DNA of 64,000 nt from Macrostomum lignano (lineage: Eukaryota): the NCBI GenBank assembly GCA_002269645.1, contig NIVC01001249.1:124001-188000 (forward strand), given 5' to 3'. Shown piece by piece: positions 1 to 64,000 of this stretch. Position 1 is the stretch's first letter. Each line of letters starts with the position of its first letter. The notes under the pieces were generated by a model. That model saw only the letters and a list, made by a program, of their open reading frames with translations. It had not been told where the DNA came from and did no database searches. A program made the position numbers and the translations under genes.

Positions 1-47
1 ACTTGTTTAATAAGTAGCTAAAAAGTCAAATTACTAAGAGTATTCAC

Positions 48-3000
48 CTAGCCGTGACGACCAGAGCTTCAACGGCTTGGTCTGGAATCGTTGATAGACT
101 TGGCATATTTAGTAGACCGGAACCGCTGCTTTCCAGGGCAACTGTAGATGCGTTCAACTCGCACTGAACAGAACTGTCTGTGACTTCGGGATTCATAGGA
201 TCAGCCTTTGACTGACCGCTGCCGGCATCATCCAGCGGCATATGCGTCGGCGGTTTTGATGCTCTCGACTGTGCGTTAACTCCATAGTCTATTGAAATTC
301 TGTAGCTGAAAAAATATTCAGCGTAAAAATAGGTAAATAGTTGGTTTGCGATTGTCATCTACTTATAGTAGACATATTGAACATTCTTTTAACAATCGTA
401 CGAATCATGTAATAATAAATTACATCGAACTTCATTTTTTGTATCTTTGCTCACCATAGGCCACCAACTCCAGCAATTGCTCCATCAGCGAGCGCACAAG
501 CGTAATCATACATTGTCATGAGCTGCCCATCATCCCTATTGGTCATATTGGTCTGGGACTTGTCCGGGACGTACAGTTTGTGATCAGCGATGGACACGAG
601 TAGGTCGGCGTAGTTTGGCAAAGGACTTAGATAAGGAAAAGGAAGAAAGAAGAAAAATTACAAGTAAATGAATTTTTACGCTATTCACGTTTTATTCTTT
701 TTTGGCTTTGGTTGATGGCTGTGCAAACAAACAGCTTTGTTAAGTTTTTTACGCAACATATCGGCGTCATTAAATATGAATAAAACATCAAGTTCGGCGT
801 ATTTTTCACAGAGGGGAACGAAATACGTTTGGAAAAAAATTAAATTAAAAAAGCTTGCGTTGCTTTTGTGCGCAAAAAGGAGCTGTAACAGCCAGGTCCC
901 ACCGAGATTCGAACTCGGGTCGCTGGATTCAAAGTCCAGAGTGCTAACCACTACACCATGGGACCTTAAACGAGCCGAAAAGACTGGAATCTATTTAAAC
1001 CCATGACGGTAGAGCAAATGAATGAGTCCCTTATAATAGTAAGGTCGCTATTCATTTACTGCTCTTCTAGCTCGTATTTCTACCTATTATTCTAACAATA
1101 TAATCTTCTTCGACCTTCAACGAGTTCAGGATAGGGGTTAACTAAACATAAATAGATATGAATTATTCTTTTATAATTTTCTGCTTTTTTAGTTTGTTTA
1201 GAATACGTAAACGTACGTTGTGTTCAAGCTACTAAAACCGTAGCTTAACGTATGAAATATGAAGAATCATTAACTAAAATATGCTATAATAGGCCCGTCT
1301 CGATGATTCATTGGTTCTTGATTACCTGAAGCAGACGTAATTAGGTCTTCACCAATAAATGATAAAAAACTACACTACTTCTCATCTATTGTAAGTAGAC
1401 ACTGAGGACATGACTGCTCAAAAAATATGTGGACATATTTTTCCTAATTAATATACTACAATATAAAAAATTACCCCTCATATGGGTCCAAACGCTTGGC
1501 GATCAAACCGGGATCGCCATTTTGATGACGCGTATCCATGGCAACTGAGGCGAATAGCGTCGACAAGGTTGGACAACAGATTTGCTGCAGATGCGGCTTG
1601 AAGTCTAAACAGGACTGAAATGTTTGTTTATTAGATAAGCTAAATAGGAAGTCCTTTGACATCACTTTCATATTGCAAATGGGTGACTTACATTGATGAA
1701 GAACTCGGCATCAAGCAGTTGGCGATTTTCAATTTCAGAGCACAGAGAAGCAATTAAAGTGTCAAGTTCGTCACTTGGAGCCTGCGACTGGGCAGAGTGG
1801 GAGAAAGCATGCGGTGTAATGTGGGTTGATAGCAGGTGAGGGTATATCTAACAGGTTAGTAACAGATTGGCGCCCATCTAACAGCTAAGTTACAGATTGG
1901 CGCATATCTAACAGCTAAGTAACAGGTTGGCGCATATCTAACAGGTAAGTAGCAGGTTGGCGCCTATCTAACAGGTAAGTAGCAGGTTGGCGCCTATCTA
2001 ACAGGTAAGTAACAGGTTGGCGCCTATCTAACAGGTAAGTAACAGATTGGCACCTATCTAACAAGTACGTTACAGATTGGTGCCTGTCTAACAGGTAAGT
2101 AACATATTGGCGCCTATCTAACAGGGTAGTAACAGATTGGCGCCTATCTAACAGGTAAGTAACAGGTTGGCGCATATCTAACAGGTAAGTAACAGATCGG
2201 CGCCTATCTAACAAGTAAGTAACAGATCGGCGCCTATCTAACAAGTACGTTACAGATTGGTGCCTGTCTAACAGGTAAGTAACAGATTGGCGCCTATCTA
2301 ACAGGTAAGTAACAGATCGGCGCCTATCTAACAGGTTAGTAACAGATTGGCGCCCATCTAACAGGTAAGTAACAGGTTGGCGCATATCTAACAGGTAAGT
2401 AACAGATCGGCGCCTATCTAACAGGTTAGTAACAGATTGGCGCCCATCTAACAGCTAAGTTACAGATTGGCGCATATCTAACAGGTAAGTAGCAGGTTGG
2501 CGCCTATCTAACAGGTAAGTAGCAGGTTGGCGCCTATCTAACAAGTATGTAACATATTGGCGCCTATCTTACAGGATATAACAGATTGGCGCCTATCTAA
2601 CAGCTAAGTTACAGATTGGCGCCTATCTAACAGGTTAGTAACAGATCGGCGCCTATCTAACAGCGGGGCTGCTCACCGCGGAAACGGCCTTCACAGCAGA
2701 CAGCGTCACGCCCAGCGAGAACAGCAGCACCAGCTCCAGGCTACGGCCGGCTGCTGACTCGCCCGAAAGCGCGGCATTCAACAGGCGGCGAAGCTCGGCC
2801 AGCGAAGGCACCTCCGGCGGCAGGTAGTCCTCCAGCTCAGGGTCGTCCGCCGAGCCGGACAGCCAGGCTCGCTCGGACAGACTGGCCGATGGCCGGTTGG
2901 AGAACTGCACCAGGCCTGAGCTGGTCAGCTCGCAGCTGTCAGGGGTGATCAGCTGGCAGCGGGGGCCTCTGGGGCTGGCTGGAGCGGTTAAGTTGGATTC

Positions 3001-5218
3001 TTGATTGGGCTGAGGGACTCGCCAGTTGGGTTGACTGGGAGCTGAGGGACTCGCCAGTTGGGGTGGCTGGCTTGAGGCTGAGGGACTCGCCAGTTGGGGT
3101 GGCTGGCTTGAGGCTGAGGGACTCGCCAGTTGGGGTGGCTGGCTTGAGGCTGTGGGACTCGCCAGTTGGGTTGACTGGGAGCTGGGGGACTCGCCAGCAG
3201 TGTTGGGCAAGTTACTCAAAAAAAGTAACTTGCGTTACTGTAACTTAAGTTACCAATTTTTAAAAAGTAACTTACGTTAGCCTAGTAACTTTAGACAAAA
3301 ACCCCGGTAACTTTTAAGTTACTGTCCGTTACTCACTTCCGTTACCCATGTTATTAACAAAATTTTCTGCTTTTTTCACATTGCACATTTTTTTCACACT
3401 GTTTTTACCGAAATTTGCCATTGGGCATTGGGATTAACCGATTAACAGACAGAGACAGCAATTGGCGACACGATGTGAGGCAAGTAGAAGGACCGATGGG
3501 CAATGGCAATCAATAATTAAAATTATAAATGATAAAATAAACGAATATCAATAATTCAATAAAGTAAAATAAATAACTGTATAAAATGGTGTAGTGTACT
3601 GCAGTGCCAGCGGAGGGACTTGTGGAGGCTACAGATGAATTTCTTTCTTTGGTTGTTTGTTTGAATCAAACTTGAAAATTTTTAGTAACTTGAAAATGGA
3701 AACGTATGAAACATTCGCCGACACCCACTCAGACACTTCTACAGACACTTCAGTTTCTGTCATACGAATCGTAGGAACAAGCATTAAATTTGTTTATTCC
3801 TTACAAACTACCAGTAAACTGCTTTATTTTAAGCTTTTTTTGCTTTATTTTATTAAATCTGAATCATGAAATTTGTTATTCTGCATAGATTCTCTTCACG
3901 TGAAGAAGAATGTTAAATTTGTCCAGGACACTTCCTAATTCATATTTAATAAAATAAAGCAAAAAAAGCCCAAAATAAAGCAGTTTACTGGTAGTTTGTA
4001 AGGAATAAACAAATTTAATGCTTGTTCCTACGATTCGTACGACAGAAACTAAAGTGTCTGTAGAAGCGTCTGAACAAGTGTCGGCGAATGTTTCATACGT
4101 AAATGAAAGGCAAAAATATTTTACTGAAATTATAACAAAGCAAAACATGTTTCAAGTATTTCTTCATTAATTAAAGCGCAATACCAAATGATACTATTCA
4201 CTTAATTTTGAATTTAGGAATGAAAAATGCAAAAACATGTGACAACCGGCGTAATAGCTAAGCATTTCAGTTTTAAATTTAAATATTGCGATTGTTGCAA
4301 AGTAACTGTAACGGACTTCTGAAATTTGAGTAACTTACCGTTACTCCGTTACTAAAATAAAAAAGTAACTTGCGTAAGGAACGCTTTACGAAAAAGTAAC
4401 TTGCGTTACCATTTGCAAGTTACTCGGTAACGGAAGTGCCCAACACTGCTCGCCAGTCGGGTTGACTGGGAGCTGAGGGACTCGCCAGTTGGGTTGACTG
4501 GGAGCTGAGGGACTCCCCAGTTGGGTTGACTGGGAGCTGAGGGACTCGCCAGTTGGGTTGACTGTGAGCTGAGGGACTCGCCAGTTGGGTTGACTGTGAG
4601 CTGAGGGACTCGCCAGTTGGGTTGACTGGGAGCTGAGGGACTCGCCAGTTGGGTTGACTGAGCTCAGGGACTCGCCAGTTGGGTTGACTGGGAGCTGAGG
4701 GACTCGCCAGTTGGGTTGACTGGGAGCTGAGGGACTCGCCAGTTGGGTTGACTGGGAGCTGGGGGACTCGCCAGTTGGGTTGACTGGGAGCTGAGGGACT
4801 CGCCAGTTGGGGTGGCTGGCTTGAGGCTGAGGGACTCGCCAGTTGGGGTGGCTGGCTTGAGGCTGAAGGACTCGCCAGTTGGGGTGGCTGGCTTGAGGCT
4901 GAGGGACTCGCCAGTTGGGGTGGCTGGCTTGAGGCTGAGGGACTCGCCAGTTGGGGTGGCTGGCTTGAGGCTGAAGGACTCGCCAGTTGGGTTGACTGGG
5001 AGCTGGGGGACTCGCCAGTTGGGAGGCTGAGGGGCTCGATGCGCTACAAATATCACAGCACAGCAGTCACATATGCACACAAAAGCCTTACATTTAATGA
5101 CCCGTTGCAGAGCGCAGCTGGAGCCATAGAGCAGGCACCAGAGCTCGTCCTCAGTGACGTCATTGGCCTTGTACTTTAGCAAGTCGTTCAGACTGATCGA
5201 CTGGGCAGATGACGTCAT
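48..5218 (-). CDS. KIND-domain protein (PTPN13/FRMPD2/Spire/KNDC1-type N-terminus), partial; continues beyond the left edge
   Basis: Exons 5092-5218 (exon likely starts at 5263), 2677-2978, 1692-1787, 1475-1614, 455-625 and 48-305, all GT-AG with matching phases. Translation shows KIND hallmarks: ISLNDLLKYKANDVTEDELWCLL, LITPDSCELTSSGLVQF, YLPPE, LFSLGVTL, SDELDTLIASLC. Confidence 0.8.
874..878 (-). terminator. Pol III terminator (T5) of tRNA-Gln
   Basis: TTTTT on the minus strand 15 nt downstream of the tRNA 3' end. Confidence 0.75.
894..965 (-). tRNA. tRNA-Gln(TTG), intronic
   Basis: Reverse complement GGTCCCATGGTGTAGTGGTTAGCACTCTGGACTTTGAATCCAGCGACCCGAGTTCGAATCTCGGTGGGACCT (72 nt): acceptor stem, D arm, anticodon TTG and GTTCGAATC T-loop all present. 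Confidence 0.97.
1848..2663. repeat. 30-bp intronic minisatellite
   Basis: About 27 copies of CAGATTGGCGCCTATCTAACAGGTAAGTAA. Confidence 0.95.
3007..5032. repeat. 32/36-bp intronic minisatellite split by a hAT insertion
   Basis: Units AGTTGGGTTGACTGGGAGCTGAGGGACTCGCC and AGTTGGGGTGGCTGGCTTGAGGCTGAGGGACTCGCC at 3007-3197 and 4449-5032. Confidence 0.93.
3198..4448. mobile_element. Non-autonomous hAT-superfamily DNA transposon (MITE-like, 1251 bp)
   Basis: TIRs CAGTGTTGGGCA...TGCCCAACACTG; 8-bp TSD CTCGCCAG (3190-3197 and 4449-4456); clustered subterminal GTAAC/GTTAC motifs; no transposase ORF. Confidence 0.9.
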
Positions 5219-5307
5219 GCTGCCGAATGTTTTATAGCGCGTCCCTCCGCAGGTTTTACGCAGCTGGAGTGTAATTGGGACAAATAGGGACAGATGAAGG
5301 CATGTGC

Positions 5308-5449
5308 CATAGATCCTGACCCCCCCTAGACATGCTGCAACTCCCTATAGAGACTCTGACCGCCCCCTAGACATACTGAAACTCCCTATAGAGATTCTGA
5401 CTGCCCCCTAGACATGCTGCAACTTCCTATAGAGACTCTGACCGCCCTT
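5308..5449. repeat. Short ~41-bp tandem repeat
   Basis: About 3.5 copies of ATAGAGACTCTGACCGCCCCCTAGACATGCTGCAACTCCCT. Confidence 0.8.
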
Positions 5450-6256
5450 AAAAACCCATACGGACTTTAAATACAAATGATCATTTATTTAAATATTTAA
5501 ATATTTAAAAGGAAATAACACGGAGAATTTGTTAATTCATTACTCATACAGATGTCAGATTTTAAATGTTGAGATGTTGCAGTAAATTTTGGTAAAACAG
5601 CCTATTATTGTCATTACTAAAATTAATGTAGTCTATTGCATTGTCTGTAACCAAATAAACAGAGTAAACAACTTCAGCCAATTAGTAAAAGAGATAAAGA
5701 GGAGGAGATAAACATTTTGGCACACTATTGGAATAATATCGAAGTTGCTAAAATGAGTAAAACTGGCATTTTCAGACAATCGACTACTTGTACTTCTACT
5801 ACAAGTAGGCAGATTAGCAAAAGAACTACAGCTCCGGCTTGACGCTATCAAATTTCAGGTCCAATTTCTGCGCGCCGGACGCCACAACTGGATCGATTGG
5901 CGCCACAAAGTCGAGCGCCAATTGCTCGGCGGTGCACACCGCGGCCACCTCGGCGCAGAGCCACGCCTCCAGCTGTCGCGGCCGCTGCACAGCCTGGCGG
6001 GCGACGGCCTCCTAGCGATCGTCCAGCAGCTCCTCGCACCGCATGCGCAGCCAGTTGCCGAGGCCGGGATCGGCGTCGATCTGCTCCATGTCCACCGGCT
6101 TGCCATCGTCCCTGGTCATTGTGACGAGGCCCCACCTGCGAGGGGAGGTACACGCGGGTGCTTAATTTGAAAATGTAACATTTCGAATATTCAGTAACAT
6201 TTCATAATTGCCCTTGGATGTACACGTATAATCAATCTATTAGCTCATTTCATTCA

Positions 6257-6753
6257 CTCCTTCCCCCTTTAGGTGTATATTGTCCCTTATCTATCTGTTC
6301 CATTGATTCCTTCCCCTTTAGGTGTACATCTGTCCCTTATCCATCTGTTCCATTGATTCCTTCCCCCTTTAGGTGTACAATGTCCCTTATCTATCTGTTC
6401 CATTGATTCCTTCCCCCTTTAGATGTAAATTGTCCCTTATCTATCTGTTCCATTTATTCCTTCACCCTTTAGGCGTACATCTGTCCCTTATCTATCTGCT
6501 CCATTGGTTCCTTCCCCTTTAGGTGTACATTGTCCCTTATCTATCTGTTCCATTCATTCCTTCCCCCTTTAGGCGTACATCTGTCCCTTATCTATCTGCT
6601 CCATCGGTTCCTTCCCCTTTAGGTGTACATTGTCCCTTATCTATCTGTTCCATTCATTCCTTCCCCCTTTAGGCGTACATCTGTCCCTTATCTATCTGCT
6701 CCATTGGTTCCTTCCCCTTTAGGTGTACATTGTCCCTTATCTATCTGTTCCAT
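6257..6753. repeat. 49-50-bp intronic minisatellite
   Basis: About 10 copies of CCTTCCCCTTTAGGTGTACATTGTCCCTTATCTATCTGTTCCATTGATT. Confidence 0.92.
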
Positions 6754-6945
6754 TTATTTCTACGCCAATAATGCACATGGTCCTCATATAAAGATCTGCT
6801 AAGGATCGAGTTTTTTCGATACAACCCTCATAACTTTCCTAATATGGAGTACACGGACCTCGTTCGCTCTTTTCACCGTCTTAGAAATATACATGTACGC
6901 TCGAACGCTGACCCTTACCGGTATAACTGTTCTACTATAGGCCTC

Positions 6946-8925
6946 GGATCATGTTCATGATCCGAAACCGCACTGTTGTGGCCCACCTGAGCGGCAGCTC
7001 TCTTTCGGTGCCTGTCCTGAAAGGGGGCCCCCAGGGCGGCGTTCTCACCCCCGTTCTCTGGAACATGGTCATGGATGAGTTGCTTTGCAGTGATCTCCAC
7101 GACCCCATTCTCAAGGTGGGCTATGCCGATGATGTGACCGCGATATGCGCGGGCCCCTCGGTTGATACCATCAGAGACCTTCTGCAGGGCTTTCTGGGAC
7201 GAGCGGAGCGTTGGGCAGACCAATGTGGCCTTAGACTCTCAGAGTCGAAAACCACAGCAGTCATGTTTACCAACAAACTGCTCTGGACCATTAAGCCCCT
7301 CACCCTCTATGGAAAGAATATTTCCATGGAGAAGCAGGTCCGCTGCCTGGGCCTCACTCTGGACCACAGGCTTAACTGGACTCCGCACATTCAAACTAAA
7401 GCCAAAAAAGCCCTGGCTGTACTGGCTCAGATCAGGCGCGCCGTGGGCACCACCTGGGGGCTCACCCCCAGGAAGCTGTGGTGGATTTACACTGCCATCA
7501 TCCGCCCCTCGATCAGTTACGCCAGCCTCGTGTGGGCTAGCGGCCTGAGCGTCAAGAGCAACCTCGACGCTCTCTACAAAATCCAGGGCAGAGCCTGCCG
7601 CATGACTATGGGCGCTCCACCCTCTACTCCTTTTGAAGGCATGAATGCCTTCCTCTGCGCCCCTCCTTTGGATATTTATATCAAAGGAGAGGCGGCGAAG
7701 AGCACCCGGCGTCTTCTGGATGCTGGGGTGGCCTTCAAGAAAGTGCGGGCCTTTAAGAAGCGGTCGCTTATCCCGCACTCTGACCTCTGCCTCAAGGCTC
7801 TCGAGGAGTGTGGCGGGCTCAACATCCTCACGGACTCGATCCCAGCCACCCTTCTCCTGAGCCAAAGGTATAAGGTCACCATTCAGCCTCGACACGAGGC
7901 GAGTGACAGCTGGAGCGACTCTGAAGTCCACTGTTACACTGACGGCTCTATGAGGCATGGTCTTTCAGGCTTCGGAGCTTGCGTCTTCTTCAAGGGAGAA
8001 GTGGTGTGGAGCTACTCCCAGCACACTGGGCTCAACTCCAGTGTTTTTCAGAGCGAGGTGCTTGCCATCAGCTCCTGCGCGGCAGAGCTGCGCCGAAGGC
8101 AGCTTAGCGGCCGGAAATTTATTTTTCACTCTGACAGCCAAGCAGCCCTTCGGGCCCTCTGCCGCAGCACCGCCAGCTCCAGGTCCGTCCTGGACTGCAA
8201 CACCCAGCTCAACGGGCTTGCGCTAGGCAACCAGGTGGAGATCAGATGGATCCCGGGCCACGCCGGCTTCCTCGGCAACGAGCGCGCTGACCTGCTGGCC
8301 AAGGCTGGCTCCGCCGGCGCGCTATTGGGGCCGGGCCCGGGTGCCCCCATCCCCGCCTCGGTGATCAATTCCCGCGTTAAGCGCTGGGCTGACTCCGAGC
8401 ATCTCCGCAGGTGGCACGACACCCGGAATTGTAGGCAATCCCGTGCTGCCGTCCCCTGTCCCTCTCCTCTCCTGCGTAGAGCCCTCCTCAGGCTCAACCG
8501 CAGAGACCTCAGAGCAGTTAGCATGGCTGCTTCTCTCGCCACCGCTTCCTTCAGGGCCAAGTACCCGAGGAGCGGTGCCCCTTCTGCCGCTCAGGCAGTG
8601 AAAACGCCGAGCATTTTATCTGCCACTGCCCGGTTTTCACCAGGGCTAGGCTTACTCACCTCGGGCCAAACCCGGTTCTCTCCGACGTTTGCAGGCCCGA
8701 GAGCATCCCACTGCTCGCCCGGTACCTCAGGGACACCGGACGAGCTGATTTCTTCCCCACCGTCGGTGAGGAGGACCGCGCTGCAGGCGAGACCGACGGG
8801 TCCCCCTGAGCGACACCACTTCAACGGAAGTCGTTGGTCGCCAGGGGCTAGCGGAATGGGCGGTCTCCTCCGCCTCCTCGCTGCATCCGCCGGACGCCCC
8901 CTGCAGCTAAGTCAAGTAAGTCAAG
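6946..8925 (+). mobile_element. 5'-truncated LOA/Lian-type non-LTR retrotransposon (RT C-half, RNase H, zinc knuckle), antisense in the CNPY-like intron
   Basis: [28 protein letters not shown], RNase H (YTDGS, SEVLAI, SDSQ, WIPGHAGFLGNERAD). CPFC...H...C lies in a shifted frame after a small deletion near 8528. Tail TAAGTCAAGTAAGTCAAG; 12-bp TSD ACTATAGGCCTC (6934-6945 and 8926-8937). Confidence 0.92.
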
Positions 8926-9411
8926 ACTATAGGCCTCAGCGTACAGTATACTGTACAGCTCAGAATACCTGTCCTGTTTTTCCTGATGCTGCATCCGGCC
9001 GTAGATCGGCAGATGTCGGCACACTCGCTCCACAGCGTCGCTCAACCGAGCAAATTTCGCCTTGTCGTCCTCCGCCTTCGGTGGCGACTTGGCCGTCTCG
9101 ATCGCCGTCAGAATGGCGCGAGAGACGGCGCGGCAGGCGGAGCAGTTCAAGTCTGCAGACTTGCTTGAGTCACCGCTCGCCTGAGCTGCTGGCAGAAGCA
9201 GCGGCAGCAGCAGCACTTGCATCAGGTACATTTAGGCACGTTCTAACAAGGTTTGAGCCAGGCGCTTTGTAGATGTAGATTGAAATTAATCGCATTGAAT
9301 TCTTATTCTAAACATTTGATGGAATTTGCAGTGTACTGAGACATCATTTGAACACTCAGGATTCAGGTACTGTACACTGTGTGTATGTACATTTTCAAGT
9401 TATGTCTGTTC

Positions 9412-10125
9412 CACCCCTACTCCCTCTGATCCTCCGCTGTTCCGCCCCTACTCCCTCCGATCCCCTGCTGTTCCGCCCCTACTCCCTCTGATCCTCCGCT
9501 GTTCCGCCCCCTACTCCCTCCGATACCCTGCTGTTCCGCCCCTACTCCCTCTGATCCTCCGCTTCTCCACCACCTACTCCCTCCGCTTCTCCACCCCTGG
9601 TCCCTCCGCTTCTCCGCCCCTACTCCCTCCGCTACTCCCTCCACTTCTCCGCCCCCTCCGATCCTCTGCTGTTCCGCCCCCTACTCCCTCCGCTTCTCCG
9701 CCCCCTACTTCCTCTGCTTCTCCGCCCCTACTCTCTTCGCTTCTACGCCCCCTACTTCCTCTGCTTCTCCGCCCCTACTCTCTTCGCTTCTACGCCCCCT
9801 ACTTCCTCTGCTTCTCCGCCCCCTACTCTCTTCGCTTCTACGCCCCTACTCCCTCCGCTTCTCCGCCCCCTCCGATCCTCTGCTGTTCCGCCCCCCCCCC
9901 CTCCTTCGATCCTCGGCTGTTCCGCCCCCTACTCCCTCCGCTTCTCCGCCCCTACTCCCTCCGCTTCTCCGCCCCCTCCGATCCTCTGCTGTTCCGCCCC
10001 CTAATCCCTCCGATCCTCTGCTGTTCCGCTCACTACTCCCCCGATTTTCTGCTGTTCCGCTCACTACTCCCCCGATTCTCTACTGTTCCGCCCACTAATC
10101 TTTCCAGTTCCCTGCTGTTCCGCCC
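9412..10125. repeat. C-rich degenerate minisatellite (~32 bp)
   Basis: CCCTACTCCCTCCGATCCTCTGCTGTTCCGCC-like units; source of the spurious Pro-rich ORF 9326-10192. Confidence 0.88.
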
Positions 10126-11185
10126 CCGTTTTTTCAATCGAATCAGAGTTTTCGCAGGTGTTAACTCACCGAATCACAGAACTAACAGATAGATAAAATA
10201 TCGAACGCGGGTGAGAATTATGTTATGCATTAAATCCAACGCTGAACAATCGACCCGTGTTATAAATATATGTACACGCATGTAAGAAACGCAATAAATA
10301 CGAATTAAAAGCCACGCAAATTATGTGCTAAATCATTTTATTAATTTTTTTATAGTTTCACACGAGTCTGTTACTATAATGTGGTTAGCAATTTTGATTT
10401 GATTAATGGTAATATTACTAACTACAATAGTTAAGTCATGTCAGTGTTATATGAACTTACATTTTTTGTAACCAACGAGAGATTTGACGACTTTTTCTCG
10501 GGCTTCAATTTGAAAGAAGCAAATGAAATGGCGTTTAACAGCTGTAGGATATGCCGTCTGCTAATAATATGCCTCGAGCATTCCATTTATGTCTTTCGCG
10601 TGGGGGCGGGGGTTGGTAGAAAGTTCTAGAAGATTATTGACCACCTAATCAGATCGATAAGGGACAGAATTCTGGGATAGACGAGCACAAACTGATTTTT
10701 TTAGTAGAAAATGCTAAGCATACTCAATTTAACTGCTCAATTTAAAGTGAGAAGTAAAGGAATACAAATATTGCGTCTGCAATTTACAGGATCTGCTGAG
10801 AAGTCATAAACTGCATAATATTATATTTATTGAACTTATTAGCAACTTTATACACGAATTTAAAATTATTTAACAGTAATAACTATAACAAAACCAGAAG
10901 GCACAGAAAAAGAAATTAGCTTCTACTGTCCGCAGTTATTTCATAGGGGATAAATTGTAGAAAAAGAACAGTTTTTATTTAGTATCGATTGATTTACCTT
11001 AAGATCAGATGCAGTCAAAGAAGGTCAAATAATTGAGAGCCAAGTCAGAACAGCAATTATCATTCAAAGGAATGGCAATGAAAATTGCATCAGTAATTAT
11101 TCTACACTTGTTAATTTGAATTCTGTAAGCAGACTGGAGACCTGTGCAAGTAGGAAGTAATTTTTAATGGTAAAAATGACTCGAT

Positions 11186-12035
11186 GAGGTCAAGTGACCC
11201 CCGCAATCAGCTACCGAGGTTAAGTGACCCCCACAAATCAGCTACCGGGGTCAAGTCACCCCTACAAGTCAGCTACTGAGGTCAACTGACCCCCCCCGCA
11301 ATCAGCTACCGAGGTCAAATGACCCCCACAAATCAGCTACCGAGGTCAAGTGACCCCCACAAATCAGCTACCGAGGTCAAGTGACCCCCCCACAAATCAG
11401 CCGGTCAAGTGACCACAAATCAGCTACCAAGGTCAAGTGACTCTCACAAATCAGCTACCGAGGTCAAATGACCCCCACAAATCAGCAACCGGAGTCAAGT
11501 GACCCTCACAAATCAGCTACTGAGGTCAAGAGACCTCAAATCAGCTACTGAGGTCAAGTGACCCCCACAAATCAGCTACCGAGGTCAAGAGACCTCAAAT
11601 CAGCTACCGAGGTCAAGAGACCTCAAATCAGCTACCGAAGTCAAGAGACCTCAAATCAGCTACTGAGGTCAAGTGACCCCCACAAATCAGCTACCGAGGT
11701 CAAGAGACCTCAAATCAGTTACTGAGGTCAAGTGACCCCCACAAATCAGCTACCGAGGTCAAGAGACCTCAAATCAGCTACTGAGGTCAAGTGACCCCCA
11801 CAAATCAGCTACCGAGGTCAAGAGACCTCAAATCAGCTACTGAGGTCAAGTGACCCCCACAAATCAGCTACCGAGGTCAAGAGACCTCAAATCAGCTACT
11901 GAGGTCAAGTGACCCCCACAAATCAGCTACCGAAGTCAAGAGACCTCAAATCAGCTACTGAGGTCAAGTGACCCCCACAAATCAGCTACCGAGGTCAAGT
12001 GACCCCCCACAAATCAGCTACTAAGGTCGTGACCC
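11186..12035. repeat. 26-31-bp minisatellite
   Basis: CAAATCAGCTACCGAGGTCAAGTGACCCCCA and CAAATCAGCTACCGAGGTCAAGAGACCT units, alternating in the 3' half. Confidence 0.93.
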
Positions 12036-12057
12036 TCCCGCCAGTTCAAACAAACGC

Positions 12058-12396
12058 TCAAGAATCTTTCTTAGCCCGAGACCGTTTAATATTGACCTCG
12101 CGCCGCTGCTTCCGCTTCTGGTCTTTCTCTTTGCTCTCGATGTCCTTGGTCAGCTTGTAGGCGCAGATGGCGCTCAGGATAAACAGGGGCGACAGCGCCA
12201 GCAGCACGTAGTACACGAACGACATCGGGTTCTGGGCGGCGTACAGCAGCACCAGGCCGATGTTCTTTTTGGCCCAGCCGCTCCACGTAGAATCGTCGAT
12301 GGCACTGAACAGCTTGCCCAGCTCGTCAGCGGCCTTCAACGGGTCGATACCGCCGGAGGCGCCGCCACCGCTAGCGTCTGATTGGCTTTCCGACAT
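12058..12396 (-). CDS. SMIM15: Small integral membrane protein 15 homolog (UPF0542), 112 aa
   Basis: Uninterrupted CDS with YAAQNPMSFVYYVLLALSPLFILSAICAYKL followed by a basic tail EKDQKRKQRR, matching the SMIM15 pattern. Strong acceptor CTCCCTCAG 11 nt before the ATG (exon start 12407). Confidence 0.88.
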   Translation of the reverse strand: MSESQSDASGGGASGGIDPLKAADELGKLFSAIDDSTWSGWAKKNIGLVLLYAAQNPMSFVYYVLLALSPLFILSAICAYKLTKDIESKEKDQKRKQRREVNIKRSRAKKDS

Positions 12397-12427
12397 GCCC
12401 ACCGGCGCTGAGGGAGCGGCGGAGAAG

Positions 12428-13165
12428 AGGTCACGTGACCTCACGCGATTAGTGTCTGACCCGCCTAAATAAGTGAGGTCACGTGACCAACAAGATTAGT
12501 GTCTGACCCGCCTAAATAAGTGAGGTCACGTGACCAACAAGATTAGTGTCTGACCCGCCTAAATAAGTGAGGTCACGTGACCAACAAGAATAGTGTCTGA
12601 TCCGCCTAAATAAGTGAGGTCACGTGACCAACAAGAATAGTGTCTGAACTGCCTAAATAAGTGAGGTCACGTGACCAACATGAATAGTGTCTGACCCGCC
12701 TAAATGAGGTCACGTAACCAACAAGAATAGTGTCTGACCCGCCTAAATAAGTGAGGTCACGTGACCAACAAGAATAGTGTCTGACCCGCCTAAATAAGTG
12801 AGGTCACGTGACCAACAAGAATAGTCTGACCCGCCTAAATAAGTGAGGTCACGTGACAAACAAGAATAGTGTCTGACCCACCTAAATAAATGAGGTCACG
12901 TGACCAACAAGAATAGTGTCTGACCTGCCTAAATAAGTGAGGTCACGTGACCAACAAGAATAGTGTCTGACCCGCCTAAATAAGTGAGGTCACGTGACCA
13001 ACAAGAATAGTGTCTGACCCGCCTAAATAAGTGAGGTCACGTGACCAACAAGAATAGTGTCTGACCCGCCTAAATAAATGAGGTCACGTGACCAACAAGA
13101 ATAGTGTCTGACCTGCCTAAATAAGTGAGGTCACGTGACCAACAAGAATAGTGTCTGACCTGCCT
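12428..13165. repeat. 47-bp minisatellite containing the palindrome GGTCACGTGACC
   Basis: About 16 copies of GAGGTCACGTGACCAACAAGAATAGTGTCTGACCCGCCTAAATAAGT. Confidence 0.95.
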
Positions 13166-13724
13166 AAATAAATGAGATTAGGCTGTATAGTGACTCCTAT
13201 TTGGCCTAGTCAAGGGAGGACAACTGACCCCTCACTTAAAAGGCATAAACATATCGATAAATATTATACAAAGCAATGAAGCAGCTAGAATATACAGCAA
13301 TAAAAGACGCTGTATTTAAAAAAGCAAAAAAATGATAACGTTAGAAAAGAACGCACTTATACTACATATTTATATTACTGCTGCTGCTGAGACCATGATC
13401 CACCGATTAGAGTCGATGAGCAATTTCAATTCCAATACGAGTAAATCAGCAGTGTAAATAATTGTAAATTATTATCATATAGAGAACAAGTCTAATTACA
13501 GTGATACAACTAGTGTCAGAGGGCCAATTCTACATGCGGTTAAGCCTTGAATAGATTGCTAATAAAAAGTGGTTAAATAACAAAATAAACTGATGCCTAT
13601 TACGGCGGACGACATGCTTAAAAGTAATAATTTTAATTGAAAGTTAACAAAAAAGAATCAACAAACGGGAAAAGGACTCCGCGCACTTTATTAATCTCTT
13701 TAACTGTCAAAGTGTTTCTACATC

Positions 13725-14150
13725 CTGGGGCAGAGAATTTGTAGGGTTGTGACTGGGGCGGGTGTACATTCTGGGACAGAGAATTTGTAGGGTTTGACTG
13801 GGGCGGGTGTACATTCTGGGGCAGAGAATTTGTAGGGTTTGACTGGGGCGGGTGTACATCCTGGGGCAGAGAATTTGTAGGGTTTGCGACTGGGCGGGTG
13901 TACATTCTGGGGCAGAGAATTTGTAGGGTTTGCGACTGGGCGGGTGTACATTCTGGGGCAGAGAATTTGTAGGGTTTGCGACTGGGCGGGTGTACATCCT
14001 GGGGCAGAGAATTTGTAGGGTTGTGACTGGAGCGGGTGTACATCCTGGGGCAGAGAATTTGTAGGGGCTGTGACTGGGAAGGGTGTACATTCTGGGACAG
14101 ACAATTTGTAGGGGCTGTGACTGGGGAGGGCGTACATTCAGGGGCAGAGA
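13725..14150. repeat. 46-47-bp minisatellite
   Basis: About 9 copies of GGGGCAGAGAATTTGTAGGGTTTGCGACTGGGCGGGTGTACATTCT. Confidence 0.92.
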
Positions 14151-15237
14151 ATTGAAGTGTTATTGAGGCGCGTGTAAATTCCGATGGGCGACAACACAAC
14201 TTAACAAATAAAAAGAGCTTCTTATTAAATTGAAAGTCAAATGAACACAGAAAAATGGATATAACAGTGAAGAAAAGTTATTTTAGATATCTTTAAAACA
14301 CCGGTTAACATGGATAGTGTTATTATAATATTATTACAAAGCAAACATAATAGTTTAAGGATAGAAAATATTTGTATTAGTACAGAGTCTATCTGCAAAT
14401 AAAGATATAGCATAACGCTGAGAAAGATTATAGCGAGAGGACTAGCATGTTTTTCATAAAAATGTTATTTAAGATATTAGAAACCGAGTCCTAGTTTCTA
14501 AAAATAGAATAAACAACGTGTGCACGCGCAGGGTTTTGGGCCTGAGCGAATGAGCTAAAATTACGTTCTATAGTCATTCTTAAACTTGAATATAGCCTTC
14601 CATCATTGACGACTTTTAGCAGCAGACACAAGTACGCTCGTAAGAAAAGATTCCGATGGGGAACAGGATGTGAGGGTGTGGGGAAGATTGCGATGGGGAA
14701 CAGAAGGGTGTGGGGAAAATTTCGATGGGGAAGAGGTGGCAAGAATGGACAACAAAGATGCAGGAAACAGGGATGCAGGAAAAGATAAAAAACAAGAGTT
14801 AATAACAACAGGCGCATCAGAACAAGCACAAAAAGGAAATGATTGCAATTAGCAAACCAGTGAGATCAACTAACGATTGGGCGTGATATGATGATGGCAT
14901 GTCATGAGAGGTGCAGCAATTATTGTTAATAACTCATACACAAATCTGTAAGTCAAGCGTTAGGGAAACCCAGATTATTGATAATATTAGCTTACACAGT
15001 AATCAACAAGAGCAGCAACAATGTGCATAATACTGACATAAAGGAAGCCGAACAGGACTACTCAAAATTGTAGGCAAGTCTCGAGCTGCCTGTGGAAACT
15101 CAAACCTAACCCAGGAAATGAAATTCTTTGCATCGGCAAGGCAACCAAAACTTGGTTGTCAAAGCGTAAAAAACCGTGAACTACTGTATACTACTGAGGT
15201 GACTTTTATTCAGTAGTACTTTAACACAATTATGTGG

Positions 15238-16044
15238 CAGTGTACAGTGTGGGGTGGCGGGGAAGGACGGGGGTTACTCTGAGGGTCGAGTGTACAGTGT
15301 GGAGTGGCGGGGCAGGGCGGGGGTTACTCTGAGGGTCGAGTGTACAGTGTGGAGTGGCGGGGCAGGGCGGGGTTACTCTGAGGGTCGAGTGTACAGTGTG
15401 GAGTGGCGGGGCAGGGCGGGGGTTACTCTGAGGGTCGAGTGTACAGTGTGGAGTGGCGGGGCAGGGCGGGGGTTACTCTGAGGGTCGAGTGTACAGTGTG
15501 GAGTGGCGGGGCAGGGCGGGGGTTACTCTGAGGGTCGAGTGTACAGTGTGGAGTGGCGGGCAGGGCGGGGTTACTCTGAGGGTCGAGTGTACAGTGTGGA
15601 GTGGCGGGGCAGGGCGGGGGTTACTCTGAGGGCCGAGTGTACAGTGTGGAGTGGCGGGGCAGGGCGGGGGTTACTCTGAGGGCCGAGTGTACAGTGTGGA
15701 GTGGCGGGGCAGGGCGGGGGTTACTCTGAGGGTCGAGTGTACAGTGTGGAGTGGCGGGGCAGGGCGGGGGTTACTCTGAGGGCCGAGTGTACAGTGTGGG
15801 GTGCCGGAGCAGGGCGGGGTTACTCTGATGGCCAGTGTACAGTGTGGGGTGCCGGGGCAGGGAGGGGTTATTCCTGAGGGCCGAGTGTACAGTGTGGGTT
15901 GGCGGGGCAGGGCGGGGGTTACTCTGAGGGTCGAGTGTACAGTGTGGGTTGGCGGGGCAGGGCGGGGTTACTCTGAGGGTCGAGTGTACAGTGTGGGTTG
16001 GCGGGGCAGGGAGGGGTTATTCCTGAGGGCCGAGTGTACAGTGT
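15238..16044. repeat. 50-bp G-rich minisatellite
   Basis: About 16 copies of GAGGGTCGAGTGTACAGTGTGGAGTGGCGGGGCAGGGCGGGGGTTACTCT. Confidence 0.94.
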
Positions 16045-16094
16045 GACCTCGGTCAGCTAAAACTAACAAAAATAGAGAGCAGAGAGCAGTGAAG

Positions 16095-19000
16095 CTACAG
16101 CCGGTGCTGGTTGTTGGACCCCAGGCGGCCCGTGCTTGGTTCAGCGGAGGTGGCGGCGGCGGCGCTGGCGGCTCCGGAGGCGGTGGAGGTGGAGCGGGCA
16201 GCTGCTGTTGCTGCGCGGCAGAGCCCTGGCTGGAGCCGCTGTCACTGGAGATTCTGTGATGCTCCAAGCCAGCAGGGTCGGGCAGCATAACTATGCTGTT
16301 GACTTTCTGCTTGAGCTCCGAGTCGCTCAGGCGGATTTTGGTCAGGTCCAACAGGTTCATAGTGTTGCGGGCTCGGCTACTCACGCAGTAGGCTTCGATC
16401 ACCTGAGGTGCGGGCGGCGGGTACACGAATCTCAGGGCATAGACACCTCATATTAAGAACACGAATTTCCCCCTAGGACACAAATCTCATCTTTAGAACA
16501 CGAATTTCCCCCTAGGACACAAATCTCATCTTTAGAACACGAATTTCCCCCTAGGACACAAATCTCATCTTTAGAACACGAATTTCCCCCTAGGACACAA
16601 ATCTCATCTTTAGAACACGAATTTCCCCCTAGGACACAAATCTCATCTTTAGAACACGAATTTCCCCCTAGGACACAAATCTCATCTTTAGAACACGAAT
16701 TTCCCCCTAGGACACAAATCTCATCTTTAGAACACGAATTTCCCCCTAGGACACAAATCTCATCTTTAGAACACGAATTTCCCCCTAGGACACAAATCTC
16801 ATCTTTAGAACACGAATTTCCCCCTAGGACACAAATCTCATCTTTAGAACACGAATTTCCCCCTAGGACACAAATCTCATCTTTAGAACACGAATTTCCC
16901 CCTAGGACACAAATCTCATCTTTAGAACACGAATTTCCCCCTAGGACACAAATCTCATCTTTAGAACACGAATTTCCCCCTAGGACACAAATCTCATCTT
17001 TAGAACACGAATTTCCCCCTAGGACACAAATCTCATCTTTAGAACACGAATTTCCCCCTAGGACACAAATCTCATCTTTAGAACACGAATTTCCCCCTAG
17101 GACACAAATCTCATCTTTAGAACACGAATCTCCCCTAGGACACAAATCTCATCTTTAGAACACGAATTTCCCCCTAGGACACAAATCTCATCTTTAGAAC
17201 ACGAATTTCCCCCTAGGACACAAATCTCATCTTTAGAACACGAATTTCCCCCTAGGACACAAATCTCATCTTTAGAACACAAATTTCCCCCTAGGACACA
17301 AATCTCATCTTTAGAACACGAATTTCCCCCTAGGACACAAATCGCATTCCTAAAACACGAATCTCCCCCTAGGACACAAATCTGATCCTTAGGACACAAA
17401 TCTCATCTTTAGAACACGAATTTCCCCCTAGGACACAAATCTCATCTTTAGAACACGAATTTCCCCCTAGGACACAAATCTCATCTTTAGAACACGAATT
17501 TCCCCCTAGGACACAAATCTCATCTTTAGAACACGAATTTCCCCCTAGGACACAAATCGCATTCCTAAAACACGAATCTCCCCCTAGGACACAAATCTGA
17601 TCCTTAGGACACAAATCTCATCTTTAGAACACGAATTTCCCCCTAGGACACAAATCTCATCTTTAGAACACGAATTTCCCCTAGGACACAAATCTCATCT
17701 TTAGAACACGAATTTCCCCCTAGGACACAAATCTCATCTTTAGAACACGAATTTCCCCCTAGGACACAAATCTCATCTTTAGAACACGAATTTCCCCCTA
17801 GGACACAAATCTCATCTTTAGAACACGAATTTCCCCCTAGGACACAAATCTCATCTTTAGAACACGAATTTCCCCCTAGGACACAAATCTCATCTTTAGA
17901 ACACGAATTTCCCCCTAGGACACAAATCTCATCTTTAGAACACGAATTTCCCCCTAGGACACAAATCTCATCTTTAGAACACGAATTTCCCCCTAGGACA
18001 CAAATCTCATCTTTAGAACACGAATTTCCCCCTAGGACACAAATCTCATCTTTAGAACACGAATTTCCCCCTAGGACACAAATCTCATCTTTAGAACACG
18101 AATCTCCCCCTAGGACACAAATCTCATCTTTAGAACACGAATTTCCCCCTAGGACACAAATCTCATCTTTAGAACACGAATTTCCCCCTAGGACACAAAT
18201 CTCATCTTTAGAACACGAATTTCCCCCTAGGACACAAATCTCATCTTTAGAACACAAATTTCCCCCTAGGACACAAATCTCATCTTTAGAACACGAATTT
18301 CCCCCTAGGACACAAATCGCATTCCTAAAACACGAATCTCCCCCTAGGACACAAATCTGATCCTTAGGACACAAATCTCATCTTTAGAACACGAATTTCC
18401 CCCTAGGACACAAATCTCATCTTTAGAACACGAATTTCCCCCTAGGACACAAATCTCATCTTTAGAACACGAATTTCCCCCTAGGACACAAATCTCATCT
18501 TTAGAACACGAATTTCCCCCTAGGACACAAATCGCATTCCTAAAACACGAATCTCCCCCTAGGACACAAATCGGATCCTTAGGACACAAATCTCATCTTT
18601 AGAACACGAATTTCCCCCTAGGACACAAATCGCATTACTATAACACGAATCTCACCCCGAGGATACAGATCTAATTTTTGGAACACGAATCTCACCCCGA
18701 GGATACAGATCTAATTTTTGGAACGAATCTCAACCCGAGGATACAGATCTAATTTTTGGAATACGAATCTCACCCCGAGGATACAGATCTAATTTTTGGA
18801 ACACGAATCTCACCACTAGGACACACTCATCTTTAGAACACGAATCTCACCCCAAGGACACAAATCGCATTCCTAAAGCACGAATCTTACCCTAGGACAC
18901 AAATCTCATCTTTAGAATACGAATCTCATCCCTAGGACACAATTCTTATCTTTAGAACACGAATCTCACCCCAGGACGCAAATCTCATCTTTAGAACACG

Positions 19001-22000
19001 AATCTTACACAAATCTTATCCTTAAAACATGAATCCACCCCTAGAACACAATCTCACCGTTAGGACACAAGTGTCTAATACTAAGCCAAGCCAGCCCATA
19101 CGCATGAGAACGCACCTGCAGAATTAGCATATCGTCTTCCAGAGCCTCCTTGCTAGCCTGAGCGGCCAGCATGTGCTGCTGCAGCTGCTGCTGATCCGAA
19201 CTCGCCAGCCTTGCCGACTCTTTTCGCGACAGCTTGCGGGACGACCTGGTCAGGGGAGGGCCAAATGGTGGGGATGCATGACATACTGCTAGTATTTTAT
19301 CTCTGTAACTACCGATATGTATTGAGTTAAACAGTAGAAAGTTTCACCGCATAAGAAATTATTGAATGCGAATCATTATTAAAATTTTATAATAATTCAA
19401 GCCGCAATCTGATGTTGACAACAGGATTTTACCGCGTTTCGGCCTGTCTTATCTTTAACATCTCACCCATCAGGACACGAATCAAAGCCATCGGGACACG
19501 AATCTCACCCATCGGGACACGAATCTCACCCATCAGGACATGAATCTCACCCATCGGGACACGAATCTCACCCATCGGGACACGAATCTCACCCATCAGG
19601 ACATGAATCTTACCCATCAGGACATGAATCTCACCCATCAGGACATGAATCTCACCGATCATGACGCGAATCTAACCCATCGGGACACGAATCTCACCCT
19701 TCATGACGCGAATCTCACCCATCGGGACACGAATCTCACCCTTCATGACGCGAATCTCACCCATTGGGACACGAATCTCACCCTTCGTGACGCGAATCTC
19801 ACCCATCGGGACTCGAATCTCTCACACCCGAGACACGATCTCTCAAACCCGAGACACGAATCTCTCACACATGAGACACGAATATCTCACACACGAGACA
19901 CGAATATCTCACACGAGACACGAATATTGCACACGAGACACGAATATCTCACACGAGACACGAATATTGCACATGAGACACGAATATCTCACACGAGACA
20001 CGAATATTGCACACGAGACACGAATATCTCACACGAGACACGAATATTGCACACATGAGACACGAATATCTCACACGAGACACGAATATTGCACACGAGA
20101 CACGAATATCTCACACGAGACACGAATATCTCACACACGAGACACGAATATCTCACCCAGAACACGAATATCTCACACACAGGACACGAATATCTCACCC
20201 AGAACACGAATATCTCACACACAGGACACGAATATCTCACACCCAGGACACGAATATCTCACACACAGGACACGAATATCTCACACACAGGACACGAATC
20301 TCAAAGCTAATGACATAAATCTCACACCTAAAGAGACAAATAGAAAACTAAGGATATATCTCACACCTAGGTCTCATATCGAATAATTGAATTTAAATGA
20401 AGTTTTAAAGAGTGCCCAAACTACAATGCGCAGCTCTTATTATTAATATTCATTTTCTCTCATTATAATAATGACAGCGAACAATCAGTGCGAAGATATC
20501 TAAATAACAAGTCGAGCAACCAGTCCATATAGTTTAATGATAAGTTGTCTTGCTTACAAATTGGCGACAATCACTTCCTAATCTCTAGCCATTTGGCAGC
20601 TGCGATTTTGTATTAGATGATAGTGTAACAGCTGAAAACAAAAGCTGAATCATGCAGGTGTCAGATGAGAGGCTACAGTGCCAATGCCTCTAGGTTAAGC
20701 TGCATGTGAGGTCTGCTTAATTAAATATGCATAATCAATTATTTTGACAAATACTGATTGCAAAATAACTAAACTAGCACAACACTGACCAACGCCTTGG
20801 ATTTCTGAAATCAATAAATCAAGGAAATAATAGCGCTATTTGTCATATAATAACGAGTAACAAAGCTACAGTGTAGCCACCCCTGCAACTGGGGATCTGG
20901 GATCAGCCTGGGGATCTGTGATCAGCCTGAGGATCTGGGATCAGCCTGAGGATCTGGGATCAGCCTGAGGATCTGGGATCAGCCTGAGGATCTGGGATCA
21001 GCCTGAGGATATGGGATCAGTCTGAGGATCTTAGATCAGCCTGAGGATATAGGATCAGTCTGAGGATCTTAGATCAGTCTGAGGATCTGGGATCAGCCTG
21101 AGGATCTTAGATCAGCCTGAGGATCTGGGATCAGTCTGAGGATCTGGGATCAGCCTGAGGATCTGGAATCAGTCTGAGGATCAGGGATCAGTCTGGGGAT
21201 CTAAGATCAGCCTGAGGATCGGGGATCAGACTGGGGATCTGTGATCAGCCTGAGGATCTGGGATCAGCCTGGGGATCTGGGATCAGCCTGGGAATCTGTG
21301 ATCAGCCTGGGGATCTGTGATCAGCCTGGGGATCTGGGATCAGCCTGGGAATCTGTGATCAGCCTGGGGATCTGGGATCAGACTGGGGATCTGTGATTAG
21401 CCTGGGGATCTGTGATCAGCCTGAGGATCTGGGATCAGCCTGAGGATCTGGGATCAGCCTGGGGATCTGGGATCAGCCTGGGAATCTGGGATCAGCCTGG
21501 GGATCTGGGATCAGCCTGAGGATCTGGGATCAGCCTGAGAATCTGGGATCAGTCTGGAGATCTGGGATCAGCCTGAGGATCTGGGATCAGTCTGGGGATC
21601 TGGGATCAGTCTGGGGATCTGGGATCAGCCTGAGGATCGGGGATTAGTCTCGGGATCTGGGATCAGTCTGAGGATCTGGGATTAGTCTGGGGATCTTAGA
21701 TCAGCCTGAGGATCTGGGATCAGTCTGAGGATCTGGGATCAGCCTGAGGATCTTGGATGAGCCTGAGGATCTGGGATCAGTCTGGGGATCTGGGATCAGT
21801 CTGGGGATCTGGGATCAGTCTGAGGATCTGGGATCAGTCTGAGGATCGGGGATCAGCCTGAGGATCGGGGATCAGTCTGGGGATCTGGGGATCTGGGATC
21901 AGCCTGATGATCTGGGATCAGCCTGAGGATCTGGGATCAGTCTGGGGATCGGGGATCAGTCTGAGGATCGGGGATCAGTCTGGGGATCTGGGATCAGTCT

Positions 22001-23987
22001 CAGTCTCACCTCGGGGACTCGCGGATGGCTGCTGCAAGTTTGGGCGTCACAGGCGGTGCCGGCCGCAGCTGAAGGTTGCCGCAGCTGCCTCCGCCGACGG
22101 GACGGTAAGGCGACGCTCCGGCGGCCGCCGTCGAGGAGGCAACATGGTTGCCATGGTGATGTCCATGCTGTAGCTGCTGTTGATGCTGCCGGCCGCCGCT
22201 GCCAACACCCCGAGCTGCTGGCAGCTTGGCGCCAGAATCCGCAGCGCTGCTGTGGCTCCGCTCAAGGCTGTGGGAGCCGCCGGCGCCGCGCGGCAAGCTG
22301 AAGGACTGGTACGATACCACGCCGGCGCCGTTGCCTCCGGCGCGTCCGCGCGACGCAGCGTCGCCAGCGGAGTTGTCCACGCCCGGCAGACTCTGACAGC
22401 TCTGGATGGTGCTCAGCCACTTGTCTAGCCAAGCTTTGGACGGGCAGACAAACACCTGCCGGTCTGAGCTGTCGTATACCTGTTGGTTGTTAGCCGATAT
22501 GTAGTGCAACTTCAGCCGGGAAAATATAGCTGGGCATTTTAAGCTACTAAGTAAGTAGTATATGTGATAAAAAAGTAGCGAGATGTGTTCAGCTCACCGG
22601 ATCTTCGTCCGCAGCCGACACGACCTGGAATGCGTTTTCGATAGCGTCAACCCTGGCAACGCCGATGCTGGCCAGATGGAATTTGGTGTCGAAGGAGCAG
22701 CTGCGCAGGTCGCCGCCGCTGCCAACGGCCAGCACGATCAGGTGCTTAGAGAACAGCAGCAACAGCCGGTCTTCGAAGGTGCCGTCTGGGGTGAACCGCC
22801 TGGCCACTCCCGTCACCAGCGGCTGGCCGAGGCTGCTTGGCGGCGGCAGGTCCGACGGCCAATTGGACGGTTGTCGGCCGCGGACAAGCAGCTCGGCTTC
22901 GGCCTCCTTGAGTCGGCGAGCCTCGGAGCAATCGCGGGACAGCTCAGCGAGTGCAGCCGCGGCGGCACTGGTGGCCTCTCTGTGCGGAATTTTGGAATTG
23001 ATTTATTAATAAGGATGTCGATGGGAATGTGTCAGTTACGATTTCGATGGGAATGTCGGTTAGGATGTCGATGGGAATGTCGGTTAGGATGTCGATGGGA
23101 AACTGTCGGTTACGATGTCGATGGGAATGTGTCGGTTAGGATGTCGATGGGAATATGTCGGTTAGGATGTCGATGGGAATGTGTCGGTTAGGATGTCGAT
23201 GGGAATGTGTCGGTTAGGATGTCGATGGGAATGTGTCGGTTAGGATGTCGATGGGAATGTGTCGGTTAGGATGTCGATGGGAATATGTCGGTTAGGATGT
23301 CGATGGGAATGTGTCGGTTAGGATGTCGATGGGAATGTGTCGGTTAGGATGTCGATGGGAATGTGTCGGTTAGGATGTCGATGGGAAACTGTCGGTTAGG
23401 ATGTCGATGGGAAACTGTCGGTTAGGATGTCGATGGGAACATGTCGGTTAGGATGTCGATGGAATTGTTTCACTAAAATGCTAAATCCTTTGCGAATGAT
23501 GAGAGTGATATAAAAATTAATGTGCACCTGTCTGGGTGGCCCTCCTCCAGATACTTGTACAGCTCGGCCAGCAGAGGCTGGTATCTCTCCAGCGTGTGCA
23601 ACGGCCCGGCCAGATAAGCTCTTAAACTGGCCAGAGTGAAGGTGAACGAGCAGGTGTGAAACAGGTGATTGAGGCTGGACTGTTCCAGGTTGGCGCTGAC
23701 CAGGGGCAGCAGTCGGTGGTAGGCCAGGTAGTGCTGGCGGACTGCTGCACAGGCGGTCAGCAGCTCGCGGCCGGCCATCCGTCTGGCGATCTTCGTTCGG
23801 CCGGCCGCGTCAAAGGCGGTAGCGAGGCCGTGGTGGACAGAGTGCATCGCCTGCGGAGGCGGCGGCAAGGTGGGAGCGGGGTTGTGAAAACAGACAGACA
23901 AACAGACACACAGAGACAGACAGAGACAGACAGACAGACAGACAGACACAGAGCCAGACAGACAGACACAGAGACAGACAGACAGAC

Positions 23988-24058
<71 letters not shown>

Positions 24059-24075
24059 CACAGACAGACAGACAC

Positions 24076-24124
<49 letters not shown>

Positions 24125-24137
24125 AAGACAGACAGAA

Positions 24138-24168
<31 letters not shown>

Positions 24169-25667
24169 GACAGGCAAGAGCAGCCGCAGAGAGCTGGCTA
24201 TTACCTGAACGCACTCCCGCAGTCGCCGGAAAGGCTCGGCAAGGCGGGCCAGCAGCTTGTCAATCAGCTCCTGCAGACAGGCGGACAGGCAGTAGAGCTC
24301 GGCGCAGTAGCGGCGCTCCTGCTCGGCGAGATTTTGAATCACCACAGAGTGGCATTCCACCGCCTGGCTGGTGGCGCGGGAGGCCCGGGACGGCTGCTGA
24401 TTTGATCGATTTGAAGCGATTTCCGCACCTACACTACTGTTAGTAGCGGAGCAGTGGGGGGATTGATTATGACGACTTTTGACGACTTGGAAAGGCATGG
24501 GGGCATTAGTGAAAAAGTAGATGTGTCTCATAGAGATCCTGGCAGGGACGGTAGGGACAGTGGAGAATGCCGGGAAGAGACAGTGAGAATGCCGGGTAGA
24601 GACAGCGAGAATGCCGGGTAGAGACAGTGGAGAATGCCGGGTAGAGACAGTGGAGAATGCCGGGTAGAGACAGTGGAGAATGCCGGGTAGAGACAGTGAG
24701 AATGCCGGGTAAAGACAGTGAGAATGCCGGGTAGAGACAGTGAGAATGCCGGGAAGAGACAGTGGAGAATGCCAGGGAGAGACATTGAGAATGCCGGGTA
24801 GAGACAGTGAGAATGCCAGGGAGAGACATTGAGAATGCCGGGTAGAGACAGTGGAGAATGCCGGGTAGAGACAGTGAGAATGCCGGGTAGAGACAGTGAG
24901 AATGCCAGGTAGAGACAGTGAGAATGCCGGGTAGAGACAGTGAGAATGCCGGGTAGAGACAGTGAGAATGCCGGGTAGAGACAGTGAGAATGCCGGGTAG
25001 AGACAGTGAGAATGCCAGGTAGAGAAGTGAGAATGCCGGGTAGAGATAGTGAGAATGCCAGGTAGAGACAGTGAGAATGCCGGGTAGAGACAGTGAGAAT
25101 GCCGGGTAGAGACAGTGAGAATGCCAGGTAGAGAAGTGAGAATGCCGGGTAGAGATAGTGAGAATGCCAGGTAGAGACAGTGAGAATGCCGGGTAGAGAC
25201 AGTGAGAATGCCAGGTAGAGAAGTGAGAATGCCGGGTGGAGACAGTGAGAATGCCGGATAGAGACAGTGAGAATGCCAGGTAGAGACAGTGAGAATGCCG
25301 GGTAGAGACAGTGAGAATGCCAGGTAGAGACAGTGAGAATTCCGGGTGGAGACACCTACCCTGCCCGATTGTCGCCTCTATCGTCCAGGAGCGGCGGTGG
25401 CGGCTGCGGCGGCTGAGCTGACAGGTGACTGAGGGCGTCCAAACGAGTCACATAGTTAGAGGGAAACCAGCCAGTTCTGCCGCCTGAGCTGCCCTCCCAC
25501 CAGCCGCCGTCCATCATGCAGGTGACAGTGATGATATCGCCGCCTCTGAATGACAATTCGTCAGTGTGTGTGGCGGTGAAATCAAATAAAGCGGAGACTT
25601 GAAGAGGCTGTTGCAGCGGCTGATGTTGCTGTTGCAGCCGTTGGAGCTGGTGATGCTCGGATGTCAT
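16095..25667 (-). CDS. ARHGEF7: beta-PIX/ARHGEF7-like RhoGEF (SH3-DH-PH-GIT-binding); 3' end uncertain
   Basis: Exons 25360-25667, 24205-24436, 23528-23850, 22598-22979, 22010-22479, 19116-19245 and 16402 to ~16095, with consistent phases. SH3 GGWWEG...GWFPSNYV; [15 protein letters not shown]...EGHPDR; [11 protein letters not shown]...NAFQV; GIT-binding-like [15 protein letters not shown]. Confidence 0.85.
16454..19070. repeat. 39-bp intronic satellite with higher-order structure, degenerating after ~18630
   Basis: More than 50 copies of TTAGAACACGAATTTCCCCCTAGGACACAAATCTCATCT; variant blocks recur at a 975-bp offset. Confidence 0.96.
19462..20300. repeat. 21-bp then 20-bp intronic minisatellites
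   Basis: CACCCATCGGGACACGAATCT grading into CACGAGACACGAATATCTCA. Confidence 0.93.
20891..22000. repeat. 19-bp intronic minisatellite
   Basis: About 58 copies of GGGATCAGCCTGAGGATCT. Confidence 0.94.
23013..23462. repeat. 26-bp intronic minisatellite
   Basis: About 17 copies of GGTTAGGATGTCGATGGGAATGTGTC. Confidence 0.94.
23890..24172. repeat. (GACA)n microsatellite, intronic
   Basis: Imperfect GACA run filling the 23851-24204 intron. Confidence 0.96.
24550..25352. repeat. 22-bp intronic minisatellite
   Basis: About 36 copies of GAGAATGCCGGGTAGAGACAGT. Confidence 0.94.
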
Positions 25668-27233
25668 GTCAATTTACCAAGCAATTAGAGCTGGTTAAGT
25701 AGCAAGCTATATGTCAGAACAGGGGCCACCAGTAAAACAACTTGACCACCAAGGATTTTAAGAGGCTGAAAAAATGCAAATAAAAATAAGTTAAACTTAC
25801 TATGACAGGGACTGAGTGGCTTCTATCATTTACATTTATAATTATATTAATTTATTACAAATTACAAAGTTAGACAAATACAACAGTAACTTGCTGAGAT
25901 CTCAAAGATTATAGGGGAATTGTTAGAATGTCAAGGCTTGCTGGGGGAACTGCTGGGATGTCAAGGCTTATAGGGGAGTTGCCAGGGTATTAAGGCTTAC
26001 TAGGGGAACTGCTAAGGTGGCAAGGCTTATTGGGACTATTGCTAACATGTCAAGACTTATTGGGGAACTGCTAAGATGTCAGTACAAGTAGGATTCACAT
26101 GAAAAAATGTGCCTTGCTATTTTGCTTATTGGCCACCCTAAAAGGGGGCACTAGATTACTAGTGACTAGTTAAAAAATTGCCTATATGTATTTTTCTATA
26201 ATTTTTATTTTCTTATTATTTCAATACTTCAATATATTACATATTATTAGGTTATTAGGTACTTATTAGATATTTATTAGGTTTAAAAAATATAATTTTT
26301 CCAGTCATATATAATTTTTTTTGACAAAAATTGAATTGGAAATGTTTTAATGATTAGAAAAAATGCTTTTAATGCTTTAAATTGGCATTCTATTTAAGTT
26401 TTTCAATTTGAATACCCCCATGGGAAGGGAGCTAGTATGCTAGTCTTAGACTAAAAATAAATAGCAACAACCTTTTTTGGTCACATTGGCCAGAAGTTTT
26501 ATTTAAAACAAATTGCAATAACCTTTCTCTATGTATTATTGACTAGAATTAATTATATAAAAGGTAAATATCTTATGTCTGAGTCTAAGTAGACATTGAT
26601 AAAAAAATTAGTTTAAGCAAATTGTAATATTTTTGTTTTATCCTTGATAAATATATTGATTTGTTTGTTTTTTTGTATATTTATTTGCTTTTTTTATTTA
26701 TCTATCTTAGTTAGGTACTTTTTTATTTTACCTTGTTCTTTCTTAGTTCTACCTTGATATATCTTAGTCTAGGCCTACTGTACTTTCATAATTACACTAA
26801 TTATATCTAGCTTTAGGTTACTAAAAAAAAGAAGAATAGCAATGCTAGAAGATTGGTAGCTCTTTCTTAATACCAATAGCCAGTAATAGCTACGGCAGTA
26901 TTAGTTATGCACCTTAAATTCTGCATTGAAATATGCAAAATATATCAATATGGAATTTGACACCATTTTTAATATGTGGAAGCAAAGTTGCACATGTCAC
27001 TTTTTATATTAGACATAAGACATTATGATGGGGGGCAAACGGCAACTTAAACCGAGGGACTCTGTGACATCCGCCAGCTTTTCGTTTTTCGAGGAGGCTC
27101 TTCCCCCTCCTTTTCGTTCTGGCCTGGCGTGGAAGCGGCTAGCTTCCTCGTCTTGGTCTGCTGGTGGGGGACGGATCCCCCCTGCTGCTTTTTTGCGGGG
27201 CAGGTGGCTGCTAAGTAGTTGGCTGCTGGCTAA

Positions 27234-32315
<5,082 letters not shown>

Positions 32316-35300
32316 TCCTTGTGCTCTTTTACCTTGGGGTTGCGATAGGGGCCTCGCGGCCTATTCGCGGCGCCTGCGCCCCCCGTCAGTAGTAAGTAAG
32401 TAAGACATTATGATTTTTATCTTTGATATGACTCTTCTTCATGTTTTACATGATGCTTTTTTAAGTTTTTTTAAGAGCAATTATAGGCTACTCAGTCTAC
32501 TAAGACTATTGCCAATAGGCCAATACCAAGTGTTAAATAGTTATAGGGGGCCTATCCATGATTGTCATCAAAATGGACCAGATTATCCTAGGCCTAGTCT
32601 ATTATTAAAAAACTAAAAACAAAAATAAGCAAAGCCAAAGGCAAATTCCTGATAATAAAGAATCCTATTTAGACTATGATTATCAGATTATTTCAATTAC
32701 TGTTTTGATAGGCCTACCTTGACTGGCTTGAGGTTGAGAATGGAATAAATGGTTGAAAATGAATAGGCCTAATGCTGAGAATACTAGATTAAAAAAACAC
32801 CCAGAACCAGACTAGTATATTGTAGTCCTAGGTGGTAGGCCTAGGCCACTTTTGACTTAAATTTAAGTATAATTAATATTATAATTTAATTACTTTTATT
32901 GATATTATGTCAATTTACATGTTAGGTGTTACCGTGTTAGGCCTTGGATAGGATTTAAAATTATAAGTGAGATCATATTTATACATCATGATTCATGTTC
33001 CTAAAGTAATCCTTATATATGTGTGTGGAAAAAATAGTCTTGACAAGCTAGAGTCCTAGACGGAATTGAGAGAAGTGTCAGGATCGGAAAGGTTGCTGAG
33101 TAACTTGAATGAATGAATGATTCCCACTTTTAAATCGAGTGAATCACCACCTGTCGGAAAAATATATTAAGCTTTAGGTAATTCATAAAAAATAAGTTTA
33201 ATTTTTTACCTTGTTCGAATAAATAGCCACTAGTGTTTTTTTGTATCGTATATAGGTGTAGGCTGTAGGCTACTTGTTCTAACAAGCACAAAAATTAAAT
33301 TTTAAACTTTCTAAGACACCCAGACGGAAGGTTTCCATTGAAGAAGGTCCGCAAGCTTATATTCGTCACCATCCTATATTAATTGAAGTATCACTGTGTT
33401 AACTATGTGTTAACTATTTGTAACTGAGAAGCTTAAAGCTTTCACAATGCGCTTTTTACAATATAAGCTGATCTTAAGTATTACCAGTACCAATCACTGT
33501 AGTAGTGACTAGTGACCGATGTAAATGCCAATGTCCAATGATGCAATGAATGGAATGGCCAATTTGTTAAGGGCTACAGTCTTGTCTATTGACTTGGGTG
33601 CACTTAAAGTGTATGTATAAATATCTAATTGATGATCTAACTTTAAGCTGCCAGTATGCATGTGTAAGCTGCAAGGCAAATTTGAATAAAAAATAGCAAT
33701 ATATATAGGTTTGCAAAGGTATAACTTTCCAAATCCAATAAAAACGCACTAAATAAATAGTAATTAGGAATTAGAAAGAAAAGAAAAATACTCTTTTCAT
33801 ACAGAAAAACGATTTATACATATTTAATGGGTTTTAATTTGGATGATAGCAAACTATGTTATATTTTAATAAAAAAGTTAATAAAAATTCTACCTCATTA
33901 AATTTTAGTTTAGTACTTTTGTCTTCATTTTTAAACTAAAATTAACAAAAAAAATATAAAATAACATCAAAGGTAATTATAAAATATATAATATAGCCAA
34001 CTAAATATATTTTTCTAATCTTTCTTTACTAACATTTTAGTGATTTTTAGCAGGTTTTATTTTGTTGCTTTCCTATTAGAAAACAACTTTTAATGTGTAG
34101 AATTATATATATTAAAGAAGATTAACTAAGTTAAACCAAAAAGTATAAAGATAAATATTCTACTAGTAGATTCCCATTATATATTTTGGCTTTGATTGAC
34201 TTCTATAAAATCTTGTTGGCAGTTGCATAGGTTTTGGCTTTTGATTATATTAGTTATATTTACTTTTTATAATAATAAATAGAAGCAAATTTTACCTATT
34301 GAGCATAGACATTATTTTAGCAATTGAAATATATAATAAAAATATTTGAACAAAGAACAAATTTAAGCAAAAATGATCAAAGTACTTAATGAGCAAATTG
34401 TATTTGGCCTTAAAAAGTTATAAAATTAAAAGTACAAAAGGTGTTTTTTTCTACTTTGTATTATTTGACCAATTTTTATAAGTAAGATGCCTTTCTACCT
34501 ACGTAATTTTTTTTTATTTGAATAAAGAAAGGGAAGACTGAGGGAAGTAGACATTTTAACTTTAAATGTCTGATATCTTATTGGAGCCTTTATATTCATG
34601 CTGCTTATTGCCTATATCCTTATCTAAGTAATTAGAGAAATTCGCTTGCCTTAATAATCACTTTAGAAATTATTTATCTAATCACTAATCAATAATGTCT
34701 TATTTATTTATTGTAAAAAAGAATGGTTGACTGTATTCATCTTAACCATAGCCCCAACTAACCCAATCACACTATTCATATTGCATAATAAATCTCTATT
34801 GCTTTGAGTCTCCAATGCTAGGGACTTAAGAGTTCCCATTATAAAGCTTTAAAACAATAAAAATTTCAATATTAATTCATCTTTATTGCTCTCCCCATGA
34901 AGTCAAAGGCTCTACTGGTCTTTTAAGTTACATTTATTAAGTGGCTTATATTACTAGATATGAAAAATATGTTCTCATAGCCTAACTATATGTATGTGTT
35001 CTGCCTAAAACATCTATCCATATTTTCCTTTAGCCATATCCATAACTATGGTGGAACTGTACCCAAAACTCTGGGATCCTAGCAAACATTTGAATCTTGA
35101 TTTCAACAAATCCCAAAAATGTTGATCCTATTGAACTTATACCATAGACTAGAGTCATAGACAAAACAACTTTCTGATGCTTTTAAGTCTAAAGTTAAAG
35201 CTTATGAAGACAGTTATTTTCCATAGATACAGCAAAGTTACAATGTAAACCTAATCTATCTTTTTGCATGATCACAAGATTATTCATCAGTAAAATATCC

Positions 35301-35394
35301 CACTTTCAGCCTGAGCTCTCTCTATTCATAAATTATTTGGCACACTAAAACTTGGCGAGTCAGTCATAAGCAAATTAAATAGCAATTCTTCACA

Positions 35395-36669
35395 ATGGAA
35401 ACAACAAAGTACGAGGCAAGGACCACTACCACTGTTTCCGAGGGCCCTGGCATTGGCTTTGATCGCAGCTACCTGACTTCTGTTCTTGGCATCCTGAATG
35501 CCATCATTGTGCTCGCCGCCTTCTGCATGGGCGTCTCCTGCTCTGTGCCGACACTATTCTGGAGCTTCACCTCTGCCGCCGCCTATTCCAGCTTTGTTGC
35601 CTGGCAGATTCTCGTTGTCTTCATCATCATCTACCTGTTCTATATGCTGCGCATCCTGCCCAAGATCCCCGGCCCCATCGGACTGGCGGTGAGCAGACAG
35701 AGCTGAGGCGCTAAGACAGACAGGCAGACAGACAGACACTTAGACAGACAGACAGACAGACAGACGGACAGACAGACAGAAACAGGCAGACAGACAGACA
35801 GACACTGAGGCGCTAAGACAGACAGGCAGACAGACAGACGGACAGACAGACAGAAACAGGCAGACAGACAGACAGACACTGAGGCGCTAAGACAGACGGA
35901 CAGACAGACGGACAGACAGACGGACAGACAGACGGACAGACAGACAGAAACAGGCAGACAGACACTGAGGCGCTAAGACAGACAGGCAGACAGGCAGACA
36001 CTAAGACACTGAGACAGACAGACAGACAGAAACAGGCAGACAGGCAGACAGACAGAAAGAAACAGGCAGATAGACAAACATTCAAAAAGACAATAGGACG
36101 TATTGGTACATAGACACTCAGACAGAAAGAAACAGAATAACAGACATGGTCTCAAGTCACAAGTCAAGTCAGTGACCCAGACAAATACTCATTACCTGAA
36201 TTCAATTGAACATTTCCCGCAGATGCTTATTTACCTGCTAATCAACTTTGTTTTTCTGTTCATCAGCATCGTGCTGTGCGCCATCAACATTGAGATATTT
36301 AAGGGCCCCGCGGCCTCCGCTATGGTGAGAGTCTGGAAGCTTTGCTTCAAGCAGTTTAATAGATTTAATAATTGCTCCTAAACTGCGCTATGAGAATTTT
36401 CATTGAAAATGCCAAGGTTCACCCTAAGCTCCAATTTCTAAGCTTTTGTTGCAAAAAATAGTAACAAAACCCGTTTATTACTACTAACCATCCGGCAGGT
36501 ATTCGCCCTAATCGTTATCGGCGGCCATTTCGGCGTCGGCTTCCTGCTATTTCAAAAGTGGCGCGCTTCCGGTCACTACTTTCACAAGGGCGAGTGCGGT
36601 CACACCTTCTCTAGCAGCACCGCTACCGCCACCGCCACGGCCCAGTCTGGGGAACCCGGCCGTTATTAA
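35395..36669 (+). CDS. MARVEL-domain tetraspan membrane protein (plasmolipin/CMTM-like), 188 aa
   Basis: Exons 35395-35688, 36223-36324 and 36499-36669 (all phase 0); GIGFDRSYLTSVLGIL N-terminal motif and four hydrophobic segments. Confidence 0.85.
35694..36070. repeat. (GACA)n-rich compound intronic repeat
   Basis: GACA runs punctuated by CTGAGGCGCTAA. Confidence 0.93.
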
Positions 36670-36829
36670 CTTGGTGTTCTGACTTGGTGTTAGACTGGCT
36701 GTGTATTTTCATCTGGCGTTGTGTCTTTAATAGTTAATTTATTATACCGTCTAGGTATTTTGTTGTCTATGTAGGTGAGTGCAAATTTGATCAGGTGACC
36801 TATAGTACCTTAGGTACTGTGTAAATAAT

Positions 36830-37510
36830 ACCAGATTAGTGACCGGAAGTAGGTAAATGTGACCTGATCAGTGACCAGAAGTAGATAACTGTAGCCTGAT
36901 CAGTGGCCGAAAGTAGATAACAACCTTATCTACTGTAACCGTAACCGGAAGTTGATAACTGTAGCCTGATCAGTGACCGGAAGTATTTGCCTGTGACCTG
37001 ATCAGTGACCGGAAATAGATGACTGTAACCTGATAAGTGACCGGAAGTAGATAACTGTAACCTGATCAGTGACCGGAAGTAAATGACTGTAGCATGATCA
37101 GTGACCGGAAGTAGATAACTGTAGCCTGATCAGTGACCGGAAGTAGATAACTGTAGCCTGATCAGTGACCGGAAGTATTTGCCTGTGACCTGATCAGTGA
37201 CCGGGAAAAGATGACTGTAACCTGATCAGTGACCGGAAGTAGTTGACTGTAGCCTGATCAGTGACCGGAAGTAGATAACTGTAGCCTGATCAGTGACCGG
37301 AAGTAGATAACTGTAGCCTGATCAGTGACCGGAAGTATTTGCCTGTGACCTGATCAGTGACCGGAAGTATTTGCCTGTGACCTGATCAGTGACCGGAAGT
37401 AGTTGACTGTAGCCTGATCAGTGACAGGAAGTAGATAACTGTAACCTGATCAGTGACTGAAGGTAGGTAACTGTGACCGGAAGTAGATGACTAACCTGAT
37501 CAGTGACCGT
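36830..37510. repeat. 32-bp minisatellite containing ACCGGAAGT
   Basis: About 21 copies of CAGTGACCGGAAGTAGATAACTGTAGCCTGAT. Confidence 0.93.
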
Positions 37511-38335
37511 CAGTGACGTACCATTGACCACAATTTTCAAGATTTTAGCCATTCCCTTTTGATACGGTCATATAATTACCAACTATCCATTGCATGTTTT
37601 AATGTTTTCCATGTTGACTATCTCCGTGACTGGCTTCATGAGCAGATAATATATTGAATATTATTTTTACAGGGAACAAATTATTAATCTTTATCTCTAT
37701 ATTTCTAACCGTAGCTGTGGTCCAAAATGTTCTCTATTTATTAGCCTGTGAGTTTCCTGTGCAAATTGATAATTATTTACAAGTCTATACTTTCTGCGCT
37801 CAATCTATTTTTGGCTTTGATTGAATTTACGTTCAAACTACAAAGTACTCGTATATATAAGTTGCAATACTGATTTCTACAACCAAGTCACAGATTTTCT
37901 GCAAAAAGTTTGTGCAATACATATAGTCACATATCTCTAGTACAATAGCGCCTGTCGCAATGCCCAAATCAGTTCTTGTTTTTTATTGCCCTCTGCCAAA
38001 TGCGTTCATTCCGAAAAATATAAAAATATACGTTTATTATTGCAGTCCAAATTTTGTCGTTTTTTACGCTTTCGTCCATCGGTTCGATTTGGTTCATTTG
38101 AAAAATACTTTTGTTATTTTGTCATTTAAATTTTTTGGATATCTTCAGGACAACAGTAAATAGGCTCAATAGACTGAAATTTTGATTTCCCTAGGTTGTA
38201 CTAAACCCAAGGAATGCCAATACATCTTCAGCACAAAACAGCTTCTTAAATTTTAAGACAAACCATAGCGTCATTGCTTACCTGCCTACTGATAGTACAG
38301 TGGCAAGGAATTCGCAATTCGAATCCGATCAGAAG

Positions 38336-38878
38336 CCAACCAGCAGCCAGCCAACCAGCAGCAAGCCAACCAGCAGCCAGTTAATCAGCAGCCAGCCAAC
38401 CAGCAGCCAGCCAACCAGCAGCCACCCAACCAGCAGCCAGCCAATTAGCAGTCAGCCAACTAGCAGCCAGCCAATCAGCAGCCACCCAACCAGCAGCCAG
38501 CCAACCAGCAGTCAGCCAACCAGCAGCCACCCAACCAGCAGCCACCCAACCAGCAGCCAGCCAATCAGCAGCCACCCAACCAGCAGCCGCCCAACCAACA
38601 GTCAGCCAACCAGCAGCCAGCCAACCAGCAGCCAGCCAATTAGCAGTCAGCCAACTAGCAGCCAGCCAATCAGCAGCCACCCAACCAGCAGCCAGCCAAC
38701 CAGCAGTCAGCCAACCAGCAGCCACCCAACCAGCAGCCACCCAACCAGCAGCCAGCCAATCAGCAGCCACCCAACCAGCAGCCGCCCAACCAACAGTCAG
38801 CCAACCAGCAGCCAGCCAACCAGCAGCCCGCCAATCAGCAGCCAGCCAACCAGCAGCCAGCCAATCAGCAGCCAGCCA
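38336..38878 (+). repeat. 15-bp repeat (QPTSS)n abutting the carrier ATG; shorter versions at ~42766-43131, ~46887-47252 and ~51008-51373
   Basis: CAGCCAACCAGCAGC units with CAGCCAATCAGC variants; open in the carrier reading frame. Confidence 0.93.
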
Positions 38879-41111
38879 ATGGGCGGAGGTCGTCGAGCTC
38901 CAGACGCGGTGTCGGCCTACGCCGGCTTCCTCAGTGGCGCTACGGTTCGCGCGCTGCTGCAGCCGCTGGACGTGATCAAGATCAGGTGGCAACTGCAGCT
39001 GGAGTCCATCAGCAGACGGGGTGACGGCGGCACCTACCAGAGCCTGCCGCAGACTGTGGGCCGAATCCTACGGGAGGAAGGCGCTCGAGCACTGTGGAAG
39101 GGTCACGTGCCCTGCCAGGTGGTGTCGGTGCTGTTCAACTCGGTGCAGTTTTACACCTTCGAGCGCAGCGGGCCGCCAGTTCGGGAGCTTCTTGGAGGCG
39201 GCAGCGACTTTGGTGCAGACTTTGTGTGCGGCGGCATCTCTGGGGTAGCGGCGGCGCTGAGCTGCCACCCGTTCGACACCTTGCGGACACGGCTGATTGG
39301 GCAGAGCGAGAAGAACCGCGTGTACTCTGGTCTGGTGCACGCTGTGACCCACATGTGGCGGTCGGAGGGTCCGCGTGTGTTCTTCCAGGTGAGTCACTGA
39401 TTAGTGTGTTTTTCCAGGTGGGTCACTGACTGGTGTGTGTTCTTCCAGGTGGGCCACTGACTGGTGTGTGTGTTCTTCCAGGTGGGTCACTGATTGGCGT
39501 GTGTGTTCTTCCAGGTGGGTCACTGATTGGCGTGTGTGTTCTTCCAGGTGGGCCACTGACTGGTGTGTGTGTTCTTCCAGGTGGGTCACTGATTGGCGTG
39601 TGTGTTCTTCCAGGTGGGTCACTGACTGGTGTGTGTGTTTTTCCAGGTGGGTCACTGATTGCTGTGTTCGGTCACTGAGTCAAAATTTTGTTACATAACT
39701 TCAGGGTACAATTGCATTTTCAAATCACAAATGCCAGTCAGTTTGCCTCATCAATTTCCCCGCTCCATCTGCAGGGCCTGAATTCGAATCTGTGCATGAC
39801 GATGCCGCAGGCGGCTAGCCGGTTCGCCTTCTACAAGCTGCTGTTCGGCCCCCTGGCCGACCGTTCTTCGGCGTCAGCCGCGGCCGCCGGCTCCGGCTTT
39901 CTGTCCGGCGTGCTGTCCAAGGCCCTCGTCTACCCCTTCGACGTCATGAAGAAGCGCCAGCAGGTGCGCGGCTTCGAGGCCGCCCGACGCGCGTTTGGCC
40001 GCGTGCAGGTGAACATGCTGACACCCTTTAGGACTGTCTGACACCCTTTAGGACTGTCTGACACCCTTTAGGACTGTCTGACACTCTTTAGGACTGTCTG
40101 ACACCCTTTGGGACTGTCTGACACCCTTTGGGACTGTCTGACACCCTTTAGGACTGTCTGACACCCTTTAGGACTGTCTGACACCCTTTAGGACTGTCTG
40201 ACACCCTTTGGGACTGTCTGACACCCTTTAGGACTGTCTGACACCCTTTGGGACTGTCTGACACCCTTTAGGACTGTCTGACACCCTTTAGGACTGTCTG
40301 ACACCCTTTGGGACTGTCTGAAACCCTATAAAACTTTCTGACACCCTAGTTAGGACTCTCTGACACCATTTGAACCTGTCTGACACCCCTGGCACTGTCT
40401 GAAACCTCCCTTTTAATGTCAAATGTTTCGTAATAATTTCTGACACTTTTAACACATTAATAATGTCTGACACCTCTAGGACACGTCAACTACCCAGACT
40501 GTCGCCTGACACTCCTAACAGGTACTCCATGACACTTCAGGGCTGTAGCCTAGTGTTTAGAGCGTCGGGCTCACGACTTGAAGGTCGGGGGTTCGATTCC
40601 CGATCGCACTGGAACAGTTTGCGTCTTTGAGCAAGACACTTAACTCTGCATTGCTTCAGTTCACCCAGCTGTAAAATGGGTGCCAGCATAATTGAGGGTG
40701 TGTGGCGACCCCCCAGTCCTTGGACTGAACAGCCGTACGCAGCCTTCAGATGCGCCGCGCAAATAGCTGCGGCTGAGCTGTCGGTTGCACATCTACCCAA
40801 TTAGGGCAGTTGTAATCAACTATTGTATATTATTATATGACGCTTCAGCATATCGTCTCGCATATCTGTTTCCCTCGGACTACCTCCGCCACCAATGCCC
40901 TCTCACGCACCCTACACAGCCCCGCTCCCCGCAGGACTCGGGCAGCAGCCGGACCATCGCAGCCTGCGCCTCCTTCATCTGGCGCAACGAAGGCCTTCGC
41001 GGGTTCTACAAAGGCCTGGGCCCGTCAATGCTGAAGGCTGGCCTGTTCACGTCCACCACTTTCTACTTCTTTGAACTTTACCGCTCGCTAATTCTGTCCG
41101 CTTTGTACTAA
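38879..41111 (+). CDS. SLC25A19: Mitochondrial thiamine-pyrophosphate carrier-like, copy 1 (alpha type), 306 aa
   Basis: Exons 38879-39388, 39775-40008 and 40935-41111. [52 protein letters not shown] and [17 protein letters not shown] match SLC25A19. Confidence 0.88.
39376..39675 (+). repeat. 31-33-bp intron-1 repeat derived from the exon/intron junction (also ~43629-43796, ~47750-47917, 51870-52380)
   Basis: Unit GTGTGTTCTTCCAG|GTGGGTCACTGATTGGC copies the end of exon 1 plus the donor site. Confidence 0.93.
40018..40322. repeat. 20-bp intron-2 minisatellite (also at +4121 and +8242)
   Basis: About 15 copies of CTGACACCCTTTAGGACTGT. Confidence 0.94.
40540..40836 (+). mobile_element. tRNA-derived SINE with CORE-like domain
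   Basis: A-box-like TAGCCTAGTGTTTAG, B-box GGTTCGATTCCC, then CTTTGAGCAAGACACTTAAC...CTTCAGTTCACCCAGCTGTAAAATGGG resembling the MIR/CORE motif; AT-rich tail. Confidence 0.82.
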
Positions 41112-41569
41112 ACGCTAAAAATGCTCATATTGCTACTTCTATTGGCCAGGCTTTCAGTAGTACACGCGCGCATTTTTTGCTATTCTAACAACTGTACGAA
41201 ATGTACTTAAGAATCGCATCAATTCAAAATTTGTGTGCAATTCAATTGTATTCGGATCGTCAACTACAGTATTGATCCTGTTTTGCTTACATATGAATGT
41301 TTTTGCTCTTATTTTCCATTATGTTCTGGATTAATGTTCCGTTTACTCAAGCTTGCTGCAATAAAAGTAGAAATATGTCTGCTTAATGCAGTCTTGGTGC
41401 TTTTGTGTGCCTTGTTTAATTATTATTTTCATTCTTCCTTTCTTTTTGTCTTTACACTTTGAGTTTTTTTCGCTGGCTGCACACGTCTAAAAGCCGTTTA
41501 ACTGTGCACACTTGATTGTGTTATCAAGCCAATATGGTGTGAATGTACTTGTAGGGTAAGAGATTTGCT

Positions 41570-42220
41570 TTTCTAACCCTGAATGTACATACATACATTA
41601 TTGTTTGCAAGCCGTAGAGTAAGAACGTACATTCTGACAATGTACATTGCGGGGTAAGAGATTTGCTTTTCTAACCCTGAATGTACATTCATACTTTATT
41701 GTTTGCAAGCCATAGAGTAAGAACGTACATTCTGACAGTGTACATTGTGGGGTAAGAGATTTAATTTTCTAATCCCGAACGTACATTCTGTCTGTGTCAT
41801 TCATGGGGCAAGAGATTTGCTCCTGTAACCCTGAATGTACATACTTTATTGTTAGCAAGTCATAGAGTAAGAACGTACATTCTGACAATGTACATTGCGG
41901 GGTAAGAGATTTGCTTTTCTAACCCTGAATGTACATTCATACTTTATTGTTTGCAAGCCATAAAATAAGAACGTACATTCTGACAGTGTACATTGTGGGG
42001 TAAGAGATTTAATTTTCTAATCCCGAACGTACATTCTGTCTGTGTCATTCATGGGGCAAGAGATTTGCTCCTGTAACCCTGAATGTACATACTTTATTGT
42101 TAGCAAGTCATAGAGTAAGAACGTACATTCTGTCAGTGGTAAGAGATTTTCTCCTCTGCCCCTGAGCGTACATTGATTTTTTGTTAGCAAGTCACTTGCG
42201 TAAATGTACATTCTGTCAGA
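41570..42220. repeat. Complex intergenic repeat with a ~247-bp higher-order duplication (also at +4121 and +8242)
   Basis: Sub-units containing GTAAGAGATTT, CTAACCCTGAATGTACAT and ACGTACATTCTG. Confidence 0.85.
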
Positions 42221-43131
42221 GTAACATTAGAAAATTCGTATTGTTCCTTTTAATGGTTAAAAAATCTTTAATTAATTTTTATTCATTTGTTCTGCTGCTT
42301 TTAACATTAATTTTCTAAATAACAAAATCTACTGCAAGAAATCTTACCATGCCCTGTCGCGTGTACTTTTGCAACAATTATATCACCAACCAGCGGTAAC
42401 GACCGTCGACCAACCATCCTTTGCCCCACTACGAGTAATGCATTTTTGATACTATTGATAAATATAAAGTCCTGTGGTAATCTTTATTGATTAATTTTGT
42501 CGAAATTAATATCATTGAGGGGATGTTTAAAGATGTCAAAAAACGCTTTTAATAAATTACTCTGCCACTACGGTCTGACTCATTCAGAGCTGTTTAAAAA
42601 TTGGCTGAATTTACCTTGCTGCTCGAAGAACCAGTTGCCAACAATAAAAAGCTCCAGCAGCCAACCGGCAGTGGCGGTGAAAACCGTCTGAAACTGCCCA
42701 CTCATAGTGGCGTGGCGGAGACATCGCAGTCAAAATTGTTTGAGGCAGAGAAGTCAGAGCAGGGCCAGCCAACCAGCAACGTTCAAACCAGCAACGTTCA
42801 AACCAGCAGCCAGCCAATCAGCAGCCAGCCAATCAGCAACCAGCCAACCAGCAGCCAGCCAACCAGCAGCCAGCCAACCAGCAGCCAGCCAACCAGCAAC
42901 CAGCCAATCAGCAGCCAGCCAATCAGCAGCCACCCAATCAGTGGCCAGCCAACCAGCAGCCAGCCAACCAGCAGCCACCCAACCAGCAGCCACCCAACCA
43001 GCAGCCAGCCAATCAGCAGCCACCCAACCAGCAGCCGCCCAACCAACAGTCAGCCAACCAGCAGCCAGCCAACCAGCAGCCCGCCAATCAGCAGCCAGCC
43101 AACCAGCAGCCAGCCAACCAGCAGCCAGCCA

Positions 43132-45232
43132 ATGGGCGGAGGTCGTCGAGCTCCAGACGCGGTGTCGGCCTACGCCGGCTTCCTCAGTGGCGCCACGGTT
43201 CGCGCGCTGCTGCAGCCGCTGGACGTGATCAAGATCAGGTGGCAACTGCAGCTGGAGTCCATCAGCAGACGGGGTGACGGCGGCACCTACCAGAGCCTGC
43301 CGCAGACTGTGGGCCGAATCCTACGGGAGGAAGGCGCTCGAGCACTGTGGAAGGGTCACGTGCCCTGCCAGGTGGTGTCGGTGCTGTTCAACTCGGTGCA
43401 GTTTTACACCTTCGAGCGCAGCGGGCCGCCAGTTCGGGAGCTGCTCGGAGGCGGCAGCGACTTTGGTGCAGACTTTGTGTGCGGCGGCATCTCTGGGGTA
43501 GCGGCGGCGCTGAGCTGCCACCCGTTCGACACCTTGCGGACACGGCTGATTGGGCAGAGCGAGAAGAACCGCGTGTACTCTGGTCTGGTGCACGCTGTGA
43601 CCCACATGTGGCGGTCGGAGGGTCCGCGTGTGTTCTTCCAGGTGAGTCACTGATTAGTGTGTTTTTCCAGGTGGGTCACTGACTGGTGTGTGTTCTTCCA
43701 GGTGGGCCACTGACTGGTGTGTGTGTTCTTCCAGGTGGGTCACTGACTGGTGTGTGTGTTTTTCCAGGTGGGTCACTGATTGCTGTGTTCGGTCACTGAG
43801 TCAAAATTTTGTTACATAACTTCAGGGTACAATTGCATTTTCAAATCACAAATGCCAGTCAGTTTGCCTCATCAATTTCCCCGCTCCATCTGCAGGGCCT
43901 GAATTCGAATCTGTGCATGACGATGCCGCAGGCGGCTAGCCGGTTCGCCTTCTACAAGCTGCTGTTCGGCCCCCTGGCCGACCGTTCTTCGGCGTCAGCC
44001 GCGGCCGCCGGCTCCGGCTTTCTGTCCGGCGTGCTGTCCAAGGCCCTCGTCTACCCCTTCGACGTCATGAAGAAGCGCCAGCAGGTGCGCGGCTTCGAGG
44101 CCGCCCGACGCGCGTTTGGCCGCGTGCAGGTGAACATGCTGACACCCTTTAGGACTGTCTGACACCCTTTAGGACTGTCTGACACCCTTTAGGACTGTCT
44201 GACACTCTTTAGGACTGTCTGACACCCTTTGGGACTGTCTGACACCCTTTGGGACTGTCTGACACCCTTTAGGACTGTCTGACACCCTTTAGGACTGTCT
44301 GACACCCTTTAGGACTGTCTGACACCCTTTGGGACTGTCTGACACCCTTTAGGACTGTCTGACACCCTTTGGGACTGTCTGACACCCTTTAGGACTGTCT
44401 GACACCCTTTAGGACTGTCTGACACCCTTTGGGACTGTCTGAAACCCTATAAAACTTTCTGACACCCTAGTTAGGACTCTCTGACACCATTTGAACCTGT
44501 CTGACACCCCTGGCACTGTCTGAAACCTCCCTTTTAATGTCAAATGTTTCGTAATAATTTCTGACACTTTTAACACATTAATAATGTCTGACACCTCTAG
44601 GACACGTCAACTACCCAGACTGTCGCCTGACACTCCTAACAGGTACTCCATGACACTTCAGGGCTGTAGCCTAGTGTTTAGAGCGTCGGGCTCACGACTT
44701 GAAGGTCGGGGGTTCGATTCCCGATCGCACTGGAACAGTTTGCGTCTTTGAGCAAGACACTTAACTCTGCATTGCTTCAGTTCACCCAGCTGTAAAATGG
44801 GTGCCAGCATAATTGAGGGTGTGTGGCGACCCCCCAGTCCTTGGACTGAACAGCCGTACGCAGCCTTCAGATGCGCCGCGCAAATAGCTGCGGCTGAGCT
44901 GTCGGTTGCACATCTACCCAATTAGGGCAGTTGTAATCAACTATTGTATATTATTATATGACGCTTCAGCATATCGTCTCGCATATCTGTTTCCCTCGGA
45001 CTACCTCCGCCACCAATGCCCTCTCACGCACCCTACACAGCCCCGCTCCCCGCAGGACTCGGGCAGCAGCCGGACCATCGCAGCCTGCGCCTCCTTCATC
45101 TGGCGCAACGAAGGCCTTCGCGGGTTCTACAAAGGCCTGGGCCCGTCAATGCTGAAGGCTGGCCTGTTCACGTCCACCACTTTCTACTTCTTTGAACTTT
45201 ACCGCTCGCTAATTCTGTCCGCTTTGTACTAA
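43132..45232 (+). CDS. SLC25A19: SLC25A19-like copy 2 (chimera: beta 5' region with alpha exons 2-3)
   Basis: Exons 43132-43641, 43896-44129 and 45056-45232. Confidence 0.87.
44661..44957 (+). mobile_element. CORE-like SINE, copy within tandem unit 2
   Basis: Same sequence as 40540-40836 at +4121. Confidence 0.82.
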
Positions 45233-47252
45233 ACGCTAAAAATGCTCATATTGCTACTTCTATTGGCCAGGCTTTCAGTAGTACACGCGCGCATTTTTTG
45301 CTATTCTAACAACTGTACGAAATGTACTTAAGAATCGCATCAATTCAAAATTTGTGTGCAATTCAATTGTATTCGGATCGTCAACTACAGTATTGATCCT
45401 GTTTTGCTTACATATGAATGTTTTTGCTCTTATTTTCCATTATGTTCTGGATTAATGTTCCGTTTACTCAAGCTTGCTGCAATAAAAGTAGAAATATGTC
45501 TGCTTAATGCAGTCTTGGTGCTTTTGTGTGCCTTGTTTAATTATTATTTTCATTCTTCCTTTCTTTTTGTCTTTACACTTTGAGTTTTTTTCGCTGGCTG
45601 CACACGTCTAAAAGCCGTTTAACTGTGCACACTTGATTGTGTTATCAAGCCAATATGGTGTGAATGTACTTGTAGGGTAAGAGATTTGCTTTTCTAACCC
45701 TGAATGTACATACATACATTATTGTTTGCAAGCCGTAGAGTAAGAACGTACATTCTGACAATGTACATTGCGGGGTAAGAGATTTGCTTTTCTAACCCTG
45801 AATGTACATTCATACTTTATTGTTTGCAAGCCATAGAGTAAGAACGTACATTCTGACAGTGTACATTGTGGGGTAAGAGATTTAATTTTCTAATCCCGAA
45901 CGTACATTCTGTCTGTGTCATTCATGGGGCAAGAGATTTGCTCCTGTAACCCTGAATGTACATACTTTATTGTTAGCAAGTCATAGAGTAAGAACGTACA
46001 TTCTGACAATGTACATTGCGGGGTAAGAGATTTGCTTTTCTAACCCTGAATGTACATTCATACTTTATTGTTTGCAAGCCATAAAATAAGAACGTACATT
46101 CTGACAGTGTACATTGTGGGGTAAGAGATTTAATTTTCTAATCCCGAACGTACATTCTGTCTGTGTCATTCATGGGGCAAGAGATTTGCTCCTGTAACCC
46201 TGAATGTACATACTTTATTGTTAGCAAGTCATAGAGTAAGAACGTACATTCTGTCAGTGGTAAGAGATTTTCTCCTCTGCCCCTGAGCGTACATTGATTT
46301 TTTGTTAGCAAGTCACTTGCGTAAATGTACATTCTGTCAGAGTAACATTAGAAAATTCGTATTGTTCCTTTTAATGGTTAAAAAATCTTTAATTAATTTT
46401 TATTCATTTGTTCTGCTGCTTTTAACATTAATTTTCTAAATAACAAAATCTACTGCAAGAAATCTTACCATGCCCTGTCGCGTGTACTTTTGCAACAATT
46501 ATATCACCAACCAGCGGTAACGACCGTCGACCAACCATCCTTTGCCCCACTACGAGTAATGCATTTTTGATACTATTGATAAATATAAAGTCCTGTGGTA
46601 ATCTTTATTGATTAATTTTGTCGAAATTAATATCATTGAGGGGATGTTTAAAGATGTCAAAAAACGCTTTTAATAAATTACTCTGCCACTACGGTCTGAC
46701 TCATTCAGAGCTGTTTAAAAATTGGCTGAATTTACCTTGCTGCTCGAAGAACCAGTTGCCAACAATAAAAAGCTCCAGCAGCCAACCGGCAGTGGCGGTG
46801 AAAACCGTCTGAAACTGCCCACTCATAGTGGCGTGGCGGAGACATCGCAGTCAAAATTGTTTGAGGCAGAGAAGTCAGAGCAGGGCCAGCCAACCAGCAA
46901 CGTTCAAACCAGCAACGTTCAAACCAGCAGCCAGCCAATCAGCAGCCAGCCAATCAGCAACCAGCCAACCAGCAGCCAGCCAACCAGCAGCCAGCCAACC
47001 AGCAGCCAGCCAACCAGCAACCAGCCAATCAGCAGCCAGCCAATCAGCAGCCACCCAATCAGTGGCCAGCCAACCAGCAGCCAGCCAACCAGCAGCCACC
47101 CAACCAGCAGCCACCCAACCAGCAGCCAGCCAATCAGCAGCCACCCAACCAGCAGCCGCCCAACCAACAGTCAGCCAACCAGCAGCCAGCCAACCAGCAG
47201 CCCGCCAATCAGCAGCCAGCCAACCAGCAGCCAGCCAACCAGCAGCCAGCCA

Positions 47253-49353
47253 ATGGGCGGAGGTCGTCGAGCTCCAGACGCGGTGTCGGCCTACGCCGGC
47301 TTCCTCAGTGGCGCCACGGTTCGCGCGCTGCTGCAGCCGCTGGACGTGATCAAGATCAGGTGGCAACTGCAGCTGGAGTCCATCAGCAGACGGGGTGACG
47401 GCGGCACCTACCAGAGCCTGCCGCAGACTGTGGGCCGAATCCTACGGGAGGAAGGCGCTCGAGCACTGTGGAAGGGTCACGTGCCCTGCCAGGTGGTGTC
47501 GGTGCTGTTCAACTCGGTGCAGTTTTACACCTTCGAGCGCAGCGGGCCGCCAGTTCGGGAGCTGCTCGGAGGCGGCAGCGACTTTGGTGCAGACTTTGTG
47601 TGCGGCGGCATCTCTGGGGTAGCGGCGGCGCTGAGCTGCCACCCGTTCGACACCTTGCGGACACGGCTGATTGGGCAGAGCGAGAAGAACCGCGTGTACT
47701 CTGGTCTGGTGCACGCTGTGACCCACATGTGGCGGTCGGAGGGTCCGCGTGTGTTCTTCCAGGTGAGTCACTGATTAGTGTGTTTTTCCAGGTGGGTCAC
47801 TGACTGGTGTGTGTTCTTCCAGGTGGGCCACTGACTGGTGTGTGTGTTCTTCCAGGTGGGTCACTGACTGGTGTGTGTGTTTTTCCAGGTGGGTCACTGA
47901 TTGCTGTGTTCGGTCACTGAGTCAAAATTTTGTTACATAACTTCAGGGTACAATTGCATTTTCAAATCACAAATGCCAGTCAGTTTGCCTCATCAATTTC
48001 CCCGCTCCATCTGCAGGGCCTGAATTCGAATCTGTGCATGACGATGCCGCAGGCGGCTAGCCGGTTCGCCTTCTACAAGCTGCTGTTCGGCCCCCTGGCC
48101 GACCGTTCTTCGGCGTCAGCCGCGGCCGCCGGCTCCGGCTTTCTGTCCGGCGTGCTGTCCAAGGCCCTCGTCTACCCCTTCGACGTCATGAAGAAGCGCC
48201 AGCAGGTGCGCGGCTTCGAGGCCGCCCGACGCGCGTTTGGCCGCGTGCAGGTGAACATGCTGACACCCTTTAGGACTGTCTGACACCCTTTAGGACTGTC
48301 TGACACCCTTTAGGACTGTCTGACACTCTTTAGGACTGTCTGACACCCTTTGGGACTGTCTGACACCCTTTGGGACTGTCTGACACCCTTTAGGACTGTC
48401 TGACACCCTTTAGGACTGTCTGACACCCTTTAGGACTGTCTGACACCCTTTGGGACTGTCTGACACCCTTTAGGACTGTCTGACACCCTTTGGGACTGTC
48501 TGACACCCTTTAGGACTGTCTGACACCCTTTAGGACTGTCTGACACCCTTTGGGACTGTCTGAAACCCTATAAAACTTTCTGACACCCTAGTTAGGACTC
48601 TCTGACACCATTTGAACCTGTCTGACACCCCTGGCACTGTCTGAAACCTCCCTTTTAATGTCAAATGTTTCGTAATAATTTCTGACACTTTTAACACATT
48701 AATAATGTCTGACACCTCTAGGACACGTCAACTACCCAGACTGTCGCCTGACACTCCTAACAGGTACTCCATGACACTTCAGGGCTGTAGCCTAGTGTTT
48801 AGAGCGTCGGGCTCACGACTTGAAGGTCGGGGGTTCGATTCCCGATCGCACTGGAACAGTTTGCGTCTTTGAGCAAGACACTTAACTCTGCATTGCTTCA
48901 GTTCACCCAGCTGTAAAATGGGTGCCAGCATAATTGAGGGTGTGTGGCGACCCCCCAGTCCTTGGACTGAACAGCCGTACGCAGCCTTCAGATGCGCCGC
49001 GCAAATAGCTGCGGCTGAGCTGTCGGTTGCACATCTACCCAATTAGGGCAGTTGTAATCAACTATTGTATATTATTATATGACGCTTCAGCATATCGTCT
49101 CGCATATCTGTTTCCCTCGGACTACCTCCGCCACCAATGCCCTCTCACGCACCCTACACAGCCCCGCTCCCCGCAGGACTCGGGCAGCAGCCGGACCATC
49201 GCAGCCTGCGCCTCCTTCATCTGGCGCAACGAAGGCCTTCGCGGGTTCTACAAAGGCCTGGGCCCGTCAATGCTGAAGGCTGGCCTGTTCACGTCCACCA
49301 CTTTCTACTTCTTTGAACTTTACCGCTCGCTAATTCTGTCCGCTTTGTACTAA
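47253..49353 (+). CDS. SLC25A19: SLC25A19-like copy 3 (apparently identical to copy 2)
   Basis: Exons 47253-47762, 48017-48250 and 49177-49353; exact 4121-bp offset and identical ORF translations. Confidence 0.87.
48782..49078 (+). mobile_element. CORE-like SINE, copy within tandem unit 3
   Basis: Same sequence at +8242. Confidence 0.82.
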
Positions 49354-51373
49354 ACGCTAAAAATGCTCATATTGCTACTTCTATTGGCCAGGCTTTCAGT
49401 AGTACACGCGCGCATTTTTTGCTATTCTAACAACTGTACGAAATGTACTTAAGAATCGCATCAATTCAAAATTTGTGTGCAATTCAATTGTATTCGGATC
49501 GTCAACTACAGTATTGATCCTGTTTTGCTTACATATGAATGTTTTTGCTCTTATTTTCCATTATGTTCTGGATTAATGTTCCGTTTACTCAAGCTTGCTG
49601 CAATAAAAGTAGAAATATGTCTGCTTAATGCAGTCTTGGTGCTTTTGTGTGCCTTGTTTAATTATTATTTTCATTCTTCCTTTCTTTTTGTCTTTACACT
49701 TTGAGTTTTTTTCGCTGGCTGCACACGTCTAAAAGCCGTTTAACTGTGCACACTTGATTGTGTTATCAAGCCAATATGGTGTGAATGTACTTGTAGGGTA
49801 AGAGATTTGCTTTTCTAACCCTGAATGTACATACATACATTATTGTTTGCAAGCCGTAGAGTAAGAACGTACATTCTGACAATGTACATTGCGGGGTAAG
49901 AGATTTGCTTTTCTAACCCTGAATGTACATTCATACTTTATTGTTTGCAAGCCATAGAGTAAGAACGTACATTCTGACAGTGTACATTGTGGGGTAAGAG
50001 ATTTAATTTTCTAATCCCGAACGTACATTCTGTCTGTGTCATTCATGGGGCAAGAGATTTGCTCCTGTAACCCTGAATGTACATACTTTATTGTTAGCAA
50101 GTCATAGAGTAAGAACGTACATTCTGACAATGTACATTGCGGGGTAAGAGATTTGCTTTTCTAACCCTGAATGTACATTCATACTTTATTGTTTGCAAGC
50201 CATAAAATAAGAACGTACATTCTGACAGTGTACATTGTGGGGTAAGAGATTTAATTTTCTAATCCCGAACGTACATTCTGTCTGTGTCATTCATGGGGCA
50301 AGAGATTTGCTCCTGTAACCCTGAATGTACATACTTTATTGTTAGCAAGTCATAGAGTAAGAACGTACATTCTGTCAGTGGTAAGAGATTTTCTCCTCTG
50401 CCCCTGAGCGTACATTGATTTTTTGTTAGCAAGTCACTTGCGTAAATGTACATTCTGTCAGAGTAACATTAGAAAATTCGTATTGTTCCTTTTAATGGTT
50501 AAAAAATCTTTAATTAATTTTTATTCATTTGTTCTGCTGCTTTTAACATTAATTTTCTAAATAACAAAATCTACTGCAAGAAATCTTACCATGCCCTGTC
50601 GCGTGTACTTTTGCAACAATTATATCACCAACCAGCGGTAACGACCGTCGACCAACCATCCTTTGCCCCACTACGAGTAATGCATTTTTGATACTATTGA
50701 TAAATATAAAGTCCTGTGGTAATCTTTATTGATTAATTTTGTCGAAATTAATATCATTGAGGGGATGTTTAAAGATGTCAAAAAACGCTTTTAATAAATT
50801 ACTCTGCCACTACGGTCTGACTCATTCAGAGCTGTTTAAAAATTGGCTGAATTTACCTTGCTGCTCGAAGAACCAGTTGCCAACAATAAAAAGCTCCAGC
50901 AGCCAACCGGCAGTGGCGGTGAAAACCGTCTGAAACTGCCCACTCATAGTGGCGTGGCGGAGACATCGCAGTCAAAATTGTTTGAGGCAGAGAAGTCAGA
51001 GCAGGGCCAGCCAACCAGCAACGTTCAAACCAGCAACGTTCAAACCAGCAGCCAGCCAATCAGCAGCCAGCCAATCAGCAACCAGCCAACCAGCAGCCAG
51101 CCAACCAGCAGCCAGCCAACCAGCAGCCAGCCAACCAGCAACCAGCCAATCAGCAGCCAGCCAATCAGCAGCCACCCAATCAGTGGCCAGCCAACCAGCA
51201 GCCAGCCAACCAGCAGCCACCCAACCAGCAGCCACCCAACCAGCAGCCAGCCAATCAGCAGCCACCCAACCAGCAGCCGCCCAACCAACAGTCAGCCAAC
51301 CAGCAGCCAGCCAACCAGCAGCCCGCCAATCAGCAGCCAGCCAACCAGCAGCCAGCCAACCAGCAGCCAGCCA

Positions 51374-54300
51374 ATGGGCGGAGGTCGTCGAGCTCCAGAC
51401 GCGGTGTCGGCCTACGCCGGCTTCCTCAGTGGCGCCACGGTTCGCGCGCTGCTGCAGCCGCTGGACGTGATCAAGATCAGGTGGCAACTGCAGCTGGAGT
51501 CCATCAGCAGACGGGGTGACGGCGGCACCTACCAGAGCCTGCCGCAGACTGTGGGCCGAATCCTACGGGAGGAAGGCGCTCGAGCACTGTGGAAGGGTCA
51601 CGTGCCCTGCCAGGTGGTGTCGGTGCTGTTCAACTCGGTGCAGTTTTACACCTTCGAGCGCAGCGGGCCGCCAGTTCGGGAGCTGCTCGGAGGCGGCAGC
51701 GACTTTGGTGCAGACTTTGTGTGCGGCGGCATCTCTGGGGTAGCGGCGGCGCTGAGCTGCCACCCGTTCGACACCTTGCGGACACGGCTGATTGGGCAGA
51801 GCGAGAAGAACCGCGTGTACTCTGGTCTGGTGCACGCTGTGACCCACATGTGGCGGTCGGAGGGTCCGCGTGTGTTCTTCCAGGTGGGTCACTGATTGGC
51901 GTGTGTGTTCTTCCAGGTGGGTCACTGATTGGCGTGTGTGTTCTTCCAGGTGGGTCACTGATTGGCGTGTGTGTTCTTCCAGGTGGGTCACTGATTGGCG
52001 TGTGTTCTTCCAGGTGGGTCACTGATTGGCGTGTGTTCTTCCAGGTGGGTTACTGATTAGTGTGATCTTCCAGATGGGTCACTGATTAGTGTGTTCTTCC
52101 AGGTGGGTCCCTGATTAGTGTGTTCTTCCAGGTGGGTCACTGATTGGTGTGTTTTCTTCCAGGTGGGTCACTGATTGGTGTGTGTTCTTCCAGGTGGGAC
52201 ACTGATTGCTGTGTTTTCTTCCAGGTGGGTCACTGATTGGCGTGTGTTCTTCCAGGTGGGTCACTGATTAGTGTGTTCTTCCAGCTGGGTCACTGACTGG
52301 TGTGTGTTCTTCCAGGTGGGTCACTGATTGGTGTGTTTTCTTCCAGGTGGGTCACTGATTGCTGTGTGTTCTTCCAGGTGTGACACGGATCGGTGTGTAC
52401 TATGTTTCATTGGCTTTCCACGTTACATACTGGCCCTGTGGGTCAGAGTGGCCCTGTGCCGTAGCAAATCTGCAGTCTAATATCTTGCTCCATCACTTTG
52501 CCGCAGGGCCTGGGCCCCAACCTAGCCATGATGGCCGGTCAGTCCAGTGTGCACTTTGCCGTCTACCACGGCCTGCGCCGCCTCCTGAACGACGTCGACG
52601 GCAGTGTCGGCAGCAGCGGGGGCGACGCCCTGACGGCAGGTTTCGCGGCCGGCGTGGCAGCCAAGTCGGTAGTTTATCCGCTGGACGTGCTGAAGAAGCG
52701 CCAGCAGGTCCGCGGCTTCGAGGCTGCCCGACTCTGCTTTGGCCGGGTGCAGGTGAGGCTGGAGCTGGTATGGTAGTCATATCCCAGTCACATCCCAGTC
52801 ACATGCCAGTCACATTCCAGTCGCATGACAGTCACTTCAATCACAGGTATGCCACATCCCAGTCACAGATAAGCCACATCCCAGTCACAGGAAAGCCACA
52901 TCCCAGTCACAGGTAAGCCACCTCCGAGTCACAGATAAGTGACATCCCAGTCACAGCTCAGTCACATCGCAGTCTCAGATAAGCCACATCCAAGTCACAG
53001 ATAAGCCACATCCAAGTCACAGATAAGCCACATCCAAGTCACAGGTAAGCCACCTCCGAGTCACAGATAAGTGACATCCCAGTCACAGCTCAGTCACATC
53101 GCAGTCTCAGATAAGCCACATCCAAGTCACAGATAAGCCACATCCCAGTCACAGGAAAGCCACATCCCAGTCACAGGTAAGCCACCTCCGAGTCACAGAT
53201 AAGTGACATCCCAGTCACAGCTCAGTCACATCGCAGTCTCAGATAAGCCACATCCAAGTCACAGATAAGCCACATCCAAGTCACAGATAAGCCACATCCA
53301 AGTCACAGGTAAGCCACCTCCGAGTCACAGATAAGTGACATCCCAGTCACAGCTCAGTCACATCGCAGTCTCAGATAAGCCACATCCAAGTCACAGATAA
53401 GCCACATCCCAGTCACAGGAAAGCCACATCCCAGTCACAGGTAAGTCACATCCAAGTCACAGATAAGCCACATCCCAGTCACAGATAAGTGACATCCCAG
53501 TCACAGATAAGTGACATCCCAGTCACAGGTAAGCCACATCCAAGTCACAGGTAAGCCACATCCCAGTCACAGGTAAGTCACATCCCAGTCACAGGTAAGC
53601 CACATCCCAGTCACAGATAAGTCACATCCCAGTCACAGATAAGTCACATCCCAGTCACAGATAAGTCACATCCCAGTCACAGGAAAGCCACATCCCAGTC
53701 ACAGGTAAGCCACATCCCAGTCACAGGTAAGCCACATCCCAGTCACAGGAAAGCCACATCCCAGTCACAGGTAAACCACATCCAAGTCACAGGTAAGCCA
53801 CATCCCAGTCACAGGTAAGCCACATCCCAGTCACAAATAAGCCACATCCCAGTCACAGATAAGTCACATCCCAGTCACAGATAAGTCACATCCCAGTCAC
53901 AGGAAAGCCACATCCCAGTCACAGGTAAGCCACATCCCAGTCACAGATAAGTCACATCCCAGTCACAGGAAAGCCACATCCCAGTCACAGGTAAGCCACA
54001 TCCCAGTCACAGGTTAGTCACATCCCAGTCACAGGTAAGCCACATCCCAGTCACAGGTAAGCCACATCCCAGTCACAGGTAAGCCACATCCCAGTCACAG
54101 GTAAGCCACATCTTAGTCACAGGTAAGCCACATCCCAGTCACAGGTAAGCCACATCTTAGTCACAGGTAAGCCACATCCCAGTTACACCTGAGCCTGCCA
54201 CAGCTCATCCAGTGCCCCCAATTCGCTGCTCAAACCGCAGACTCCGGCCAGTCGCTGGGCCGCTGCCTACGCAGCCGACATGATTCGCCGAGAAGGCCCC

Positions 54301-54411
54301 ACCGCGCTGTTCAAAGGCTTCGTTCCCGCTGCCATGAAGTCTGGTCTGGTTACTGGGCTCACGTTTTACACCTATGAGGCCTATGTGGCCCTGCTGGTTG
54401 ATAAACGCTAA
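51374..54411 (+). CDS. SLC25A19: SLC25A19-like copy 4 (beta type, divergent exons 2-3), 308 aa
   Basis: Exons 51374-51883, 52507-52752 and 54241-54411; GLGPNLAMM...[19 protein letters not shown]; REGPTALFKGFVPAAMKSG...KR*. Confidence 0.85.
52778..54183 (+). repeat. 22-bp intronic minisatellite with CAG|GTAAG variants
   Basis: About 60 copies of CACATCCCAGTCACAG(G/A)TAAGC. Confidence 0.95.
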
Positions 54412-54654
54412 ACAGGCACATGGTGGGGCGAATCCCGTCCTGATTTTAGTTTGTTGCAAATTTCACTACTAATACTACTTTATAGTAATATTTCAAAAAC
54501 CCTTGCCTTTAGAAGCTTTTTTCCAGCTGTTTCTTTTGTCTTTCGTTTAGAAGTTGGCGCCTAAATTCCTATGATAAAAATGAAAGTTTAAATAGTCACT
54601 CGTGTACTTCTGTTTCGGTTTTTGTCCAGGATTTCTTTGACGGAATTGTGCACG

Positions 54655-54942
54655 TTCAGGAGCGGATTGGGGGCGGATGTTCAGGAGCGGATTGGGGGCG
54701 GATGTTATTGAGCGGATTGGGGGCGGATGTTATTGAGCGGATTGGGGGCGGATGTTATTGAGCGGATTGGGGGCGGATGTTATTGAGCGGATTGGGGGCG
54801 GATGTTCAGGAGCGGAATGGGCGGATATTCAGGAGCAGATTGGGGGCGGATGTTCAGGAGCGGATTGGGGGCGGATGTTCAGGAGCGGATTGGGGGCGGA
54901 TATTCAGGAGCGGATTAGGGGCGGATGTTCAGGAGCGGATTT
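54655..54942. repeat. 23-25-bp minisatellite
   Basis: About 11 copies of AGGAGCGGATTGGGGGCGGATGTTC. Confidence 0.92.
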
Positions 54943-55654
54943 GGATTCTCACTGTAGACTGTAAGGTGTAGATTTGCAAAGTCTACAAAGTCTATTTCTT
55001 GCGTCTTTGCAATGATCTTTCTTGGCTGAAATTTCATGAAACTTTGCTGTGGTTTTTTTTGTAAATTCATTAGTTATTTCGAATGCTTCAAATATATATT
55101 GTATTGCTAGATTCTTTTTTTAAATAAAAAACATACAGTTAACACAATTTTTTTCTGATTTTTGTAAAGCAAAAAAAAACAGTTTGCGCATTTATTTGTC
55201 CCAGCTACTAGCAGTAGTATGCTTGGTTAAAGTTTAGTTAAAGCGTAAAAGTTGTTGATGTTTGATGTTAGCTTAAGAGTGCATAAAAGCAATTGAAAAA
55301 ACGCATTGCAGACACTTTTGTTCCAATCGCATTGGAAAAATTATGATGACTTTTGACAAGCGAAGGTGTAAAGCTGATTAAAGATTCAAAATATGTACAC
55401 AACAGTTCTTAAAAAAGTATTAGTAGTGCTAATATATAAGCTGCTATGTCAGTCGCGCTTATCAGAACCCGGAGCAAATTATCACGCTTCTCTCATGGAC
55501 TTTCAATTCAACCTTCACGGTCTCCGGAATCTGTGGGCGGATTTTATAATGGTTGGTGAGCGTTTGAAATATTACTGGCGAATGATGGAGTCTAATGGGA
55601 TGAGCGCGTATGGGGGGATTACAGGATCTGTTGAATTATGAAAACTAGAAAATT

Positions 55655-56100
55655 ATGCAATTCGGGGGATTTAGGAAACCAGGGGAATTATTAAATCTAA
55701 GGAATTATAAAAATCTAGGGGAATTATGAAATCCGGGGGATTTTAGCATCCGGGGATTTAGGAAACCAGGGGAACTATTAAATCTAAAAAATTATAAAAA
55801 TCTAGGGGAATTATGAAATCCGGGGGAATTATAAAAATCTGGGGGAATTATGAAATCCGGGGGAATTATAAAAATCTGGGGGAATTATGAAATCCGGAGG
55901 AAATTATGAAATCCTGAGTATTGTGAAATTATTGCAATTATGAAATCAGAGGGAATTATGAAATCCGGGGGAATTATGAAATCCGGGGGAATTATGAAAT
56001 CCGGGGAATTATGAAATCCGGGGGAATTATGAAATCCAGGGGAACTATGAAATCCAGGGGAATTATGAAATCCAGGGTATTTATAAAATCTAGGGGAATT
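55655..56100. repeat. ~19-bp degenerate repeat downstream of the CELF stop
   Basis: GGGGAATTATGAAATCC(G/A) units. Confidence 0.88.
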
Positions 56101-56174
56101 ATGAACCCCTTAGTAATAAAAGGGAGTAATGCAACCTCACTAATGAATGGTTTGAGAAGCTGCTCACGTCTCAG

Positions 56175-59100
56175 TCAGTATGACCTGGCCTCAGCCTTCG
56201 GCCGCTTCAGCTGCACCTTGAGCCGCTTGCAGCCCACCTGGAAGCCGTTCATGGCCTGGATGGCCAAGGCGGCAGAGGTGGCATTGTCGAAGCTGACAAA
56301 GCCGAAGCACTTGCTCTGGCTGGTGGCCCGGTCAATGTACACCTTGGCGGAGATCACCGTGCCGAATGGGGCGAACATCTGGGCGAGTTCGCAGTCGCCA
56401 AACTCGGCGGGCAGATGATAGATGAACAGGTTGGCAGCGTCTGGCCCGGTGAGAATGAAGTCGCTGGAGCCGTCCTTGTGCTGCACCGGCATTGTGATGG
56501 CGCGCTGGGCGATGGCCGCGGCCGAGATGGCCGGGTAGGCCGATGGGTACGCGGCTGCTGGTGGGTGGCAGGTGCGGGATGGGGTGAGAAAATTTCCTAT
56601 CGTTCGTTTCGAGTGGCAACATCCGGTGGACATTAAAGTACACAGGTGGACATTATGGCACACAGGTGGACATTATGGCACACAGGTGGACATTATGGCA
56701 CACAGGTGGAAATTATGACACACAGGCGGACATTATGACACACAGGTGTACATTCAAGCACACAGGCGGACATTATGGCACACAGGTGGACATTATGGCA
56801 CACAGGTGGACATTATGACACACAGGTGGACATTATGGCACACAGGTGGACATTATGGCACACAGGTGGACATTATGGTACACAGGTGGACATTATGGCA
56901 CACAGGTGGACATTATGGCACACAGGTGGACATTATGGTACACAGATGGACATTCAAGCACACAGGTGGACATTATGGTACACAGATGGACATTCAGGCA
57001 CACAGGTGGACATTATGGCACACAGGTGGACATTCAGGCACACAGGTGGACATTCAAGCACACAGGTGAACATTCAGGCACACAGGTGGATATTCAGGCA
57101 CGCAGGTGGACATTGTGGCACACAGGTGGACATTCAGGCACACAGGTGGACATTATGGCACGTAGGTGGACATTGTGATACACAGGTGGACATTCAAGCA
57201 CACAGGTGAACATTCAGGCACACAGGTGGACATTCAGGCACACAGGTGGATATTCAGGCACACAGGTGGACATTCAGGCACACAGGTGGATATTCAAGCA
57301 CACAAACATGAACATATACTAGTACATATCCTTAAGATAGCAAACGCATTATACAACGCAGGCAATCAAGCATCTCTCACCCATAGATGCAAACGGATGC
57401 ATAGTGGCCGAGTACATGGCGTGCATTGGCTCAGAACCTACAATTGGAAAGTTTAGGAAACGGATCTTATGTACGTGCATTGGTAATTGGGATTATCTAG
57501 AAATGGGAGAATTGGGATTGATTATCTGGGGAATTGGGATTGATTATCGACGGAATCGGGATTGATTATCTGGGAAATTGGCATTGATTATCTGGGGAAT
57601 TGGGATTGATTATCTGGGGAATTGGGATTTATTATCTGGGGAATTGAGATTGATTATCTGGGGAATTGAGATTGATTATCTGGGGAATTGAGATTGATTA
57701 ACTGGGGAATTGAGATTGATTATCTGGGGAATTGGCATTGATTTTTTGGGGAATTGGGATTGATTATCGGCGGAATCGGGATTGATTATCTGGGGAATCG
57801 GGATTGATTATCGGCGGAATCGGGATTGATTATCTGGGGAATCGGATTGATTATCGGCGGAATCGGGATTGATTATCTGGGGAATCGGGATTGATTATCG
57901 GCGGAATCGGGATTGATTATCTGGGGAATCGGGATTGATTATCTGGGGAATCGGGATTGATTATCGGCGGAATCGGGATTGATTATCTGGGGAATCGGGA
58001 TTGATTATCGGCGGAATTGGGATTGATTATCTGGGGAATTGGGATTGATTATCTGGGGAATTGGGATTGATTATCTGGGGAATTGGGATTGATTATCTGG
58101 GGAATTGGGATTGATTATCTGGGGAATTGGGATTGATTATCTGGGGAATTGGGATTGATTATCTGGGGAATTGAGATTGATTATCTGGGGAATTGAGATT
58201 GATTATCTGGGGAATTGGGATTGATTATCTGGGGAATTGGGATTGATTATCTGGGGAATTGGGATTGATTATCTGGGGAATTGGGATTGATTATCTGGGG
58301 AATTGGGAGTTATTAACTTGGTGGCTAGTATTCCCCCGTCAGAGGATTGGGGATTTACAGTGGGCTTCAGTATCAAATATCTCAGCCGATATGTATCGAA
58401 AATGCATTTCACTCACTATTAAAAAATGCATTCGAAGCGCCACCGTTGGAGGTGAAAATCTGCGACTGGTCAGGCGGGCTGCCCGGGTTCCCGGCGGCAA
58501 CAAGAGCGGTCGGCAGCTGCAGATGGTGCGGCGGTGGCGGAGGCGGCGGGACGGACATCGGCGCCTGAAGCTGCGGTGGTGCGCCAAGGCCGGCCAAAGC
58601 TGATTGAGGACTCTGCAGGCCTGGCAGTGCCTGATGGTGTTGCTGCTGCTGCTGCTGCTGCTGAGCAGCCTGAAGCTGCACAGCGAGTGCCGCCATGGGG
58701 TTCACGTAGCCGGAGCTCTGCTGCAGCTGGTTCTGCTGCACCAGTGATGGGATTAATTTGGGATCATGTATGGGATTCCAATCCCATATATTGGGATTCC
58801 TATGTTGATAGGACCAACATGGGATCACAGATAGGGTCACAGATGGATTAATTAGGGCTCGTAGGTTGAATCAATTTAGGATTGTAGATGGGATCAATTT
58901 GGGATCATAGTTGGGATCAATTTTGGATCATAGATGGGATCAATTTGGGATCATAGATAGGATCAATTCGGGATCATAGATGGGATCAATTTGGGATCAT
59001 AGATGGGATCAATTTTGGATCATAGATGGGATCAATTTTGAATCATAGATAGGATCAATTCGGGATCATAGATGGGATCAATTAGGGATCATAAATGGGA

Positions 59101-61274
59101 TCAACTAGATCGTAGATGGGACCAATTTGGAATCCTAGATTTGATCAATTGAGGATCATAGATTAGATGCGTTGAGGATTGTAGACAGGGATTAGTATCA
59201 ATTTTGATGGGGTGGGATCACAAATATTGGATCAATATGGAATTTCAGATGGGATCAATTTGATAACGGCATAAAAACGGCATCAATGTGGGATCAGGGA
59301 AGATGGGATCAAGCTAGGACCCAGCACATCCCGAATCTCATATCCTGTCTCCCTACTCACCTGCAACAGGTGCGACTGTCCTCCAGCGGCCGCCATGTGC
59401 TGCCCGATCCCGAAGCCGGGGCTGTAGGCGCTTAGCGGCCCCACAGTCTGCTGCAGCTTGCGGATCTGCCGCTCCCGCTCGTTGTCGGCGAATTTCACCA
59501 CAATGGAGCTGGTGGCCCCCTGCGGTGCAGTAATGTGAGATAGAAGTTCAATACTTGTCATACGTACTACTGTCACTTGGAATTGTTCAGTAGTATGACG
59601 GGACTGTGGTTGAACGGTTGATTGAATGCTTTAGGGAGGCATCTATAGGGAATGATTCAGGGAAGCAGTGAACAATGATTCAGGGAAGCAGTGAACAATG
59701 ATTCAGGGAAGCAGTGAACAATGATTCAGGGAAGCAGTGAACAATGATTCAGGGAAGCAGTGAAGAATGATTCAGGGAACTAGTGAAGAATGATTCAGGG
59801 AAGCAGTGAAGAATAATTCAGGGAACTAGTGAAGAATGATTCAGGGAAGCAGTGAAGAATAATTCAGGGAACTAGTGAAGAATGATTCAGGGAACTGGTG
59901 AAGAATAATTCAGGGAACTGGTGAAGAATAATTCAGGGAACTGGTGAAGAATAATTCAGGGAACTAGTGAAGAATGATTCAGGGAAGCAGTGAAGAATGA
60001 TTCAGGGAAGCAGTGAAGAATGATTCAGGGAAGCAGTGAACAATGATTCAGGGAAGCAGTGAAGAATGATTCAGGGAAGTAGTGAAGAATGATTCAGGGA
60101 AGCAGTAAAGAATGATTCAGGGAAGCAGTAAATAATGATTCAGGGAAGTAGTGAAGAATGATTCAGGGAAGCAGTGAAGAATAATTCAGGGAACTAGTGA
60201 AGAATGATTCAGGGAACTGGTGAAGAATAATTCAGGGAACTGGTGAAGAATAATTCAGGGAACTGGTGAAGAATAATTCAGGGAACTAGTGAAGAATGAT
60301 TCAGGGAAGCAGTGAAGAATGATTCAGGGAAGCAGTGAAGAATGATTCAGGGAAGCAGTGAAGAATGATTCAGGGAAGTAGTGAAGAATGATTCAGGGAA
60401 GCAGTAAAGAATGATTCAGGGAAGCAGTAAATAATGATTCAGGGAAGTAGTGAAGAATGATTCAGGGAAGCAGTAAAGAATGATTCAGGGAACTAGTGAT
60501 CGTAGCATCTCACCGGCATAGTCTGACTGCCGTGCAGAGTGTTGATAGCATTCTGAGCCTGAATATGGGCGGAGAACTTGATGAAGGCGCAGCCTTTGCT
60601 GTTGCCATGCTGGTCGCGCAGCACGGTGATTTCCTCAATGCAGCCGAACGGTTCGAACAGCTTTCGAACATCGGATTCGGACTGCTGTTTGGACAGCATC
60701 CCGACAAACAGCTTGCAGTCGTCTGCGAGCGGTGAAAATAAACATTTTCATTATTTTATATTGCGTTCTTTCTACTTACAGTAAAGCAACAAGAAAAAGT
60801 ACTACTATTTTTGTTCTGGAAATAAAGAATAATGAATAATGTTAACAATTTCATGGCTGACTATTTAAACTCTGGATACTATTTAAAATCTAGTCTAAAT
60901 CCGGGATATTGGAATGGGATTTGAGAATTTACTTTACTACGAGACTTACCCTCGTGCCCGGGCACTGTGGCGAGCTGGTGCTGAATGAGCCGAATTTTAC
61001 TACTATTATTATTGTTATTATGCATACTACTAATATTATAACTATTCGTAGCGCAGGATTTGTAGTTGTTGCTAAGCGGCTTGGCTCCGAAGCCTGCATC
61101 AGCCAGGCCCAGCTTACTGGCATAATAAGGGAACTCGGGTTCCATGCACCCTGTCGGTTTGCCCGCGGCCTGGCAAGTCAACGACGTCGAAGGCGACGGC
61201 AATGGCATCTGGTGGTTGTGCTGCAGATAATATGGATGCTGATACTGCTGCTGGCTGATGGTCTCCGCTATCAT
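56175..61274 (-). CDS. CELF3-6/bruno-like (UNC-75-type) RNA-binding protein, RRM2+RRM3 form, 455 aa
   Basis: Exons 60950-61274, 60514-60722, 59361-59519, 58444-58735 and 56175-56557 with consistent phases. [17 protein letters not shown]...[18 protein letters not shown]; [13 protein letters not shown]...KCFGFVSFD...[11 protein letters not shown]. Confidence 0.9.
56625..57303. repeat. 20-bp intronic minisatellite
   Basis: About 33 copies of CACAGGTGGACATTATGGCA or CACAGGTGGACATTCAGGCA. Confidence 0.94.
57510..58310. repeat. 22-bp intronic minisatellite
   Basis: About 35 copies of GGGGAATTGGGATTGATTATCT. Confidence 0.94.
58750..59270. repeat. Degenerate 23-bp intronic repeat
   Basis: GGGATCAATTTGGGATCATAGAT-like units. 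Confidence 0.85.
59648..60495. repeat. 23-bp intronic minisatellite
   Basis: About 37 copies of GAATGATTCAGGGAAGCAGTGAA. Confidence 0.95.
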
Positions 61275-62029
61275 GGTGGCTTAAGCTTTCAACTTCGCTT
61301 TCAATCGCTTTCAAAAGAGATTCTGTCTGAAGCTCCTGATCCAGCAGGCCCTCCTCGAGATTTTATAAGGTGGGGGAGAAGGCAGGAGAGAATAGAGAGA
61401 CAAGGGACTCCGGCGGGGAGGGTGGGGTGGGTGAGTGGCGGGATAGGCCGGAAAACGATAAACAACCCCCTCCCCCCCATTCAGCAGCCCCCTCTGCCCC
61501 TATTCCGGGTGGATTGGCGGGAAATGAAAAGCGCCGTCCCGCCACCCCCCACCAGCCAGACCCTCAACCCCCCCCCATGTGCCGACCTCACTCGCGCGGG
61601 CCCTCAGACCCCCTCAGTCAGAAAGGAAGGAAGACGTCAGTGAAGTGCGTGCGTGTCAGCTTATTTTGCCTTTAATTATTTTCTCTTTTACTCATTTAGC
61701 TAGGGGGAGAATGTTAATCTCAACAACGTCTGTCACTCGTTAGTTTTAGTTAGAGTTCGTAAACTACTGCACAACTGTCAACTATATGTATTTTACATCG
61801 AGTTTTCAGACTCGATTTCTCATTAATTTTTAGGACCTGACAGTTTCCCTGACACGTGAACTCCCAAGTCCTCTCTCAAGATGAGAAAAGATTGAACAAA
61901 ATACATATTAGTTAATTAGGAACTAATGTCATGAAAGAGAAAACTCGGATTTCCATTTACTGACTGCATTAAACTAAATGCGGAATCTCCGGTTCAATCA
62001 ACTATTCCAAATTTAACTGCTTTACTAAT

Positions 62030-62700
62030 TAACCGATTCACCGATTCATTCACTCGCCATTCACAGATTCCTTCACTGATCCCGATTGATCTATTCACTC
62101 ACTGAATCACCGATTAACTCACTAAATCACCAATTCACTCACTAAATCACCGATTCACTCACTAAACACCGATTCACTCCAATTAAATCACCGATTCACT
62201 CACTAAATCACCGATTCTCTCACTGAATCACCAATTCACTCCAATTCAATCACCAATTCACCAACAGAATCACCAATTTACTCACTGAAATCACCGATTC
62301 ACTCACAAAATCACCGATTCACTCACTGAATCACCGATTCTCTCACTAAATCACCTTTTTTACTCACTAAATCACCTTTTCACTCACTAAATCACCAACT
62401 GACTCCAATTCAATCACCGATTCACTCACCAATTCAACGATTCACTCACTGAATCAACACTTCACTCACTAAATCACCGATTCACTCACTGAATTAACAC
62501 TTCACTCACTAAATCACCGATTCACTCACTAAATCACTGATTCACTCAATAAATCGCCGATTGACTCACCAAATTACCGATTCACTCACCAATTCACCGA
62601 TTCACACACTGAATCACCGATTTGCTCAATAAATCACCGGTTCTCTTATCTATTCACCGATTTATCAATTCACATATTCATTCACTTACTTAAAAATCGA
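62030..62700. repeat. 20-bp degenerate minisatellite
   Basis: TCACCGATTCACTCACTAAA-like units. Confidence 0.88.
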
Positions 62701-63589
62701 CTGACTCTTTGATTCACAAATCTCTTGAAACGTCAATTCACGGATTCACTAATTAGACTATCCCCCTGATTCACCAATGCCAGGTTCACCAGTTCACCAA
62801 TATGACGGCCGGTTTCATTGCGCTACAGGCTACCGGGACCCACAGGAACAGCTCAGGTCAGAACACACAGGAAAGTGAGATGTGGTACATAATTCGATCG
62901 CAGATCTGGCTGTGAACAATACCCCAGCTAATGCCTCCGACTCCCAAGTGAATATTTCCTGACCTGACAAATTTCGCTAATACGATCGCTATATGAAAGC
63001 CACCTGGGCTCCGGTACCCCCGGGACCCGACTCGCCGAGCTCGTAGTGTGGCGACAATTCGCACATTTCAATATTGCGTCATCTGCACTCTCGCCTAATC
63101 TCTAGTCTAGAGCCTAAAATTGGAATCCCATACACCAATTTCGCACGTTTTGGCGCAAAGTCTGCGTGCAGATTACGCAATCAATCCAAAGGGGTGGTTG
63201 GTGTTTTGTTTTGTTCGATAAATGAATTCGCAATGGCTATTATGCGGCATACTATGCAAATATGGGTCTAATTCGGTCACAATGAATTTTTTAGTCAGCT
63301 GATGACTCATCAGGTCAGCTGATGACCTTACTTGTCCTCCGACCAGCGCTATTTTGTACACTCATTTTTCAATTCTCAATCTATGGCTGAGACGGTTGCA
63401 CCCAGTGAGACGATCTCTTCCTTGATCTGCTGCTCCGCCTTCTTCAGGCCCTTTCTGCTTTTACCCTTGTCTTCCCTGGTCTTCCACTCTCCTCCATTTT
63501 GTTGTTTCGCTCTTTAACCATCACCCTATCCTTTCCTCTTTTGCCTGCCTCACAATCTGCCTCACCCTCTGCCCCACCCTCTGCATCAC

Positions 63590-64000
63590 CCCCTGCATCA
63601 CTCTCTGCATCACTCTCTGCATCACTCTCTGCATCACCCTCTGCATCACTCTCTGCATCACTCTCTGCATCACTCTCTGCATCACTCTCTGCATCACTCT
63701 CTGCATCACCCTCTGCATCACTCTCTGCATCACCCTCTGCATCACCCTCTGCATCACTCTCTGCATCACTCTCTGCATCACCCTCTGCATCACTCTCTGC
63801 ATCACTCTCTGCATCACTCTCTGCATCACTCTCTGCATCACCCTCTGCATCACTCTCTGCATCACTCTCTGCATCACTCTCTGCATCACTCTCTGCATCA
63901 CTCTCTGCATCACCTCTGCATCACTCTCTGCATCACTCTCTGCATCACTCTCTGCATCACTCTCTGCATCACTCTCTGCATCACCCTCTGCATCACCCTC
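63590..64000. repeat. 12-bp minisatellite running off the right edge
   Basis: (GCATCACTCTCT)n with CACCCTCT variants. Confidence 0.96.

What the first reader, a model, noticed from the sequence alone, without database searches (positions are those of the whole stretch)
38879..54411. Four-gene SLC25A19 array with chimeric middle copies; crossover maps to ~200 bp
Seen: the period is 4121 bp. Copies 2-3 have the upstream region and silent exon-1 alleles of copy 4 (GCC; CTG CTC at 43441-46) but the donor GTGAGT, introns and exons 2-3 of copy 1 (which has GCT; CTT CTT). The switch falls in the identical stretch 43447-43644. Inference: unequal crossover between alpha and beta paralogues, followed by amplification, put the alpha protein under the beta promoter. 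Copies 2 and 3 look identical, so the expansion is very recent or an assembly over-expansion.
Basis: partly seen in the sequence, partly recalled or inferred. Interest (0 to 1): 0.7.

Follow-up and report, generated by a model that had tools for sequence, protein, structure and literature searches.

The report
Recombinant carrier-gene array in a flatworm
In the flatworm Macrostomum lignano, unequal recombination between two neighbouring thiamine-pyrophosphate-carrier genes made hybrid extra copies, and an unexpanded two-gene version of the locus survives elsewhere in the same genome; this is a clean but ordinary example of how gene arrays grow.

Summary
The window is Macrostomum lignano assembly Mlig_3_7, contig NIVC01001249.1. 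It carries four same-strand, three-exon SLC25A19-like genes. A 12,289-bp block (39598-51886) repeats with period 4121 and has no mismatch. Copies 1-3 encode the same 306-aa protein (alpha). Copy 4 (beta, 308 aa) shares exon 1, but its exons 2-3 are only 46% identical to alpha.

Copies 2-3 carry beta alleles at -14, +63, +312 and +315 and the alpha donor GTGAGT at +514. The single switch falls in 43447-43644.

A paralogous contig (NIVC01000725.1) holds only alpha plus beta, with the same paralogue-specific alleles. That is the pre-expansion state, so the hybrids are real beta-5'/alpha-3' recombinants. The best explanation is non-allelic homologous recombination in the minisatellite-flanked exon-1 block, followed by a second unequal exchange.

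The hybrids have a private 5-unit intron-1 minisatellite. The older ML2 assembly also gives four genes. Both points argue against a simple mis-join, but the two assemblies share the same PacBio reads, so the exact copy number is unproven.

The "beta promoter" claim is untested, and the annotation suggests one trans-spliced transcriptional unit. This is a new example of a known kind of event, of moderate-to-low interest.

The parts
38334..38878 (+). 15-bp minisatellite (m15, about 36 units) in the alpha-type leader just upstream of the copy-1 ATG. It is the left edge of the 5' homology block.
   Evidence: TRF. It is open in the CDS frame with no upstream Met. The site at -14 is T in alpha-type copies and C in beta-type copies.
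38879..41111 (+). Copy 1, the parental alpha gene (exons 38879-39388, 39775-40008, 40935-41111; 306 aa). GenBank PAA70320.1, Mlig025088g2.
   Evidence: Exon-1 alleles are T/T/T and the donor is GTGAGT.
39389..39667 (+). Intron-1 minisatellite of copy 1 (m33, 9 units). Each unit repeats the last 14 nt of exon 1 plus a GTGGGT donor.
39598..51886 (+). Perfectly periodic block: 2.98 units of 4121 bp with 0 mismatches.
41112..43131 (+). Inter-gene segment, repeated at +4121 and +8242. It contains AATAAA at 41360, a 98/248-bp tandem repeat at 41542-42219, the only [T/C]TNCAG trans-acceptor-like motif (CTCCAG, 42652-42657), and the beta-type m15 array at 42764-43131.
43132..45232 (+). Copy 2, a hybrid gene. 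It has beta-type upstream DNA and beta-type exon-1 alleles (C/G/C), with the alpha donor, introns and exons 2-3. It encodes the alpha protein. GenBank PAA70321.1 or PAA70322.1.
43447..43644 (+). Crossover interval: 198 bp identical in alpha and beta, lying between the last beta-specific site and the first alpha-specific site. The equivalent in copy 3 is 47568-47765.
43642..43788 (+). Intron-1 minisatellite of the hybrids (5 units: U1 U2 U3 U8 U9). This array length is found in no parental alpha gene.
47253..49353 (+). Copy 3, a second hybrid gene, identical to copy 2.
51374..54411 (+). Copy 4, the parental beta gene (exons 51374-51883, 52507-52752, 54241-54411; 308 aa). The donor is GTGGGT. 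Intron 1 holds a 17-unit m33 array (51884-52398) and intron 2 a 22-bp minisatellite (52789-54187). GenBank PAA70323.1, Mlig025088g5.

Best explanation
The ancestral locus was a tandem pair of SLC25A19-type carrier genes, alpha then beta.

Their exons 2-3 are anciently diverged. Their 5' blocks had already been homogenised, presumably by gene conversion. Each block runs from the 15-bp leader minisatellite through exon 1 to the 33-bp intron-1 minisatellite and is about 1.0-1.3 kb long. The result was two direct repeats 99.4% identical in exon 1 and about 4.25 kb apart.

Step 1 (inferred). Misaligned pairing put beta's block against alpha's block. A crossover occurred in the last 198 bp of exon 1. 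The product was alpha - hybrid (beta 5' / alpha body) - beta, the anti-Lepore-type duplication product.

Step 2 (inferred). The hybrid's intron-1 minisatellite lost four units (132 bp).

Step 3 (inferred). A second unequal exchange between the now identical 4121-bp units added a second hybrid.

What is shown directly is the end state, the parental two-gene state in a paralogous locus, and the single switch of paralogue-specific alleles.

Consequence. Three genes encode the identical alpha protein and one encodes beta. Two of the alpha genes carry beta's leader and upstream DNA. The effect, if any, is on dosage or regulation, not on protein sequence.
For: 1. Structure. A perfect 12,289-bp periodic block and identical copies 2 and 3.

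2. One clean switch. All 40+ variable sites left of +315 are beta-like and all sites right of +513 are alpha-like.

3. Pre-expansion control. Contig NIVC01000725.1 (L002) is colinear with the window's flanks at 97-98.6% identity. It holds only alpha + beta, with alpha = T(-14)/T/T/T/GTGAGT and beta = C/C/G/C/GTGGGT.

4. The hybrids share the window-beta alleles at exon-1 positions 147 and 507 (C, C), whereas L002 beta has T, T. Their 5' part therefore came in cis from this locus's own beta.

5. Arithmetic. The parental spacing is 4253 bp = the 4121 period + 4 x 33 bp, and the missing units U4-U7 are exactly identifiable.

6. The substrate exists. Exon 1 of alpha and beta differs at 3 of 510 nt, while exons 2-3 are 57% identical at nucleotide level and 46% at amino-acid level, with 20 of 36 four-fold sites identical.

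7. Against a false overlap join. The hybrids' 5-unit m33 array occurs in no alpha parent (9 units here, 8 in L002 and L005).

8. A different assembler gave the same order. ML2 fused model A0A1I8JBK7 reads MARVEL - alpha(-14 T) - alpha body with -14 C - alpha body with -14 C - beta.
Against: No reads could be examined.

ML2 and Mlig_3_7 were built from the same PacBio data set, SRX1063031, so their agreement is not independent at read level.

The assembly was Pilon-polished with multi-mapping short reads. That can erase small differences between near-identical copies, so '0 differences' may overstate how recent the event is.

Copy-number errors are documented as common in this assembly.

A third, L002-like contig breaks off inside the inter-gene segment, which shows the region is hard to assemble.

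The crossover interval rests on four SNP-type sites on the 5' side and one donor SNP plus minisatellite units on the 3' side.

No reciprocal deletion product was found.
Confidence: 0.75

Rival explanations
1. Assembly artefact. Only alpha + beta exist at this locus. The hybrid copies arise from false overlaps in the 1-kb shared 5' block, or from folding reads of another paralogous locus into a tandem loop.
For: Canu was run with errorRate 0.04 on a genome present in about 3 paralogous copies at about 2% divergence, and copy-number errors are frequent in this assembly. A false join inside exon 1 would also give a single allele switch. A sister contig ends inside the array. Perfect identity of the copies is what polishing with multi-mapped reads would produce.
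Against: The hybrids have a private 5-unit intron-1 minisatellite that no parental alpha copy has, whereas a false join would carry the 9- or 8-unit array. A second assembler (ML2) gives the same four-gene order on one contig and a hybrid-then-beta order on another. The array is internal to a 227-kb contig and contains no Ns. A 1-kb repeat is far shorter than typical PacBio overlaps at 130x coverage.
Confidence: 0.1
2. The hybrid gene is real but the count is wrong. There is one hybrid copy (a three-gene array), or more than two, and the assembler mis-counted identical 4.1-kb units.
For: Copies 2 and 3 are indistinguishable. Only reads of at least about 12.4 kb can count the units. The documented expansions and collapses of paralogous blocks apply here too.
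Against: Two assemblers agree on two hybrids, although from the same reads.
Confidence: 0.25
3. Gene conversion rather than crossover. The alpha unit was first duplicated in tandem by some other event. The 5' blocks of the new copies were then converted by beta (or copy 1's block was converted or diverged at the edge of the array).
For: The 5' block has clearly been homogenised between alpha and beta before (exon 1 99.4% identical vs 57% for exons 2-3). A 3-kb tract with 0 substitutions between the window and L002 suggests ongoing conversion-like exchange.
Against: This needs more events. The upstream DNA of the hybrids beyond the homology block (the inter-gene segment) is simply what lies upstream of beta, as a crossover predicts. 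The unit length equals the parental spacing minus whole minisatellite units.
Confidence: 0.1

Closest known systems
Haemoglobin anti-Lepore and the CYP11B1/CYP11B2 chimeric gene (unequal crossover between tandem paralogues, duplication product)
   Same: Two direct-repeat paralogues. A crossover in a stretch of shared sequence. A hybrid gene sits between both intact parents, carrying the 5'/upstream part of the downstream gene and the body of the upstream gene. This comparison rests on established knowledge, not on a test here.
   Different: The hybrid protein here is identical to one parent, because exon 1 is identical at protein level. The hybrid has been amplified a second time. The organism trans-splices and may co-transcribe the array, so 'promoter swap' may not apply.
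Red/green opsin and alpha-globin arrays (copy-number change by non-allelic homologous recombination, with concerted evolution)
   Same: A tandem array whose copy number changes by unequal exchange. Parts of the repeat are homogenised while others stay diverged.
   Different: Homogenisation here is confined to an exon-1 cassette bounded on both sides by minisatellites. The contrast between 99.4% identity (exon 1) and 57% (exons 2-3) within one gene pair is extreme.
SLC25A19 / yeast Tpc1 (mitochondrial thiamine pyrophosphate carrier)
   Same: Three Mito_carr repeats, the PX[DE]XX[KR]X[KR] motifs, the QV.GFE.AR..FG loop in repeat 3, and best named hits at 40-45% identity.
   Different: Most animals in the hit list show one gene. 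Here there is an alpha/beta pair differing in helix 4 to helix 6, plus hybrid copies. No transport data exist.
SLC25A3 phosphate-carrier isoforms A/B (mutually exclusive exons)
   Same: Two carrier isoforms share most of the protein and differ in one block. This is an analogy from general knowledge.
   Different: Here each isoform has its own gene and its own copy of exon 1. There is no evidence of alternative splicing between cassettes.

Membership tests
SLC25A19-type mitochondrial carrier | Three tandem ~100-aa Mito_carr repeats | tested here: met
   PF00153 matches three times in both alpha and beta, E = 4e-56 and 8.5e-56.
SLC25A19-type mitochondrial carrier | Signature PX[DE]XX[KR]X[KR] on helices 1, 3 and 5 | tested here: met
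   Read from the translations: [16 protein letters not shown], and PFDVMKKR (alpha) or PLDVLKKR (beta).
SLC25A19-type mitochondrial carrier | Closest named relatives are thiamine pyrophosphate carriers, and the subfamily loop QV.GFE.AR..FG is present in repeat 3 | tested here: met
   Nearly all named hits outside Macrostomum are called mitochondrial thiamine pyrophosphate carrier, 40-45% identity among the best. The loop is present in alpha, beta and the orthologues. No explicit phylogeny against other SLC25 subfamilies was made.
SLC25A19-type mitochondrial carrier | Transports thiamine pyrophosphate across the inner mitochondrial membrane | not testable with these tools
   Needs reconstitution or complementation.
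Hybrid gene made by non-allelic homologous recombination (duplication product) | Parental paralogues in direct orientation that share a homology block, seen in an unexpanded state | tested here: met
   L002 has alpha + beta only, with ATGs 4000 bp apart.
Hybrid gene made by non-allelic homologous recombination (duplication product) | A single switch of paralogue-specific variants inside shared sequence | tested here: met
   The switch lies in 43447-43644 and no site is incompatible.
Hybrid gene made by non-allelic homologous recombination (duplication product) | The added unit equals the spacing of the recombining blocks | tested here: met
   4253 bp spacing vs the 4121 period + 132 bp (four m33 units).
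Hybrid gene made by non-allelic homologous recombination (duplication product) | A reciprocal deletion product (single alpha-5'/beta-3' gene) exists in the population | not tested
   Only three contigs of one inbred line were reachable. The third contig is truncated.
Hybrid gene made by non-allelic homologous recombination (duplication product) | Physical confirmation by spanning molecules | not testable with these tools
   No read data were available.
SL-trans-spliced operon of M. lignano | Same-strand genes in one transcriptional unit, repeat-adjusted spacing under 1 kb, and an SL acceptor before each gene | tested here: inconclusive
   Locus tags Mlig025088g1 (MARVEL), g2, g4 and g5 share one prefix; one hybrid's tag number was not shown by the tool. 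The prefix marks clusters of similar transcriptional units. The inter-gene distance is 2020 bp, of which about 1050 bp is tandem repeat. One CTCCAG motif lies upstream of each beta-type leader, and tttaag precedes the 5' end of the copy-1 model. No SL-read data were seen.

The most novel reading that the evidence does not exclude
The array is part of one SL-trans-spliced polycistronic unit, and the minisatellite-bounded exon-1 cassette is a recurrent recombination module.

Its two flanking minisatellites would drive both the alpha/beta homogenisation of exon 1 and subgenome-specific amplification of alpha, as a dosage change in a neopolyploid.

In addition, the M. lignano spliced leader ends in AUG, and the leader is open in frame with the carrier. 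The 15-bp minisatellite might therefore be translated as a QPTSS-repeat N-terminal extension. In that case the hybrids would encode a new protein: beta-type extension plus alpha carrier.
Probability: 0.08. Interest if true: 0.6.

Novelty: new member of a known kind. Interest (0 to 1): 0.35.

Why it matters
The locus offers a before-and-after pair inside one genome. One paralogous copy is still alpha + beta. The other has grown to alpha + 2 hybrids + beta, with the exchange mapped to 198 bp and no later substitutions.

That makes it a convenient natural example of three processes in a recent polyploid: how paralogous loci start to differ in gene content, how exon-level concerted evolution creates the substrate for later unequal exchange, and how minisatellites flank such events.

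It is also a practical warning for M. lignano users. Three loci encode the identical alpha protein, short reads cannot tell them apart, and expression estimates, RNAi and knock-out designs for this carrier will hit several copies.

It does not reveal a new mechanism.

Tried and rejected
- Independent DNA for the ML2 models (P0121, P0001) is not on record.
It was reached instead through cluster membership.
- A homology search with beta exons 2-3 alone, meant to find beta-like genes in other species or a third locus, returned nothing, not even the window's own protein. The age and spread of the alpha/beta split stay unresolved. Local scoring shows only that beta's best partner is alpha (score 265 vs at most 236 to orthologues).
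- Lookup of the exon-1 ORF (ATG to the intron stop) in read-derived assemblies found nothing.
- A third paralogous contig was found through the MARVEL neighbour. It is L002-like, full of 1-bp indels, and ends in the inter-gene segment, so it says nothing on copy number.
- A literature search for the gene or its locus tags in Macrostomum found nothing. No supplementary tables were held for the trans-splicing paper.
- Crossover inside the intron-1 minisatellite was considered and rejected, because the hybrids keep alpha's first three units, including GTGAGT.
- A single gene with alternative 3' cassettes was considered and rejected, because each cassette has its own exon 1 and the GenBank models are separate.
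- A tRNA-like stretch seen by eye in alpha intron 2 was not supported by ARAGORN or Rfam.
Full report
**Where the window comes from.** The best protein hits are Macrostomum lignano entries. A lookup of one of them returned contig NIVC01001249.1 of assembly GCA_002269645.1 (Mlig_3_7). That contig is 100% identical to window 40897-64000 over 23,104 bp. The window is therefore record positions 124001-188000 of that contig. It has no Ns and is extremely rich in minisatellites, as published for this genome.

**Checking the observation.**
- Self-comparison at offset 4121 shows no mismatch from 39598 to 47765. The block 39598-51886 (12,289 bp, 2.98 units) is therefore perfectly periodic.
- Four three-exon genes lie on the + strand, all with GT-AG introns.
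  - Copy 1: 38879-39388 / 39775-40008 / 40935-41111.
  - Copy 2: 43132-43641 / 43896-44129 / 45056-45232.
  - Copy 3: copy 2 + 4121.
  - Copy 4: 51374-51883 / 52507-52752 / 54241-54411.
- These models reproduce the GenBank product lengths once the open 5' leader is added.
- Copies 1-3 encode the same 306-aa protein. Copy 4 encodes 308 aa.
- The four exon 1 sequences differ at just three silent sites: T vs C at 38941, and T,T vs G,C at 39190 and 39193. Copy 1 stands against copies 2 = 3 = 4 at each.
- The donor is GTGAGT in copies 1-3 and GTGGGT in copy 4.
- A three-way site table shows one clean switch. Every variable site from -367 to +314 has the pattern c1 != c2 = c4. Every variable site from +513 onward has c1 = c2 != c4.

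**What the genes are.** Both proteins have three Mito_carr repeats. They carry the carrier signature on helices 1, 3 and 5, and the QV.GFE.AR..FG loop seen in the orthologues. Outside Macrostomum, nearly all named hits are mitochondrial thiamine pyrophosphate carriers (SLC25A19), the best at 40-45% identity. The only solved structures found by sequence are other carrier subfamilies.

**Alpha and beta compared.**
- They share exon 1 (170 aa identical; 3 of 510 nt differ).
- Exons 2-3 are 46% identical in protein and 57% in DNA. Four-fold sites are close to saturation, with 20 of 36 identical.
- Beta's best partner is still alpha (local score 265 against at most 236 to any orthologue). Beta is probably an old, fast-evolving lineage-specific duplicate.
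- Between the two paralogous loci, beta shows 10 synonymous and 3 non-synonymous differences and keeps an intact frame. That pattern suggests purifying selection.

The gene pair is thus a mosaic. The body is anciently diverged. The 5' block is recently homogenised and runs from the 15-bp leader minisatellite through exon 1 into the 33-bp intron-1 minisatellite.

**The decisive control.** Cluster membership of the GenBank products led to a second contig of the same assembly, NIVC01000725.1 (L002).
- It is colinear with the window's flanks at 97-98.6% identity. That matches the about 2.2% divergence published for the three paralogous genome copies of this neopolyploid.
- It carries the same upstream MARVEL gene, then only alpha and beta.
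- Its alpha has T at -14, T/T/T in exon 1 and GTGAGT. Its beta has C, C/G/C and GTGGGT.
- The diagnostic sites are therefore fixed differences between the paralogues, older than the split of the two loci. The window's copies 2-3 (beta alleles on the left, alpha donor on the right) are true recombinants.
- At exon-1 positions 147 and 507, the hybrids share the window's beta alleles rather than those of L002's beta. Their 5' part came from this locus's own beta.

**Mechanism.** The simplest history is non-allelic homologous recombination.
1. Beta's 5' block paired with alpha's 5' block, which lies 4253 bp upstream.
2. A crossover in the last 198 bp of exon 1 produced alpha - hybrid - beta.
3. 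The hybrid's intron-1 minisatellite lost four units (U4-U7, 132 bp). This explains 4253 - 132 = 4121.
4. A second unequal exchange between identical units added the second hybrid.

The start state, the end state and the switch are shown. The order of events and the crossover itself are inferred. Gene conversion after some other duplication needs more steps and is less likely. The array has no substitutions across 12.3 kb, while paralogous loci differ by about 2%. Taken at face value, the expansion is at most about 1% as old as the genome duplication. Polishing could have erased a few differences.

**Is it an assembly artefact?** Reads were not available.

Points in favour of an artefact:
- The genome is present in about three near-identical copies, and copy-number errors in Mlig_3_7 are documented.
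- Canu was run with a permissive error rate, and Pilon used multi-mapping reads.
- A third, L002-like contig (NIVC01002788.1) stops inside the inter-gene segment.

Points against an artefact:
- The hybrids have a private 5-unit intron-1 minisatellite. The alpha genes have 9 units here and 8 in L002 and L005. A false overlap join in exon 1 would have carried the parental array.
- The older ML2 assembly, made with another assembler, yields a fused UniProt model in the order MARVEL - alpha (-14 T) - alpha body with -14 C - alpha body with -14 C - beta. A second ML2 model reads hybrid then beta.
- However, ML2 and Mlig_3_7 used the same PacBio reads, so this agreement is only partial independence.

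My estimates: at least one hybrid copy is real, about 0.85-0.9; there are exactly two, about 0.6.

**The "beta promoter" claim.** Copies 2-3 do have the DNA that lies upstream of beta, namely the alpha 3' flank plus the beta-type leader. Whether that DNA is a promoter is unknown.
- The GenBank locus tags of the MARVEL gene and the carrier genes share one prefix: Mlig025088g1, g2, g4 and g5 here (one hybrid's tag number was not shown by the tool), and Mlig015576g3-g5 in L002. The prefix comes from the annotators' transcriptional units, which often are multi-gene precursors cut at trans-splice and poly(A) sites.
- The inter-gene segment has an AATAAA 249 nt after the alpha stop. It has a single CTCCAG match to the published trans-acceptor motif just before the beta-type leader.
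- The hybrids may therefore have inherited beta's acceptor and leader rather than a promoter. This was not testable here.

**Comparison with known cases.** The event works like haemoglobin anti-Lepore, the CYP11B1/B2 chimera, or opsin-array exchanges. A hybrid lies between two intact parents after unequal crossover in shared sequence. It differs in three ways:
- The hybrid protein equals one parent.
- The hybrid has been amplified again.
- The substrate for exchange is an exon-1 cassette bounded by minisatellites inside an otherwise very diverged gene pair.

No paper mentions these genes. In GenBank they are annotated only as hypothetical proteins.

**Verdict.** This is a real-looking and very well resolved, but mechanistically ordinary, case of array growth by non-allelic homologous recombination in a neopolyploid flatworm. 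It is a new member of a known kind. Interest is 0.35.

Noticed in passing
window 39389-39667, 43642-43788, 51884-52398 (also L002 and L005): The intron-1 minisatellite is built from copies of the last 14 nt of exon 1 plus the 5' splice site (…GTGTGTTCTTCCAG|GTGGGTCACTGA…). The real donor is therefore followed by 4, 8 or 16 near-identical decoy donors. Reading on from any of them hits TGA after three codons. In beta the real donor (GTGGGT) is identical to its decoys.
   Followed up: partly
window 38258-38878, 42622-43131 and the +4121 and +8242 copies: The 15-bp leader minisatellite (QPTSS repeats) and the unique leader are open in the CDS frame back to the annotated 5' ends, with no upstream Met. 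The M. lignano spliced leader ends in ATG (PMC8629364). An SL-donated start could therefore add a 160-207-aa repeat extension. GenBank marks these CDSs as 5'-partial.
   Followed up: partly
window 38706-41757 vs L002 10479-13577: The alpha gene, introns included, shows no substitution between the two paralogous loci. Only minisatellite unit indels differ. By contrast, beta and the flanks differ by 2-5%. This could reflect recent exchange between paralogous loci, or an effect of read correction and polishing.
   Followed up: partly
window 27029-32403: A 5.4-kb insertion that is absent from both paralogous contigs (L002, L005). It encodes a 726-aa ORF with reverse transcriptase and RNase H domains, so it is a non-LTR retrotransposon.
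   Followed up: partly
L005 (NIVC01002788.1, record 43810-60744): This third contig is L002-like (99.2% identical) and dense in 1-bp indels, including a frameshift in alpha exon 1. It ends in the inter-gene segment right after alpha, so the contig breaks inside the array.
   Followed up: yes
window 52789-54187: Beta intron 2 holds 64 copies of a 22-bp unit, CACATCCCAGTCACAGGTAAGC. Each unit contains a consensus-like 5' splice site (CAG|GTAAGC). Alpha intron 2 starts with a different 20-bp minisatellite at 40018-40406.
   Followed up: no
window 35395-36669 (+), 20010-25667 (-), 56175-56663 (-), 893-966 (-): Neighbouring genes: a 188-aa MARVEL-like membrane protein directly upstream and on the same strand (PAA70319.1); a RhoGEF/SH3 gene; the last exon of an RRM protein that looks CELF/Bruno-like, convergent with the array; and a tRNA-Gln(TTG).
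   Followed up: partly
window 41542-42219 (and the +4121 and +8242 copies): A 98/248-bp tandem repeat occupies a third of the inter-gene segment. Together with the m15 array it makes about half of the 2020-bp spacer repetitive. This matters for the repeat-adjusted operon criterion used for this species.
   Followed up: no
window 40527-40610: A stretch in alpha intron 2 looks tRNA-like by eye (…GGTTCGATTCCCG…), possibly a SINE head. Neither ARAGORN nor Rfam reports it.
   Followed up: partly
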